Shown in pieces: positions 1 to 64,000 of a stretch of DNA of 64,000 nucleotides. The stretch covers positions 7,826 through 71,825 of the forward strand of contig CALWAV010000075.1 in assembly GCA_944375745.1 (NCBI GenBank). The letters are read 5' to 3'. The notes below the pieces were generated by a model. The model saw only the letters and a list, made by a program, of their open reading frames with translations. It made no database searches and was not told the DNA's origin. The stretch is from an uncultured Merdimonas sp. (GTDB lineage: Bacteria; Bacillota; Clostridia; Lachnospirales; Lachnospiraceae). Within the stretch, counting starts at the first letter, position 1. The number at the start of each line of letters is the position of its first letter. The position numbers and the translations under genes are program-made.

Positions 1-36
1 AAAAGGAAATAAAAGCCAGAGCTTTTTTGGGCTTTC

Positions 37-70
37 GCACAATGACATATTGCACAATAAATAGTATAAT
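37..70 (+). promoter_or_regulatory. Sigma-A-like promoter with repeated GCACAAT elements (candidate CdaR sites)
   Basis: ATGACA (42-47), 17 nt, TATAAT (65-70); GCACAAT at 37-43 and 52-58; RBS AGGAGG before ATG 115. Confidence 0.5.
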
Positions 71-114
71 TTTTTTTATTAAAAAGAGAAAATGCATAAA
101 AAGGAGGTTATCTA

Positions 115-942
115 ATGATTGAAATCAGAACATTACTGGATAATGTTGGAACAGAGCACAAGTCTCTGACAGCAAAGCACGGACTGTCCATGTTTGTGCG
201 GACAGATTCCCTGAAGCTGGTATTTGACTGCGGACCGGACGCCACCGCGGTGAACAATGCCAGACTCATGGATACTCCCATTCAGACGGCAGACTATGTG
301 ATTCTGAGTCATTCCCATTATGACCACAGCGGAGGCTATCCGGATTTTGTCCGGAATCAGGTAAAGGGAACCCTTTATACAGGGCCGGATTACTTTGAGC
401 CCAAATATGCCTTTGACGGCGTCAAGTATACTTATCTGGGAGCGGGCTTTGACGAGCAGTTCCTGGCGGAGAATCAGATTGTCCACAAGGTATGCCGGGG
501 AACAGTCCAGCTTTCAAAAGACTGCTGGATTTTCGCTGATTTCCCGAGAACCCATGCCTTTGAGACCATTCCGTCCAGGTTTGTGAGAGGCACCCTTCCG
601 GGAGCGGAGACAGATGACTTCAGCGATGAAATCTGTCTTGTTCTGGATACAAGCAAAGGACTTGTGGTAGTTGTGGGATGTTCACACCCGGGCATTCTGA
701 ACATGCTGACCCATATTCACAACACACTGCAGAAGCCCATTTACGCGGTGCTTGGAGGAACTCATCTGGTGGAGGCTGATGAACAGAGAATCGATCAGAC
801 GATTGCGGAGATGAAGAATATGGGACTTCATATCATCGGTCTGTCACACTGTTCAGGAGAAAAGGCGGAGTGCGCTGCCGGTTCTGACGCAGAGGTAAAG
901 AGCTGCCATCTGGGCGTCGGCGACTGTTTTGCCGTTGAGTAA
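115..942 (+). CDS. Metallo-beta-lactamase-fold hydrolase (COG1237-like)
   Basis: HGLS, FDCG, SHSHYDH (HxHxDH), GCSHPG, GGTHL and HCSG motifs; strong RBS. Confidence 0.85.
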   Translation: MIEIRTLLDNVGTEHKSLTAKHGLSMFVRTDSLKLVFDCGPDATAVNNARLMDTPIQTADYVILSHSHYDHSGGYPDFVRNQVKGTLYTGPDYFEPKYAFDGVKYTYLGAGFDEQFLAENQIVHKVCRGTVQLSKDCWIFADFPRTHAFETIPSRFVRGTLPGAETDDFSDEICLVLDTSKGLVVVVGCSHPGILNMLTHIHNTLQKPIYAVLGGTHLVEADEQRIDQTIAEMKNMGLHIIGLSHCSGEKAECAAGSDAEVKSCHLGVGDCFAVE

Positions 943-2135
943 TGGCAGTGGTAATCCAGTTTGACAAATTCGCGCAGAAATTGGTGGAGACCACCTCCTT
1001 TCTTCTGGGCGGAAGAATTGTGAACATCATGAATAAAGATGGGTATATTATCGCTTCCACAGAGAAGCACCGCATCGGCACTGTCCATCAGGGAGCGGTA
1101 GAAGTGATGGCTACGGGGCGGGAGGTATGTATCTATCCCGACGAGGTGGAACGCTACCCGGGAGCAAAAGAAGGGATCAATATGCCCATCATAGTAAAAA
1201 ATGAAGTGGTGGGAGTGGTAGGCGTATTCGGAAATCCGGATGAGAGCAGAGATATCGCAAATCTTCTGAGAGTATACACGGAAATGTATATCCGGCAGCT
1301 GACTTATTTCAACAAGCAGGAGATAGAAGATGAGATTCGGACGGAACTGCTGAAGTTTCTAATATACGGCGAAATGAAGGGGCAGTTGTCCTTTGAACAG
1401 ATGACGGATATGGTGGGCTGGGAAGGAATTCCGTCCTATGCCTGCGTGATTATGAAGGTGGGCAGCCATGAGGATCATGTTTCCTGGAATGTGAATATGA
1501 GAAATCTGCTCCGCCAGTTCAAGGAGATGGAGTTCATAGACAGCCGGAAGACCCTGTACGGGATTGTGGACGACAGGCTGGTGGTGATAAAAAGCCAGGC
1601 GTCCTCCAGAAACCTACAGAGATTTTCCGAGCGCCTTCTGGAACTGACGGAAAAGGAATTCGGGATGACGCCGGTGATTGCGGTCAGCGGAATTTACGAG
1701 GATTTGAAGCGGATGCCCATGGCCTATCAGGGAATTTCACTGATGGCGGAAGGAGTCTCCAGCGGGATCCGCTATATGGATTCCATGGAGGGAATGGTGG
1801 GCTACTGTTTTCAGTACCTGTTCCAGAATCCGCTGATGCAGGAATATGGGGAACGGATGTATCAGATGCTGCGTCAGAAAGTGGAGCCAAAGATATTTAA
1901 AGAATATATCCAGACCATAGAAGCCTACTGCGAATCGCCTGACAACCTGCGTATAGTGGCTGAAAAGCTGCTGATACATAAGAACACGCTGGCATACAGG
2001 ATGAATAAGATCTATGATATTCTGGGCCTTGGCGGACTCAACTCCGTATGCCGGGTGATTCAGCTCCGCCTGCTTCTCCATGCCGGACAAAGCCACAGGG
2101 CTGACGGGGAGCAGGACGGGAAAACTACAGTTTAA
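942..2135 (+). CDS. CdaR/SdaR-family sugar-diacid transcriptional regulator
   Basis: N-terminal NIMNKDGYIIAS..RIGTVHQGA diacid-recognition motif; C-terminal PucR HTH IHKNTLAYRM; TAATG coupling to upstream gene. Confidence 0.88.
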   Translation: MAVVIQFDKFAQKLVETTSFLLGGRIVNIMNKDGYIIASTEKHRIGTVHQGAVEVMATGREVCIYPDEVERYPGAKEGINMPIIVKNEVVGVVGVFGNPDESRDIANLLRVYTEMYIRQLTYFNKQEIEDEIRTELLKFLIYGEMKGQLSFEQMTDMVGWEGIPSYACVIMKVGSHEDHVSWNVNMRNLLRQFKEMEFIDSRKTLYGIVDDRLVVIKSQASSRNLQRFSERLLELTEKEFGMTPVIAVSGIYEDLKRMPMAYQGISLMAEGVSSGIRYMDSMEGMVGYCFQYLFQNPLMQEYGERMYQMLRQKVEPKIFKEYIQTIEAYCESPDNLRIVAEKLLIHKNTLAYRMNKIYDILGLGGLNSVCRVIQLRLLLHAGQSHRADGEQDGKTTV

Positions 2136-2155
2136 AGAGAAGGGAGAAATGAGGC

Positions 2156-3496
2156 ATGTCGACAACATATATGCTTGTTATTATACTGATAGCTGTGGCA
2201 GCAATGATCTTCGCGATTACCAAGCTGAAGACTCATGCGTTTCTTGCTTTGCTGCTGGTATCCATTGTTCTGGGACTGGCTGCGGGCTTCAGCCCCAGCG
2301 ATACGATTTCCATGGTGGAGACGGGATTCGGAAGCATTCTGGGAAGCGTGGGAATCATTGTGCTGACTGGAGGAATCATCGGCACCATGCTGCAGAAGAC
2401 GGGCGCAGCCCTGGTGATTGCCAATACAATTCTGAGCGTGGTGGGAGAAAAACGTTCTCCGATTGCCATGGCCATCGCCGGATATATTACAGGTGTGCCG
2501 CTGTTCTGCAACTCAGGATATGTAGTGCTGGCGCCTGTGGCAAAAGCTATTTCCATTAAGTCCAAAGTATCCATGGCAGTGATTGCCAGCGCTCTGAGCG
2601 CGGGACTTTTTACGACCCATTGTTTCGTGCCGCTGCATCCGGGCACACTGGCAGTGGCCAATTCCCTGGGAGCAAACTTCGGTCTGCTTCTCGGAATCGG
2701 ACTTCTTGTATCTATCCCCGGCACTATAGCCGGTGTCATCTACGGCCAGAAAGTTTCCTCCAAAATCCAGGTGGATTTGAAGGAAGAGCTGAACGAAGAG
2801 GAAATTATCAAGACATACGGAAAGCTTCCGGGACGTCTTCATTCTTTCTCTCCGATTATCGTAATCATCCTTCTGGTTGCGCTGAAGACTGTTGCGGATC
2901 TGGAATCCGCTCCATTCGGAACAGGCGCGGTACAGTGGTTCTTTGATTTGATTGGAAATCCCAGCATCGCGCTGATTATCGGTATGTTCCTTTCCATGAC
3001 GCTGGTATCCGGAGATGACCGGAAGAAGATCAGCCAGTATGTAAACGAAGGCATCGGAGGTTCCGTAGGCATGCTGGCGATTATCGGAGCCGGCGGTTCC
3101 TTTGGCCAGGTGCTTCAGGCTCTTCCTCTGGCTGACAAGATCAGCGGACTTACCATGAGCCCGGCTCTGGGCGTGATTCTTCCGTTCCTGATCGCGGCTT
3201 TCTTTAAGACGGTCATGGGCGCTACCACCGTTGTGCAGGTACTGGCGGCTACGATTACTCTGCCGATGCTTGCTTCTCTGGGACTGGATTCCGGTATGGG
3301 ACGTATTCTGGCGGTTCTGGCAATCGCGGCAGGCTCCATGGTGGTATCTCACGCAAACGACGCATACTTCTGGATTGTAGCCCAGTTCTCCGGACTGGAC
3401 ACCAAACAGGCGTATAAAGCACAGACCGGAATGACTCTTGTTGTAGGTCTTGTGTCAATTGTGGTAATATATTTAATATCCTTTATCCTTCTTTAA
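2156..3496 (+). CDS. GntP-family gluconate/glycerate:H+ permease
   Basis: Polytopic; HAFLALL, HCFVPLHPGTL, IIGAGGSFG and SHANDAYFW motifs. Confidence 0.9.
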   Translation: MSTTYMLVIILIAVAAMIFAITKLKTHAFLALLLVSIVLGLAAGFSPSDTISMVETGFGSILGSVGIIVLTGGIIGTMLQKTGAALVIANTILSVVGEKRSPIAMAIAGYITGVPLFCNSGYVVLAPVAKAISIKSKVSMAVIASALSAGLFTTHCFVPLHPGTLAVANSLGANFGLLLGIGLLVSIPGTIAGVIYGQKVSSKIQVDLKEELNEEEIIKTYGKLPGRLHSFSPIIVIILLVALKTVADLESAPFGTGAVQWFFDLIGNPSIALIIGMFLSMTLVSGDDRKKISQYVNEGIGGSVGMLAIIGAGGSFGQVLQALPLADKISGLTMSPALGVILPFLIAAFFKTVMGATTVVQVLAATITLPMLASLGLDSGMGRILAVLAIAAGSMVVSHANDAYFWIVAQFSGLDTKQAYKAQTGMTLVVGLVSIVVIYLISFILL

Positions 3497-3513
3497 AGAA
3501 ATGGAGTGATGAA

Positions 3514-4665
3514 ATGAAGTTTTTGTTTGCGTCGGATTCCTTCAAAGGCACCCTTTCTTCCAGGCGGACGGCAGAGCTTCTGACACAGGCAGCCAGAGAG
3601 GTATTTCCTGGCTGTGAATGTGAGGGCGTGGAAGTGGCAGATGGAGGAGAAGGAACGACGGAGGCCGTGCTTGCCGCAGTGGATGGAGAAAAGATTTCCG
3701 TGAGGGTTCACGGGCCGCTGGGGGAAGCGCAGGAGGCCTTTTACGGGGCTCTGGATGAAAACAGAGCTGTCATGGAGATGGCAGCGGCGTCGGGCCTGCC
3801 GCTTGTTCCCAAGGAGCTTCGGGATCCGCGGAAGACATCTTCCCGGGGCACCGGAGAAATGATCCGGGACGCCCTGGAAAGGGGATTCCGCGATATTTCC
3901 ATCGCCATCGGAGGCTCTGCCACCAATGACGGCGGAATCGGCTGCATGCGCGCTCTGGGCGTGCGGTTCCTGGACGAAAAGGGACAGGAGCTGGAGGGCC
4001 GGGGAGAAGACCTGGCAAAAATACGCGCCATTGACCGTTCCGGCCTGGATTCCCGGATTCGGGAAACTCATTTTACGGTCATGTGCGATGTGACCAATCC
4101 CCTGTGTGGGAAAGACGGGGCCACCTACACCTTCGGAAAGCAGAAAGGCGGAACTCCGGAGATTCTGGATGAATTGGAAGCAGGCATGCAGAATTACCGG
4201 GATCTTCTTGCCGGTGAGTTCGGCATCAATATGGACGAGGTGCCGGGCGCGGGAGCAGCCGGAGGACTGGGAGCGGCTTTGATGGCCTTCCTGGGAGCGG
4301 AGCTGAAATCCGGCATTGACACGGTTCTGGATCTGATAGAATTTGACAGAAGACTGGACGGAGTGTCTCTGGTGGTCACGGGAGAAGGAAGAGCGGACTG
4401 GCAGTCTGTCTTCGGAAAAGTTATGCAGGGCGTGGGCACCCGGTGCCGGCGCCAGGGCGTGCCGGCAGTGGCTATTGTGGGCAGCATGGGCACAGGCGCT
4501 GAGAAAATTTTCGAACATGGAATCGAGTCTATTATCACCACGGTAAACGGGGTGATGCCTCTTGAGGAAGCGCTGGAAAGAGCGGAAGAGCTGTATATGG
4601 GCGCGGCCCTGAGACTGTTCCGGATGCTGAAAGCGGCAGAAAAGATTTGGACAGTAAATGGCTGA
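3514..4665 (+). CDS. glxK: Glycerate kinase (GlxK/GarK family)
   Basis: DSFKGTLS, ADGGEGT, GGSATNDGG, GAGAAGGLG and VTGEG motifs. Confidence 0.93.
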   Translation: MKFLFASDSFKGTLSSRRTAELLTQAAREVFPGCECEGVEVADGGEGTTEAVLAAVDGEKISVRVHGPLGEAQEAFYGALDENRAVMEMAAASGLPLVPKELRDPRKTSSRGTGEMIRDALERGFRDISIAIGGSATNDGGIGCMRALGVRFLDEKGQELEGRGEDLAKIRAIDRSGLDSRIRETHFTVMCDVTNPLCGKDGATYTFGKQKGGTPEILDELEAGMQNYRDLLAGEFGINMDEVPGAGAAGGLGAALMAFLGAELKSGIDTVLDLIEFDRRLDGVSLVVTGEGRADWQSVFGKVMQGVGTRCRRQGVPAVAIVGSMGTGAEKIFEHGIESIITTVNGVMPLEEALERAEELYMGAALRLFRMLKAAEKIWTVNG

Positions 4666-4675
4666 ACTGTAAATA

Positions 4676-4722
4676 TAAGGGAGAGAAAGGATTCTCACGG
4701 ATCTTTTCTTTCCCTTAATTTC
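4676..4722 (+). terminator. Probable intrinsic terminator
   Basis: taagggagagaaagga / tcttttctttccctta stem followed by a T-rich tail, just after glycerate kinase. Confidence 0.6.
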
Positions 4723-4767
4723 TGTCTGCAGGGAGCAGGAGATTTTCCGGAGAGGAAAAAGAACCGG

Positions 4768-4796
4768 TTGCGCCTGTATGGGAACTTTGCTATACT
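4768..4796 (+). promoter_or_regulatory. Sigma-A promoter of prfB
   Basis: TTGCGC, 17 nt, TATACT with extended -10 TG. Confidence 0.6.
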
Positions 4797-4901
4797 TAAA
4801 AAGCGCAGAAATACGGGTGAAAATCCGGATAGGCAGAAGATGGACAGCTGGAAAGAAACCAGATATTTCTGTGAAATAATAGAATAGAAAGAGGTGGGAA
4901 A

Positions 4902-6021
4902 ATGGTAGAATTAGATCAGTTTAAGTATACGCTGAACGGCTATCACGGACCATTAGTGGAATTGAGGGATTCACTTTGACCTGGCTGAAAAGGCAAAGAG
5001 AATCGAGGAATTAGAGAGAGAGATGGAGGCTCCGGGCTACTGGGACGATCCGGAAAAGTCCCAGGCGGGCATGAAGGAGCTGAAAAACCTGAAGGATGAG
5101 GCAGATGACTACGCCGCCCTGGAACAGCAGTACGAGGATATCGAGACTCTGATTGAGATGGGAAATGAGGAAAATGACGCTTCTCTGATCCCGGAGGTTC
5201 AGTCTGAGCTCGAAAGCTTTGCGTCAAAGCTGGATGCCATGACCATTAAGACTCTGCTGTCTGGAGAGTACGACAGGAACAACGCAATCCTGAAGCTGAA
5301 CGCAGGCGCGGGCGGAACAGAGAGCTGCGACTGGGCGGGCATGCTGTACCGGATGTACACCCGCTGGGCCGAGCATAAGGGATTTTCTGTGGAAGTCCTG
5401 GATTATCTGGACGGAGATGAGGCGGGCATCAAATCGGTGACCTTCCAGGTGAACGGTGAGAATGCTTACGGCTATCTGAAATCGGAGAAGGGCGTGCACC
5501 GCCTGGTCCGTATTTCTCCTTTCAATGCCCAGGGCAAGCGCCAGACGTCGTTTGTGTCTCTGGATGTAATGCCGGAGATCAATGACGATATTGACATCGA
5601 AATCCGGGATGAGGATCTGCGGATTGACACCTACCGCTCCAGCGGAGCCGGCGGACAGCATATCAACAAGACCTCCTCGGCGATCCGAATTACTCATCTG
5701 CCCACAGGAATTGTGGTACAGTGCCAGAATGAGCGTTCCCAGTTCCAGAACAAGGATAAGGCGATGCAGATGCTGAAGGCAAAGCTGTACCTGCTGGAAA
5801 AGCAGAAGAATGAGGAAAAGCTTTCCGGCATCCGGGGCGAGGTCAAGGAGATTGGATGGGGAAACCAGATCCGTTCCTATGTCATGCAGCCCTATACGCT
5901 GGTTAAGGATCACCGTACCGGACAGGAAATCAGCAATGTGAATTCTGTGCTTGACGGCAATATCGATCCCTTCATTTATGCCTACTTAAAATGGATTACA
6001 GTGAAGCCTGAGGAAAACTGA
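4902..6021 (+). CDS. prfB: Peptide chain release factor 2, translated via programmed +1 frameshift (~372 aa)
   Basis: ATG 4902 reads MVELDQFKYTLNGYHGPLVELRDSL to CTT TGA C (4974-4980); the +1 frame joins ORF 5023-6021 with SPF and GGQ motifs. Confidence 0.96.
4965..4980 (+). other. RF2 autoregulatory frameshift site (internal SD-like AGGGA plus CTT TGA C)
   Basis: aggga ttca CTTTGAC at codons 25-26. Confidence 0.93.
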
Positions 6022-6029
6022 TTTTTTCC

Positions 6030-6058
6030 TTGCAATCTTCTGGCGGATATGGTACTAT
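6030..6058 (+). promoter_or_regulatory. Sigma-A promoter of the ACT-hom-apgM-lysC operon
   Basis: TTGCAA, 17 nt, TACTAT with extended -10 TG. Confidence 0.65.
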
Positions 6059-6115
6059 TTTTCATGTCGAATCCACGCAGGAGATACAAATGTTTCCATG
6101 TGGCGAACACGGAGG

Positions 6116-6310
6116 GCTACTATTCACAGCCACCCGCCCACATGCGCACTCGTCGCCTCTTCGAGGCTCCAGTTCCGCTCCTTACGGAGCTAAGACTGCT
6201 TATGTGGGCGGGGTGACTGCTTCACAGTCCTGATTCAGACAGGGAAACAGATGCTTACGTGCCAGCACGACACATCTGTTTCCCTGTCTGAATCGGCTGT
6301 GAATAGTAAC
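6116..6310. mobile_element. MITE-like non-autonomous element (195 bp) with terminal inverted repeats and a target-site duplication
   Basis: TIRs gctactattcacagcc (6116-6131) / ggctgtgaatagtaac (6295-6310), 15/16 match; flanking direct repeat cacggagg at 6108-6115 and 6311-6318; internal perfect 22-bp IR 6232-6253/6273-6294. Confidence 0.85.
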
Positions 6311-6324
6311 CACGGAGGAGAAAA

Positions 6325-6768
6325 ATGTCAGAAAAAAGCAAGTATTTTGTTGTAAAACAGAAGGCTGTGCCGGAGGTGCTTCTGAAGGTGGTAGAGGCCA
6401 AGCGCCTGCTGGAATCTTCCAAAGCTATGACGGTTCAGGAGGCCACGGAGCGGGTGGGAATCAGCCGGAGTTCCTTCTATAAATATAAGGATGATATTTT
6501 CCCCTTTCATGACAATTCCAAGGGGAAAAGCATCACCTTTGTGCTGCAGATGGATGATGAGCCGGGACTGCTTTCCATGGTTCTGAATACCATTGCGGAA
6601 TATAAGGGAAATGTGCTGACGATTCATCAGACGATCCCCATCAATGGGGTGGCGTCTCTGACGCTGACCGTGGATCTTCTGCCGATCACGAAGGATGTTT
6701 CTTCCATGATCGAGCACATTGAGAGCCAGCCGGGGATTCATTATCTGAAAATACTGGCGAAAGAATAA
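6325..6768 (+). CDS. HTH + ACT domain regulator (UPF0735, PheB/ThrR-like)
   Basis: PEVLLKVVEAK..GISRSSFYKYKD and D.PGLLS..NVLTIHQTIP motifs; lies upstream of hom. Confidence 0.88.
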   Translation: MSEKSKYFVVKQKAVPEVLLKVVEAKRLLESSKAMTVQEATERVGISRSSFYKYKDDIFPFHDNSKGKSITFVLQMDDEPGLLSMVLNTIAEYKGNVLTIHQTIPINGVASLTLTVDLLPITKDVSSMIEHIESQPGIHYLKILAKE

Positions 6769-6791
6769 ACAAGACAAAGGAGCGGATAAAG

Positions 6792-8006
6792 ATGGTTCAG
6801 ATTGCGGTGATGGGCTACGGAACCGTAGGTTCCGGCGTGGTGGAAGTGCTGAATACCAACCAGGCCAGCATCAACAGGCGCGCGGGCGATGAGATTAATA
6901 TCAAATACGTGCTGGATTTGCGGGATTTTCCGGGAGACCCGGTGGAATCGAAGCTGATTCACGATTTCGAGACGATTGTAAATGATCCGGAGATCCGGAT
7001 TGTGGTGGAAGTGATGGGAGGCGTGGAGCCGGCCTACACCTTTACAAAGCGCTGCCTGGAGGCAGGCAAAAGCGTGTGCACCTCCAATAAGGAGCTGGTG
7101 GCCCGTCACGGAGCGGAGCTTCTGGAGATCGCAAGAGAGAGAAAGCTGAATTATCTGTTCGAGGCCAGCGTGGGAGGCGGAATTCCCATTATCCGTCCTT
7201 TGAATTCGTCTCTGACCGCGGATGAAATCACAGAGATTACGGGTATCTTAAACGGTACGACCAATTATATTTTGACGAAAATGAGCTATGGCGGTACGGA
7301 TTTTGACACAGCTCTGAAGGACGCCCAGGCGAAGGGCTATGCGGAGCGCAATCCGGAGGCAGATGTGGAGGGCTATGACGCCTGCCGCAAGATTGCCATT
7401 CTGACCTCTCTGGTCAGCGGCCGCCAGGTGGATTATGAAGATATTTATACGGAAGGCATCACAAAGATTACGGCGGAGGATATCAAATACGCAAAGAAGC
7501 TGGGCCGGGCTGTGAAGCTGCTTGCCATGAGCAAGAAAGAGGACGGCAAGTTCTTTGCGATGGTGGCGCCTTTCCTGATTAATGAGATGCATCCTCTTTA
7601 CAGTGTAAACGGTGTGTTCAACGCGATTTTCGCGAAAGGCAATGTGCTGGGAGACGTGATGTTTTACGGAAGCGGCGCAGGCAAGCTGCCTACGGCCAGC
7701 GCGGTGGTAGCTGACGTGGTGGATGCGGCCAAGCATCTGCACTGCAGCATCATGACTTTCTGGAGCACCAAAAAACTGGAGCTGACAGATATCAGCAACG
7801 CAAAGAGGCGGTTTTTCGTCCGCGCAAAGGGAGACGGCCAGGCAGACGCCATCCGCATGGCAGAGATCTTCGGGCCCATTGAGCTGGTGAACGCGGATCT
7901 GGAAGGTGAATACGGTTTTGTGACCGGAGCCATGACAGAAGCGGAATACAAAGAGCGCGCGGACAGAACGGAAGACATCATTCATATGATCCGGGTGGAA
8001 GGATAG
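6792..8006 (+). CDS. hom: Homoserine dehydrogenase
   Basis: GYGTVGSG, FEASVGGGIP, GILNGTTNYIL and GAGKLPTASAV motifs. Confidence 0.96.
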   Translation: MVQIAVMGYGTVGSGVVEVLNTNQASINRRAGDEINIKYVLDLRDFPGDPVESKLIHDFETIVNDPEIRIVVEVMGGVEPAYTFTKRCLEAGKSVCTSNKELVARHGAELLEIARERKLNYLFEASVGGGIPIIRPLNSSLTADEITEITGILNGTTNYILTKMSYGGTDFDTALKDAQAKGYAERNPEADVEGYDACRKIAILTSLVSGRQVDYEDIYTEGITKITAEDIKYAKKLGRAVKLLAMSKKEDGKFFAMVAPFLINEMHPLYSVNGVFNAIFAKGNVLGDVMFYGSGAGKLPTASAVVADVVDAAKHLHCSIMTFWSTKKLELTDISNAKRRFFVRAKGDGQADAIRMAEIFGPIELVNADLEGEYGFVTGAMTEAEYKERADRTEDIIHMIRVEG

Positions 8007-8013
8007 GCGCGCT

Positions 8014-9213
8014 ATGAAATATGTGATTGTACTTGGAGACGGCATGGCCGACGAGCCCATCGGGGAGCTGGGCGGCCTTACGCCGCTGGAATATGCCGGG
8101 ACGCCCACGCTGGACGCCCTGGCGGAGGTGTCGGAGATTGGCCTGGCTTATACGATACCGGAAGGGATGAGCCCCGGAAGCGATACGGCGAATCTCTCGG
8201 TGTTGGGCTATGATCCGAAGGTTTATTACACAGGCCGGTCCCCGCTGGAGGCTTTGAGCATCGGCGTGGATATGAAGCCGGATGATGTGGCCTTGCGGAC
8301 CAATCTGATTACGGTGTCTGACGGAGATGAACCCTACGAAGAAAAGACAATTCTTGATCACAGCTCAGGAGAGATCAGCACAGAGGACGCGGCAGTGCTG
8401 TTGGACGCGGTCCGTAAGGAGCTGGAAGACGATATCTATCATTTCTATGTGGGAACCAGCTACCGTCATCTGCTGATCTGGGAAAAGGGCAGTGTGATAC
8501 CCCTTACTCCGCCCCATGATGTGCTGGGGCAGAAGGTGGGAGACCATCTGCCGGCAGATGAAAAGCTTCGTGAGATGCAGAAGAGAAGCTATGAGATTCT
8601 TTCCAGGCATCCCATCAATCTGGAGCGGAAAAAGAAAGGACTGAATCAGGCGAATTCCTGCTGGTTCTGGGGAGCGGGCACCAGGCCTGCCCTCACATCC
8701 TTTGAGGAGAAAAACCATAAAAAAGGCGCCATGATTTCCGCGGTAGATTTGCTGAAAGGCATCGCGGTGGGCGCCGGTATGAAAAATATAGCTGTGGAGG
8801 GAGCCAATGGGCAGCTCCACACCAATTATGAGGGCAAGGCACAGGCGGCGGCAGACACGCTTCTGAAGGATGGCTTTGATTTCGTTTATGTCCATGTGGA
8901 GGCGCCGGACGAGATGGGTCATCAGGGAAGCTGGGAGAGAAAAGTCCAGTCCATCGAGTATCTGGACCAGAGGCTGATTCGGAATCTGAAAGAGGCTCTG
9001 GACGCTTCGGGAGAAGATTACCGGATGATGGTGCTTCCGGACCACCCCACACCGATCCGCGTGCGGACCCACACGGCGGACCCCGTTCCGTTCCTTCTGT
9101 ACGACAGTACAAAGAAGGTGGCAGGAATGCCTGAGTACAGCGAAAAGACGGCCAGAGAAAGCGGGCTTGTGGTGCAAAAGGGCTGCGAGCTGATTGACAG
9201 ACTGTTTGACTAG
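8014..9213 (+). CDS. Cofactor-independent phosphoglycerate mutase-like protein (ApgM family; proposed homoserine kinase subfamily)
   Basis: GDGMAD, PGSDTANLS, YTGRSPLEA, HVEAPDEMGH and PDHPTP motifs; located between hom and lysC. Confidence 0.88.
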   Translation: MKYVIVLGDGMADEPIGELGGLTPLEYAGTPTLDALAEVSEIGLAYTIPEGMSPGSDTANLSVLGYDPKVYYTGRSPLEALSIGVDMKPDDVALRTNLITVSDGDEPYEEKTILDHSSGEISTEDAAVLLDAVRKELEDDIYHFYVGTSYRHLLIWEKGSVIPLTPPHDVLGQKVGDHLPADEKLREMQKRSYEILSRHPINLERKKKGLNQANSCWFWGAGTRPALTSFEEKNHKKGAMISAVDLLKGIAVGAGMKNIAVEGANGQLHTNYEGKAQAAADTLLKDGFDFVYVHVEAPDEMGHQGSWERKVQSIEYLDQRLIRNLKEALDASGEDYRMMVLPDHPTPIRVRTHTADPVPFLLYDSTKKVAGMPEYSEKTARESGLVVQKGCELIDRLFD

Positions 9214-9220
9214 ACAGATG

Positions 9221-9263
9221 TTCCGCGGCAGCCTGCTGCCCGTCAGGCAGCGGCGCCGCGGAA
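9221..9263. repeat. GC-rich intergenic stem-loop
   Basis: ttccgcggc..gctgcc / ggcagc..gccgcggaa inverted repeat with no U-tract. Confidence 0.6.
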
Positions 9264-9299
9264 GTCTATGCTATTATAAAAAACGAGGAGAACAAATCT

Positions 9300-10508
9300 A
9301 TGCTGATAGTGAAAAAGTTTGGCGGAACCTCCGTAGGAGACAAGGAGCGTATTTTCAATGTGGCCAGAAGATGCGCGGAGGACTTTAAAAAGGGCAACGA
9401 TATCATTGTCGTGCTTTCCGCAATGGGAAAAACCACAGATGAACTGATCGCGAAGGCGAAGGATATCAACCCGGACCCGCCAAAGCGGGAGCTGGATATG
9501 CTGCTCACCACAGGCGAGCAGGTGTCTGTAGCGCTGATGGCTATGGCTTTTGACACCATGGATATTCCGGCTGTATCTCTGAATGCCTTTCAGGTTGCCA
9601 TGCATACCACACGGGTACACGGCAATGCCCGTCTGAAGCGGATCGATACAGACCGTATCATGCATGAACTGGAGCACCGCCGGATTGTCATCGTCACCGG
9701 TTTCCAGGGAATCAATAAATATGACAACTACACGACGCTGGGCCGCGGCGGCTCTGACACCACAGCAGTAGCACTGGCGGCAGCTCTGCACGCAGACGCC
9801 TGTGAGATTTATACAGATGTGGATGGAGTCTATACGGCGGATCCCCGTGTGGTTCCCAAAGCCCGCAAGCTGGACGAGATCACCTATGATGAGATGCTGG
9901 ATCTTGCCACCCTGGGCGCCGGCGTGCTTCACAACCGGTCCGTGGAAATGGCAAAGAAATATGGCGTGCAGCTCGTGGTACGCTCAAGCTTAAATGATCA
10001 CGAAGGAACAATCGTTAAGGAGGAAACAAGCGTGGAGAGAATGTTAATCAGCGGAGTGGCGCTGGACAGAAATACAGCCAGAATTTCAGTGATCGGTCTG
10101 AAGGATGAGCCGGGAATGGCTTTCAAGCTCTTCAACCTGCTGGCAAAGGAGAATATTAATGTAGACGTAATCCTGCAGTCTATCGGCCGTGAGAACAGCA
10201 AGGATATTTCCTTTACCGTTTCCCGTGACGACGCGGACAGCGCAGTGAAGATTCTGGAGGACAATATGAACCGCATCGGCGGAAAGAGCATTTCCTGCAG
10301 AAAAGACGTGGCTAAGGTGTCCATCGTGGGCGCCGGAATGATGTCTAACCCGGGCGTGGCCGCAAAGATGTTTGAGGCTCTGTACAACAACAATATCAAT
10401 ATCAATATGATTTCCACCTCCGAGATCCGCGTGACCGTATTGATTGACGAGAGAGACGCGGAGCGGGCAGTAAATGCGGTGCATGATGCATTTGGCCTGG
10501 AGGAGTAA
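9300..10508 (+). CDS. lysC: Aspartate kinase
   Basis: KFGGTSV, TTLGRGGSDTTA and TDVDGVYTADP motifs; two C-terminal ACT domains. Confidence 0.96.
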   Translation: MLIVKKFGGTSVGDKERIFNVARRCAEDFKKGNDIIVVLSAMGKTTDELIAKAKDINPDPPKRELDMLLTTGEQVSVALMAMAFDTMDIPAVSLNAFQVAMHTTRVHGNARLKRIDTDRIMHELEHRRIVIVTGFQGINKYDNYTTLGRGGSDTTAVALAAALHADACEIYTDVDGVYTADPRVVPKARKLDEITYDEMLDLATLGAGVLHNRSVEMAKKYGVQLVVRSSLNDHEGTIVKEETSVERMLISGVALDRNTARISVIGLKDEPGMAFKLFNLLAKENINVDVILQSIGRENSKDISFTVSRDDADSAVKILEDNMNRIGGKSISCRKDVAKVSIVGAGMMSNPGVAAKMFEALYNNNININMISTSEIRVTVLIDERDAERAVNAVHDAFGLEE

Positions 10509-10609
10509 GGGAATAGCTGTAGTGCATCAGAGATAGTAGTGAGTATTATGTCTGTATATCAATAGAAAGGGTGATAAGAACATATCGATTTTATCCCCTG
10601 TTCTTTAAG

Positions 10610-10674
10610 AAAGAGACAGTCCTATAAATTCATGCTTTTAAAGTATTGAATGAATAGTGGACGGTCTCTTTTTT
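10610..10674. terminator. Large-loop hairpin with T-tract
   Basis: aaagagacagtcc ... ggacggtctcttttt. Confidence 0.5.
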
Positions 10675-10681
10675 ATGGGGC

Positions 10682-11059
10682 TGGTGTGAAATATTGAAAC
10701 CTGTTGAGGCGCAGACCGTAGCTATCTATATGACACAGTCACAGTTGCGCGGATATGACTGCCCGGCAGTAACCAGACATTCTTTTGGAAAGGGCTGCGT
10801 CTATTATGTTGGTTCACTGTATGAAAGCTATATGTATTTGGCGGAGAAAATTGCTAAAGAAGAAGGCGTTAAAAAATATGAACTTCCGGAAGAACTGGAA
10901 TGCATATCAAAAGATGACGGGAAATATCTTATTATTTTAAATCATGGAGACACAATGGAAAAAATAGAAATAAAAGGTTATCGGAGGCTGTGTGGAGCGG
11001 ATTTACCAGCGTTTGTAGGACAATATGATGCAGAGATTCTGGTACGCCAAATAACTTAG
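10682..11059 (+). pseudogene. 5'-truncated GH42 beta-galactosidase remnant (trimerisation and C-terminal domains only)
   Basis: Reads WCEILKPVEAQTVAIY..PAVTRHSFGKGCVYYVGS..YLIILNH; no RBS or catalytic domain; AT-rich. Confidence 0.7.
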
Positions 11060-11193
11060 CTGTATATGAAAAGACTGGGAAACGCTGATTTTTCTTTATA
11101 TCTAAGAAAGAAACTGTCTTGAAAATTCAATGTGTTTTCATTTCTAGATTGTATTGATACTGTGACTATTTTTTTACAGAAAAATTTTGTTGG

Positions 11194-11238
11194 AGCAAAG
11201 ACAGGCGTGGCTCTTATGAGTCATGCCTGTTTTTGCTT
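11194..11238. terminator. Strong hairpin, probably a terminator
   Basis: agcaaagacaggcgtggctc / gagtcatgcctgtttttgct. Confidence 0.6.
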
Positions 11239-11345
11239 GAGATTATACATTTTAAGAGGACCTGTGTATGATAATACTTTTGCCTGAATTCGGTTTGTTA
11301 CCGAAGGTGAGACGGCATCTGCATTTTGCCTTTAAATATTGATAT

Positions 11346-11478
11346 TTATAAGGGAAACAATCCCAGCACCAGCGTTCGCAAAGATAAGCGGAATGTGAGA
11401 GCCCAGGGCTTCCGGAATCAGGCTGGCCATATTGGCGGCCAGTGCATCGGCCATACCGCTTTCTGTCAGCATATTCAT
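11346..11478 (-). pseudogene. Probable CitMHS-type citrate transporter remnant
   Basis: Reads MNMLTESGMADALAANMASLIPEALGSHIPLIFA, then shifts frame into a TLVLGLFPL* C-terminus; family recognised from memory. Confidence 0.45.
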
Positions 11479-11529
11479 GAGTCGGCTGGGAAAAAGCAGC
11501 AAAGACGGGGAAGAGACAGGCCCCTGGGC

Positions 11530-12318
11530 CTAAGCGGACTCCCAGAAATTTTCCGCGTCTGTTTTTTGAGTTGTGGAGGCTGTCTGCCCTTTCAGTTCCA
11601 GATACACTTGTCCCATGGCTGTGTGAAAATAGGGCCGGATCCAGAGAAAGCCGATTCCCAGCGACCCCAGGCCCAGAAGAAACAGGGGCAGATATCCAAG
11701 CCAGAGAAGGAAGACCCGTCCGTGGTTTCCGCGCATCAGCTTCCGGCTGGTCCGCAGAGCCTGGACAGGAGAAAGATCCGGATCGTCCAGAAGCACATAG
11801 ACAGCCAGACAGTAGGGCAGGGCAAATAAAACTGCCGGAATCAGGGCTGCCAGCGCCAATAGAAGCGCCAGGCCGGCATTGCGGAACAGATCTGCCGGAA
11901 TATTGGCGGGGTCGATGACCAGCGGAATACGCATATAAAAGTACAGCGCGGGCACGAACCAGATCAGCGTGACCAGATACCGGAAAGCATAGGTCAGGAT
12001 AAAGGTATCAGACTGATTCCGGAAGGCGTAAAACAGAAGGCCCCGTTCGCGCAGAGGTTCTTTCCGGCACAGTGAGTAGAGAAAACGGATCAGCCCTGTC
12101 TCAAACAAAGCGTTTAAAAGCAGAGTGATGATGTATAAAACCCAGTATAATACTTGATTCAGAGGGCGGGTGGAAGGATACAGGCCGCTGCTGTCCAGAA
12201 GCAGTGTCAGGGCAGCGGAAAACAGAGCCAGGCTTAAGGTCATGCTGACTGCCGGAACATAGTTTCCAGTCAGAGCCATCCGTGCTCTCCGCTTTATTTC
12301 TTTGGAACCTGTTTTCAT
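11530..12318 (-). CDS. DUF975-family membrane protein
   Basis: EIKRRARMAL N-terminus; ALRTSRKLMRG and LWIRPY motifs. Confidence 0.85.
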   Translation of the reverse strand: MKTGSKEIKRRARMALTGNYVPAVSMTLSLALFSAALTLLLDSSGLYPSTRPLNQVLYWVLYIITLLLNALFETGLIRFLYSLCRKEPLRERGLLFYAFRNQSDTFILTYAFRYLVTLIWFVPALYFYMRIPLVIDPANIPADLFRNAGLALLLALAALIPAVLFALPYCLAVYVLLDDPDLSPVQALRTSRKLMRGNHGRVFLLWLGYLPLFLLGLGSLGIGFLWIRPYFHTAMGQVYLELKGQTASTTQKTDAENFWESA

Positions 12319-12701
12319 AATGCGCCTCCTGTAGTGAATGAATTCATGTACTGATCCATAAGGTCATAGAGTGCCTGCTGCAGGGCTTCCGGATCGAGGG
12401 CGGTTTCCAGACCGAACAGCCGGATCGCCATATACATGCCCAAAAAGGCAAGTATCATAATGAGTACGCAGACGACCAGGGAAAATACGGAAGTGCCGAT
12501 GCCGGCTATGGCCTGTCCGGAAAAACGGACGCCTCCGCCCTTGGACAGATGGGCGAACAGGATGCTCAGGCAGCTGGTGCAGACTGCCAGCAGCAGCGCG
12601 GGAGTGCCCAGCAGGAAAAACAGAACTGCGCATATGGAAGACAGAATGCCGGCGTACTGGGACGCGGCAGCCATGGAGTTATGTTTAGTTTGTTCTGGCA
12701 T
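12315..12701 (-). CDS. Small membrane protein (DUF4190-like)
   Basis: MA.AS...GI.S and AIAGI hydrophobic pattern; AGGAGG RBS places the start at 12701; 4-nt overlap with the DUF975 gene. Confidence 0.7.
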   Translation of the reverse strand: MPEQTKHNSMAAASQYAGILSSICAVLFFLLGTPALLLAVCTSCLSILFAHLSKGGGVRFSGQAIAGIGTSVFSLVVCVLIMILAFLGMYMAIRLFGLETALDPEALQQALYDLMDQYMNSFTTGGAL

Positions 12702-12832
12702 AAAGCAGCCTCCTTGAAAACGAAATTCTTTTTCTATACTAACACAGCCCCGGAGGAAAAACAAATGCTTCTTGCGGCGGGGCGCGTTTTTGCCTATAAT
12801 AAATGGCAGATATGACGGAGGAGAGAAATTTT

Positions 12833-14977
12833 ATGGATATTTTAAAGAAACTGACAGAAGAGCTTGGCATCAAGCTGTGGCAGACAGAGGCGGCAGTAAA
12901 GCTGATTGATGAGGGAAACACGATCCCTTTTATTTCCCGTTACCGGAAAGAAGCCACGGGCTCTCTGAACGATGAGATTTTAAGAAATTTAAATGAGCGC
13001 CTGTCTTATCTGCGGGGACTTGAGGATAAAAAGACCCAGGTGCTGGGAAGCATAGAAGAGCAGGGAAAGCTGACCGAAGAGCTGAAAAACCAGATTCTGG
13101 CGGCAGAGACTCTGGTGGCTGTAGAGGATTTGTACCGGCCTTACCGGCCCAAACGGCGGACCCGGGCTACGATTGCAAAGGAGAAAGGACTGGAAGGACT
13201 GGCGGATATCATTCGGCTTCAGCTTACGAAGAACCCCCTGGAAGAGGAGGCCAAGGCCTATCTCTCTGAAGAAAAGGGAGTTTTGACTGTGGAGGAGGCT
13301 ATTGCCGGAGCCGGGGATATTCTGGCGGAGGCTGTCTCCGATGAAGCAGATTACCGGACTTATATCCGAAAGGCCACCTTTGAGGAAGGGCAGCTCTGCT
13401 CGGAGGCCAAGGATGAAAAAGCCGAGACGGTCTATGAGATGTATTATCATTATGAGGAGCCCGTAAAGAAAGCGGCGGGCCATCGGATTCTGGCCCTGAA
13501 CCGGGGAGAAGCCGAGAAGGTTCTGACGGTGCGGGTCGAGGCGCCGGAGGACCGGATTCTCCGGTACCTGGAAAAGAAACTGATCGTCCGGGACAATCCG
13601 TATACTACGCCGGTTCTGAAGGAAGTGATTGCGGACAGCTACCGGCGTCTGATTGCGCCCTCCATTGAGAGGGAAATCCGGAATGAATTGACGGAAAAGG
13701 CAGAGGACGGCGCCATCCGGGTCTTTGGAAAGAATCTGGAGCAGCTTCTGATGCAGCCGCCCATCGCGGGCCAGGTGGTTCTCGGCTGGGATCCTGCTTT
13801 CCGGACCGGCTGTAAGCTGGCTGTGGTGGATGCCACAGGCAAGGTCCTGGATACGACGGTCATCTATCCTACGGCGCCCCAGAATAAAGTGGCTGAGGCA
13901 AAGGCGGTTCTGAAAAAGCTGATTCAGAAATACGGTATTTCCCTGATTTCTCTTGGAAATGGAACAGCTTCCAGAGAGTCTGAGCGCGTCATTGTGGATC
14001 TGATAAAGGAGCTTCCGGTTCCTGTGAAATATGTGATTGTGAACGAGGCGGGAGCCTCTGTCTACTCTGCCAGCAAGCTTGCCACAGAGGAATTTCCGAA
14101 CTTTGATGTGGGCCAGCGAAGCGCCGCGTCCATTGCCAGAAGACTGCAGGATCCCCTGGCGGAGCTGGTGAAAATTGATCCCAAATCCATCGGCGTAGGC
14201 CAGTATCAGCATGATATGAATCAGAAAAAGCTCAGCGAAGCCCTGTCCGGCGTGGTGGAGGACTGCGTAAACAAAGTGGGCGTGGATTTGAATACAGCCT
14301 CGGCGTCTCTTCTGGAATATGTGTCCGGCATCAGCAAGACTCTGGCAAAAAACATCGTGGCTTACCGGGAAGAGAATGGCCGGTTTGAGAACAGAAAGCA
14401 GCTTCTGAAGGTATCCAAGCTGGGGCCCAAGGCCTTTGAGCAGTGCGCGGGATTCCTGCGTATCACAGGCGGAGACAACCCCCTTGACGCCACCAGCGTG
14501 CATCCGGAATCCTATGCGAGTGCGGAAAAGCTTCTGGCTTCCATGGGACTTTCCCGGGAAGAGCTGACAAAGGGCGGAATCCGGGGGCTTTCCGGAAAGG
14601 TGCATGATTACGGAAAGCTGGCGGAGAAGCTGGAGATTGGAGAGCCTACTCTGCGGGATATTGTAAAGGAACTGGAAAAGCCCGGCCGGGATCCCAGAGA
14701 TGAGATGCCCCGCCCGATTCTGCGCACGGATGTGCTGGAAATGAAGGATCTGAAGCCAGGCATGGTTCTGAAGGGAACGGTCCGGAATGTGATAGATTTC
14801 GGTGTGTTTGTGGATATCGGAGTCCATCAGGACGGACTGGTTCACATTTCCCAGATTACCGATCGGTATATTAAGCATCCCCTGGAGGTCCTGAGCGTGG
14901 GAGATATTGTGGATGTAAAGGTGCTGAGCGTGGATTTGCAGAAGAAGCGGATCGCGTTGACCATGAAGGGGTTCTAA
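12833..14977 (+). CDS. tex: Tex-family RNA-binding transcriptional accessory protein
   Basis: GNTIPFISRYRKE, DPAFRTGCK, EAGASVYSAS and HhH motifs; C-terminal S1 domain. Confidence 0.95.
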   Translation: MDILKKLTEELGIKLWQTEAAVKLIDEGNTIPFISRYRKEATGSLNDEILRNLNERLSYLRGLEDKKTQVLGSIEEQGKLTEELKNQILAAETLVAVEDLYRPYRPKRRTRATIAKEKGLEGLADIIRLQLTKNPLEEEAKAYLSEEKGVLTVEEAIAGAGDILAEAVSDEADYRTYIRKATFEEGQLCSEAKDEKAETVYEMYYHYEEPVKKAAGHRILALNRGEAEKVLTVRVEAPEDRILRYLEKKLIVRDNPYTTPVLKEVIADSYRRLIAPSIEREIRNELTEKAEDGAIRVFGKNLEQLLMQPPIAGQVVLGWDPAFRTGCKLAVVDATGKVLDTTVIYPTAPQNKVAEAKAVLKKLIQKYGISLISLGNGTASRESERVIVDLIKELPVPVKYVIVNEAGASVYSASKLATEEFPNFDVGQRSAASIARRLQDPLAELVKIDPKSIGVGQYQHDMNQKKLSEALSGVVEDCVNKVGVDLNTASASLLEYVSGISKTLAKNIVAYREENGRFENRKQLLKVSKLGPKAFEQCAGFLRITGGDNPLDATSVHPESYASAEKLLASMGLSREELTKGGIRGLSGKVHDYGKLAEKLEIGEPTLRDIVKELEKPGRDPRDEMPRPILRTDVLEMKDLKPGMVLKGTVRNVIDFGVFVDIGVHQDGLVHISQITDRYIKHPLEVLSVGDIVDVKVLSVDLQKKRIALTMKGF

Positions 14978-14978
14978 C

Positions 14979-15007
14979 TTGCAATCTCCCTGCCTGTATA
15001 CTATAAT
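14979..15007 (+). promoter_or_regulatory. Sigma-A promoter of folC-pheA-degV
   Basis: TTGCAA, 17 nt, TATAAT. Confidence 0.7.
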
Positions 15008-15041
15008 GAATACGGATTTTAACAGGAAGAGGCGGGCAGAA

Positions 15042-16328
15042 ATGACCTACGAAGAAGCAAGAGAGTTTATAGATGATACAGCCAGATACGGAGCGGTTCT
15101 GGGGCTGGACGCGGTGACAGAGCTGATGCGCCGTCTGGGAAATCCCCAGGACGATCTGAAATTTGTACACATTGCCGGAACCAATGGCAAAGGATCCACA
15201 CTGGCTTATATTTCCACGATTCTGAAGGAGGCCGGATACCGGGTGGGCCGGTATATCTCGCCGACGATTTTTGATTACCGGGAACGGATTCAGGTGGGTG
15301 AGGAATATATCACGAAAGAAGGAGTCGCGCGTCTGACGGAACAGATCCGGGAGGCCTGTGAGCAGATGGTGAAGGACGGCTTCTCCCATCCCACCACCTT
15401 TGAGGTGGAGACGGCCATGGCGCTTCTGTGGTTTCGGGAGGCAAAATGTGATATCGTGGTGCTGGAATGTGGCATGGGAGGCCTCACTGACGCCACCAAT
15501 GTGGTAAAAACCACGCTGGTCTCCGTTTTCACGGAGATAGGGATGGATCATATGGGATTTCTGGGGAATACGGTGCAGGAAATCGCCCAGGTGAAGGCAG
15601 GAATCATAAAGCCCGGCTCTATGGCGGTCAGCGCGGTACAGGTCCCGGAGGTAAGAGAGGTTCTGGTAATGACCTGTGAAGAAAAGCAGGCCCGTTTCCG
15701 GGAGGTCTGTAAAGATGAGATTCGGGATGTTCGCTATGGCTTTGAAGATCAGAGTTTTACTTACAGAGGAATGAAAGGACTGCAGCCCGGGCTTGCCGGA
15801 AGCTGGCAGATTGACAACGCGGCTCTGGCTGTGGAAGCAGTGCTGGCCCTTGGAGAATGCGGGTTTCCGGTGACGGAACAGCAGCTGCGGAAGGGACTGC
15901 TGAAAACCGTATGGCCCGGCAGATTTATGACAGTGGCCCGCCATCCCCTGTTTGTGGCAGACGGCGCCCATAACCGGGACGCGGCGGACCGGCTCCGGGA
16001 GACTCTGGATTTGTATTTCCCGGATAAGAGAAAGATTTTTATCGCCGGAGTATTGGCGGATAAGGAATATGACTATATCATGAGCCGGCTTGCGCCGCTG
16101 GCCGCGCGGATCATCACAGTCATGACGCCGGACAATCCCCGGGCGCTTCCGGCGGAAAGCCTGGCGGAGGATATCCGGAAATACAACGATCAGGTGGAAG
16201 CGGCAGACAGCTTAAGGGATGCGGTGCGCAGGGCCCGGGCCTACGCAGGGGAAAAGGACCTGATTCTGGCCTTTGGCTCCCTGTCCTATCTGGGAGATTT
16301 GATTCGGGAAGTGCGGATGTACAGATAG
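15042..16328 (+). CDS. folC: Folylpolyglutamate synthase / dihydrofolate synthase
   Basis: HIAGTNGKGS, ECGMGGLTDATN, WPGRF, DGAHN and FGSLSY motifs. Confidence 0.94.
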   Translation: MTYEEAREFIDDTARYGAVLGLDAVTELMRRLGNPQDDLKFVHIAGTNGKGSTLAYISTILKEAGYRVGRYISPTIFDYRERIQVGEEYITKEGVARLTEQIREACEQMVKDGFSHPTTFEVETAMALLWFREAKCDIVVLECGMGGLTDATNVVKTTLVSVFTEIGMDHMGFLGNTVQEIAQVKAGIIKPGSMAVSAVQVPEVREVLVMTCEEKQARFREVCKDEIRDVRYGFEDQSFTYRGMKGLQPGLAGSWQIDNAALAVEAVLALGECGFPVTEQQLRKGLLKTVWPGRFMTVARHPLFVADGAHNRDAADRLRETLDLYFPDKRKIFIAGVLADKEYDYIMSRLAPLAARIITVMTPDNPRALPAESLAEDIRKYNDQVEAADSLRDAVRRARAYAGEKDLILAFGSLSYLGDLIREVRMYR

Positions 16329-16373
16329 AAGATGCGGAGATAGAGAATACAGACAGTAAGAGAGGAACATGGG

Positions 16374-17501
16374 ATGAGAGATTTGGCGGAGCTCCGGCTC
16401 GAGATAGATAAAATTGACAGACAGATGGTGGAGCTGTTTGAGCAGCGCATGGATGTTTCCAAAGAGGTGGCCGAGTATAAGGTGGCTGCCGGGAAAAAGA
16501 TCCTGGATAAAGAGCGGGAAAACCAGAAGCTGGAAGCTGTGAAGGCAATGACTCATACAGACTTCAACAGGCATGGAGTGGAAGAGCTTTACAAGCAGCT
16601 GATGGCCATGAGCCGGAAGCTTCAGTATCAGATGATGGAGGAGCATGCTCTGGGCCGCCTTCCCTTTGTGATGGTGGATAAGATTGAAAAGGAAAATGTC
16701 CGGGTGGTCTACCAGGGCGTGGAGGGGGCTTATGCCCAGCAGGCCATGTTCGCTTTCTTCGGGGAGGAAGTCAGCCATTTCCATGTGGAGCGCTGGCGGG
16801 ATGCCATGGATGCCATCGCGGAGGGCATGGCGGATTACGCGGTGCTTCCCATCGAAAACTCCACGGCTGGAATCGTAAATGACAATTATGATCTGCTGGA
16901 GGAGTATGACAATTATATCGTGGGTGAGCAGATCCTTTCCATTCAGCACGCGCTTCTGGGAACCCAGGACGCGGAGCTGTCAGATATCCGGACAGTCTAC
17001 TCCCATCCCCAGGGACTGATGCAGTGCGCCAAATATCTGGATGCCCATCGGGACTGGAGGCAGGTCAGCCTTTTAAATACTGCCGTTGCGGCCAGAAAGG
17101 TGGCGGAGGACGGGGATAAATCCCAGGCGGCCATCGCAAGCGTGCTGGCGGGGAAACAGAACGGACTGAAAGTGCTGGCTGAGGGCATCAATCAGAGCGG
17201 CCTCAATTCCACCCGTTTTCTGATTGTCACCAATCAGCCGGTATTCTGTAAGGACGCGAAGAAGGTCAGCATCTGCTTTGAGGTGCCCCACGAAAGCGGA
17301 AGCCTGTACAATGTGCTTTCCCATTTCATTTACAACAATCTGAATATGAGCCGGATTGAGTCCAGGCCTATCGCGGATCGGAACTGGGAATACCACTTCT
17401 TTGTGGACTTTGAGGGAAATTTAAATGACAGCGCGGTAAAAAATGCCCTGCGGGGAATCCGCGAGGAGGCGCTGAATTTAAAAATATTAGGAAATTATTA
17501 A
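16374..17501 (+). CDS. pheA: Chorismate mutase / prephenate dehydratase
   Basis: LRLEIDKID CM domain; YQGVEGAY, PIENS, SHPQ, TRF and ESRP motifs. Confidence 0.95.
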   Translation: MRDLAELRLEIDKIDRQMVELFEQRMDVSKEVAEYKVAAGKKILDKERENQKLEAVKAMTHTDFNRHGVEELYKQLMAMSRKLQYQMMEEHALGRLPFVMVDKIEKENVRVVYQGVEGAYAQQAMFAFFGEEVSHFHVERWRDAMDAIAEGMADYAVLPIENSTAGIVNDNYDLLEEYDNYIVGEQILSIQHALLGTQDAELSDIRTVYSHPQGLMQCAKYLDAHRDWRQVSLLNTAVAARKVAEDGDKSQAAIASVLAGKQNGLKVLAEGINQSGLNSTRFLIVTNQPVFCKDAKKVSICFEVPHESGSLYNVLSHFIYNNLNMSRIESRPIADRNWEYHFFVDFEGNLNDSAVKNALRGIREEALNLKILGNY

Positions 17502-17513
17502 GGAGGAGTCAGA

Positions 17514-18389
17514 ATGAATCCATATGTAATTATGACCGACACCACAGCGGACCTGCCGGAAAGCTACATTCAGGAACATCAGCTTGCGATCCTTTCCTTA
17601 AGCTATACGATTGAAGGAAAAACCTATGATCGGGAGAATCCCCTGGACGTCAGAGAGTTTTACGCGAAAATGCGGGACGGCTCCATGCCTACCACATCCC
17701 AGGTAAATCCGGAACAGGCAAAGGCAGCCTTTACAGCCTGCCTGAAAGAGGGAAAGGATGTACTTTATATTGCCTTTTCCTCAGGATTGAGCGGCACCTG
17801 CGGCAGCGGTATGGTGGCGGCACAGGAGATTCAGGAAGAAGGGGAGTATCCAGGGCAGAAAATTGTCGTGATTGACTCTTTAAGCGCCTCTCTGGGCGAG
17901 GGCCTTCTGGTGCATAAGGCAGTTATGCTGAAAGAGGCCGGAAAATCCATGGAAGAGGTGGCAGACTGGGTGGAGAAAAACAAGCTGCATCTGTGCCACA
18001 ACTTTACAGTGGATGATCTGTTCCATCTGCACCGGGGCGGCCGTGTATCCAAGGCAACCGCGATTCTGGGAACCATGATCAATATCAAGCCGGTGCTTCA
18101 TGTGGACGATGAAGGCCATCTGATTGCCATCGGAAAGGTCCGGGGACGGAAAAAATCCTTGTCTGCCCTGGTGGACCGTATGGCAGAGCAGATAAAAGGC
18201 TATGAGGATCAGAATGATGTAGTCTTCATCAGCCACGGCGACTGCATGGAGGATGCGGAGTATGTGAAAAAGCTGGTGCAAGAGCGCTTCGGCATCGAAA
18301 AGTTTGTCATCAACCATGTGGGGCCCACCATCGGAGCTCATTCCGGGCCTGGTACGGTGGCTCTGTTCTTTATGGGAAATCCCAGGTAG
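17514..18389 (+). CDS. DegV-family fatty-acid-binding protein (FakB-like)
   Basis: TDTTADL, PTTSQ, SSGLSGT, GGRVS and IGAHSGPG motifs. Confidence 0.92.
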   Translation: MNPYVIMTDTTADLPESYIQEHQLAILSLSYTIEGKTYDRENPLDVREFYAKMRDGSMPTTSQVNPEQAKAAFTACLKEGKDVLYIAFSSGLSGTCGSGMVAAQEIQEEGEYPGQKIVVIDSLSASLGEGLLVHKAVMLKEAGKSMEEVADWVEKNKLHLCHNFTVDDLFHLHRGGRVSKATAILGTMINIKPVLHVDDEGHLIAIGKVRGRKKSLSALVDRMAEQIKGYEDQNDVVFISHGDCMEDAEYVKKLVQERFGIEKFVINHVGPTIGAHSGPGTVALFFMGNPR

Positions 18390-18444
18390 GCGGTAGGCAG
18401 AGCAGGCCTTACAAAACAGCTCATGATAAGTATTAGGCGTCCAA

Positions 18445-19290
18445 TCAGGGCGCCTTTCTCAGATCTTCCAGAACTGAATAGGGAATCTTCAGGTTTCCGC
18501 GGCCGCTGCCAATCTCCAGCAGCGGCTTGTTTTTTCCATGAAAGTCAGAGCCGCCGGAAATCTTCAGGTCCAGCTTTCTGGCCAGGCGGCGCATATTGCT
18601 TTCGTCCAGGCCTGCATTGGAAGAATAAATGGCTTCTATGGCCTGAAGGCCGGCTTCCTTCAGGCAGCGGGTCATGTCCTCCAGCTCTTCCGGTGTCATA
18701 TGATAGAGAAGGGGATGGGCTAGAACAGGTATGCCGCCTGCGCCCAGAATCAGCCGGATGGCGGTCTGGGGACGTGTCTTCTTTTTTTCCACAAAGCAAG
18801 GGCAGCCGTCGCCGAGATAGCGGTCAAAGGCTTCGGAAATGGACTTCACACAGCCGTGCTCGAAGAGCCAGCGGCCGAAATGGGCTCTGGTGATGACCGT
18901 ATGTTCTCCGTAGGCCCTTTTCAAATCTTCCATGGTAATGTCAAAGCCGCCGATTCTGCGGAGAAGCTCCAGCATTTCTTCGTTGCGGGCGTTCCGGTTC
19001 TTTCGGAAGGACTGGAGCTTTGCAGCCAGCTCTTTCTCTTCCGGATCGATATCCAGGCCCACGATATGGATGTCCCGTCCTTCATAGTCTGTGGAGAATT
19101 CGATGCCGGGAACAAATTCCACACCGTATTCCGCGGCCGCAGCCGCGGCCTCTGCGAGCCCGTCCATAGTGTCGTGATCCGTCAGGGCAAAAGCAGCCAG
19201 GCTCTTTCCGGCCGCATGAGCAGCCAGCTCGGAAGGGGTAAAAGTGCCGTCAGAACAGGTGGAATGAGTATGCAGATCGATGTATTTCAT
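18445..19290 (-). CDS. PHP-domain phosphoesterase (TrpH/YciV-like)
   Basis: DLHTHSTCSDG, LTDHDT, LAHP and GGSDFHG motifs; AAAGGAG RBS before 19290. Confidence 0.9.
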   Translation of the reverse strand: MKYIDLHTHSTCSDGTFTPSELAAHAAGKSLAAFALTDHDTMDGLAEAAAAAAEYGVEFVPGIEFSTDYEGRDIHIVGLDIDPEEKELAAKLQSFRKNRNARNEEMLELLRRIGGFDITMEDLKRAYGEHTVITRAHFGRWLFEHGCVKSISEAFDRYLGDGCPCFVEKKKTRPQTAIRLILGAGGIPVLAHPLLYHMTPEELEDMTRCLKEAGLQAIEAIYSSNAGLDESNMRRLARKLDLKISGGSDFHGKNKPLLEIGSGRGNLKIPYSVLEDLRKAP

Positions 19291-19363
19291 ATGATGAAAG
19301 CTCCTTTCAGAAGTTATTATAGCCTGAAGACGGCGGGATACGCAAGGGGATGGCAGATCCGTC

Positions 19364-19423
19364 TTGACAATTATATTCGGCAAGTGTAGAATATGGAAAA
19401 AGATATTCTGCATTTGCCGAATA
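19364..19423 (+). promoter_or_regulatory. blaI-like promoter with two inverted operator copies
   Basis: TTGACA, 17 nt, TAGAAT; tattcggcaagtgtagaatat (19374-19394) and atattctgcatttgccgaata (19403-19423) are 19/21 reverse complements, each itself an imperfect palindrome. Confidence 0.75.
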
Positions 19424-19495
19424 ATCTTTGTTCTCCGCGTGAGAGGACGGAGATCTTATCCGGCTTTGCAGCCAGCGGAAGGGAGATGAGGGAGG

Positions 19496-19873
19496 ATGAG
19501 ACGGCTGCCGGATTCGGAACTGGAACTGATGATGATTATCTGGGACGCGGGACATCCTGTGACAAGGAATGAGATTGAAGAGAAGCTGCCGGGAGAGAGA
19601 CGGCTTTCGGCCACGACGATTCTCTCCTTCTTATCCAGACTGGAGGAGAAAGGCTTCGTCCGTGTCAGGAAAGAGGGAAGAAATAATGTCTATGAGTCTG
19701 TGGTACGGAAAGAGGATTACCTGACTCAGGAGAGCCGCAGTATCTGGAAGCGGCTTTACCAGAACTCGGTGGGAAATTTCATGACTGCCCTGGGACGGGG
19801 AGATGATTTGACGGATCAGGATTTGGATGAGCTTCAGGAATTTTTGGATCGGAAGAGAAGGGAGAGAAATTAA
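19496..19873 (+). CDS. BlaI/MecI/CopY-family repressor
   Basis: LPDSELELMMIIW, TTILSFLSRLEEKGF and DLDEL motifs. Confidence 0.93.
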   Translation: MRRLPDSELELMMIIWDAGHPVTRNEIEEKLPGERRLSATTILSFLSRLEEKGFVRVRKEGRNNVYESVVRKEDYLTQESRSIWKRLYQNSVGNFMTALGRGDDLTDQDLDELQEFLDRKRRERN

Positions 19874-19875
19874 AG

Positions 19876-22179
19876 ATGCTGCAGGCAGGACACAGAAAGA
19901 TTGTATGGCTGTTTCTTCTGTTTTGGATGGCGGTTCTTCATATATGGCTTTTTGAGAAGCTTATGACCACCTCCCTCTGGGCGCTTTATGTGAATCTTAC
20001 ACTGGGCTGGTATCTGAGGCGGCTGATACCCTTTGTATGGCTGGCCGGTGCGCTGTGCATGGCTCTCTGGCAGCTCTGGTCCTATCAGAACTTTCGCAGA
20101 AAGGCGCTGGAACATATGAAGCCGGTGGAAGAATCCTGGATGCGGAGCGTCTGCAGCCAGGCGGCAGCTGAAGCGGGCTGCGGGAATATGCCTCCGCTGT
20201 ACCAGAGCAGCGCTGTCAGCACGCCGCTGGTGCTGGGCTTTGCGGCTCCGGTCATGCTGGTGCCGGAGGAGACTTATACCTGGACAGAGCTCCGTATGGT
20301 GTTTCTTCATGAATGCACCCATGTGAAGAAAAAGGATCTCTGGTATAAACTGATTTTTACCGCAGGGACCTGTGTGCTCTGGTTTCAGCCCCTTCTGTAT
20401 CTGCTGAAAGCGGCGGCTTACCGGGATGTGGAGACCGCCTGCGATCAGAGCGTGGTAAAGGGAAAGTCGGAGGCAGACCGGAAGGCATACGCAGATTTTC
20501 TGCTGGAGTCTCTCAGAAAAGGAAAGAACCGGGAACTGCCCTATTCCGCTTATTTTTACAACAGCAAGGCGGTCATGAAGGCCCGTCTTGCTGTAGTGGA
20601 GGATACCCGGGAACGGTCCGGAATCCCCGGAACGGTGGTCTGCATCGTCCTGGCGGCCCTGACGGTCTTGATGGCGGCGGACAGGATGAACGCGGCGCGG
20701 GAGGAACTCTGGGAACAGTATGCATCCAGCCAGCCCCAGAACATTTACGAGGGCTATACGCCTCCGGAAAGTTTTACAGAGGAAGAGACGCAGAAAATGG
20801 CAGATTTGATCGGGCAGTATGGAGTCAGCGCAGAGGAAGCTGCCCGGAATACAGGCGCGCAGGGATACGATTCCCTGGAAGAGGATTCCCGGAACACAGG
20901 TGCGCAGGGATACGATTCCCTGGAAGAAGATGCCCGGGAAAGCATGCCGCCGGAGCTTACGGCAGAAGGCCCCTGGCAGGTGCAGAATGGTGAGACTCCG
21001 GCACAGGCAGCGGAAGCATTGGCCTACCGGTTTGCCATGTATTATGAGGATCAGGAGGCAGGAAGCAGGCTTCACTCAGATCTTCTGGTGGATTCCGGAT
21101 TTTATTTGATGGATCGGCTGGGCAGCCGGGTCCTGGCGGAAAACGGGGAGGAGGCAGTCTGTGCCCTCCGTTTCCGCTTTCTGGCAGAGAATAAAAGCGC
21201 TCTGTCCGGCCTGAGGCAGCTGCCTGGCATGCAGTCCGGCTATGATGACGGCTATGAGCAGCTTTATTTTGACTGGGCCGTCCGGATCCGGAATATAAAT
21301 GAAATAGAAAAGGTATGGGAGCTTGAGGGCGCTGCCCTTCTGGATGATGTCCTTTCTGCCTGTGAAGAGGCTGGGACAGCGGTGGAGACAGGCTTTATGG
21401 AGCTTGATCTCTGGGAGCTTCCCCAGTACAGGGCAAGGACTGTAAACCAGGTGACAGAAGTGACCTGGAACTATGGGGAGGATTGGCAGGAGGTTCCCAT
21501 TGCCTTTGAGGATTTGACAGCGAGAGGAGATCAGATGGATGGGGCTCTGACCGGAGTACAGGAGAAAAGCTATGTGGTTTCGGAAGATATGGCAGCCTTT
21601 GCTTACGGAGGATCTTCGGAGGTCCCGGTGACAGTGGCCTGGACAAAGGATCAGGGGAAGAACTGGACCACCAGTGTGGTGACCCATGATTACACCAGCG
21701 TGCGCCGGCTGTTTTTAAGCTTTCCGGACGCGGAGCATGGATTTCTGGTGCTGACTGATGGGCGGACCATGTGGCAGGAAGGAGACGTGCTGTTCCGGAC
21801 TGAGGATGGGGGCTTTACCTGGACAGAGGTGGAGAGAGAAACTCCGCCTGGCTATGGCGGATCCCATTCTTTGACCATGGGAGCAGAGTTTATCACGCCG
21901 GAGGTGGGCTTTACCGCCATACGGAGTTCCCAGGAGCCCCTCCTGTACCGTACAGAAGACGGAGGGGTGAACTGGGAGCAATGCTCTTTCCCGCCGGCTT
22001 CAGGTGCTGAATACGTGGAATCTTATACGATGGCCTATCCGCCGGAACAGAAAGAAGACAGGCTCTGCGTATATCTGAGTATGGAGGAATATTCGGAACT
22101 GGGAGGCACCAAGCTGCGCTATGAGTCACAGGACCTGGGGAAAACCTGGGTCTATACAGGAGAAGTAATGAGAAAATAG
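19876..22179 (+). CDS. BlaR1/MecR1-type M56 metallopeptidase fused to a BNR/YCF48-like beta-propeller ectodomain
   Basis: STPLVLGF, HECTH (HExxH), WFQPL and ETACD motifs; TM helix; Asp-box repeats TKDQGKNW, TEDGGFTW, TEDGGVNW, SQDLGKTW. Confidence 0.88.
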   Translation: MLQAGHRKIVWLFLLFWMAVLHIWLFEKLMTTSLWALYVNLTLGWYLRRLIPFVWLAGALCMALWQLWSYQNFRRKALEHMKPVEESWMRSVCSQAAAEAGCGNMPPLYQSSAVSTPLVLGFAAPVMLVPEETYTWTELRMVFLHECTHVKKKDLWYKLIFTAGTCVLWFQPLLYLLKAAAYRDVETACDQSVVKGKSEADRKAYADFLLESLRKGKNRELPYSAYFYNSKAVMKARLAVVEDTRERSGIPGTVVCIVLAALTVLMAADRMNAAREELWEQYASSQPQNIYEGYTPPESFTEEETQKMADLIGQYGVSAEEAARNTGAQGYDSLEEDSRNTGAQGYDSLEEDARESMPPELTAEGPWQVQNGETPAQAAEALAYRFAMYYEDQEAGSRLHSDLLVDSGFYLMDRLGSRVLAENGEEAVCALRFRFLAENKSALSGLRQLPGMQSGYDDGYEQLYFDWAVRIRNINEIEKVWELEGAALLDDVLSACEEAGTAVETGFMELDLWELPQYRARTVNQVTEVTWNYGEDWQEVPIAFEDLTARGDQMDGALTGVQEKSYVVSEDMAAFAYGGSSEVPVTVAWTKDQGKNWTTSVVTHDYTSVRRLFLSFPDAEHGFLVLTDGRTMWQEGDVLFRTEDGGFTWTEVERETPPGYGGSHSLTMGAEFITPEVGFTAIRSSQEPLLYRTEDGGVNWEQCSFPPASGAEYVESYTMAYPPEQKEDRLCVYLSMEEYSELGGTKLRYESQDLGKTWVYTGEVMRK
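20833..20937 (+). repeat. In-frame 45-bp tandem repeat (~2.3 copies, EExxRNTGAQGYDSL)
   Basis: Units at 20833-20877 and 20878-20922, partial copy at 20923-20937. Confidence 0.92.
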
Positions 22180-22255
22180 CCTGGCGGGGAGCTTCTGAAA
22201 AAGCAGCACAGATAACAGATGATTTTCATATACCAGCAGAGAGAGGCAAAAGAAG

Positions 22256-23449
22256 ATGAAAACGGACAGTCAGACATATCAGAATAAGAAAGAAGAGAAA
22301 CATGTTAAGGGAAGGCTGAGGGGCTTCCTCTTTACAGAAAGGCTTTTCAGCCTTCTGTTTCTGGTTTTCTATATACCGGCGTGGGGAGCTTTTGTGCGCC
22401 TGTGCCTGTATGGAGGCGTCAGAAGGAACCTTCCGGTTCTGGCTGTCTGTGTTTTATTCTTCCTGGTTTATCTGGCAGTTTATTTTGCGGAAGTCCGGCT
22501 TTATAAAAAACGGAGTCCGGGAAAGAAATATACGCAGGCTGAGCTCAAAGAAAACAGAGTGCTTCTGTGGAAAGAAGAAGAGGGACAGGAAAATAGCGCA
22601 GAGTTTGATTTGAAAGATCTGCGCTGGTACCGGAAAAAGAAAGGGCAGATTTTTCTCTTTCTGAAAGGCCATCGGTTTGTGTGGCTGGACACAGAACGTC
22701 TGTCGGAACAGAAAAGAGAATTCCTGGAGCTGAAGCTGACACAGAAAGGAGTTTTCGCGGCCCGTTTCTGGAGGATTCCCATTGCTCTTCTGCTGGCAGC
22801 AGTGACCTTCCTGGGAGCCGCAGGCGTGGTCTGGAGCGGGATTCCCTATAACGGAAAGCTGTCCTGGGCCCTGGAAGAACTCCGCAGCAGCAGGAAAGTC
22901 CGCCTGGTACATGACAATATTTATGAGGACGGACTGGACGGAATTCTGGAGGATATCCGCAAAAGGGTGGATCTTCCGGAAACCCTCTGCCTGGTCAAGA
23001 GCTTCAATCTGCATTTTCGGGCCGATGGCACAGTGGAGAGCTTGTATACCTTTGTAAAAGGATTTGATGAGGAAGGAAACTTTGTGGACAGTTATCTGAT
23101 CGACTATGACAGATCCAGCTCTGATAAAATTACGGTCTGGCTTGGCGGGGCCGCGGATACGGATTTTGACAGGGAAAAGGATCTGACGCCTCTGGTGGAG
23201 GCCATGCGGGTTCTGCCTCTGCAGGAAACCGTGGAGAACTGGAACGAGGAGGTCTACGGAATTCTTTATTACGGGGAACGGAGCTGGGGCTACAGTACAG
23301 AGGGGATCCGGTATCTGGAGCCGGATGGCAGCGTTTCCCTGCCGGGCGCATTTGTGTCAGAGGAGATCAAGGGGTACAGTATATCCGTCTTCTGTCCGGA
23401 AAATGAAGCGGCAGCGCCTGTCAGATATCTGTACAGGGGGATCTTGTGA
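22256..23449 (+). CDS. Membrane protein of unknown function (three TM segments plus an acidic C-terminal domain)
   Basis: 397-aa ORF, GAGG RBS, coding-like composition. Confidence 0.75.
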   Translation: MKTDSQTYQNKKEEKHVKGRLRGFLFTERLFSLLFLVFYIPAWGAFVRLCLYGGVRRNLPVLAVCVLFFLVYLAVYFAEVRLYKKRSPGKKYTQAELKENRVLLWKEEEGQENSAEFDLKDLRWYRKKKGQIFLFLKGHRFVWLDTERLSEQKREFLELKLTQKGVFAARFWRIPIALLLAAVTFLGAAGVVWSGIPYNGKLSWALEELRSSRKVRLVHDNIYEDGLDGILEDIRKRVDLPETLCLVKSFNLHFRADGTVESLYTFVKGFDEEGNFVDSYLIDYDRSSSDKITVWLGGAADTDFDREKDLTPLVEAMRVLPLQETVENWNEEVYGILYYGERSWGYSTEGIRYLEPDGSVSLPGAFVSEEIKGYSISVFCPENEAAAPVRYLYRGIL

Positions 23450-23457
23450 AACAGTGC

Positions 23458-23486
23458 TTGTATCAGGACAGAGGCCATGTTACACT
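23458..23486 (+). promoter_or_regulatory. Candidate promoter for the PBP gene
   Basis: TTGTAT, 17 nt, TACACT with extended -10 TG. Confidence 0.5.
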
Positions 23487-23545
23487 TTAAATCAGGAAGG
23501 CTGTTCCGGCGAAGGGGCTGCCGGACAGGAAGGGGGAAGATCAGT

Positions 23546-25624
23546 ATGAAGAAAATCACAGGAGCAGCGGTTCTGCTGCTATGCCTGGGCGCGCTGGCAG
23601 GCTGCGGGAAAAAGCCGGTCCAGCCGGAGGAGCTTCTGACGGAATATATGGGGCTTCTGAATGAAGGAAATTATGAGGAAATGTATTCCTATCTCTCAGA
23701 AGACGCAAAGGCAGAGACAGATGAGGAGACTTACGTAAATCGATACCGGAACATTTATACGGGAATCGAAGCTTCGGATATCACCATTGAGATTCAGGAA
23801 GAGGAAGATAAGGATGAGGACGCGGACACTCAGAGGGTAGAGTATGCGGTTTCCATGCAGACGCTGGCAGGCGAACTTTCCTTTGACAATATGGTGGCAA
23901 TTTTTACGAAGGATGAAGAGGGAAATTACAAGATGGAATGGGACAGCCAGGACATCTTTCCGAATCTTCAGAATTCGGACAAAGTACGGGTGGTGACTAC
24001 AGCCGCCAAAAGAGGCAATATTTATGACAGAAACCATGTGGAGCTGGCACGGGAAGGAGTGGCCTCCTCTGTGGGCCTGGTGCCGGGAAAACTGCCGGAG
24101 GACCGGGATGGAGCTCTTGCACAGCTTTCTTCCCTTCTGGAAATCAGCGTGGAGAAAATAGAAAATGCTTTAAGCGCAGGCTGGGTCCGGGATGATACCT
24201 TTGTGCCTCTGCGCACGGTTTCCAAGGATGCCATGGATTTGAAGGAACAGCTGCTGGAGATCCCGGGTGTCATGATCACGGATACGACAGTCCGCTACTA
24301 TCCTTTTGGGGAGAAGGCTGCCCAGCTGACCGGCTATGTGCAGAGCATTACGGCAGAGGAGCTGGAGGAACGGGAAGGCCAGGGCTATAATCAGAACAGC
24401 ATCATCGGAAAGGCCGGAGCGGAGCGTGTCTACGAGGAGCAGCTGCGCCCGAAGGACGGCTATTCCATCCAGATCCTGAATGGGCTGGGGGATGTGAAGG
24501 AGACAGTACTGGAAAAAGCGCCGGAGGACGGAGAAGATATTGTGCTGACTGTAGATATTACCCTGCAGCAGTACCTTTATCAGGAAATGGAAGGGGATGA
24601 AGGCTGCGCCGTGGCCATGGATCCCACCAGCGGAGCTGTGCTGGCACTGGTGAGTACACCGGCCTATGATCCCAATGATTTCGTGATGGGTTATACCACA
24701 AGCGCCTGGGAGGCCATCAACTCGGACGAGGCCCAGCCTCTGTACAACCGGTGGCTTGGCTCCTGGGTTCCGGGTTCATCCTTCAAGCCGGTGACAGCGG
24801 CTCTGGCTCTGACGGAAGGAACGCTGGATCCGGAAGAGAATGTACAGAATGAGGGCCTCCGCTGGCAGCTGGACTCCAGCTGGGGCAGCTATTATGTGAC
24901 AACCCTTGAGGATTATCCGGTGAAGAACCTGGAAAATGCTTTGATTCACTCGGACAATATTTATTTCGCGAAGGCGGCTGTGGGCATGGGAGCCGAGGGC
25001 TTCGGGAAAGGCCTGGATTCTCTGGGCTTTGGGGAAAGCCTGGATTTCGACTTTTCCTTAAGTGCTTCCACCTACGGAACAGACGGCGAGATTACCTCAG
25101 ATACGGAGCTTGCGGACAGCGGTTATGGACAGGGAAAGATTCTGGTGAACCCGGTCCATCTGTCTTCCATGTATTCGGCTCTGGTCAACGGAGGCAGCAT
25201 GATCCGGCCTTATCTGACGGAGGGGCAGGAAACCTCTTACTGGAAGGAAGGGGTATTTACCGCGGATGCGGCCCAGACGGTGCTGGAGGATCTGTATCAG
25301 GTGGTGGAATCAGAGGAAGGCACAGCCCATGAGGCCTACCGGAGTGAATACCGTCTGGCCGGAAAGACAGGCACAGCCGAGATCAAAGACTCCCAGGATG
25401 ACACCACAGGTACGGAGCTTGGCTGGTTTGTGGGTATGTGCACAGAGAATACAGATAAGCCGCTTCTGATTACCATGATGATAGAAGATGTGAAGGGCCG
25501 GGGAGGCAGCCACTATGTGATTCCAAAGGTAATGGCAGGGTTTGACGCGTATCTGCTGGGCAAGGCTCCGGCCTTTTCACCGGAGAACGGCAGCACAGCA
25601 GCACTTCCGGAAGGAGAGAACTGA
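23546..25624 (+). CDS. Class B penicillin-binding protein of PBP2a/PBP5/PbpC type, lipoprotein
   Basis: Lipobox LAGC; NTF2-like MecA_N region; RGNIYDRN and RYYP; catalytic SSFK, SDN and KTG. Confidence 0.9.
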   Translation: MKKITGAAVLLLCLGALAGCGKKPVQPEELLTEYMGLLNEGNYEEMYSYLSEDAKAETDEETYVNRYRNIYTGIEASDITIEIQEEEDKDEDADTQRVEYAVSMQTLAGELSFDNMVAIFTKDEEGNYKMEWDSQDIFPNLQNSDKVRVVTTAAKRGNIYDRNHVELAREGVASSVGLVPGKLPEDRDGALAQLSSLLEISVEKIENALSAGWVRDDTFVPLRTVSKDAMDLKEQLLEIPGVMITDTTVRYYPFGEKAAQLTGYVQSITAEELEEREGQGYNQNSIIGKAGAERVYEEQLRPKDGYSIQILNGLGDVKETVLEKAPEDGEDIVLTVDITLQQYLYQEMEGDEGCAVAMDPTSGAVLALVSTPAYDPNDFVMGYTTSAWEAINSDEAQPLYNRWLGSWVPGSSFKPVTAALALTEGTLDPEENVQNEGLRWQLDSSWGSYYVTTLEDYPVKNLENALIHSDNIYFAKAAVGMGAEGFGKGLDSLGFGESLDFDFSLSASTYGTDGEITSDTELADSGYGQGKILVNPVHLSSMYSALVNGGSMIRPYLTEGQETSYWKEGVFTADAAQTVLEDLYQVVESEEGTAHEAYRSEYRLAGKTGTAEIKDSQDDTTGTELGWFVGMCTENTDKPLLITMMIEDVKGRGGSHYVIPKVMAGFDAYLLGKAPAFSPENGSTAALPEGEN

Positions 25625-25625
25625 T

Positions 25626-26387
25626 ATGATACTGGCAATAGATATCGGAAATACCAATATAGAGGTGGGATGCATTCAGGGGGATGACATTCTTTTTGTG
25701 GAGCGGATTCACACGGATGGGACCAAGTCAGAGCTGGAATACGCCATCAGCATTAAGACGGTGCTGGAGCTCTATAAAATAGAAAGAAAAGCTCTGGACG
25801 GAGGAATTATTTCTTCTGTGGTGCCGCCGCTGACAGGCGTGATGCGCAGGGCGGCAGAGAAGGTCACCGGTCGGGAGATTCTGGTGGTAGGGCCTGGTGT
25901 AAAGACCGGGCTGGATATCCGGATTGACAATCCGGCCCAGCTGGGCACCGGACTGGTAGTGGGAGCCGTAGCCGGCATCGAAGAATATCCCTGTCCTCTC
26001 GTCATCATCGATATGGGAACTGCCACTACTTTTACAGTGGTCAATGAGAAAAAACAGGTAATGGGCGGCATGATTATGCCGGGCGTGGGAGTGGCCCTGG
26101 ATTCTCTTATCAGCCGGACCTCCCAGCTTCCGAAGATCAGCCTGGAACCGCCGAAAAAACTGATTGGAAGCAATACGGTGGACTGTATGAAAAGCGGCGT
26201 CCTCTATGGGAACGCCGCCTGTATGGATGGAATGATTGAGTTGATTGAAAAAGAACTGGGCCAGAAGGTCTATGCGGTGGCTACAGGAGGCATGGCCAAG
26301 TACATTGTGCCTTACTGCCGCACGCCGATTCAGATGGATGATGCCCTGCTTCTGAAGGGACTGAAACTGATTTACCGGAGGAACTAA
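25626..26387 (+). CDS. coaX: Type III pantothenate kinase
   Basis: LAIDIGNTN, ISSVVP, IDMGTATT, GGMIMPG and ATGG motifs. Confidence 0.93.
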   Translation: MILAIDIGNTNIEVGCIQGDDILFVERIHTDGTKSELEYAISIKTVLELYKIERKALDGGIISSVVPPLTGVMRRAAEKVTGREILVVGPGVKTGLDIRIDNPAQLGTGLVVGAVAGIEEYPCPLVIIDMGTATTFTVVNEKKQVMGGMIMPGVGVALDSLISRTSQLPKISLEPPKKLIGSNTVDCMKSGVLYGNAACMDGMIELIEKELGQKVYAVATGGMAKYIVPYCRTPIQMDDALLLKGLKLIYRRN

Positions 26388-26447
26388 AGAGGCGTCCGCG
26401 GCGAGCCGGACAGAGGGATCATGGAAACCGGGAGCCTTCTTAGGAAT

Positions 26448-27764
26448 TCAGGTATGCCGGTTTCCACGGTGGACTGCGTTTTCTCCGTATTTCCGGCGTA
26501 TCTGTTCCATGGCGGCGTCCAGTTTTTTCAGCTTTTCCGGGGAAGGAGCCCTGCGGGCCTCCTTCCCTTTTTCCGGTTTGTCCGGGCGGGCAGCAGGAGA
26601 AGGCTGCTCTGCCGGATTTTTCTTCTCCGGCGGTTCTTCCGGAGAAGAGGAGGGAGCTGCGGCAGGCAGATCGAAGATGGAAAGCTGTACAGGCTCGCCT
26701 TCCGCAGTCAGGCGTGAGGAACGGATGCCAAGGAGCCGTATGGGACGGCTGTCCCACAGCTCATCAAACAGGGAACAAGCCAGACGGAAGATGTCCTCTT
26801 CACTGTTTACAGGTGTCAGCGTCTGGGTCTGGTGGGAAACCTTTGTAAAGTCAAAATATTTGATTTCCACAGTGATCGTTCCCGCCAGCTGTCCTGCTTT
26901 CTGCAGACGCCCGGCCACGCTTGCGGCCAGTGAACGGAGGATTTCCTTTGCCTTTGGAGCCTCTGTGATATCCTCGGAAAGTGTTGTGGAGTTTCCCACA
27001 CCCTTGGCTTCCTGCTTCTGGGTGACGACGGTGCCCTCATCAATGCCGTTGGCATATTCCCACATGAGCCGGCCGTGGCTTTTGAAGTGGGTGGTGAGAA
27101 AGGCCGGATCGGCCTGCGCCAGATCTCCGATGGTGCGGATCCCCAGGCTTTCCAGCTTGGAGGCGCTGCGCCTCCCCACCATAAATAAATCGGATACAGG
27201 CAGGGGCCACATCTTCTGCCGGATTTCTTCCGGATAAAGAGTGTGGACCTTTCCGGGCTTCTCGAAATCACTGGCCATCTTTGCCAGCACCTTCACGGTG
27301 GAGACTCCCACATTGACTGTAAATCCAAAGCTTTCAAAGACACGGTCACGGATTTTTCCGGCGGCTTCCTCCGGGGAGGAGTACCGGGAGGCGATTGGCG
27401 TGAAATCCATGTAGCATTCGTCGATGGATACCTGCTCCAGAAGAGGAGAGAATTCCTCAGAGAGCAGTTTTATCATGGCCTTGCTGTACTGACGGTACAG
27501 CTTATGATCCGGCGGCTCCATGACGAGACCGGGACATTTCCGCAGGGCTGCCGCCACAGGTTCTCCCGTCTGAATCCCATACTTTTTGGCGGGAATGGAT
27601 TTGGCCAGAACGACACCGTGGCGGCTTTTTTCATCGCCGCCTATGATGGAAGGAATTGTGCGCAGATCAACCCCGCTTCCGCTCTTGAGCTTTTCCAGTG
27701 CAGTCCAGCTCAGGTAAGCGGAATTTACATCAATATGGAAGATGATTTGCTTTCGGTCTGTCAT
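26448..27764 (-). CDS. dinB: DNA polymerase IV (Y-family)
   Basis: HIDVNSAY, SIDE and LAKMASD..KP motifs; QLSIF clamp motif; AGGAGG RBS before 27764. Confidence 0.92.
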   Translation of the reverse strand: MTDRKQIIFHIDVNSAYLSWTALEKLKSGSGVDLRTIPSIIGGDEKSRHGVVLAKSIPAKKYGIQTGEPVAAALRKCPGLVMEPPDHKLYRQYSKAMIKLLSEEFSPLLEQVSIDECYMDFTPIASRYSSPEEAAGKIRDRVFESFGFTVNVGVSTVKVLAKMASDFEKPGKVHTLYPEEIRQKMWPLPVSDLFMVGRRSASKLESLGIRTIGDLAQADPAFLTTHFKSHGRLMWEYANGIDEGTVVTQKQEAKGVGNSTTLSEDITEAPKAKEILRSLAASVAGRLQKAGQLAGTITVEIKYFDFTKVSHQTQTLTPVNSEEDIFRLACSLFDELWDSRPIRLLGIRSSRLTAEGEPVQLSIFDLPAAAPSSSPEEPPEKKNPAEQPSPAARPDKPEKGKEARRAPSPEKLKKLDAAMEQIRRKYGENAVHRGNRHT

Positions 27765-27838
27765 GGGCTCCCTCCTGTTCCGGGGCGGGGACGGGATTCC
27801 TGCGGCTGCCCCGGCGCGCGCAGGAAATAGCTGTATCA

Positions 27839-27868
27839 ATTATAGCATGACAGAACATATGTTTACAA
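27839..27868 (-). promoter_or_regulatory. dinB promoter with LexA (SOS) box
   Basis: Minus strand TTGTAA, 18 nt, TATAAT with extended -10 TG; GAACATATGTTT at 27853-27864 fits the Firmicute GAAC-N4-GTTY box. Confidence 0.8.
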
Positions 27869-27893
27869 GGAGCGAATGATACAAAGTGACGGT

Positions 27894-27922
27894 TTGACCG
27901 CCTGCCGGGAACGTGCTAAACT
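27894..27922 (+). promoter_or_regulatory. Candidate hydG promoter
   Basis: TTGACC, 17 nt, TAAACT with extended -10 TG. Confidence 0.55.
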
Positions 27923-28005
27923 TGAAAAAGTGTAACACAAAAATGGCGTAGGGAGAGCGTCTGGACGCGTCTGTGCCGGCAAAATGGAAGAAAGAGGGTA
28001 TTGAC

Positions 28006-29418
28006 ATGTATAACGCAGCATCAAAACGCGCAGAAGAGTTTATTGATCATGAGGAAATTCTGGCGTCGATTCAGTTTGCACAGGAGAACAAGGACAACAA
28101 AGCTTACATAGAATCGCTGATTGAACGGGCCGCGGACTGTAAGGGCCTAAATCACAGGGAAGCCATGGTTCTGCTGGAATGTGAGGATCCGGAGCTGAAT
28201 GAGAAAATGTTCCGGCTGGCAAGAGATATCAAGCAGAAATTTTACGGAAACCGGATTGTTATGTTTGCGCCGCTGTATCTTTCCAATTACTGTGTGAACG
28301 GCTGTACATACTGTCCGTACCATGCGAAAAACAAACATATTGCCAGAAAAAAGCTGACCCAGGAGGAGATCCGGAAAGAAGTCATCGCCCTTCAGGATAT
28401 GGGACATAAGCGTCTGGCCCTGGAGACCGGCGAGGATCCGGTGAACAATCCTATTGAATATGTACTGGAAAGCATTAAGACGATCTACAGCATTCAGCAT
28501 AAGAACGGCGCTATCCGCCGGGTGAATGTCAATATTGCGGCAACCACGGTGGAAAATTACAGAAAGCTGAAAGAGGCGGGAATCGGTACCTATATTTTGT
28601 TTCAGGAGACCTATCATAAGGAAAATTACGAGAAGCTGCATCCAACCGGACCAAAGCATGACTACGCCTGGCATACGGAGGCTATGGACCGGGCCATGGA
28701 GGGCGGTATCGATGATGTGGGCATCGGCGTGCTGTTCGGCCTGAACATGTACCGCTATGATTTTGTGGGACTTCTGATGCACGCAGAGCATCTGGAGGCA
28801 GCCTGCGGGGTAGGCCCCCATACCATCAGCGTGCCCAGAATCCGGAACGCCGATGATATAGATGCTTCCACCTTTGAAAACGCGATTTCTGACGAGCTGT
28901 TTGCGAAAATCGTGGCAGTGATCCGGATCGCGGTGCCCTACACAGGTATGATTATCTCCACCAGAGAATCCAAGGCTACCAGAGAAAAGGTGCTGGATCT
29001 GGGTGTGTCTCAGATAAGCGGAGGTTCCCGCACCAGCGTGGGCGGCTATGTGGAAGAAGAGGAGGAAAACTCTGCACAGTTTGATGTGAGCGATACGCGT
29101 ACCCTGGACGAGGTGGTGAACTGGCTGCTGGATCTGGGATATATCCCAAGCTTCTGTACAGCCTGCTACCGGGAGGGCAGGACAGGGGACCGTTTTATGA
29201 CCCTTGTAAAATCAGGCCAGATTGCCAACTGCTGCCAGCCCAACGCGCTGATGACATTGAAGGAATATCTGGTGGATTACGCGTCAGAGGATACAAGAAG
29301 AAAAGGCGAGGCTGTGATCGCGGAGGAGTTGAAAAAAGTGTCCAGCGATAAGATCCGGGAAATCGCGGCCCGCAATCTGAAGGAGATTGAGCATGGAAAA
29401 AGAGATTTCAGGTTCTAG
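28006..29418 (+). CDS. hydG: [FeFe]-hydrogenase H-cluster radical SAM maturase HydG
   Basis: FAPLYLSNYCVNGCTYC; GPHTISVPR; C-terminal CTAC..NCC auxiliary-cluster motif; ends RDFRF. Confidence 0.93.
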   Translation: MYNAASKRAEEFIDHEEILASIQFAQENKDNKAYIESLIERAADCKGLNHREAMVLLECEDPELNEKMFRLARDIKQKFYGNRIVMFAPLYLSNYCVNGCTYCPYHAKNKHIARKKLTQEEIRKEVIALQDMGHKRLALETGEDPVNNPIEYVLESIKTIYSIQHKNGAIRRVNVNIAATTVENYRKLKEAGIGTYILFQETYHKENYEKLHPTGPKHDYAWHTEAMDRAMEGGIDDVGIGVLFGLNMYRYDFVGLLMHAEHLEAACGVGPHTISVPRIRNADDIDASTFENAISDELFAKIVAVIRIAVPYTGMIISTRESKATREKVLDLGVSQISGGSRTSVGGYVEEEEENSAQFDVSDTRTLDEVVNWLLDLGYIPSFCTACYREGRTGDRFMTLVKSGQIANCCQPNALMTLKEYLVDYASEDTRRKGEAVIAEELKKVSSDKIREIAARNLKEIEHGKRDFRF

Positions 29419-29659
29419 CAGTGATTTTTGGGCCGCGTCAAGAAAGTACCGCCCGGGGCAGGAGACGGAAAACGGCCATGAGGAAGAGGACCGGTATTAT
29501 ACCCAGAAATTCAATTCGATCTGTCCGGTGGATTCTTCCAAAGTCGTTCACACGGTACAGTTCAGAAAAGCCACCTGCACCCGTGTGGATGACACCGTGG
29601 AGGATTTTCACTGCAGCCGGGACGGCGGCTGCGTGAAGTGTACGGAGAATTACCGCTGA
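29393..29659 (+). CDS. Small Cys-rich hypothetical protein (88 aa)
   Basis: AGGAG at 29381-29385, 7 nt before ATG; overlaps the hydG 3' end; five Cys ending C-x5-C-x2-C. Confidence 0.5.
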   Translation: MEKEISGSSSDFWAASRKYRPGQETENGHEEEDRYYTQKFNSICPVDSSKVVHTVQFRKATCTRVDDTVEDFHCSRDGGCVKCTENYR

Positions 29660-29665
29660 GAGTCA

Positions 29666-29694
29666 TTGCTTTTTTCCCGGGAACCAACTATAAT
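29666..29694 (+). promoter_or_regulatory. Sigma-A promoter of carbamate kinase
   Basis: TTGCTT, 17 nt, TATAAT. Confidence 0.65.
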
Positions 29695-29751
29695 GTTTGT
29701 ATCAGTCAGTCATATTGATTATGAGATTACGAATAGACGAGGTACGGAGAT

Positions 29752-30684
29752 ATGGAGAAAAAGAAAATCGTAGTGGCACTGGGACACAAGGCTCTCGGAA
29801 CGACTCTGCCGGAGCAGATGACAGCGGTGAAGGGAGCGGCAAAAGCCATCGCCGATCTGGTGGAGGAAGGATGCCAGGTGGCCATCTGCCACAGCAATGC
29901 GCCTCAGGTGGGAATGATTCATACGGCTTTGAATGAGTTTGGAAAGGTGCATCAGGAATATACCTTTGCTCCCATGTCGGTCTGCTCCGCCATGAGCCAG
30001 GGATATATCGGATACGATCTGCAGAATGCCATCCGGGAAGAGCTGCTTTCCAGAGGAATCGTCAAGACAGTCAGCACGATCATCACCCAGGTGGTGGTAG
30101 ATCCGTACGATGAAGCCTTTGCGGAGCCTATCAAGGTCATTGGCCGGTATATGACAGCGGAGGAAGCCGCGGCGGAAGAGGAAAAGGGCAATTTTGTAGT
30201 GGAAGAAAAGGGAAAAGGCTTCCGCCGGATTGTGGCGGCTCCGAAGCCGAAGGATATTGTGGAGATCGATGCTGTCCGCGCTCTGCTGGACGCGGATCAG
30301 ATTGTGATTGCCTGCGGAGGAGGCGGAATTCCTGTGCTGCGCCAGCGCAATCGTCTGAAGGGCGCCAGCGCGGTCATCGAGAAGGATTATGCCAGCGGAA
30401 AACTGGCGGAGCTTCTGGACGCGGATATGCTGATGATTCTCACCGATCAGGAAAAGGTGTCTATCAACTACGGTACAGACCGGGAGAAGCAGCTGGATGT
30501 GGTCAGCCCGGAGCAGGTGGAAGAGTACGCGGCTGCCGGACAGTTCCCGAAGGCTTCCGTCCTTCCGAAGATGGCCGCGGGCGCGTCCTTTGTGTCAGGC
30601 CGGGAAGGCCGTGTGGCTGTGATCGCGGAGCTTACAAAGGCAAAAGAGGCCTATCAGCAGAAGGCCGGTACGATCATCCGGTAA
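29752..30684 (+). CDS. arcC: Carbamate kinase
   Basis: IVVALG, PQVG, SQGYIGY, GFRRIV, GGGGIPV and AVIEKD motifs; several canonical residues are diverged. Confidence 0.88.
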   Translation: MEKKKIVVALGHKALGTTLPEQMTAVKGAAKAIADLVEEGCQVAICHSNAPQVGMIHTALNEFGKVHQEYTFAPMSVCSAMSQGYIGYDLQNAIREELLSRGIVKTVSTIITQVVVDPYDEAFAEPIKVIGRYMTAEEAAAEEEKGNFVVEEKGKGFRRIVAAPKPKDIVEIDAVRALLDADQIVIACGGGGIPVLRQRNRLKGASAVIEKDYASGKLAELLDADMLMILTDQEKVSINYGTDREKQLDVVSPEQVEEYAAAGQFPKASVLPKMAAGASFVSGREGRVAVIAELTKAKEAYQQKAGTIIR

Positions 30685-30724
30685 GGAGGAGCCGGGACAC
30701 CGCGCAGTATGAGATGGAGGTGTT

Positions 30725-30783
30725 CCGGGAACCGGGACCGGAACCGCAGCAGGTTCCGGCCCCGGTTCCCGGGCGCTTTTTTT
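30725..30783 (+). terminator. Intrinsic terminator
   Basis: ccgggaaccgggaccggaacc / ggttccggccccggttcccgg stem plus T7. Confidence 0.8.
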
Positions 30784-30799
30784 CGTGCTGTTAAAAATG

Positions 30800-30828
30800 T
30801 TGCTCTTCCGGCCGTTTAATGATATACT
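30800..30828 (+). promoter_or_regulatory. Promoter of the polysaccharide locus
   Basis: TTGCTC, 17 nt, TATACT with extended -10 TG. Confidence 0.6.
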
Positions 30829-30887
30829 ACTAGCGACAATACCATAATTCGGCATGGTGTATGAACGAAACAGGAGGAAATTTTCGG

Positions 30888-31970
30888 ATGAGAACGTATC
30901 TCGTTACCGGCGGAGCCGGATTTATCGGTTCCAATTACATTCATTACATGTTCCGCAAATACGGAGATGAAATCCGTATTATCAATGTAGACGCGCTGAC
31001 CTACGCGGGAAATCTGGAGAATCTGAAGGATGTGGAAAATCGGGAAAACTACACCTTTATCAAGGCAGATATCCGCGACAGAGAGGCGATTGAGAAGATT
31101 TTCGAGGAAAATGACATCGACCGGGTGGTGCATTTCGCGGCGGAGAGCCATGTGGACCGCAGCATCCGCAACCCGGAGATTTTTGTGGAGACCAACGTGC
31201 TGGGCACCCTTGTGATGCTGAACGCGGCGAAGAAAGCCTGGGAGCTGCCGGACGGAAGCTTTAAGGAGGACAAGAAGTTTCTTCATGTGTCCACGGACGA
31301 GGTATACGGATCACTGGAAGAGGGAGATACTTATTTTTATGAGACGACTCCCATTGATCCCCACAGCCCCTATTCTGCCAGCAAAGCGTCTTCGGACATG
31401 CTGGTAAAGGCATACTGGGATACCTATCATTTCCCCATGAATATCACAAACTGCAGCAATAACTATGGACCGTACCAGTTCCCGGAGAAGCTGATCCCGC
31501 TGATCATCAATAACGCGCTCCAGGGCAAGAAGCTGCCGGTATATGGAGACGGAAAGAACGTCCGTGACTGGCTCTATGTGGACGACCACGCAAAGGCCAT
31601 TGACATGGTTCAGGAAAAGGGACGCCTGGGCGAGCGCTACAATATCGGCGGGCACAATGAGAAGCAGAATATCGAGATTATCAATATTATTCTGGAGACG
31701 CTTCAGGAAATGCTGCCGGATGATGACCCGAGAAAGAAACTGGTAAGCAAGGATCTGATTACCTATGTGACAGACCGCAAGGGCCATGACCGCCGGTATG
31801 CCATTGCGCCGGACAAGATCAAGAAAGAGATCGGCTGGTATCCGGAGACCATGTTCAAGGACGGCATCCGTCTGACCATCCAGTGGTATTTTGAGCATGA
31901 GGACTGGATGAAGAACGTGACCAGCGGCGACTATCAGAAATATTATCAGGATATGTATCAGGATAAATAA
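30888..31970 (+). CDS. rfbB: dTDP-glucose 4,6-dehydratase
   Basis: TGGAGFIGS, AAESHVDRSI, STDEVYG, YSASK and DRKGHDRRY motifs. Confidence 0.96.
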   Translation: MRTYLVTGGAGFIGSNYIHYMFRKYGDEIRIINVDALTYAGNLENLKDVENRENYTFIKADIRDREAIEKIFEENDIDRVVHFAAESHVDRSIRNPEIFVETNVLGTLVMLNAAKKAWELPDGSFKEDKKFLHVSTDEVYGSLEEGDTYFYETTPIDPHSPYSASKASSDMLVKAYWDTYHFPMNITNCSNNYGPYQFPEKLIPLIINNALQGKKLPVYGDGKNVRDWLYVDDHAKAIDMVQEKGRLGERYNIGGHNEKQNIEIINIILETLQEMLPDDDPRKKLVSKDLITYVTDRKGHDRRYAIAPDKIKKEIGWYPETMFKDGIRLTIQWYFEHEDWMKNVTSGDYQKYYQDMYQDK

Positions 31971-32003
31971 AGCAGGACGTGTTCCTGGACGGAGGTTATA
32001 TTA

Positions 32004-32873
32004 ATGAAAGGAATTATTCTGGCCGGAGGCGCCGGAACCAGACTTTACCCGCTCACAAAGGCCATTTCCAAGCAGATCATGCCGGTTTATGATAAGCCCA
32101 TGATTTATTACCCGCTGTCTACGCTGATGCTGGCCGGCATCCGTGAGGTGCTGATTATCTCCACCCCCCGGGATCTGCCGGTGTTCAAGGAGCTGTTTGG
32201 GGACGGCTCCCAGATCGGCATGGATATCAGCTACGCGGTGCAGGAGTATCCGAGAGGACTGGCTGACGCTTTCCTGATCGGGGAATCCTTTATCGGAACA
32301 GACCGGGTGGCCCTGGTTCTGGGAGACAATATCTTCTATGGACAGAGCTTCTCCAAGGTATTGAAGCGGGCCGCGGAGCGGGAGCATGGAGCCACGATTT
32401 TCGGCTATTATGTAAAAGATCCCCGGGAGTATGGTGTGGTGGAATTTGATGAGAACGGAAAGGCTCTTTCTATTGAAGAAAAGCCGGAGCATCCCAAGTC
32501 AAATTACGCGGTTCCCGGCCTGTATTTTTACGACAATGATGTGATCGAAATCGCGAAGGGAGTAAAACCCTCCGCCAGAGGCGAGATTGAGATCACCAGC
32601 ATCAATAATGAATATCTCCGCAGGGGAACTCTTCAGGTGGAGACTCTCGGCCGCGGCTTTGCCTGGCTGGATACCGGAAATCATGACGCCCTTCTTGACG
32701 CGGCAGATTTTGTGGCGGCGTTCCAGAAGCGCCAGGGCATGTATATTTCCTGTATCGAAGAGATCGCTTACCGCCGGGGCTTTATTGACAGAGAGCAGCT
32801 TCTGGAGCTGGCGAAGCCTCTTATGAAGACGGCCTATGGCCAGTATCTGGTAGATGTGGCGAACGGTCTATAA
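32004..32873 (+). CDS. rfbA: Glucose-1-phosphate thymidylyltransferase
   Basis: [26 protein letters not shown] and SARGEIEI motifs. Confidence 0.96.
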
Positions 32874-32897
32874 TTCTGCAAAGGGAGAAATACAGAA

Positions 32898-33449
32898 ATG
32901 GGAAAGATTACAGTAGAGACCTGTCCCATAGAGGGACTGAAAGTTATTACGCCTGCGGTTTTTGGAGACGAGCGCGGCTATTTTATGGAGACTTACAATT
33001 ACAATGATTTTAAGGAGGCAGGCATCGATCTGACTTTTGTGCAGGACAACCAGTCTTCCTCCAAGAAGGGCGTGCTGCGGGGACTTCATTTCCAGATCAA
33101 CCATCCCCAGGACAAGATTGTCCGGGTGGTCAGCGGAGAAGTCTTTGATGTGGCAGTGGATCTCAGGGAAGGATCCCACACCTATGGACAGTGGTACGGC
33201 GTGCTCCTTTCCGCGGAAAATAAAAAGCAGTTCTTTATTCCGAAGAACTTCGCCCACGGCTTTCTCGTGCTTTCCGATCACGCGGAGTTCGCGTACAAAT
33301 GCACAGATTTTTACCATCCGAACGATGAAGGCGGCATTATCTGGAATGATCCGGATATCGGAGTGGAGTGGCCGATTCCGGAAGGAATGGAACTGACCAT
33401 TTCCGAGAAGGACCAGAAATGGGGCGGAATTAAGGAGTTGAAAAAGTAG
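32898..33449 (+). CDS. rfbC: dTDP-4-dehydrorhamnose 3,5-epimerase
   Basis: DERGYF, QDNQS, GVLRGLHFQ, DVAVDLR and FAHGF motifs. Confidence 0.96.
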   Translation: MGKITVETCPIEGLKVITPAVFGDERGYFMETYNYNDFKEAGIDLTFVQDNQSSSKKGVLRGLHFQINHPQDKIVRVVSGEVFDVAVDLREGSHTYGQWYGVLLSAENKKQFFIPKNFAHGFLVLSDHAEFAYKCTDFYHPNDEGGIIWNDPDIGVEWPIPEGMELTISEKDQKWGGIKELKK

Positions 33450-33450
33450 C

Positions 33451-34272
33451 ATGGGAGAGAACAGACAGCTGACCGCGGAGGTCTTTATCGATACGGGAAA
33501 GGATTTTCGTCCGGAGGATTCTCTGACGGTTCCCTATACCTGCGCTCTGGGCGAGACCGTGGCGCTGGAGTTTGATTTAAGCGGCTTTGAGCATACCTGT
33601 GGCTTCCGGTTTGACCCGCTGCTGGAGGACAGCAGCATGGTCCGGCTGCAGGAGATCTCTCTGACCTATGAGGATGGAGAGACGAAAAATATTGATTTTT
33701 CCAGGATCAAGACCAACAGTGATGTGGATTTTGAGCCGGTTTTTGTGTATCTTCATAAAGACCCTAAGTTTTTTGTGGATGAGGCCCTGTGTCTGAAGCT
33801 GACAGGGGCCAGGGTGCGCTTTCAGGTGCTGGAGCTGGGCCTGGCGGAAAAGGAATACTGGCAGGAGATCAAAAAGCACAGCGTTTCCGAAAAGGAGAAA
33901 GCGCAGCTACTCGGCAAGCTGGACGCTGCCATGAAGGAGAATCATGCTCTGGAAAAGGAAAACCGCAGGCTGAAGATCGAGGAGGAGGATATCTATTCCT
34001 CCGGAATCTGGAAGCTGCAGCATGACGCCCGGGGACCGCTGAAAGTGATCCTGGGCAAGGGCAACATTCTGACTTTCCTGGCCTCTGTCTATATCGCGCT
34101 CTGCACGGAGCTTTTTATTTTTAATGATGCCTATTACTCCACGCCCCGGCCCAACGATCAGGTGCTGACATTCAGCTTCCTTCGTTTTGGACTGGTATGG
34201 CTTGGAGCTTTTGTGCTGATTGCAGTCATAAACCGAGTGATTCAGAAAGGATACCGCCGTGAGCTTGCTTAG
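33451..34272 (+). CDS. Hypothetical protein: beta-rich N-domain, coiled coil, two C-terminal TM helices
   Basis: GFRFDP-containing domain, heptad region, hydrophobic C-terminus; coupled to rfbC and wzm. Confidence 0.75.
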   Translation: MGENRQLTAEVFIDTGKDFRPEDSLTVPYTCALGETVALEFDLSGFEHTCGFRFDPLLEDSSMVRLQEISLTYEDGETKNIDFSRIKTNSDVDFEPVFVYLHKDPKFFVDEALCLKLTGARVRFQVLELGLAEKEYWQEIKKHSVSEKEKAQLLGKLDAAMKENHALEKENRRLKIEEEDIYSSGIWKLQHDARGPLKVILGKGNILTFLASVYIALCTELFIFNDAYYSTPRPNDQVLTFSFLRFGLVWLGAFVLIAVINRVIQKGYRRELA

Positions 34273-35047
34273 TGTTTTTGTCAAATACAGAGCCCTCATT
34301 AACCAGCTGGTGATGAGGGATATCAAAACCAAATACCGGCGTTCTATTCTGGGCTTACTCTGGACGGTGCTGAATCCTCTTCTGATGATGGCAGTGCTGT
34401 CCGTAGTGTTTTCTTACTTCTTTTCCAGATATGGAGAGGTGGAAAATTTCCCGGTATATCTGCTCTGCGGCCAGGTTATTTTTAACTTTTTCAATGAGTC
34501 TACAAGCATTGCCATGGGCTCGATTGTGCATAGCGGAGAGCTGATCAAAAAGGTCTATGTACCCAAATATCTGTTTCCGATCACGAAGGTGATATCCAGC
34601 GGCGTAAATCTGCTGGCTTCTATGCTGGCGCTGGTAATTGTGATGGTAGTGACAAGATCGAGAGTGACGCCGACGATTCTTCTGGCGGTTCTTCCTCTGT
34701 TCTATGTGCTGCTGTTTTCCACAGGCGTCAGCCTGTTTCTGTCGGCTGCGGCCGTCAGTTTCAGGGATCTGATGCATCTGTACAGTGTGCTGACTACCGC
34801 CTGGATGTACCTGACGCCGGTGATTTATCCCATGTCGATTCTGGAAGGAGCACCGGATTGGGTGAGAGTCATCGTTAATATCAATCCGCTGACGGCCTTT
34901 ATCAAGATCTTCCGTGCGGTAGTGCTGGACGGAGTGACGCCGCCGGCGATTCTGCATGTGCAGAGCCTTATCTGGTGCGCAGTGGCGCTCCTGCTCGGTT
35001 CCCTGGTGTTTAAGAAATCCCAGGACAGCTTTATACTGAAAATATAG
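34259..35047 (+). CDS. wzm: ABC-2 polysaccharide export permease (Wzm/RgpC-like)
   Basis: RDIKTKYRRSILGLLW, YLTPVIYP and NPL motifs. Confidence 0.92.
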   Translation: MSLLSVFVKYRALINQLVMRDIKTKYRRSILGLLWTVLNPLLMMAVLSVVFSYFFSRYGEVENFPVYLLCGQVIFNFFNESTSIAMGSIVHSGELIKKVYVPKYLFPITKVISSGVNLLASMLALVIVMVVTRSRVTPTILLAVLPLFYVLLFSTGVSLFLSAAAVSFRDLMHLYSVLTTAWMYLTPVIYPMSILEGAPDWVRVIVNINPLTAFIKIFRAVVLDGVTPPAILHVQSLIWCAVALLLGSLVFKKSQDSFILKI

Positions 35048-35056
35048 GAGAGAGTC

Positions 35057-35806
35057 ATGAAGATAGAGAATGCGATAGAAGTAAATAATGTGTCCATGTG
35101 CTTCAACCTCTCCAAACAAAAGGTGGACAATATCAAGGAATATGTAATCAAGGCCTTGAAGCATCAGCTGTTTTATGAGGAATTCTGGGCCCTGAATGAT
35201 ATCAGCTTTGAGGTGCGCAAGGGAGATTCCGTGGGCCTGGTGGGTATGAACGGATCGGGCAAAAGTACGATGCTGAAAATCATTGCGGGAGTGCTGAAGC
35301 CCACAAAGGGAAGCGTGGAGACGACAGGAACCATCGCGCCCATGATTGAGCTGGGCGCAGGCTTCGACCATGATCTGACTGCCCGGGAAAATATTTTCCT
35401 GAACGGAGCGCTGATCGGCTATCCCCAGGAAATGCTGGAGGAGCGCTTTGATGATATCATTTCCTTTGCCGGACTGGAGCGGTTCGTGGATGTGCCTATC
35501 AAGAACTTTTCTTCCGGTATGCTGGCGAGGCTTGGCTTTTCCATTGCGACGATTGTGGACGCGGACATTCTGATCATCGACGAGATTCTGTCGGTGGGAG
35601 ATTATCAGTTCCAGAATAAGTGCAAAAAGAGAATTCGTGAGATGATGGACCGGAATACCACGGTGCTGTTTGTGTCCCACAGCATCGAGCAGGTGAAGGA
35701 GATCTGCAACCGGGCTATCTGGATAGACAAGGGACACATCCGTATGATGGGCGAGGCGGAAGAGGTCTGCGACGCCTATGAGGATCCGAGTGAAAAACTG
35801 ATGTAG
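35057..35806 (+). CDS. wzt: ABC polysaccharide export ATPase (Wzt), no C-terminal glycan-binding domain
   Basis: GMNGSGKST, FSSGM, IIDE and VSHS motifs; only 249 aa. Confidence 0.92.
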   Translation: MKIENAIEVNNVSMCFNLSKQKVDNIKEYVIKALKHQLFYEEFWALNDISFEVRKGDSVGLVGMNGSGKSTMLKIIAGVLKPTKGSVETTGTIAPMIELGAGFDHDLTARENIFLNGALIGYPQEMLEERFDDIISFAGLERFVDVPIKNFSSGMLARLGFSIATIVDADILIIDEILSVGDYQFQNKCKKRIREMMDRNTTVLFVSHSIEQVKEICNRAIWIDKGHIRMMGEAEEVCDAYEDPSEKLM

Positions 35807-35846
35807 GAACATCCGGCAGCAGACGGGCCGGCTGATGAGGGAGAAG

Positions 35847-37808
35847 ATGGACAATCAGGAATTACAGAACGATTATAAGAAGCTCTATGAGGCGGAAAGG
35901 GAAAAATCCGAGGTTCTTGTGAGCAAGATTGAGGAATGCGAAAAGGAGATTGAGGAGCTGAATTTCAAGCTGGACCGAATCAAGGGCAGCTTTGCCTGGA
36001 AGCTTGCAACCCCTCTGCGCAAGGGCCTTCATTTCTATGAGAAGACCAGGGACAGGCTGACCCGCTACGGCTCTATTCCGGGACTGATGCGGAAGGTCAG
36101 AAGTAAGATGCAGGAGCGAAAGAATATGAAGCGCCACGGCACAGCCAGCTTTCCGTCCCCGGAAGAGGCAAAGCGGCAGCGAGAGGCGGTTTTTCCCAAT
36201 ATGGTGAAATTCAGCATTCTGACGCCCCTTTACAATACACCGGAGAAATTCTTGAGAGAGCTTCTGGACTGCGTGCAGGCTCAGACATATCAGAACTGGG
36301 AGCTGTGTCTGGCGGACGGAAGTGATCACGACCATGCCTATGTGGGAGAGATCTGCCGGGAATATGCCGAAAAGGATCCCAGAATCATTTATCATGTGCT
36401 GGATCACAATGAGGGTATCTCGGGTAATACCAATGAATGCCTGAAGCTTGCCACAGGCGATTATATCGCTCTTCTTGATCACGATGACATTCTGCATCCT
36501 GCGGTGCTTTACGAATATGTGAAAGCAATCAACGAGACGGGAGCCGACTATATTTACTGCGATGAGATTACGTTTGAGGGAGACAGCATTGATCATATGA
36601 TTGTGCTGCATTTCAAGCCGGATTTTGCCATTGACAACCTGCGGGGCAATAATTATATCTGCCATTTTTCCGCCTTTTCCAGACATCTGCTGGATGAGAC
36701 AGGCGTATTCCGAAGCGAATATGACGGCAGCCAGGATCATGACATGATTCTGCGGCTGACCACAAAGGCAAAAAAGGTATATCATGTTCCTAAAGCCCTT
36801 TATTACTGGAGATCCCATAAGGCCTCCGTGGCCCAGGATATCAATGCCAAGACCTATGCGGTGGACGCGGCCAAGAGAGCGGTTCATGATCACATCATGG
36901 ATGTGTACGGCATGGACGCCAAGGTTGAAAGTACAAGAGCTTTCCCGACTATTTTCCGAATCCGCTATCCGCTGCTGGAGAGACCGCTGATTTCCATTGT
37001 GATTCCCAATAAGGATCATATGGAAGATCTGTCCCGCTGTGTGGAATCTATTGTGAATAAATCCACCTATGAGAATTATGAGATTGTCATTGTGGAGAAT
37101 AACAGTGAGACAAAAGAGATCTTCGATTACTATAAGGCGCTGGAGCACAATCCCAAGATTCGGATTGTGAAGTATGAGGGAGATTTCAATTATTCCCGCA
37201 TCAATAATTTCGGCGTGACCTTTACAAAGGGAAAATACGTGTTGCTGCTGAATAATGACATCAAGATCATTACCCGGGAGTGGATGGAAGAAATGCTGAT
37301 GTATGCCCAGCGCCCGGATGTGGCCGCTGTGGGCGCAAAGCTTTACTACGCGGACAATACCATTCAGCATGCAGGCATTGTCATAGGCCTGGGCGCCCAC
37401 CGGGCAGCCGGCCATACCCATTACAAGGATGACAAGATGCATCTGGGCTATATGGGCCGTCTCTGCTACGCCCAGGATGTGACGGCAGTGACAGGGGCCT
37501 GCCTTCTGGTAAGCCGTGCCCAGTATGATGAGGTGGGCGGACTGGACGAGACCTTCAGCGTGGCTTTCAATGATGTGGATTTCTGCCTGAAGCTGCGCCA
37601 TGCGGGCTACCTGAATGTGTTCACGCCTTTTGCGGAATTATATCATTATGAGTCCAAGACGAGAGGCATGGAAGAGGGAGAAAAAATGAAGCGGTTCCAG
37701 CATGAGGTGGATCTGTTCCGGACAAAGTGGAAGGCAGATCTGGATGCGGGAGATCCTTATTTCAATCCCAATTTCTCGCTGGATTATTCAGATTATACGA
37801 TTAAATAG
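35847..37808 (+). CDS. Two-domain GT2 glycosyltransferase with N-terminal coiled coil
   Basis: SFAWKLATPLR helix; WELCLADGS, LDHDD, GSQDHD; second domain IPNKD, LLNND, FNDVDFCL. Confidence 0.92.
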   Translation: MDNQELQNDYKKLYEAEREKSEVLVSKIEECEKEIEELNFKLDRIKGSFAWKLATPLRKGLHFYEKTRDRLTRYGSIPGLMRKVRSKMQERKNMKRHGTASFPSPEEAKRQREAVFPNMVKFSILTPLYNTPEKFLRELLDCVQAQTYQNWELCLADGSDHDHAYVGEICREYAEKDPRIIYHVLDHNEGISGNTNECLKLATGDYIALLDHDDILHPAVLYEYVKAINETGADYIYCDEITFEGDSIDHMIVLHFKPDFAIDNLRGNNYICHFSAFSRHLLDETGVFRSEYDGSQDHDMILRLTTKAKKVYHVPKALYYWRSHKASVAQDINAKTYAVDAAKRAVHDHIMDVYGMDAKVESTRAFPTIFRIRYPLLERPLISIVIPNKDHMEDLSRCVESIVNKSTYENYEIVIVENNSETKEIFDYYKALEHNPKIRIVKYEGDFNYSRINNFGVTFTKGKYVLLLNNDIKIITREWMEEMLMYAQRPDVAAVGAKLYYADNTIQHAGIVIGLGAHRAAGHTHYKDDKMHLGYMGRLCYAQDVTAVTGACLLVSRAQYDEVGGLDETFSVAFNDVDFCLKLRHAGYLNVFTPFAELYHYESKTRGMEEGEKMKRFQHEVDLFRTKWKADLDAGDPYFNPNFSLDYSDYTIK

Positions 37809-37816
37809 GAGAGATC

Positions 37817-39694
37817 ATGGCAAAAAAGCGTTTCCGGGCCGGCAACTGCATAGCGGTTCTGGCAGCCTTCCTGGCTGTCGTGGGCTTCAACCAGCTGTAT
37901 CAGATCTGTTCGGAGGGCACCCTGTTTTCCAACAGCCTGTTTTGCATGGCGGTCTTCGGAGCTTTTCTGTACCTGGCTCTCCGGTTCTTTGCAGGGAAGG
38001 TGACCGGAAGACTGGCTGTGTTTTCCCTGGCGGGGGGATTCCTTTTCGCGGCCATGACAAGCTTCGGGTTTTCCCTGGATGAGACAGACACGATCTGGCA
38101 CGGAAATGTCTTCCTGGCGCTGCTGTGCCTGACGCCGTTTCTGGGAATCTGTACCGGTCTGGGGCTCCGTGCCCTGGAGGATGGAAAGAAACTGAAGGAA
38201 GAACGGACAGAAGATTCCCCGGAAAACCTCTTCCGTAAGGTTGTTCGGTGGATTACGGGACTTTCTGACCGGAAGTTTTATCTTCTGTGCGCGGCAGTTC
38301 TGTTCCTGTCTTGGGTTCCGGTGCTTCTGGCTTCCTGGCCCGGCATTTTCTCCTATGACAGCGGCTGGCAGCTGGCGGCCTTTGTGGATGGAACTGTGAC
38401 AGGCCACCATCCGATCCTTCACACAGCGCTTCTGGGTGTGGCGAGAGTGATCGGGCATGGGCTGGCTGGTTCCGGCCAGGCGGGCAACCAGACGGGAGCG
38501 CTTCTTTATTCTCTGATCCAGATGGCGGCGATGGCTGCTCTCTACGGACAGCTGTGCCTGTATCTGCGTCAGCGCCGGGCGCCGGGATGGCTGCAGGCCG
38601 TCTCTCTTCTTTTTCTGGGGTTTCATCCTGTAAATGGCTTGATGGCGCTCTGTGCCACCAAGGATTCGCTGTTTACGGCAGTATTTGCAGTCTTTATCAT
38701 ACAGATTTTGCGCATGACGGAAAACAGAGAAGGTTTCTTCTCTTCCTGGAAGAGGCAGACAGGGTTCTGCGTCAATGTGTTCTTCCTGTTTGCTCTGCGC
38801 AACAACGGATTTCACATGTTTCTGGTCTGCATTCCGTTCCTGCTTTTTGTGTTCCGCAGGTTTTGGAAGAAGATGCTGGTGCTGATTTTGATCTGCCTGG
38901 CCTTTTACGGGATTTATAACGGTCCCGTCTACAGCGCTCTTGGCATCGAGCCCAGCGATCCCCGGGAAATGTGCAGTGTCCTGATGCAGTCTGCGGCCAG
39001 GGTCTATAACCTGGATAATCAGGGGCTGACGGAGGAGGAAAAGGAAGCCTTTTTATCTATTATCTCAGAGGAGGGCATGAATTCCTATCTGTCCCGATTT
39101 GCTGACCCTGTGAAGGCCTATTTTAACGGAGAAAAATTCGCGGAGAATCCCTGGCCTTTCCTGAAAGCCTGGCTTTCCGCGGGTATGAGGCATAAAAAGA
39201 TGTATCTGGATTCCTTCCTGGCAAATACGTTCGGATACTGGTATCCCGGAAATTCGATTGAAGATACGGAGCATGGAAGGAAATACTTTGAATATGAATG
39301 CGCGGATTTCCGGGAAGACGTGAATGTGGAGATGGAATCGAAGTTTCCGGCTCTTTCGGAATTTTACAGCCGGCTGGGAAATGAGGCTTCCTTCCGGAAG
39401 ATTCCGGTGGCGGCAGCTTCCTTCAACTTGGGAGCCTATACCTGGCTGTGGATTTTTGCATGCCTTCTGGTTCTTTACGGACGGCAGTGGAAAAGAGCGC
39501 TGATGCTGGTGCCCTTTGGGGGATATTTTCTCACGAATCTTCTGGGACCGGTGGTAGCGCTGCGTTACCATTACCCGTTTATTGCCTGTGCGCCCCTTCT
39601 TGTGTATCTGCTTTGGACAGTGTGGGAAGAAGCACGCCGGGAAGAGCCTGTTCAGAGGCAGGAAAAGAAAAAAGTATTCCACGGAAAACAGTGA
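37817..39694 (+). CDS. DUF6020-like polytopic membrane protein (putative GT-C)
   Basis: WPGIFSYDS..Q, HHPILHT, KDSLF, LRNNG and RY motifs; many TM helices. Confidence 0.75.
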   Translation: MAKKRFRAGNCIAVLAAFLAVVGFNQLYQICSEGTLFSNSLFCMAVFGAFLYLALRFFAGKVTGRLAVFSLAGGFLFAAMTSFGFSLDETDTIWHGNVFLALLCLTPFLGICTGLGLRALEDGKKLKEERTEDSPENLFRKVVRWITGLSDRKFYLLCAAVLFLSWVPVLLASWPGIFSYDSGWQLAAFVDGTVTGHHPILHTALLGVARVIGHGLAGSGQAGNQTGALLYSLIQMAAMAALYGQLCLYLRQRRAPGWLQAVSLLFLGFHPVNGLMALCATKDSLFTAVFAVFIIQILRMTENREGFFSSWKRQTGFCVNVFFLFALRNNGFHMFLVCIPFLLFVFRRFWKKMLVLILICLAFYGIYNGPVYSALGIEPSDPREMCSVLMQSAARVYNLDNQGLTEEEKEAFLSIISEEGMNSYLSRFADPVKAYFNGEKFAENPWPFLKAWLSAGMRHKKMYLDSFLANTFGYWYPGNSIEDTEHGRKYFEYECADFREDVNVEMESKFPALSEFYSRLGNEASFRKIPVAAASFNLGAYTWLWIFACLLVLYGRQWKRALMLVPFGGYFLTNLLGPVVALRYHYPFIACAPLLVYLLWTVWEEARREEPVQRQEKKKVFHGKQ

Positions 39695-39736
39695 CAGCGG
39701 ATTCCGGAAATGGGATATGACAGACGGAGGACAGAT

Positions 39737-40699
39737 ATGATGGATAAGATAGCGGTGCTTGTCCCCTGCTATAATGAGAGCAGAACGGTAAAAAAAGTGG
39801 TGGAGGATTTCCGGCGGGTCCTGCCGGAAGCAGTAGTCTACGTCTATGACAACAATTCCACAGACGGAACGGCTGATCTGGCCAGAGAAGCCGGCGCTGT
39901 GGTGCGCCATGAATACCAGCAGGGAAAGGGAAATGTCATCCGCAGAATGTTCCGGGAGATAGAGGCGGAAGTCTATATCATGGTAGATGGCGACGATACT
40001 TATCCGGCAGAGGCTGCTCCCGAGATGGTCCGCAAGGTGGTGGAAGAGCAGGCGGACATGGTAGTAGGCGACCGGCTTTCTTCCACTTATTATACGGAAA
40101 ACAAGCGTCCCTTCCATAATTTCGGCAATTCCTTTGTAAAGAACTGCATCAACCGGTTCTTTGACACAAATATTCAGGATATCATGACAGGCTACCGGGC
40201 TTTCAGCTATCAGTTTGTAAAGACTTTCCCGGTGCTTTCCAGAGGCTTTGAGATCGAGACAGAGATGAGTATCCATGCGGCGGACAAGCATATGCAGGTG
40301 GACCATGTGGTCATCGATTACCGTGACAGGCCCGAGGGCAGCGTCTCCAAGCTGAATACCTTTTCAGATGGCCTGAAAGTGTTAAGCCGCATCTTAAGCC
40401 TGTATAAAAATTATAAGCCGTTGGCCTTCTTTTCCCTGCTTTCGGGAATCCTGGCCGTGCTGGCAGTGGTATTTCTGATTCCGATTCTGGTTGAGTACTG
40501 GCAGACCGGGCTGGTGCCCCGCTTCCCGACGCTGATCGTATGCGGCTTTGTACTGATTGCCGCTCTGCAGTCTCTGTTCGCCGGGCTGGTGCTTCAGAGC
40601 ATGGAGCAGAAGAACAAGCAGGACTTTGAGATGCGCCTGATTCAGGCTAAGGAAGCCTATGACAGGATGAAGGCGGATGAGAAGGAGAAAGACCAATGA
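39737..40699 (+). CDS. GT2 polyprenol-phosphate glycosyltransferase (DPM1/GtrB-like)
   Basis: PCYNE, YDNNSTD, QGKG, VDGD, GFEIETE and SKLNT motifs; two C-terminal TM helices. Confidence 0.9.
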   Translation: MMDKIAVLVPCYNESRTVKKVVEDFRRVLPEAVVYVYDNNSTDGTADLAREAGAVVRHEYQQGKGNVIRRMFREIEAEVYIMVDGDDTYPAEAAPEMVRKVVEEQADMVVGDRLSSTYYTENKRPFHNFGNSFVKNCINRFFDTNIQDIMTGYRAFSYQFVKTFPVLSRGFEIETEMSIHAADKHMQVDHVVIDYRDRPEGSVSKLNTFSDGLKVLSRILSLYKNYKPLAFFSLLSGILAVLAVVFLIPILVEYWQTGLVPRFPTLIVCGFVLIAALQSLFAGLVLQSMEQKNKQDFEMRLIQAKEAYDRMKADEKEKDQ

Positions 40700-40795
40700 A
40701 GAAATTGAGAGAAAGTACAGGCGCGGCTCTGGCGGCGTCTCTTTTTCTTGCTTTCTAGACTGTCGAATATCAGAGAAAAGGAAGGGTGAGGAACC

Positions 40796-42616
40796 ATGAG
40801 ACGGGTTGGAACAAAAAGCCGGGTATTGATATCGCTTTTTCTGGCATTTGCAGTCATGGGAGTATATTTTATTCTGGTATATCAGAGGATTCCGTTTATC
40901 TATGAGATTAACGATGATGTAGCCATGCGGAATGTGGCGGCAGGGGCGATTACTGGAGAACCGGATGCCCACCTGATTCATATGAAATATATCCTGGGAC
41001 TTTTTATCAGCGGCCTTTACAGGGCTTTTCCGGGAACGGACTGGTATGGCCTGACTTTGATCGGCGTAATGCTTGTATCTTTTGCGATGGTGCTGTATCG
41101 GGGATTTGTGTCGGAGCGGAGCCTGCTCTGGAAAGGCGGCTATACCATTATTTCCCTGCTTTTGGTGACCTGTCTGGGTTTGCAGCATATCACCGATTTT
41201 CAGTGGACTGTGACAGCTGCAGCTGCAGGGGCGGCGGGCATTTATCTGTTTTACACCTCTGAAGCTTCGGAGCGTTTTCAGATTATTGTGGAAGAGGGAC
41301 TGTCTGTCCTGCTGATTCTGCTGTCCCTGCTGATCCGGGATGACGTATTTCTTATGGTTTTGCCTGTGGCTGGGCTTTGTTACTGCTGGAAATATCTGAA
41401 ATGGTCAAGAAAAGGGAGGGTTCCCTTTACACTCCGGCATATCGGTGTGCCGGCCGGTCTCTTATGCGGTGTTCTGCTGATTCTGGGCACGGAAGCTTTT
41501 GCGTACCGGTCACCGGAATGGAGAGAATTTCTTTCTTATAATAAAGACCGGGAAGCGATTATGGATTATTACGGAATCGCCAATTATGAGGATGATTCGG
41601 AATTCTATGATTCTCTGGGAATGACGCCGGAGGAAGTGGAGAATATGCAGCGATATTCTCTGTATCTGACAGATGATTTGTACAGTGAAAAGATGGCCGC
41701 CATCGCAAAACGTTCCAGAGAACTTTATGTGCAGCAGCATTCTGTAAAGGATAGGCTTGTGGATGCTGTGGAGACAATTTATGAACACTGGGGAAAGGAT
41801 ACCTACCGCTCGGCGAATCTGATTTGCCTTGCTGCTGCGGCGATGGCTCTGGGATATTGTTACGGGAAAGATAAAAAACAGTTCTGGCTTGCAGGCTTCA
41901 TTCTGGCTGGTACGATGCTGTATTGGCTGTATCTGGGCTACCGCCACAGAATTCTGGAGCGAGTGGGTTTTGCTCTGTATTTCCTTGTTATTTTTTCCAT
42001 GTTTGCCATCTGGTACCGGACCGCGTTTCTGAAAAAAGAGGGCCAGCCGGAAAGATTCGAAAGGCTGCGCTGGTTCCTGGAGGAAAAGGCAGTGGGAGTG
42101 CTGACATGGGCGGCTTCCTGCGCGGTATTGACGCTTCTGGCGTTCAATATCTGGAATGCAGTTCGAGACAATAATACCTGGAGGACTGCCTATAATGACG
42201 AATTTCTGGATGTGAACCGCTATATGGCGGAGCACATGGAAAACGTCTATTTTATGACCACCTTTTCCATTGAAACCTACACGGATAACTTCAGGATCCA
42301 CCGGGGCTTCCCGTTTACCAACCTGCTGTCTGTGGGCGGCTGGCATACATTTTCTCCCCTTGAAAATGAAAAGGACAGTAAGCTTGGCATCACAGATCCG
42401 AAAACGGATATTGTGAAAAAGGACAATGTGTATGTCATTTCTATAGAGTACATTAATCTGCGCTATATGGATCGCTATTATACCAGTGTATATGGGGATG
42501 ATTATCTGGGGAGGGAACTTGTAGATACTCTGGACTATGGAGAAAGAGTGTTTGAGATCTATGATTTTTCGGTGAAAGAGACTTCTGTGCAGGAAGTTAC
42601 AAAAACAGGGAATTGA
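40796..42616 (+). CDS. Polytopic membrane protein (putative GT-C glycosyltransferase)
   Basis: NDD acidic motif after the first TM helix; about 10 TM helices; large loop. Confidence 0.65.
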   Translation: MRRVGTKSRVLISLFLAFAVMGVYFILVYQRIPFIYEINDDVAMRNVAAGAITGEPDAHLIHMKYILGLFISGLYRAFPGTDWYGLTLIGVMLVSFAMVLYRGFVSERSLLWKGGYTIISLLLVTCLGLQHITDFQWTVTAAAAGAAGIYLFYTSEASERFQIIVEEGLSVLLILLSLLIRDDVFLMVLPVAGLCYCWKYLKWSRKGRVPFTLRHIGVPAGLLCGVLLILGTEAFAYRSPEWREFLSYNKDREAIMDYYGIANYEDDSEFYDSLGMTPEEVENMQRYSLYLTDDLYSEKMAAIAKRSRELYVQQHSVKDRLVDAVETIYEHWGKDTYRSANLICLAAAAMALGYCYGKDKKQFWLAGFILAGTMLYWLYLGYRHRILERVGFALYFLVIFSMFAIWYRTAFLKKEGQPERFERLRWFLEEKAVGVLTWAASCAVLTLLAFNIWNAVRDNNTWRTAYNDEFLDVNRYMAEHMENVYFMTTFSIETYTDNFRIHRGFPFTNLLSVGGWHTFSPLENEKDSKLGITDPKTDIVKKDNVYVISIEYINLRYMDRYYTSVYGDDYLGRELVDTLDYGERVFEIYDFSVKETSVQEVTKTGN

Positions 42617-42621
42617 GAATG

Positions 42622-42650
42622 TTGACAAATTACTGTTTAACAAGGATAAT
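42622..42650 (+). promoter_or_regulatory. Internal promoter upstream of the SMR pair, gtrA and cotH genes
   Basis: TTGACA, 17 nt, GATAAT in an AT-rich gap. Confidence 0.55.
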
Positions 42651-42694
42651 ATATATTTAACTATCGAATGGTGGTTTTAAGAAGAGAGAAAAAT

Positions 42695-43051
42695 ATGAAA
42701 GAAAAGAAGCGTATTAGTTTAAAAAGCATTCTGATTTTGCAGCTGGTGATTGTAATATACACTCTGTCCAGTGTGGCGGCCAAGGGGGCGGCTGGCTATG
42801 AGGTGTTGTCCTGGCAGTTTATTTTCTTCTATGGATTGGAAATTGCTATTTTGGGAATTTATGCCATTTTGTGGCAGCAAATTATTAAAAGATTTGATCT
42901 TTCGGTGGCATATGCCAATCGTTCCATGGCAATTCTGTGGTCGCTGGTATGGGCAGTGATTTTCTTTCATGAAAAGATTACGGTAAATAACGTGCTGGGT
43001 GTACTGATTGTCCTGGCAGGTACGATGTTGGTGAATACAGATGATGAATGA
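42695..43051 (+). CDS. EamA/SMR-like small transporter (ArnE/F-like flippase subunit)
   Basis: Four TM helices; DLSVAY and FFHEKIT motifs. Confidence 0.8.
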   Translation: MKEKKRISLKSILILQLVIVIYTLSSVAAKGAAGYEVLSWQFIFFYGLEIAILGIYAILWQQIIKRFDLSVAYANRSMAILWSLVWAVIFFHEKITVNNVLGVLIVLAGTMLVNTDDE

Positions 43052-43379
43052 ATACATTTTACTGCTTCTGGGTTCTGTGATTGTGGCTTCGTTTTCCCAG
43101 ATCCTTCTGAAAAAAAGCGCGCTAAAGACTTATTCTTCTATCTGGCGCGAATATGTAAATCCCTGGGTAATTATCGGATACGGAATGATGGTTCTTTCCA
43201 CGCTGCTGACGGTTTTTGCCTATAGGGGTGTAGATTACAAAAATGGCCCTGTGATAGATTCTGTTGGCTTTCTGCTGGTTATGATTTGGAGCAGAATCTT
43301 TTTTGGTGAAAAAATTACAAAGAGAAAAGTTATTGGAAATCTCTTGATTTTGGCTGGCATTTTTGTGTTTTACAGCTAA
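43041..43379 (+). CDS. EamA/SMR-like small transporter (second subunit)
   Basis: SQILLKKSA and FFGEKIT motifs; overlaps the upstream partner. Confidence 0.8.
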   Translation: MMNEYILLLLGSVIVASFSQILLKKSALKTYSSIWREYVNPWVIIGYGMMVLSTLLTVFAYRGVDYKNGPVIDSVGFLLVMIWSRIFFGEKITKRKVIGNLLILAGIFVFYS

Positions 43380-43460
43380 TGATGCCGGAAATTAAGATAT
43401 AAAATATATTGCATGGAAGAAGGAAAATTTCGGATTGAATCATATGGAGGAATGTAAGAA

Positions 43461-43889
43461 ATGAAGAAACTGTTTGCGCAAATCATAAAATTCGGAGCTG
43501 TGGGCTTTCTGTGTTTTTTCATAGACTATTTCATCATGATAGGACTGACAGAGCTGGCGGGCATCCCGTCGCTGATTTCCAGCGGCTGCTCCTACACGAT
43601 TTCCACGATTGTGAATTACATTTTAAGTGTCACTGTGGTATTTGACGCGGATAAGGAAGCCAATAAGATTGTGCAGTTTGTGGTGTTTGTAGTCTTGAGT
43701 CTGATAGGCCTGGGCATCAATCAGCTGTGTATGTGGGGCGGAACTTCCTGGCTGGAAAACCTGATGGAGCAGAGCCAGGCCCTGGCGGCGTACTCGCGTT
43801 ATGCCTATATGGTCGTAAAAATCTTTGCGACAGCTGTGGTTATGGTATATAATTTCATTACCCGAAAGATTTTTATTGAGAAACACTGA
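43461..43889 (+). CDS. GtrA-family flippase
   Basis: QIIKFGAVG..D, NYILS...VF and YNFITRKIF motifs. Confidence 0.9.
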   Translation: MKKLFAQIIKFGAVGFLCFFIDYFIMIGLTELAGIPSLISSGCSYTISTIVNYILSVTVVFDADKEANKIVQFVVFVVLSLIGLGINQLCMWGGTSWLENLMEQSQALAAYSRYAYMVVKIFATAVVMVYNFITRKIFIEKH

Positions 43890-43914
43890 CTGAGGTAAAG
43901 AGAAAGGAGCGGAT

Positions 43915-45507
43915 ATGCGGAATAGAAGGACAGCGCTTGGAATCGGACTGTTTCTGCTTATCTGCGGGTTTCTGCGGTTTGTGTGCTTCCCGCTGGAGAA
44001 ACCGGATATGGGAACGCAGGCACTTTCGGAGAAGGAGGCGGAGGCGCTTAAGAAAAACAGAACGGAGACAGAAGGTACGCTCCTGACGGATTTGCTGTTT
44101 TCAGGAGAGACCCTTCCCTGTGACAGGGCTTCCGGCACCTTTTACCTTCCGGTGGATATGGAAGAGGAAGCCTGGGAGACCGGAACGTTTGCTGCGGCCG
44201 ACGCGGGCGTGGACGTGTATCTGCTGGATAATCCTCTGGAGGATGACAAGCAGGAGGCCATACGGACAGGAAAAAGCTACCGGCTGCTTGCGGCGTCGAA
44301 GGACGCTTTCCGGGAATACGCAGTGGTCTTCACGGGGCTGCCTGTGATGGAGCTTGATACAGATTCGGGTGAGGAGATCCGTTATGATGAAATCTTCGGT
44401 ACCCTGCGTTTTTATGAAGCGGATTCAAAGACGGACTGGGTGACCGAGAGTGTGATGAGCGGCCATATCCGGGGCGGCAGCAGCCGTCTGAATCCGAAAA
44501 AATCCTTTAAGATTACGCTGTATAAAAAAAATCAGACCGGAAGCGGTTCTCTGCGGGACAATCAGGTTTCCTTTCTGGGAATGCGCGAGGATGATGAGTG
44601 GCTTCTTTACGCCATGTACAGCGAGGATACCAAAGTCAGAGACAAGCTGTCTCTGGATATCTGGAATGAGTCCGGGGCTCTGGAAATCGATTCAAACGGC
44701 TTTTACGGATACCATATGGAATATATTGAGGTTTTTCTGAATGGAGAATACCGTGGGATCTATGGCCTGATGGAACCGGTGGACTATAAACAGCTGGATC
44801 TCACAAAGGAAAACGAAGCCCAGCCGGTGGAGTATCTGTACAAGCAGAAGGACGCGGGTGTATTTGAGCTGAAAGGAAGCTGGGCGGCTCAGACAGAGGA
44901 AGACTTCGAGATATTGAACACCTATCTGGCATGTCTGGAGGGAGACGATTCGGTCTTCATCCGGGAGATAGGAAATCTGATTGATATAGATAATGCGCTG
45001 GATGTCTGGCTGTATCTTCAGGCGGTAATCGGCATGGATAACATAGAAAGAAATATCTTTTATCCGGCAGTCTGGGACGATGGCCAGTATCGGATCCGCT
45101 TTCTGCCATGGGATATGGACTATACCTGGGGAAATGTGCATGATTTTGACGCAGGAAACCGGACCCGTTTTTCAGAAGAGATTCTGACTATGCGGATTGC
45201 CTGGAAGCTGGGTGACCGGCTGATACAGCTCAATGTGGACAACGCTCAGGAAAAAGTGAAAGACAGGTGGAAGGAGCTCCGGCAGACGGTTTATTCGGAT
45301 GAATGGCTTACAGAGCATATAGATTCCTACGCCCACCAGGTGGTGGATTCGGGAGCCTTTGAAAGGGATGAAGCTCTGTGGGTGACCGGCGGACATAATG
45401 ATGATTATGAGAGCCTGAAGAAGCTGGCTTGTGAGCGGATGAGTTATTTGGATGAACAGCTTGAGGATCCGCTTGCCTATCTGGATTTGGAGGGATATGT
45501 GGAGTGA
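43915..45507 (+). CDS. CotH-family kinase 1, N-terminal membrane anchor
   Basis: IRGGSS..KKSFKI, DDEWLL, YRGIYGLMEPVD, DNIERN and PWDMDYTWG motifs. Confidence 0.88.
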   Translation: MRNRRTALGIGLFLLICGFLRFVCFPLEKPDMGTQALSEKEAEALKKNRTETEGTLLTDLLFSGETLPCDRASGTFYLPVDMEEEAWETGTFAAADAGVDVYLLDNPLEDDKQEAIRTGKSYRLLAASKDAFREYAVVFTGLPVMELDTDSGEEIRYDEIFGTLRFYEADSKTDWVTESVMSGHIRGGSSRLNPKKSFKITLYKKNQTGSGSLRDNQVSFLGMREDDEWLLYAMYSEDTKVRDKLSLDIWNESGALEIDSNGFYGYHMEYIEVFLNGEYRGIYGLMEPVDYKQLDLTKENEAQPVEYLYKQKDAGVFELKGSWAAQTEEDFEILNTYLACLEGDDSVFIREIGNLIDIDNALDVWLYLQAVIGMDNIERNIFYPAVWDDGQYRIRFLPWDMDYTWGNVHDFDAGNRTRFSEEILTMRIAWKLGDRLIQLNVDNAQEKVKDRWKELRQTVYSDEWLTEHIDSYAHQVVDSGAFERDEALWVTGGHNDDYESLKKLACERMSYLDEQLEDPLAYLDLEGYVE

Positions 45508-47147
45508 GGAAACAGAGAGCTCTTTGGCTGAACTTGATACTGCTGGGATTTTGTCTGGCTTTTCTGTTTCTCTGGCCGCTGGTGAAGGGAGCTGTTGCGC
45601 TTCGGCAGGGCTCTGAGGAGGAAATAGCCCAGCTTCTGGCTACTCATACGGAAGCGGAGTCCCCATTTTTTACAGAGCTGGCATTTTCCGGCGAAGTACT
45701 TCCTTATGATGAAAACACTTCTACCTTTTATCTTCCGCTGAATATGGAGGCGGCGGGCTGGGAACAGGGAGAATTGGCAAGCGCCGCGCCGGATGTGACG
45801 CTGCTTTTTGAGAAAAATATAACAGACTCTGATAAACAGCAGGCAATTCGGGAAGGCACAAAATTCCGGTTTTACGCTGTCCGCGGCGGAGAATATCAGG
45901 AATGCTGGCTGACCGTGACCGGCCTCCCTGTGGTTTCCATTGAGACAGAGGCTTCCGCCGATATGGAGGTGTTTGGGGGAAGCGTCCGGTTCTGGGACAG
46001 CGGAACCAAGGTGGACTGGACATCCTCCAGTATTCTGGAAGCGCATATCAGGGGAAATACAAGCCGTACCTACGAAAAGAAAGGCTATAAGCTGAGCCTG
46101 AAAAAGCAGAACAGAGATGGGGAGATTGTGGAGGACAAAAAATCTCTGTTCGGCCTCCGGAGGGATGATGAATGGATTCTGAATGCCATGTACAGCGATT
46201 CCTCCAAAATCAGAGACAAATTAAGCGCTGATGTCTGGCAGCAGATGGGCGCTTCTCAGGAAGAATTTCCGGAGGCATACTTCGGTACGCGGATGACTTA
46301 TGTGGAAGTATTTTTCAATCATGAGTACTGGGGCCTGTATCTGCTGATGGAGCCTGTGGATTCCAAGCAGCTGGATCTGACGAAGGAAGGAGAGGGCGGC
46401 CAGGAGGAATATTCCTATAAATCTGTGACGCCTCAGGACCAGCCCACAGAGGAGCTCCTGAATCAGGAGGCCTATGGGGAGACCCTGTCAGGCTACGAGC
46501 TGAAAGGCAGGCACACAGTCATTGACCGGACGGACTGGGAATTCCTGCTTTCCTATCTGGAGCTTCGGGATCTGTCCGATGACGAGACTTTTGCCGCGGA
46601 AGCTTCTGAGCTTACGGACCGGGAAGGGGCTCTGGATATCTGGATCTACCTTCAGGCGGTTCTGGGAATTGACAATCGGGGAAAAAACATGTATTATGTG
46701 GCAAAAAACAGAGGAAATTCCCGGAAAATATATTTTGCGCCCTGGGATATGGATATCACCTGGGGGGACGCGCTGCAGGAGGGCACAGAGGGGAATGTAT
46801 GGAATATAGGGCTGAATACGGCTCTTTATTCAGAGCGGATCAACTGGAGCTTCGGAGACAGGCTTCTGGAGCTTGACGTGGACGGCTCTCGGGCTTATGT
46901 GGCTGACCGGTGGACAGAATTCCGCCAGGGGGTTCTTTCGGATGAAAATCTGACGGAAGCGGTGGACGGGCTGATCCATCAGGTTCAGGATTCGGGAGCG
47001 GCATCCCGGGACGCAGAGCGGTGGCCTGACAGCAGTTCCGGACAGGACTATGAGCTGTTCAAGAGGATGGCTCTGTACCGGATGGAGATCCTGGATTACT
47101 ATTTTGACGGACGTCTGGATGAGTATCTGGGCCTCGGCTATGAGTAG
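45504..47147 (+). CDS. CotH-family kinase 2, N-terminal membrane anchor
   Basis: IRGNTS..KKGYKL, DDEWIL, YWGLYLLMEPVD, DNRGKN and PWDMDITWG motifs; GTGA overlap with kinase 1. Confidence 0.88.
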   Translation: MRKQRALWLNLILLGFCLAFLFLWPLVKGAVALRQGSEEEIAQLLATHTEAESPFFTELAFSGEVLPYDENTSTFYLPLNMEAAGWEQGELASAAPDVTLLFEKNITDSDKQQAIREGTKFRFYAVRGGEYQECWLTVTGLPVVSIETEASADMEVFGGSVRFWDSGTKVDWTSSSILEAHIRGNTSRTYEKKGYKLSLKKQNRDGEIVEDKKSLFGLRRDDEWILNAMYSDSSKIRDKLSADVWQQMGASQEEFPEAYFGTRMTYVEVFFNHEYWGLYLLMEPVDSKQLDLTKEGEGGQEEYSYKSVTPQDQPTEELLNQEAYGETLSGYELKGRHTVIDRTDWEFLLSYLELRDLSDDETFAAEASELTDREGALDIWIYLQAVLGIDNRGKNMYYVAKNRGNSRKIYFAPWDMDITWGDALQEGTEGNVWNIGLNTALYSERINWSFGDRLLELDVDGSRAYVADRWTEFRQGVLSDENLTEAVDGLIHQVQDSGAASRDAERWPDSSSGQDYELFKRMALYRMEILDYYFDGRLDEYLGLGYE

Positions 47148-47203
47148 AGACGGGAGAAGGCGGAAGGCTTCCGCCGGCCCGTCAGTGGGAAGGGAGAGAG
47201 ACC

Positions 47204-47905
47204 ATGGATTACCGGAACGAAATCAAATATATTGTGTCAGAGACACAGCTGGTGCTTCTGAAAAACCGGATAGGGCACCTGATTCAGCCGGACAGGCATG
47301 CCGGGCCGGATGGCCGGTACCGGATACGCAGCCTGTATTTCGATGATTACTATGACAGCTGTTATACGGAAAATGAAATAGGAACCGATCCCAGGGAGAA
47401 ATTTCGTATCCGGATTTACAATGCTGACCCGGGACGCATCAACCTGGAGCTGAAGAGGAAGCAGCATGGAATGACGCAGAAACTGTCCTGCCGCCTGACC
47501 GTGGAGCAGTGCCGGACGCTGATGGCGGGCAGGCCTCTGGCGCCGGATCCTTCTTATCCGCCGGTGCTTCAGAAACTGAATCTGCTGATGAATACCAGAC
47601 TGCTTCGGCCAAAGGTCATTGTGGAGTATGACAGAGAACCTTATGTGGAGCCCCTGGGGAACACGAGAGTGACTTTTGACCGGAATATCCGTTCTTCGGA
47701 CGCGGTGGGGCTGTTCCTGGAGAAGAACGTTCCGGCAAGGCCCATTATGCCTGCGGGAAAACATATCCTGGAGGTCAAATACGATGAGTTTCTGCCGGAT
47801 TACCTGTACCGGAATCTGCAGCTTTCTCATCTGCGCCAGACAGCTTTTTCGAAATATTACCTGTGCAGACGGTATTCTCTTTCGGGAATCCGGAGCTCGG
47901 TATAA
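47204..47905 (+). CDS. VTC (polyphosphate polymerase) domain protein, CYTH/TTM fold
   Basis: RNEIKY, IRSLYFD, REKFRIRIY, LELKRK, YDREPY, RVTFD, ILEVKY and FSKY motifs. Confidence 0.9.
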   Translation: MDYRNEIKYIVSETQLVLLKNRIGHLIQPDRHAGPDGRYRIRSLYFDDYYDSCYTENEIGTDPREKFRIRIYNADPGRINLELKRKQHGMTQKLSCRLTVEQCRTLMAGRPLAPDPSYPPVLQKLNLLMNTRLLRPKVIVEYDREPYVEPLGNTRVTFDRNIRSSDAVGLFLEKNVPARPIMPAGKHILEVKYDEFLPDYLYRNLQLSHLRQTAFSKYYLCRRYSLSGIRSSV

Positions 47906-47971
47906 AATCACAGGGAATAACGGCTGTGGACAAAGGCAGCGTATTCACATATAAAAATGGAGGATGAATGA

Positions 47972-48646
47972 ATGGGATTTCAAGATGTTTTTAAAAACTC
48001 ATTTCTGGAGGGATTTACCAGTATGGATATTTCGGCCGGAAGGATCATGGCTACCTTTCTGGTAACCTGTATTCTGGCCTGCTATATTTTCCTGATCTAC
48101 CGGCTGATGACCCGGAAATCCTTTTATTCCAAAGGATTTAATGTGGCTATGGCGGCCATTTCCGTGATTACGGCGGCAATCATTCTGGCCATGCAGTCCA
48201 ACCTGGTAATTTCTCTTGGTATGGTCGGTGCTCTGTCCATTGTCCGTTTCCGTACGGCTATCAAGGATCCGATGGATCTGGTATTCCTGTTCTGGTCTAT
48301 CAGCATCGGAATTATCTGCGGAGCCGGCCTCTATGAGGTGGCGCTTCTGACCTGCCTTGTGGTAACGGTGCTGGTACTGGTGCTGGAGAATATCCCGGCT
48401 TCCAGAGCGCCTATGATGCTGGTGGTCAATCTTTCCGACGCGGACAGAGAGTCTCAGATTCTGGACACGGTAAAAAAATACAGCCGTTATTATAAGGTCA
48501 GATCCCGCAATGTATCCGGCGGCAGCATGGATATGATCGTGGAAGTGCGCGTAAAAGAAGAAAGCGCTTTTGTAAAAGAAATCTGCGCTTTGGATTTTGT
48601 GCAGTCCGCGTCTCTTATCGCCCATGACGGCGAAGTGACCTTTTAG
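47972..48646 (+). CDS. DUF4956 membrane protein
   Basis: SLGMVGALSIVRFRTAIKDP signature; several TM helices plus a small soluble C-domain. Confidence 0.9.
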   Translation: MGFQDVFKNSFLEGFTSMDISAGRIMATFLVTCILACYIFLIYRLMTRKSFYSKGFNVAMAAISVITAAIILAMQSNLVISLGMVGALSIVRFRTAIKDPMDLVFLFWSISIGIICGAGLYEVALLTCLVVTVLVLVLENIPASRAPMMLVVNLSDADRESQILDTVKKYSRYYKVRSRNVSGGSMDMIVEVRVKEESAFVKEICALDFVQSASLIAHDGEVTF

Positions 48647-48655
48647 GAGCGTTTC

Positions 48656-50110
48656 ATGGGAAAACTGACAGGATTATGGGGGCGCGGCTGGCGCTTTATG
48701 CGGCAGTACGGGGCGGTCCGCCTGTGGCGCAAGGTGAAGGAACGGGAGGACAGAAACCGGGCAGAGCGGGACTATGAAAGCTGGCTGGCCGGCTGTCTCC
48801 CGGATGAAGAGGAGACGGAGAGACAGAAATCAGCGGTATTTTCCTTCTCCCCTCTTATCAGCATCCTGGTGCCGGCCTATGAGACGCCGGAGCCTTTCCT
48901 TCGGCAGATGATGGATTCGGTGCTGGAGCAGAGCTACGGAAAGCTTGAACTGTGTATCGCGGACGGAAGTCCCTCGGACAGAGTCCGGCGCGCGGCAGAA
49001 GAGTATGCCCGCCGGGATTCCCGGGTGCGTTATCAGAAGCTGGAGAAAAATCTCGGAATTTCAGAAAATACAAACGCTGCTCTTGCCATGGCGCAGGGAG
49101 AATATGTGGGCCTTCTGGATCATGATGATCTGCTGCTTCCGGGGGCCCTGTTTGAGATCGTCCGGGTATTGAATGAAGGGGAGCCGGCAGACGCGGTCTA
49201 TACGGATGAGGATAAATTTGATCCGGACAAAAACTGCCATTTTCAGCCCAATTTCAAGCCGGATTTCAATCTGGAATATTTGAGAAGCAATAATTACATC
49301 TGCCATTTCTTTGCGGTAAAGCGGGAGACTGCCCTGGCGGCAGGAGGATTCCGCCGGGAATTTGACGGGGCCCAGGATCACGATTTCATATTCCGGTGTA
49401 CGGAAAAGGCCCGGAAGGTGGTCCACATTCCGAAGGTTTTGTATTCCTGGCGCTGCCACGCCTCTTCCACAGCGAACAATCCCGAAAGCAAGCTTTATGC
49501 ATATGAGTCGGGAAAACGGGCGGTCGCGGCCCATCTGGAACGCTCCGGAACCCCTGGAATCGTGTGGGATACGGAAAATTATGGATTTTTTCGGGTGCAG
49601 TATCCGGGATCTTCAGAATTCTTCATAAAATCTTTTGAAAAATTTGATGGACAAACGGGTATAAACGTTGTATATTATGATAAGGCATGTAATAATTCTG
49701 TAACAATTTTTGGAGAGGAAGATTATGTGCTTTTTACCTGTGTCCGCAGAGGAAGGATCAATAGGGGGTTCTTCCGGGAACTCCTTGCCTGCTGTCAAAG
49801 AAGGGACGCGGGCATGGCCTGTGCCAGAGTCTACGGAAAAGACAAAAGGCTGCGCTGTGATATTTCCATGGAGGGAGTACACGATCCCTTTTCCAGTGGG
49901 CTGAAAGGGCTGAAGGCCGGATATACCGGTTATTTTCACAGGGCCCTTCTGCAGCAGGAGCTGGAAAGCCCCACAGACTGTTTCCTGATTCGAAGGGAGC
50001 TTCTGGGGGACGGCCAGACCGTATCTGTTCCGGAGCTGTGCGCACAGCTGAAAGAAAAAGGGTATCATATCTATTATGAGCCGTGGGCGGTGATGTATGA
50101 AAGCAGGTGA
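48656..50110 (+). CDS. GT2 glycosyltransferase with degenerate second domain
   Basis: ELCIADGS, LDHDD, YTDEDK and GAQDHD motifs; the C-terminal half lacks clear GT2 motifs. Confidence 0.85.
   Translation: MGKLTGLWGRGWRFMRQYGAVRLWRKVKEREDRNRAERDYESWLAGCLPDEEETERQKSAVFSFSPLISILVPAYETPEPFLRQMMDSVLEQSYGKLELCIADGSPSDRVRRAAEEYARRDSRVRYQKLEKNLGISENTNAALAMAQGEYVGLLDHDDLLLPGALFEIVRVLNEGEPADAVYTDEDKFDPDKNCHFQPNFKPDFNLEYLRSNNYICHFFAVKRETALAAGGFRREFDGAQDHDFIFRCTEKARKVVHIPKVLYSWRCHASSTANNPESKLYAYESGKRAVAAHLERSGTPGIVWDTENYGFFRVQYPGSSEFFIKSFEKFDGQTGINVVYYDKACNNSVTIFGEEDYVLFTCVRRGRINRGFFRELLACCQRRDAGMACARVYGKDKRLRCDISMEGVHDPFSSGLKGLKAGYTGYFHRALLQQELESPTDCFLIRRELLGDGQTVSVPELCAQLKEKGYHIYYEPWAVMYESR
49648..49704 (+). 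promoter_or_regulatory. Candidate intragenic promoter and WalR-type direct repeat
   Basis: TGGACA, 17 nt, TATATT; TGTAAT-N5-TGTAAC at 49688-49704; sits in an AT-rich patch inside a GC-rich ORF. Confidence 0.5.
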
Positions 50111-51056
50111 ACAGGTATCCATCGTGATACCGAATTACAACGGAATGGCTTTTATAGAGGCCTGCCTGAGGGCTCTTGCCGCAGACGCTCCCGAAGCCGA
50201 GATCCTGGTGGTGGACAATGGTTCCTCTGATGGAAGCCGGGAGCTTGTGAGGGAGAAATTTCCGGAGGTCCGTCTGATCGCTCTTGATCAGAATTACGGA
50301 TTTCCCAGAGCGGTCAATGAAGGAATCCGGGCGTCTGCGCGTCCTTATGTGATTCTGCTGAATAATGATACAGAAGTGCTTCCGGGTTTTACGGAAGCGC
50401 TGGAGAAGGCGCTTTCGGCGGATAAACGGGCGTTTTCCGCCCAGGCAAAGCTGATCTCTCAGCATGATCCGGGAAAAATTGACGATGCAGGCAATTTTTA
50501 CTGTGCTCTTGGATGGGCTTTCGCGAGAGGAAAGGACCGGCCGGTGGAATACTATGAAAAGCCGGACAGAATCTTCGCAGCCTGCGCGGGAGCGGCAATT
50601 TACCGGAAATCTGTCTTTGAACAGATTGGATATTTCGATGAAGCGCACTTCGCCTATCTGGAGGATATTGATGTGGGCTTCCGGGCCCGGATTGCCGGTT
50701 TCCGGAATCTGTATGTTCCGGCGGCAAAGGTTCTTCATGCGGGGAGCGGCACCAGCGGTTCCCGGTATAATGAATTCAAGGTAACCTTGAGCTCGCGGAA
50801 CAGTGTATGGCTGATTCGGAAGAATTTTCCTTTCCTTCAGATGGTTCTGAATCTTCCCTTTCTTCTGGCGGGCTTTGGGGTAAAATACCTGTTTTTCCTG
50901 AAAAAAGGGTTCGGAGGCCTTTATGCGAAAGGTCTGCTTGAGGGGCTTCGGACACAGGGGAAAAGCGGCAGGGTAAAGTTTTATTGGAAAAACCTGCCCT
51001 CCTATGTTAAAATTCAGATAGAATTGTGGATAAATATCGCAAGAAGATTTGGGTGA
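50097..51056 (+). CDS. GT2 glycosyltransferase (rhamnosyltransferase-like)
   Basis: IPNYNG, VDNGSSDGS, LLNNDT and YLEDID motifs. Confidence 0.9.
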   Translation: MKAGEQVSIVIPNYNGMAFIEACLRALAADAPEAEILVVDNGSSDGSRELVREKFPEVRLIALDQNYGFPRAVNEGIRASARPYVILLNNDTEVLPGFTEALEKALSADKRAFSAQAKLISQHDPGKIDDAGNFYCALGWAFARGKDRPVEYYEKPDRIFAACAGAAIYRKSVFEQIGYFDEAHFAYLEDIDVGFRARIAGFRNLYVPAAKVLHAGSGTSGSRYNEFKVTLSSRNSVWLIRKNFPFLQMVLNLPFLLAGFGVKYLFFLKKGFGGLYAKGLLEGLRTQGKSGRVKFYWKNLPSYVKIQIELWINIARRFG

Positions 51057-51062
51057 GAGAGA

Positions 51063-52472
51063 TTGATTAAGGACAACCAGCGCTATTTTAACCGGCTGCA
51101 TGTGCTGATAGACGCCTGCATCATCGCGGTGTCTTATATGCTGGCCTGGTCCGTGCAGTTCCAGCTGCTGGATAATGTGTCAGGTTATGTATTCAGGCAT
51201 TATATGAGCGTGCTCATTTATCTGGTGCCTGGTTATCTGATCCTGTATGCGGCCTTTGGACTGTATACGACCAGAAGCGTGCGCAGAAAACGGGTAGAGG
51301 CCGAGAAGATCGTTCAGGCCAATGTGGTGGGCATCGTGCTGTTTATGACAGCCATGTTCTTCTTCCGGCAGGATACAAACTTTACGAACAACTTCTCCCG
51401 TCTGATGCTGGCCTGGTTTTTCCTGATCAACGTCACGCTGGAGTGCCTGTTCCGTTATGTTATCCGTGTAGCCCTTCAGCATATCCGCCAGAAGGGTTTC
51501 AATCAGAAGCATATGATTCTGGTGGGCTACAGCCGCGCGGCGGAGGAGTATATCGACCGCATCAAGGCAAATCCCGAATGGGGCTATGATATCATGGGCA
51601 TTCTGGACGACAATGTCCAGTGCGGCATGAAATACCGGGGCGTGGAAGTTTTTGGCCGCACCGAAGAGATAGCGGAGGTGCTGGAGCGCGCGAAACCGGA
51701 TGAGATTGCCATTACGCTGGGCTTAAGCGAGTATTCGAAGCTGGAGCATATTGTGGCGGTCTGCGAGAAATCCGGCGTGCATACAAAGTTTATTCCGGAT
51801 TACAATAATATTATTCCCACACGGCCTTATACGGAAGATCTGATGGGGCTTCCGGTCATTAATATCCGGCATGTGCCTCTGACAAACACCTTCAACGCGT
51901 TTGTCAAGAGAACCATGGATCTGGTGGGAGCGGTCTGCGCGATTATTATATTTTCGCCGGTGATGCTGGTGACGGCCATTGCCATCAAGCTGACTTCCCC
52001 GGGACCGCTGATCTACACCCAGGAGCGAGTAGGCCTTCATAACAGGACCTTCCGGATGTACAAGTTCCGTTCCATGGACGTGCAGTCCCCCAAAAAGGAA
52101 AGAGGAGCCTGGACAGTGCCGGATGATCCGAGAGTCACAAAGGTGGGGAAAATTATCCGGAAGACCAGCATTGACGAGCTTCCGCAGCTTTTTAATATCT
52201 TAAAAGGGGATATGAGTCTGGTAGGACCGCGTCCGGAACGCCCGTTTTTCGTGGAGAAGTTCCGGGAGGAAATCCCGCGCTATATGATTAAACACCAGGT
52301 GCGTCCGGGTATGACCGGCTGGGCACAGATTAACGGCTACAGAGGAAATACTTCCATCCGCAAGAGGATAGAATACGATCTTTATTACATTGAGAACTGG
52401 ACGCTGGGGTTTGATATAAAAATCTTATTTCTGACAATTTTCAAAGGCTTTATCAACAAGAATGCCTATTAA
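51063..52472 (+). CDS. Undecaprenyl-phosphate hexose-1-phosphate (priming) transferase, WcaJ/CpsE-like
   Basis: KRTMD, KFRSM, DELPQL, MSLVGPRPE and PGMTGWAQ motifs; TTG start. Confidence 0.93.
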   Translation: MIKDNQRYFNRLHVLIDACIIAVSYMLAWSVQFQLLDNVSGYVFRHYMSVLIYLVPGYLILYAAFGLYTTRSVRRKRVEAEKIVQANVVGIVLFMTAMFFFRQDTNFTNNFSRLMLAWFFLINVTLECLFRYVIRVALQHIRQKGFNQKHMILVGYSRAAEEYIDRIKANPEWGYDIMGILDDNVQCGMKYRGVEVFGRTEEIAEVLERAKPDEIAITLGLSEYSKLEHIVAVCEKSGVHTKFIPDYNNIIPTRPYTEDLMGLPVINIRHVPLTNTFNAFVKRTMDLVGAVCAIIIFSPVMLVTAIAIKLTSPGPLIYTQERVGLHNRTFRMYKFRSMDVQSPKKERGAWTVPDDPRVTKVGKIIRKTSIDELPQLFNILKGDMSLVGPRPERPFFVEKFREEIPRYMIKHQVRPGMTGWAQINGYRGNTSIRKRIEYDLYYIENWTLGFDIKILFLTIFKGFINKNAY

Positions 52473-52499
52473 ATGTTGGGAAACAGAAAGGGTTATGTT

Positions 52500-53693
52500 A
52501 TGGCAGCCAATACAAAAGGCAGAAATGCGAAAAAGAGAAAAGAAAGCTATCAGGAACACGGAACACGCAGAGAGCGGGATGAATACGGCGAATATAAACT
52601 AAGCCGCAAAGACCGGAAAAAGCTGAAGAAAGCGAAGCGCAGGAAAAAACTGATTGCTATTCTGGCAGTGGAGTTTGTGCTGATTCTGGTTTTGGGCGTC
52701 TGTGTGTTTGGACTGAGCAAGCTTGACAAGATGCAGAATCTGGGCATTGCTGCCGGAGATGTGGGAATGAATGAGGATATGGACGCGGATACGGCAGCTC
52801 TTCTGAAAGGATACACCAATATTGCTCTGTTTGGAATTGATACCAGAGAGATTGGGGATCTGGGAGCGGGAAACCGAAGCGACACCATGATTATCGCAAG
52901 TATCAATAATGAGACCAAGGAAGTGCGGCTGATGTCCGTCTACCGCGATACTTATCTGAACCGGGCTGATGACACATATGGAAAATGCAACGCGGCCTAT
53001 TCCAAGGGAGGCCCCAAGCAGGCCATGGAGATGCTGAATACGAACCTGGATCTGAATATCCAGTATTATGTGAGCATTGATTTCGTGGCCCTGATTAAAA
53101 CCATCGATATCCTGGGCGGCGTGGAGATAGATGTGCAGGATAACGAGTGGGAGTGGGTCAACGCCTACATGTATGAGACCACAGAGGTTTCCGAGGATTA
53201 TCTGGATCATTACAGTCCGTTCCTGGAAGGACCGGGTCTGCAGACTCTGGACGGACTGCAGGCGACTTCATACTGCCGGATCCGTGCCGTTGGTGATGAT
53301 TATGGCCGGACAGAGCGGCAGCGTACAGTAATCAGCCAGATTGTGGAAAAGGCGAAGACCGCAGGTATCGGAAAGATTATTGAGATCATTGACGAGGTGT
53401 TCCCGCTGGTGGCTACCAATATTCCGAAGACTACCATGGTGAGCCTGGCATCCAGCATGATGTCTTATGAGCTGGGTGAAAGCAGCGGCTTCCCGAGCAT
53501 GCGGGAAAATGCGAGAATCGATGGACAGGATGCCATTATTCCTGCCGATCTGGTGGCGAATGTGACAGAACTGCATCAGTTCCTGTTTGATGAGGATGAT
53601 TATTATCCCTCACCGACTGTGCTGGAGATCAATGAGAAAATCATATCAGATACAGGAGTTACGGCGCAGGAGACTGACAGCAGCAGTGAATAG
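52500..53693 (+). CDS. LytR-CpsA-Psr (LCP) glycopolymer ligase
   Basis: Basic tail plus TM helix; NIALFGID, RSDTMI, SVYRD and DYGRTERQR motifs. Confidence 0.93.
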   Translation: MAANTKGRNAKKRKESYQEHGTRRERDEYGEYKLSRKDRKKLKKAKRRKKLIAILAVEFVLILVLGVCVFGLSKLDKMQNLGIAAGDVGMNEDMDADTAALLKGYTNIALFGIDTREIGDLGAGNRSDTMIIASINNETKEVRLMSVYRDTYLNRADDTYGKCNAAYSKGGPKQAMEMLNTNLDLNIQYYVSIDFVALIKTIDILGGVEIDVQDNEWEWVNAYMYETTEVSEDYLDHYSPFLEGPGLQTLDGLQATSYCRIRAVGDDYGRTERQRTVISQIVEKAKTAGIGKIIEIIDEVFPLVATNIPKTTMVSLASSMMSYELGESSGFPSMRENARIDGQDAIIPADLVANVTELHQFLFDEDDYYPSPTVLEINEKIISDTGVTAQETDSSSE

Positions 53694-53751
53694 AGGCTGC
53701 CCGGGCTGGCCTGCCTTTGACAGGGCGCCGGCAGCAGAGACATAAGAGGAA

Positions 53752-53789
53752 GAAATGGACGGGGAATATGTATGCCTCGTCCATTTTTC
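53752..53789 (+). terminator. Hairpin with T-tract after the LCP gene
   Basis: gaaatggacgggg ... cctcgtccattttt. Confidence 0.6.
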
Positions 53790-53806
53790 AGGATTGGAGA
53801 AGAAAG

Positions 53807-54727
53807 ATGAAAATCGATGTGATTATCCCTGTACACAGGCCAGGCCCGGAATTTGCAGAGCTTTTGAGACGGCTTCAGGGGCAGCTTATGCCTGTGAATC
53901 AGATTCTGGTGATGAATACCCGCTCAGAGACAGATGTGGAAAAGATGCTGGAGGGCTTTTCCGGGGTCCGGGTGGTGTCTCTGGATAAAAAAGAATTTGA
54001 CCATGGAGGAACCAGAGACCGGGGAGCCAGGCTTTCAGAGGCGGATTATCTGCTGTTCCTGACCCAGGACGCGCTTCCGGCGGACCGGCATCTGACGGAG
54101 CGTCTGTATGAAGCCTTTGGGGATAAGAGAGTAAAGGCGGCCTACGCCCGGCAGCTGCCCCGGGAAGACTGCAGGGAGCTGGAACGGTATACGAGGGCTT
54201 TTAATTATCCGGAGGAAAGCCGGGTCAAGACAAAAGAAGATCTGCCGGAGCTGGGCATCAAGACCTTTTTCTGCTCCAATGTGTGCGCCATGTATGAGCG
54301 GGAGACCTATCTGGCCCAGGGCGGTTTCCAGACCCGGACAATTTTTAATGAGGACATGATCTATGCGGGCGGCCTGATTAAAAGCGGATACGCCATCGCC
54401 TACGCGGCAGAGGCCAGGGTGATCCATTCCCATAATTACAGCGGACGGGAACAGTTTCACCGGAACTTTGATCTGGCAGTCTCCCAGGCGGAGCATCCGG
54501 AGATCTTTGCGGGAGTTCCGTCAGAAGGGGAGGGGATCCGCATGGTAAAAAAGACGGCGGCCCATTGTCTGCGCATCAGAAAGCCCTGGCTTCTGGTGTC
54601 TCTGGTCTGGCAGAGCGGCTGCAAGTATCTGGGCTACCGTCTGGGACTGGCATATAAGAAGCTTCCCCGCTGGCTGGTGCTTTGCTGTACCATGAACCGG
54701 GGATACTGGAATCAGGACAGAAAGTGA
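53807..54727 (+). CDS. GT2 rhamnosyltransferase-like glycosyltransferase
   Basis: FDHGGTR, LTQDA, YARQLP, NEDM and HSHNY motifs. Confidence 0.88.
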   Translation: MKIDVIIPVHRPGPEFAELLRRLQGQLMPVNQILVMNTRSETDVEKMLEGFSGVRVVSLDKKEFDHGGTRDRGARLSEADYLLFLTQDALPADRHLTERLYEAFGDKRVKAAYARQLPREDCRELERYTRAFNYPEESRVKTKEDLPELGIKTFFCSNVCAMYERETYLAQGGFQTRTIFNEDMIYAGGLIKSGYAIAYAAEARVIHSHNYSGREQFHRNFDLAVSQAEHPEIFAGVPSEGEGIRMVKKTAAHCLRIRKPWLLVSLVWQSGCKYLGYRLGLAYKKLPRWLVLCCTMNRGYWNQDRK

Positions 54728-54742
54728 GTGAAGGAGAGAACA

Positions 54743-55981
54743 GTGGCGGATTTATATAAAAATCAGGAGACAGAGGAAAAGGTCATTCTCATAGGAGTCA
54801 GCATCCAGGAGGAAGATATGGAGGCTTCCCTGGATGAGCTGGCAGAACTGGCGGATACTGCAGGCGCCATCGTTCTGGGGCGCGTGATTCAGAACAGGGA
54901 AGCCATTCATCCCGGGACCTATATCGGAAAAGGAAAGATAGAGGAAGTGCGCCTTCTGGCAGAGGAGCTTGGGGCGGACGGCGTGATCTGCGATGACGAG
55001 CTTTCTCCCGCCCAGCTGCGGAATTTGGAAAAGGAGCTGGATCTGAAGGTGATGGACCGCACCCTGGTGATTCTGGATATTTTCGCGAAGCACGCAGTCA
55101 CAAGCGAGGGAAAGCTTCAGGTGGAGATGGCCCAGCTGGGCTACCGGCTGGCCCGTCTTTCCGGCCTTGGAAAGTCTCTGTCCCGTCTGGGCGGAGGAAT
55201 CGGCACGAGAGGACCTGGAGAAAAGAAGCTGGAGACAGACAGAAGGCTTATCAAAAGCCGTATGGCCAGGCTCAGACGGGAACTGACAGAGATGCAGACG
55301 CACCGGGACACAGCCAGAAAACAGAGAATGGAAAGGGCTCTGCCCACAGCGGCCATCGTGGGCTATACGAACGCGGGCAAATCCACGCTTCTGAATGCTC
55401 TCACCGGCGCCGATATTCTGGCTGAGAACAAGCTTTTTGCCACGCTGGATCCAACCACCCGGCGTATGACCCTGCCGGGAGGACAGGAGCTGCTGCTTAC
55501 GGACACGGTAGGCTTTATCCGGAAGCTGCCCCACCATCTGGTGGAGGCATTCAAAAGCACCCTGGAGGAAGCCAGGTACGCGGATTTTATCATTCATGTG
55601 GTGGACAGCTCCAATCCTCAGATGGAGACACAGATGGAAACTGTCTATGAGACTCTTGAGGAGCTGGGGATTACAGGAAAGACAGTTATCACGCTTTTCA
55701 ATAAGCGGGATCTGACACCGGGGATGGAATTGCCCAAGGATCTGAGGGCCAGCCGGACGCTGGGGATCTCCGCGGCCTCCGGGGAAGGGCTGGAAGAGCT
55801 CCGGGCTCTGCTGGAGGATATTTTGAAGGAGAGCCGGGTGCTGTTGGAAAGAGTATATCCTTATGCCCAGGCCGGGGATATTTCCCGGATCCGGAAGTAC
55901 GGACAGATTCTGGAGGAGGAATACAGAGGAGACGGAATCCGCGTCCGGGCCTGGGTTCCGAAGGGCATTTCCCAAGCTTGA
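54743..55981 (+). CDS. hflX: Ribosome-splitting GTPase HflX
   Basis: GTRGPGEKKLE, GYTNAGKST, LFATLD, DTVGFI and NKRD motifs; GTG start after AAGGAG. Confidence 0.95.
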   Translation: MADLYKNQETEEKVILIGVSIQEEDMEASLDELAELADTAGAIVLGRVIQNREAIHPGTYIGKGKIEEVRLLAEELGADGVICDDELSPAQLRNLEKELDLKVMDRTLVILDIFAKHAVTSEGKLQVEMAQLGYRLARLSGLGKSLSRLGGGIGTRGPGEKKLETDRRLIKSRMARLRRELTEMQTHRDTARKQRMERALPTAAIVGYTNAGKSTLLNALTGADILAENKLFATLDPTTRRMTLPGGQELLLTDTVGFIRKLPHHLVEAFKSTLEEARYADFIIHVVDSSNPQMETQMETVYETLEELGITGKTVITLFNKRDLTPGMELPKDLRASRTLGISAASGEGLEELRALLEDILKESRVLLERVYPYAQAGDISRIRKYGQILEEEYRGDGIRVRAWVPKGISQA

Positions 55982-56045
55982 CTATCCGGGGTGTTTAAGG
56001 TACATTTATTTTAAGACGGAAAACAATTCCAAGGAGGATATCAAT

Positions 56046-56972
56046 ATGATTAACAAACTGATTGCGAAGATTCAGAAGACAAAGGCGCCCATCGTGGTGG
56101 GACTGGACCCGATGCTCTCTTATATTCCGGAGCATATTCAGAAAAAAGCCTTTGAAGAGTACGGAGAGACGCTGGAAGGAGCGGCAGAGGCCATCTGGCA
56201 GTTCAATAAGGAGATTGTGGATAAGACCTATGATCTGATTCCGGCTGTGAAGCCCCAGATTGCCATGTATGAGCAGTTCGGCATCGAGGGACTGAAAGCC
56301 TACAAGAAAACCATCGATTACTGCAAGTCCAAGGATCTGGTTGTGATTGGCGACATTAAGCGGGGAGATATCGGTTCCACTTCCGCCGCCTACGCGGTGG
56401 GCCATCTGGGCAAAGTTCAGGTGGGAAGCAAGTTTTATGTGCCCTTTGATGAAGATTTCGCTACGGTGAATCCTTACCTTGGAAGCGACGGCGTAAAGCC
56501 CTTTATCGAGGTATGCCAGGAGGAAGGAAAGGGAATCTTTGTGCTGGTGAAGACCTCCAATCCCTCCAGCGGAGAGTTCCAGGATCAGCTGGTGGACGGC
56601 CGTCCCCTTTATGAGCTGGTCGGCGAGAAGGTGGCCCAGTGGGGAGAAGAGCACATGGGCGATACCTACAGCTATGTGGGCGCCGTAGTGGGAGCGACCT
56701 ATCCGGAGATGGGCGCTGTCCTCCGGAAGCTGATGCCGAAGACCTTTATCCTGGTGCCCGGATATGGTGCCCAGGGAGGAAAGGGAAAGGATTTGGTGAA
56801 TTTCTTCAACGAGGACGGACTGGGAGCCATCGTAAATTCCTCCAGAGGAATCATTGCCGCCTACAAGCAGGAAAAATACGCTTCCTTCGGAGCGGAGAAT
56901 TTCGGCGATGCGGCAAGAGCGGCGGTAGAGGACATGGCTGCGGATATCAGCCAGGCATTGGAGGCACGGTAA
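56046..56972 (+). CDS. pyrF: Orotidine-5'-phosphate decarboxylase
   Basis: VGLDP, KPQIA, DIKRGDIGST, VGAT, PGYGAQGG and NSSR motifs. Confidence 0.95.
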   Translation: MINKLIAKIQKTKAPIVVGLDPMLSYIPEHIQKKAFEEYGETLEGAAEAIWQFNKEIVDKTYDLIPAVKPQIAMYEQFGIEGLKAYKKTIDYCKSKDLVVIGDIKRGDIGSTSAAYAVGHLGKVQVGSKFYVPFDEDFATVNPYLGSDGVKPFIEVCQEEGKGIFVLVKTSNPSSGEFQDQLVDGRPLYELVGEKVAQWGEEHMGDTYSYVGAVVGATYPEMGAVLRKLMPKTFILVPGYGAQGGKGKDLVNFFNEDGLGAIVNSSRGIIAAYKQEKYASFGAENFGDAARAAVEDMAADISQALEAR

Positions 56973-57742
56973 TGAAATATCAAGAGACGGCTGTCATTGC
57001 GGAGCAGCAGGAAATAGCGGAACATATCTACAGCCTTTGGCTGAAGGCGGATAAAATCGCCCGGGAAGCACGGCCCGGCCAGTTTGTGTCGGTCTACTGC
57101 CGGGACGAGAGCAGACTGCTCCCCCGTCCCATCAGCATCTGCGAGATTGATAAGGAAGGCGGCAGGCTGCGCCTGGTCTACCGGACCGCAGGGGCTGGTA
57201 CAAGAGAGTTTTCCAGGCTTGCGGCGGGAGACAGCCTGGAGCTGGTAGGCCCCCTGGGAAATGGATTCCCGCTGGATAAGGGCTATCGTAAGGTCCTTCT
57301 GGTGGGCGGCGGAATCGGCGTTCCGCCCATGGTGGAGCTGGCGAAATGGCTTCCCGGAGAGAAGATGACTGTATCAGGATACCGGAACGGAGATCTGTTC
57401 CTGAAGGAGGAGCTGTCCCGGAATTCCGCCCTTTATATTGCCACAGAAGACGGAAGTGTGGGAACAAAGGGAAATGTGCTGGACGCCATCCGGGAGAATC
57501 ATCTGGAAGCAGACGCCATCTTTGCCTGTGGACCTTCTCCCATGCTGAAGGCGCTGAAGGCCTATGCGGAAGAGATGGGCATGGACTGTTACCTGTCGCT
57601 GGAAGAGCGGATGGCCTGCGGCATCGGAGCCTGTCTGGCCTGCGTCTGCACCTCCAAGGATGTGGATGCCCATACCAATGTGAAAAATAAACGGATCTGC
57701 AAGGACGGACCGGTCTTTGCCGCGGAGGAGATTGAATTATGA
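56972..57742 (+). CDS. pyrK: Dihydroorotate dehydrogenase electron-transfer subunit
   Basis: RPISI, GPLGNGF, GGGIG, CGP, MACGIGACLAC and CKDGPVF motifs; TAATG coupling. Confidence 0.94.
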   Translation: MKYQETAVIAEQQEIAEHIYSLWLKADKIAREARPGQFVSVYCRDESRLLPRPISICEIDKEGGRLRLVYRTAGAGTREFSRLAAGDSLELVGPLGNGFPLDKGYRKVLLVGGGIGVPPMVELAKWLPGEKMTVSGYRNGDLFLKEELSRNSALYIATEDGSVGTKGNVLDAIRENHLEADAIFACGPSPMLKALKAYAEEMGMDCYLSLEERMACGIGACLACVCTSKDVDAHTNVKNKRICKDGPVFAAEEIEL

Positions 57743-58644
57743 GAAACACGAGCGTAAACCTTGCAGGCGTGGAACTGAAAAATCCGGTTATGACCGCGTC
57801 GGGAACCTTTGGATCCAGCGGAGAATACGGGGAATTCTATGATCTGGGAGAGCTGGGCGCCATTGTCACCAAGGGGGTGGCCAATGTGCCCTGGCCGGGT
57901 AATCCGGTTCCCCGTATTGCCGAGACCAAAAGCGGCATGCTCAATGCCATCGGCCTCCAGAATCCGGGCATCGATGTGTTCATTGAACGGGATATTCCTC
58001 TTCTGAAGCAGTATGATACCAAAATCATTGTCAATGTCTGCGGCAGGACCGTGGAGGATTACTGCGAGGTGGTGGAGCGTCTTTCGGACCAGCCGGTGGA
58101 CATGCTGGAGATCAATGTGTCCTGCCCCAATGTAAAAGAGGGCGGAATCGCATTTGGCCAGAAGCCGGAGGCTCTGGAGGCCATCACGAAGGAAGTGAAG
58201 CGCCGCGCGAAGCAGCCTGTGATCATGAAGCTGAGTCCCAATGTGACGGACATCGGGGAGATGGCCCGGGCGGCGGAGGCAGGCGGAGCCGACGTGCTCT
58301 CCCTGATCAATACCATTACAGGCATGAAGATCGATATCCACAAAAGGACCTTTGCCCTGGCAAATAAGACAGGCGGCCTGTCCGGTCCGGCAGTAAAGCC
58401 GGTGGCTGTGCGGATGGTCTATCAGGCAGCACAGGCAGTGTCCCTGCCGATCATTGGAATGGGCGGAATCATGAACGGGGAGGACGCCATCGAATTTATT
58501 CTGGCGGGCGCCACGGCCGTATCGGTGGGAACCGCGAATTTTGCCAACCCCTTTGCGGCAGAGGAGACGGTAAAGGGAATACTGGACTATATGGAGCGGT
58601 ATCAGGTGGAGGACATCCGGGACCTCATCGGGGCCGTACGCTGA
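57739..58644 (+). CDS. pyrD: Dihydroorotate dehydrogenase B, catalytic subunit
   Basis: ASGT, NAIGLQNPG, NVSCPN, KLSPN and GGLSG motifs. Confidence 0.95.
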   Translation: MRNTSVNLAGVELKNPVMTASGTFGSSGEYGEFYDLGELGAIVTKGVANVPWPGNPVPRIAETKSGMLNAIGLQNPGIDVFIERDIPLLKQYDTKIIVNVCGRTVEDYCEVVERLSDQPVDMLEINVSCPNVKEGGIAFGQKPEALEAITKEVKRRAKQPVIMKLSPNVTDIGEMARAAEAGGADVLSLINTITGMKIDIHKRTFALANKTGGLSGPAVKPVAVRMVYQAAQAVSLPIIGMGGIMNGEDAIEFILAGATAVSVGTANFANPFAAEETVKGILDYMERYQVEDIRDLIGAVR

Positions 58645-58759
58645 GGACAGCGGGAGCGGGCTGTTACAGTTCACGCCTCTGCCCGCTAGAATTGGAATTG
58701 TTATTTTATGCCTCTTATGTTAGAATATCCATAGGCATTTCATCAGGAGGTTTGAGAAT

Positions 58760-59440
58760 ATGGAACAGTATAAGCAGGAATTTATTGAATTTATGATAGA
58801 CTGTCAGGCGCTGAAATTCGGTGATTTTACGCTGAAGAGCGGAAGAAAGTCTCCGTTTTTCATGAACGCGGGCGCCTATGTGACAGGTTCTCAGCTGAAA
58901 AAGCAGGGAGAATATTACGCGAAGGCGATTCACAGTGTCTACGGGGATGATTTCGACGTGCTGTTTGGACCGGCCTACAAGGGAATTCCCATCGGCGTGG
59001 TGACGGCTGTAGCCTACAGTGATCTGTATGGAAAGGAGGTCCGCTACTGTTCCGACCGGAAGGAGGAGAAGGACCACGGCGCGGACAAGGGAAGCTTCCT
59101 GGGAAGCAGCTTAAAGGACGGCGACCGGGTGATTATGATTGAAGATGTCACCACCTCCGGCAAGTCCATGGAGGAGACTGTTCCCAAGGTAAGAGGAGCC
59201 GCCGATGTGGAGATCCGGGGACTGATGGTTTCCCTAAACCGCATGGAGATAGGAAAGGGCGGCGAGAAGAGCGCTCTGGAGGAGATCCGGGATCTCTATG
59301 GGTTTGACACCGCTGCTATTGTGACCATGGCGGATGTGGTGGAGCATCTGTATAACCGTCCATACAAAGGAAAAGTCATCATTGATGACGAATTAAAGAA
59401 AGCGATCGACGCATACTACGATCAGTATGGAGTAAAATAA
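58760..59440 (+). CDS. pyrE: Orotate phosphoribosyltransferase
   Basis: FTLKSGRKSP, GPAYKGIP, RKEEKDHG and IEDVTTSG motifs. Confidence 0.95.
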   Translation: MEQYKQEFIEFMIDCQALKFGDFTLKSGRKSPFFMNAGAYVTGSQLKKQGEYYAKAIHSVYGDDFDVLFGPAYKGIPIGVVTAVAYSDLYGKEVRYCSDRKEEKDHGADKGSFLGSSLKDGDRVIMIEDVTTSGKSMEETVPKVRGAADVEIRGLMVSLNRMEIGKGGEKSALEEIRDLYGFDTAAIVTMADVVEHLYNRPYKGKVIIDDELKKAIDAYYDQYGVK

Positions 59441-59455
59441 CAGGAGGGTATGCAG

Positions 59456-59608
59456 ATGAGTGAGAAAGCATATAAGACCATGACACATACAGGAGCAGGA
59501 AATCTGGTGCTTGGAATTATCCTTGTGGCAGTGGGCCTTGCCTCCGGAATTCTGATGATTGTAAATGGAGCGAGGCTGCTGAAGTCCAGATCGAGCCTGA
59601 TCTTTTAA
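59456..59608 (+). CDS. Small single-pass membrane protein (50 aa), below the ORF-track cut-off
   Basis: AGGAGG RBS; MSEKAYKTMTHTGAGNLVLGIILVAVGLASGILMIVNGARLLKSRSSLIF; fills the pyrE-vanZ gap. Confidence 0.75.
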   Translation: MSEKAYKTMTHTGAGNLVLGIILVAVGLASGILMIVNGARLLKSRSSLIF

Positions 59609-59625
59609 GGCGGAAGCAGGGCAGA

Positions 59626-60099
59626 ATGAGCAGAAATTCCATAAAGAAGCTGAGGTGGGGAGGACGGGTGCTGCTGGTTCTTTATCTGGCGTGCCTGATT
59701 TACTTTATGTTTTTCTCGGAAAGCTATGGAAGAACGGAGATTCATACCGAATACCGGTATAATCTGGTGCTGTTCCGGGAGATCCGGCGCTTTTTGCAGC
59801 ATTGTGACATTCTGGGAATGCCGGCGGTATTGATCAATCTGGCAGGGAATGTGGTGGTATTCATTCCATACGGATGCGGGCTGCCGCTGCTGTTTGAGCG
59901 CCTTCAGAGCTTTTGGAGAGTGGCGATACTTTCCTTTGCGGCCAGTCTGCTGGCAGAGACCATGCAGCTGATTCTTCGTGTGGGCTGCTTTGATGTGGAT
60001 GATCTGCTGCTGAATACCATCGGCGGCTGTATCGGTTATTTCATATATCTGCTGCTCAGGCGTTACTGGAGGGGAAAGTATGGCAAGAAGAAATTATAA
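59626..60099 (+). CDS. VanZ-family membrane protein
   Basis: YNLVLF, NLAGNVVVFIPYG, ETMQ and FDVDDLLLNTIG motifs. Confidence 0.9.
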   Translation: MSRNSIKKLRWGGRVLLVLYLACLIYFMFFSESYGRTEIHTEYRYNLVLFREIRRFLQHCDILGMPAVLINLAGNVVVFIPYGCGLPLLFERLQSFWRVAILSFAASLLAETMQLILRVGCFDVDDLLLNTIGGCIGYFIYLLLRRYWRGKYGKKKL

Positions 60100-60391
60100 A
60101 TTTACAGATAAAAAACATACCCGGCGGGGACTTGGCTCGCTGGTTCTGGGAGCTTTGTCCCTGATCCTCACCATCCTGTCTCTGTCCCTGTCTTACCGGA
60201 TGTCGGGAGAGGCAGGAAGCATTGTGGGACTGATGGGGATTTTCGCGCTGCTGTTCAGCATCACAGGCTTTGTGCTGGCTGTCAGGGGCTTTCGGGAGGA
60301 GGATGTCTATTACATCACTTCTCAGATCGGGGCAGTTCTGGACGGCGTCCTGTTTATCGGCTGGGCGCTGGTTTACATGATTGGAATGTAG
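60080..60391 (+). CDS. Small membrane protein (DUF6142-like)
   Basis: YKFTDKKH N-terminus, three TM helices. Confidence 0.7.
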   Translation: MARRNYKFTDKKHTRRGLGSLVLGALSLILTILSLSLSYRMSGEAGSIVGLMGIFALLFSITGFVLAVRGFREEDVYYITSQIGAVLDGVLFIGWALVYMIGM

Positions 60392-60402
60392 GAGGCAGAA
60401 GA

Positions 60403-62478
60403 ATGGAACTGGAAAAGAGCCGCATGGAAGAAGCAGAGGAGATTCGGGAGAGATACGGGCTCGCGATGGAGCGGATACGGGCGATGAAGGATGAGACCGC
60501 CGTATCGGCTCCTTTTTATGATTATTTTCTGAAGACCGCTGATTTTATTCTGGAGGTCAGGCGCCTGGCGGAAGAAGTAAGCCAGGACCGCCGCATGGCC
60601 CGGATGACCCTGGAGGAGCTTCAGGAGCAGAATGAAAAGCTTTACGGGGATATTGCAGGAGAGGCCTATGAGGAGAGCTATGCCAATCCCGCGTATGCGG
60701 TCCGGCTTCTGGGAGAAGACTACGGGCAGATTTTAAGTTTTCTTTATACAGAGGTCCGGGGGATGATCGTCTGGGCTGTAGAGCAGCGGTATGCGGATTT
60801 GACCATGACCGCAGAGCTGTTTATCGAGATCTACAATATTTTTGAGGAAGAGATCCCTTCTGCAAAAAGTCTGCGCCAGACCATTTACTGGTATATGAGC
60901 GATAACTGTGAGGTATTCATTCCGTATCGAATCCGGGAACAGCTGGATCCGTCTCTTTCCTTCGCGAAGGAGATTATCTGCGAAGCAGATTTAAACGATC
61001 CCAGATATCTGTACCGGTTCGGTGAGTATATTACGGAAAATGAGCTGGAGACAAGCCGGTTCCTGGCAGGACTTCCCCAGGAGGAGATCGATGCCATGGC
61101 TTCCACCTTTACGGAAGGATACCGGATTGGGTTTGTGAACGCAGGGATTGATTTGAGCAGAAAGAAGACGGTCAACATCCGCTATGCCCTGGGATTTGAG
61201 CGGGTAGTCCGCGCTGCTGTGGAGCAGTTTGAGAAAATGGGGCTTGAGAGTATTATTTACCGGGAGGCCCGGCACAGCATCAACCGGCGTCCCCAGGGAA
61301 ACGCAGGCTACTGCAGCACGCTCCCCAGCAAGCAGTATGTGTTTGACCACAAGGAGGACTCTGCTCTTTATCTGGATAAAAAGCTGGTGGAAAGGCGTCT
61401 GTCGGTTCTGCACGCAGCCTATGAAGAGTACAAGGATCTGGCGGCGGTTCACGCCGGTCCTGCGGTTATGGAGATTTTCGGGGAAAAGCCGTTCCTGCCC
61501 CGGAGCTGTAAGGAGGCTCTGGCTTTCAATGAGAAGCAGCAGGAGCTGAGCGTCTACTACAGCAGCCAGTCCGGCCAGCTGGTAAACCGTTATATTCCCG
61601 GAGATGAGAGAAGCTTTACCATCATCGCCTGGCCCATCCCGGAGATTGGAGACAACTTTGAGGAGATTTTCCGGGAAATCGAGAAGATCAATAACCTGGA
61701 TTACCGTTTGTACCAGAGCATTCAGCAGAAACTGATTGACGCCCTGGATCAGGGGGAATATGTGCATATCAAAGGAGCCGGGGCAAATCGGACGGATATG
61801 AAGGTGCAGCTGGTGAAGCTGGAGCATCCGGAAAAGGAAACCATTTTCGAAAACTGCGTAGCGGATGTGAATATTCCCGTGGGAGAGGTCTTCACCTCCC
61901 CGAAGCTTTCCGGCACAAACGGAACTCTGCATGTGAGCGAGGTTTACTTAAATGAACTGAAATACCTGGATCTGGAGCTGACCTTCCGGGACGGACGGGT
62001 GGCCTCCTACACCTGCGGCAATTTCGAGGACGAAGAGGAAAACAGGAAATATATCCGGAACAATGTGCTGTTCAACCATGAGACTTTGCCGCTGGGCGAG
62101 TTTGCCATCGGCACGAATACGACGGCTTATATGACAGCGCAGAAATATGACATCGGAGCCAAGCTGCCGATTCTGATCGCGGAAAAGATGGGGCCCCATT
62201 TTGCGGTGGGAGATACCTGCTTTTCCTGGTCAGAGGACAATCCCACCTACAATCCGGACGGAAAGCAGATTATGGCCAAAGACAATGAGTGCTCCATTCT
62301 CCGGAAGGAGGACCCGGCAAAGGCATATTTCAACTGCCACACGGATATCACGATTCCCTATGACGAGCTGGACAGCATTACCGTGGTGCGGCCGGACGGA
62401 AGTGAGATTCCGCTGATTGAAAAGGGACGCTTTGTTCTGCCGGGCACAGAGGAGCTGAACAGACCATTTTCCTGTTGA
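60403..62478 (+). CDS. M29-like metallo-aminopeptidase with N-terminal extension
   Basis: NIPVGEVFTSP, GEFAIGTN, EKMGPHFAVG and HTDI motifs. Confidence 0.82.
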   Translation: MELEKSRMEEAEEIRERYGLAMERIRAMKDETAVSAPFYDYFLKTADFILEVRRLAEEVSQDRRMARMTLEELQEQNEKLYGDIAGEAYEESYANPAYAVRLLGEDYGQILSFLYTEVRGMIVWAVEQRYADLTMTAELFIEIYNIFEEEIPSAKSLRQTIYWYMSDNCEVFIPYRIREQLDPSLSFAKEIICEADLNDPRYLYRFGEYITENELETSRFLAGLPQEEIDAMASTFTEGYRIGFVNAGIDLSRKKTVNIRYALGFERVVRAAVEQFEKMGLESIIYREARHSINRRPQGNAGYCSTLPSKQYVFDHKEDSALYLDKKLVERRLSVLHAAYEEYKDLAAVHAGPAVMEIFGEKPFLPRSCKEALAFNEKQQELSVYYSSQSGQLVNRYIPGDERSFTIIAWPIPEIGDNFEEIFREIEKINNLDYRLYQSIQQKLIDALDQGEYVHIKGAGANRTDMKVQLVKLEHPEKETIFENCVADVNIPVGEVFTSPKLSGTNGTLHVSEVYLNELKYLDLELTFRDGRVASYTCGNFEDEEENRKYIRNNVLFNHETLPLGEFAIGTNTTAYMTAQKYDIGAKLPILIAEKMGPHFAVGDTCFSWSEDNPTYNPDGKQIMAKDNECSILRKEDPAKAYFNCHTDITIPYDELDSITVVRPDGSEIPLIEKGRFVLPGTEELNRPFSC

Positions 62479-62579
62479 CAGACCGGGCTTTGGCCTGTAA
62501 ACTCATTTATAAGCGGAAACCAATAAAAAAGAGGGATTCATAAGTAATTCTAATAAATATTTATAGGGAGGTATCTGTT

Positions 62580-63080
62580 ATGGCAAGAGTAGGTATTGTA
62601 ATGGGCAGCGATTCTGATATGCCTGTGATGAAAAAGGCGGCTGAGGTGCTGGAGCAGCTTGGGGTGGATTTTGAGATGACGATTATTTCCGCCCACAGAG
62701 AGCCGGATGTGTTTTTTGAGTATGCGAAAAGCGCAGAGAGCAAAGGATTTAAGGTGATTATCGCGGGAGCAGGCATGGCAGCCCATCTTCCGGGCATGTG
62801 CGCGGCGATTTTCCCCATGCCGGTCATCGGCATTCCCATGCACACCACATCTCTGGGCGGCCGTGATTCCCTGTATTCCATTGTGCAGATGCCTTCCGGC
62901 ATTCCGGTAGCCACCGTGGCTATTAACGGAGGAACAAACGCGGGACTTCTGGCAGCCAAGATTTTGGCCACCTCTGATCCGGAGCTTCTGGAGCGGTTGA
63001 AGGCTTACTCCGAGGGCCTGAAGGAGCAGGTGGAAAAGAAAGCAGAGCGTCTTGCAGAAGTAGGCTATAAAAATTATTAA
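62580..63080 (+). CDS. purE: N5-CAIR mutase
   Basis: MGSDSD, SAHR, AGMAAHLPG and QMPSGIPVATV motifs. Confidence 0.96.
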   Translation: MARVGIVMGSDSDMPVMKKAAEVLEQLGVDFEMTIISAHREPDVFFEYAKSAESKGFKVIIAGAGMAAHLPGMCAAIFPMPVIGIPMHTTSLGGRDSLYSIVQMPSGIPVATVAINGGTNAGLLAAKILATSDPELLERLKAYSEGLKEQVEKKAERLAEVGYKNY

Positions 63081-63095
63081 TGGGGGGAGACAATT

Positions 63096-64000
63096 ATGGA
63101 TTATAAGAATGCTGGTGTAGATATTGAAGCCGGATACCGTTCCGTGGAACTGATGAAGGAGCATGTACAGCGGACCATGCGTCCGGAGGTGCTCACAGGA
63201 CTTGGCGGATTTTCAGGCGCTTTTTCCATGGAAGCGTACAAGAATATGGAAAAGCCCACATTGGTGTCCGGAACAGACGGAGTGGGAACGAAGCTGAAGC
63301 TGGCGTTCCTGATGAACAAGCATGACACGGTTGGTATCGACTGTGTGGCCATGTGTGTAAACGACATTGCCTGCGCAGGCGGAGAGCCGCTGTTTTTCCT
63401 GGACTACATTGCCTGCGGAAGGAATATTCCCGAACGGATCGCCACCATCGTAAGCGGTGTGGCAGAGGGCTGCCGCCAGGCAGGAGCCGCGCTCATCGGC
63501 GGTGAGACCGCGGAGATGCCGGGCTTTTATCCGGTGGATGAGTATGATCTGGCGGGCTTCGCCGTAGGCATCGTGGATCAGAAGGATCTGATTACCGGAG
63601 CGGACATCAAAGCGGGAGACGTACTGGTGGGAATCGCTTCCTCCGGTGTGCACAGCAACGGCTTTTCTCTGGTGCGCCGGGTGTTTACCATGAAGGAAGA
63701 GTACATGAATACATATTTTGAGACCCTCGGCAGGACTCTTGGAGAAGCGCTGATCGAGCCCACGAAGATTTATGTGAAAGCGCTGCGGACCGTAAAGGAA
63801 GCAGGCGTGAATATCAAGGGCTGCAGCCATATCACCGGCGGCGGTTTCTATGAGAATATTCCCCGGATGCTTCCGGAGGGAATGCGTGCTGTGGTTAAGA
63901 AGGACAGCTATGAGATTCCGATGATTTTCCGCATGCTGAAGGAAGACGGCCGCATCGAGGAACAGATGATGTACAATACCTTCAATATGGGAATCGGAAT
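63096..64000 (+). CDS. purM: AIR synthetase (runs off the window end)
   Basis: [47 protein letters not shown] and TFNMGIG motifs; no stop before 64000. Confidence 0.95.

What the first reader, a model, noticed from the sequence alone, without database searches (positions are those of the whole stretch)
43915..48646. CotH-CotH-VTC-DUF4956 module inside a cell-surface polysaccharide locus: candidate polyphosphate-fed extracytoplasmic glycan phosphorylation system
Seen: four co-directional, closely spaced genes (two CotH kinases with N-terminal hydrophobic anchors, a soluble VTC-domain protein, a DUF4956 membrane protein) sit between gtrA and GT2/priming-transferase/LCP genes. Established: the VTC domain is the catalytic domain of yeast Vtc4, which couples polyP synthesis to translocation through a membrane domain. 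CotH proteins are atypical kinases related in fold to secretory-pathway Fam20 kinases, one of which (Fam20B) phosphorylates a glycan. Inference: VTC plus DUF4956 form a split bacterial polyP synthase/channel. It would deliver a phosphoryl donor outside the membrane, where ATP is scarce, for the CotH enzymes to phosphorylate the rhamnose-type wall polysaccharide or attach polyP to it. The context argues against a spore-coat role. I recall these domains co-occurring in other genomes but know of no demonstrated function.
Basis: partly seen in the sequence, partly recalled or inferred. Interest (0 to 1): 0.85.

Follow-up and report, generated by a model that had tools for sequence, protein, structure and literature searches.

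The report
Polyphosphate enzyme with outward-facing wall kinases
Four adjacent genes inside a gut bacterium's cell-wall sugar-polymer locus encode a relative of the yeast polyphosphate-making enzyme, a small membrane protein and two membrane-anchored kinases predicted to face outward; the gene set is common and already reported, and it would, if tests bear it out, explain how bacteria add phosphate outside the cell, where ATP is thought to be scarce.

Summary
Observation confirmed: CotH-CotH-VTC-DUF4956 (Pfam) lies in an ABC-exported, LCP-ligated wall-polysaccharide locus of a Lachnospiraceae-type genome. The VTC protein keeps Vtc4's catalytic residues and lacks two of three second-metal glutamates of TTM phosphatases. 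Both CotH keep catalytic aspartates behind N-terminal anchors that predict an outward-facing kinase. DUF4956 is MgtC-like (5 TM + ACT), with no sign of kinship to the yeast channel; predicted VTC binding has weak support only (0.48, best control 0.00). VTC-DUF4956 adjacency is nearly invariant and window-class VTC genomes carry CotH in 112 of 117. Glycan linkage is real but clade-bound (36 of 80 loci; 24 of 33 in this clade, 4 of 36 in a sister clade, where a Cthe_2159 beta-helix can replace the kinase). The triad is in print beside pel loci; in S. intermedius deleting CotH or DUF4956, but not the polymerase, lowered aggregation, which weakens a strict supply chain. This scan has noted the triad 455 times on other DNA. 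Best guess (0.3): exported polyphosphate feeds CotH phosphorylation of the polymer's conserved core; untested.

The parts
43915..45507 (+). CotH kinase 1: basic N-region + single membrane anchor (7-25), ~110-aa domain of no known family, CotH domain with D375/D400; paralogue present in only part of the clade
45504..47147 (+). CotH kinase 2: anchor (9-27), same N-domain, CotH domain with D390/D415; model matches B. cereus CotH (Z 34.1, rmsd 2.6, 334 aligned)
47204..47905 (+). Soluble VTC-domain (triphosphate tunnel) protein with Vtc4-type residues R4, K8, R68, R70, K84, E190, K192, K217 and an invariant E6 where Vtc4 has T198
47972..48646 (+). DUF4956 membrane protein: five predicted membrane helices with invariant G86 and R92-F93-R94, C-terminal ACT domain; MgtC-like architecture
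48656..54727 (+). Conserved downstream core that travels with the module: GT2 (48656-50110), GT2 (50097-51056), WcaJ-type priming transferase (51063-52472), LCP ligase (52473-53693), GT2 (53717-54727)
37817..43889 (+). Variable upstream decoration cassette: DUF6020, GT2, 606-aa membrane protein without Pfam match, two SMR/EamA (ArnE/F-like) proteins, GtrA
30861..37808 (+). rmlB-rmlA-rmlC, 273-aa ORF, wzm, wzt, double GT2: nucleotide-sugar supply and ABC export
42622..42650 (+). sigma-70-type promoter-like site (11 of 12) in the gap before the SMR pair; a consensus match only, not conserved in relatives

Best explanation
The VTC protein likely makes polyphosphate from ATP at the inner face of the membrane, the DUF4956 protein likely holds it and would pass the polymer outward, and the two CotH kinases, predicted to face outward, would use it to phosphorylate the conserved core of the wall polysaccharide made by the neighbouring genes. 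Shown: the genes, the residues, the anchors and the linkage. Inferred: polyphosphate synthesis (about 0.7), physical VTC-DUF4956 partnership (about 0.7), export through DUF4956 (about 0.5), use as kinase donor, and a glycan rather than protein acceptor.
For: VTC: the profile finds only Vtc4/2/3 in the PDB (10 sequences, best E 3.6e-20); equivalents of R196, K200, R264, R266, K281, E426, K428, K458 are invariant in 119 of 119; two of the three second-metal glutamates of TTM phosphatases are basic (R4, K192), as in Vtc4 (PMC4641920 section 19; mapping by register is mine). PPK1 is present here and independent of VTC in 300 family genomes (185/37/64/14), so VTC is not a stand-in for PPK1. CotH: catalytic Asp pair invariant in 84 of 84; 103 of 105 full-length sequences outside the Fn3/LTD class have an N-terminal hydrophobic helix, 90 of them with the more positive side N-terminal. 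Complex: weak support, score 0.48 vs best of 3 controls 0.00, runs agree in at least 54% of contacts, partner pLDDT at least 70; at 0.60 or under the mark was reached by 18 of 157 solved complexes and both of 2 passing mismatches. Linkage: CotH in 112 of 117 genomes with window-class VTC, 34 of 105 with other VTC only, 12 of 78 with none. In 45 of 51 WcaJ/LCP loci the module is followed by GT2-GT2-WcaJ-LCP, while 17 upstream arrangements occur in 42 loci. A lipoprotein purple acid phosphatase directly precedes CotH in 19 of those 51. The module also sits with pel (8 of 80) and HEAT-GT2 synthase loci.
Against: In S. intermedius, deleting the CotH or the DUF4956 gene lowered aggregation, no change was reported for the polymerase gene, and the two mutants changed Pel levels in opposite directions (PMC12345266). 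DUF4956 resembles MgtC (57 of 107 members hit PF02308 at E up to 0.1, the window's below cut-off), a partner-binding regulator, and its membrane helices carry no mid-membrane charge in the model's helix ranges. 44 of 80 window-class loci had no glycan gene within 10 kb; in a 36-row sister clade only 4 did. Cthe_2159 replaces the kinase in 9 of those loci. 46 of 158 CotH genomes lack a window-class VTC, 12 any VTC, and this assembly has two orphan CotH genes (83% complete). CotH is shown only as an ATP-using protein Ser/Thr kinase (PMC7821199 passages), and the nucleotide-site motifs match B. cereus CotH with no visible adaptation to polyphosphate. Glycan linkage in this clade is largely inherited synteny.
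Confidence: 0.3

Rival explanations
1. Same supply chain, protein acceptors: the outward kinases phosphorylate envelope proteins (for example LCP or GT-C enzymes) and tune wall-polymer assembly, with the lipoprotein phosphatase as eraser.
For: CotH is only known as a protein kinase (PMC7821199); a regulatory role was proposed in print (PMC7112168); S. intermedius mutants alter but do not abolish Pel; the module follows the conserved core genes, not the variable sugars; phosphatase neighbour in 19 of 51 loci.
Against: No Ser-repeat substrate gene like CotB/CotG was seen in the locus; it shares the polymerase-deletion problem of the best explanation.
Confidence: 0.22
2. VTC-DUF4956 is a membrane-tethered phosphate/ATP-homeostasis or signalling unit that exports nothing; DUF4956 acts like MgtC, binding partners and sensing a ligand through its ACT domain, and CotH is co-regulated or docked on it but draws its donor elsewhere.
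For: MgtC-like architecture; MgtC binds PhoR and alters phosphate uptake (PMC6658541 abstract); OmpR-type regulator/kinase pairs occur in 26 of 60 family-sample loci; DUF4956 and CotH deletions have phenotypes while the polymerase deletion has none reported; many VTC-DUF4956 pairs have no exported neighbour (23 of 47 in the other class).
Against: Does not explain why PPK1-bearing cells keep a second polymerase always beside this membrane protein, nor why an exported protein sits beside it in 73 of 80 window-class loci.
Confidence: 0.2
3. Polyphosphate itself is the exported product, a surface polyanion; CotH or Cthe_2159 capture it or attach chains to the wall.
For: Kinase and beta-helix ectodomains alternate in the third slot on the same N-terminal anchor; the module occurs with and without glycan genes.
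Against: Kinase catalytic residues are invariant and the two paralogues keep distinct fixed signatures, more than binding needs; no surface polyphosphate data exist for these organisms in my searches.
Confidence: 0.15
4. Inward, scavenging system: exported proteins bind or release phosphate, DUF4956 admits it and VTC hydrolyses tri- or polyphosphate.
For: E6 of the ExExK-type motif is invariant where Vtc4 has T198; phosphatase and phosphodiesterase neighbours.
Against: R4, K192 and K217 are polymerase-type; kinases have no place in scavenging.
Confidence: 0.08
5. Spore-surface locus: CotH acts in coat assembly and the rhamnose genes make a spore glycan.
For: The genome has spo0A; CotH is a coat kinase in Bacillus.
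Against: Membrane anchors on both CotH; ABC exporter, priming transferase and LCP indicate a lipid-carrier wall polymer; the triad occurs in non-sporulating streptococci.
Confidence: 0.05

Closest known systems
cotH / polyphosphate polymerase / DUF4956 accessory genes of Gram-positive pel loci (PMC7112168; S. intermedius SIR_1594/1593/1592, PMC12345266)
   Same: Same three families in the same order; secreted or anchored CotH, MgtC-like TM + ACT protein, beside a polysaccharide locus.
   Different: Here the locus is ABC-exported and LCP-ligated with rml genes, not a Pel synthase; CotH is duplicated; no DUF4832 or pel gene among the Pfam calls for 30.8-56 kb. PMC12345266 states the triad was not found outside pel loci; 72 of 80 loci are outside.
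Clostridium perfringens NELoc-2 (PMC2879425)
   Same: VTC, membrane partner, CotH next to a glycosyltransferase.
   Different: HEAT protein and synthase-type GT2 context; a separate VTC clade in my tree.
Yeast VTC complex (Vtc4/Vtc3/Vtc1; PDB 3g3q, 8i6v, 7ytj; PMC9911596)
   Same: Catalytic tunnel residues; soluble polymerase beside a small membrane protein with basic residues at the cytoplasmic face.
   Different: No SPX domain, no fused membrane domain, E6 for T198; the partner is MgtC-like; translocation not shown.
Bacillus CotH spore-coat kinase (PDB 5jd9/5jda)
   Same: Fold (Z 34.1, rmsd 2.6, 334 aligned) and catalytic aspartates.
   Different: N-terminal membrane anchor and extra ~110-aa domain; predicted extracytoplasmic; substrate and donor unknown.
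MgtC/SapB membrane proteins
   Same: Five membrane helices + C-terminal ACT domain; link to phosphate physiology.
   Different: Below the Pfam cut-off (23.7 vs 31.4 bits); invariant RFR motif; always paired with VTC.

Membership tests
VTC domain (PF09359), Vtc4 type | Pfam score over cut-off | tested here: met
   124.6 vs 23 bits
VTC domain (PF09359), Vtc4 type | Catalytic residues R264, R266, E426, K458 (from PMC9911596, PMC4641920) and K200, K281 (recalled) | tested here: met
   R68, R70, E190, K217, K8, K84 invariant in 119 of 119
VTC domain (PF09359), Vtc4 type | Acidic patch of TTM phosphatases absent | tested here: inconclusive
   Two of three site-2 glutamates are R4 and K192, but E6 is kept; the fourth position could not be mapped
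VTC domain (PF09359), Vtc4 type | Makes polyphosphate from ATP | not testable with these tools
   needs assay
Eukaryotic VTC complex | SPX domain and fused membrane domain on the catalytic subunit | tested here: not met
   233-aa protein, no hydrophobic helix, VTC only
Eukaryotic VTC complex | Channel of Vtc1-type membrane domains | tested here: inconclusive
   DUF4956 profile finds no Vtc1/3/4 chain at E up to 5; fold searches were filled by the ACT domain; membrane part not folded alone
CotH kinase (PF08757) | Pfam score and fold | tested here: met
CotH kinase (PF08757) | Catalytic Asp pair (B. subtilis D228/D251) | tested here: met
   D375/D400 and D390/D415; mapping through 5jd9 D224/D247 by equal spacing is my inference
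Spore-coat CotH | Soluble protein without membrane anchor (recalled; 5jd9 chain 359 aa) | tested here: not met
   N-terminal helix in both
MgtC family (PF02308) | Pfam cut-off | tested here: not met
   23.7 vs 31.4 bits
MgtC family (PF02308) | Five membrane helices + ACT domain | tested here: met
   model pLDDT 81; ACT matches Z up to 10.1, M. tuberculosis MgtC C-domain Z 8.8, rmsd 3.1, 82 aligned
pel accessory gene set | cotH-polymerase-DUF4956 contiguous | tested here: met
pel accessory gene set | Adjacent pelDEA(DA)FG and DUF4832 | tested here: not met
   no such family among 23 proteins of 30.8-56 kb
Fam20B-like glycan kinase | Closest fold and glycan acceptor | tested here: inconclusive
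   Hydra Fam20 Z 10.4, rmsd 4.8, 232 aligned, rank 6, below PI4KII Z 13.1; acceptor not testable

The most novel reading that the evidence does not exclude
Bacteria run a VTC-type polyphosphate polymerase coupled to an MgtC-fold export pore that powers chemistry outside the membrane; interchangeable exported partners (CotH kinase or Cthe_2159 beta-helix) use the polymer, and in this clade two kinases phosphorylate the wall polysaccharide with polyphosphate as donor, a new route to anionic cell walls.
Probability: 0.3. Interest if true: 0.88.

Novelty: new variant of a known kind. Interest (0 to 1): 0.5.

Why it matters
A VTC protein was found in 222 of 300 family genomes sampled, yet I found no assay of any bacterial member. 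If the module supplies a phosphoryl donor outside the membrane, it answers how exported kinases can work without ATP, gives the MgtC fold a transport role, and adds a way to charge the walls of common gut bacteria. This locus offers a clean readout (wall-polymer phosphate), and close relatives have named strains (L008, L012, L015, L047). The gene set itself is not new.

Tried and rejected
Single-sequence PDB searches of VTC, CotH2 and DUF4956 found nothing; profiles were needed. The membrane part of DUF4956 got no fold match because the ACT domain filled both lists; DUF202 is not among the 25 of 62 Pfam families shown; this does not show the folds differ. My first reading that window-class VTC never pairs with Cthe_2159 (0 of 93) fell in the wider sample (11 of 80). 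The idea that the CotH anchor is a conserved docking helix failed its control in this clade: anchor identity 47.5% and 49.0% vs 57.1% for the LCP anchor. The CotH N-domain (34-141) has no credible Pfam or PDB match; no Atlas answer was obtained. The sigma-70-like site at 42622 is not conserved and promoter counts equal shuffles (9 vs 6.9 +/- 2.2). No Rfam match in 29-56 kb. PPK2 not found in this 83%-complete assembly. VTC as PPK1 substitute rejected. Nguyen 2016 is not held, so the adenine-pocket residues could not be checked. One search was void (wrong year filter).
Full report
Observation. The four ORFs are at the stated coordinates, co-directional and closely spaced, and Pfam names them CotH, CotH, VTC and DUF4956, all over cut-off. 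They lie in a + strand run from rmlB-rmlA-rmlC and wzm-wzt through DUF6020, GT2, an unnamed 606-aa membrane protein, two SMR proteins and gtrA, and on to GT2, GT2, a WcaJ-type priming transferase, LCP and GT2. rmlD is on another contig, so rhamnose in the polymer is likely but inferred. The closest VTC relatives are Lachnospiraceae-type records. The assembly (83% complete) has one VTC, one DUF4956 and four CotH genes, PPK1 and spo0A.

VTC protein. A profile of 119 relatives finds 10 PDB sequences, all Vtc4, Vtc2 or Vtc3. Counting from 8i6v_E position 190, window R4, K8, R68, R70, K84, E190, K192 and K217 equal Vtc4 R196, K200, R264, R266, K281, E426, K428 and K458, and all are invariant in 119 of 119. 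R264/R266/E426 inactivate VTC when changed (PMC9911596 passages) and K458 is called catalytic (PMC4641920 passages); K200 and K281 are recalled. PMC4641920 section 19 separates phosphatases from Vtc4 by an acidic patch binding a second metal; by register two of its three ligands are basic here (R4, K192), but E6 is invariant where Vtc4 has T198. That paper also shows that a similar tunnel (AtTTM3) makes no polyphosphate, so activity must be assayed. In 300 family genomes VTC (222) and PPK1 (249) are independent (185/37/64/14; kin are not independent).

DUF4956. The model (pLDDT 81, pTM 0.66) has five membrane-length helices and a C-terminal ACT domain (Z up to 10.1). 57 of 107 members hit Pfam MgtC at E up to 0.1. 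Invariant residues are G86, R92, F93, R94 and G113; R92/R94 end helix 3 on the predicted cytoplasmic side, loosely like the basic ring at the yeast channel entrance (PMC9911596 section 9), an analogy only. No kinship with Vtc1 was seen, but the membrane part was barely tested. Three DUF4956 copies with VTC gave weak support: 0.48 vs best control 0.00; runs agree in at least 54% of contacts, partner pLDDT at least 70; at 0.60 or under the mark was reached by 18 of 157 solved complexes and both of 2 passing mismatches. The two subfamilies pair without exception (93 and 46 pairs).

CotH proteins. They are 41% identical, match B. cereus CotH and keep the catalytic Asp pair, invariant in 84 of 84. 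The paralogues have fixed differences at active-site motifs (RGGSSR vs RGNTSR; DNxERN vs DNxGKN; 13 and 24 sequences), which suggests different acceptors, not decay. Basic N-region plus one hydrophobic helix predicts an outward catalytic domain (a hydropathy rule, no SignalP or DeepTMHMM). Fam20 ranks sixth among folds, below PI4KII.

Neighbourhoods (my ORF caller and cluster profiles, named by Pfam on representatives). In the 80 closest loci (of 343 found), 79 VTC ORFs were called: DUF4956 next in 79, CotH within three genes in 69, two CotH in 17, glycan genes in 53. In 60 loci picked from the 150 listed of 335 family matches, 14 window-class VTC ORFs had CotH in 12; 47 other-class ORFs had CotH in 0, Cthe_2159 in 24, glycan genes in 3. 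In 80 one-per-genome window-class loci (from 150 listed of 165 matches in 118 genomes; a few repeat organisms of the first set): DUF4956 79, CotH 64 (65 with L213), Cthe_2159 11, either 73, glycan genes within 10 kb 36 (wall type 17, pel 8, other 11) against 29 of 346 overlapping 20-kb windows of this genome. On a FastTree tree the signal is clade-bound: 24 of 33 in this clade, 8 of 8 in a pel clade, 4 of 36 in a sister clade, 0 of 3 basal rows. A HEAT-GT2 synthase clade of 6 appears. Genome-wide, CotH occurs in 112 of 117 genomes with window-class VTC (E at most 1e-25), 34 of 105 with other VTC only and 12 of 78 without; operon linkage and kinship inflate this. Among 51 WcaJ/LCP loci the module precedes GT2-GT2-WcaJ-LCP in 45, upstream genes come in 17 arrangements among 42, and a lipoprotein purple acid phosphatase directly precedes CotH in 19. 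In the sister clade the third gene is CotH or Cthe_2159 on the same 35-residue anchor: a profile from 11 CotH anchors hit 9 of 11 Cthe_2159 proteins and otherwise only CotH of that class among 15,269 sequences. Shared ancestry explains this without docking, and the anchor control failed in the window's clade.

Literature. The triad is described beside pel loci (PMC7112168 passages) and tabulated in C. perfringens NELoc-2 (PMC2879425 passages). PMC12345266 (abstract, passages, section 20) deleted each gene in S. intermedius: CotH and MgtC-ACT mutants lost over 50% of aggregation in sputum medium, with less and more Pel respectively; no change is reported for the polymerase mutant; its supplements (Figs S6, S7) and those of PMC7112168 were not read and may bear on this. 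MgtC binds PhoR and activates phosphate uptake (PMC6658541 abstract). Also seen as passages without effect: PMC13454231, PMC10657179, PMC8250860, PMC9973265. Nguyen 2016 was not available. Searches gave no assay of a bacterial VTC protein, of polyphosphate export by DUF4956, or of a polyphosphate-using or glycan-phosphorylating CotH; subscription papers are not covered. This scan lists 455 findings with these words, two on close relatives with the same context.

Verdict. The module is real, common and reported; this instance adds an ABC/LCP wall-polymer context, a duplicated kinase and evidence that the exported partner is exchangeable. I commit to polyphosphate-fed phosphorylation of the polymer's conserved core at 0.3; protein acceptors 0.22; MgtC-like regulation without export 0.2; surface polyphosphate 0.15; scavenging 0.08; spore coat 0.05. 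Interest 0.5.

Noticed in passing
L182, L183, L188, L196, L201, L205, L211, L212, L218 vs L187, L202, L203, L208: Third gene after VTC-DUF4956 is either CotH or Cthe_2159 on the same ~35-aa N-terminal anchor, often with a C-terminal anchor too; an ectodomain swap.
   Followed up: partly
L028-L071 (for example L058:6837-8183, - strand): Lipoprotein purple acid phosphatase directly before CotH in 19 of 51 wall loci, divergent in 16; homologues in this genome lie on other contigs.
   Followed up: partly
L002:570-2036 and L004:1138-3642 (own genome C95, C138): Two orphan anchored CotH genes, one with lamin-tail and Fn3-associated domains beside enolase; relatives carry VTC-DUF4956 next to similar genes after tpi.
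   Followed up: partly
L087-L146: A second VTC class (about 25% identical) pairs with its own DUF4956 class, lipoprotein Cthe_2159 (24 of 47) and OmpR-type two-component genes, never with adjacent CotH in this sample.
   Followed up: partly
window 45603-45926 and 44017-44340: ~110-aa domain between anchor and kinase, well modelled, with no Pfam or PDB sequence match.
   Followed up: partly
window 40796-42616 and 33451-34272: 606-aa multi-pass membrane protein (GT-C-like by hydropathy and position, inferred) and a 273-aa two-helix ORF, both without Pfam match.
   Followed up: no
L043, L045, L130, L153, L159, L162, L163, L165, L171, L173: Variant cassette GT2-LPG synthase TM-unknown 480-aa protein (weak choline-kinase hit, E 4e-4)-130-aa protein before CotH-VTC-DUF4956.
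   Followed up: no
window 30861-33449; own genome C26:8880-9725: rmlB, rmlA, rmlC here, rmlD in another GT2-rich cluster.
   Followed up: yes
window 19496-25624: BlaR1-type M56 peptidase gene with a 125-aa ORF before it, followed by an unnamed 397-aa ORF and a MecA_N/PBP-dimer transpeptidase.
   Followed up: no
window 56972-57739: pyrK between pyrF and pyrD appears only inside a longer alternative ORF (56639-57742) and was missed by my caller; ordinary pyrimidine operon.
   Followed up: no
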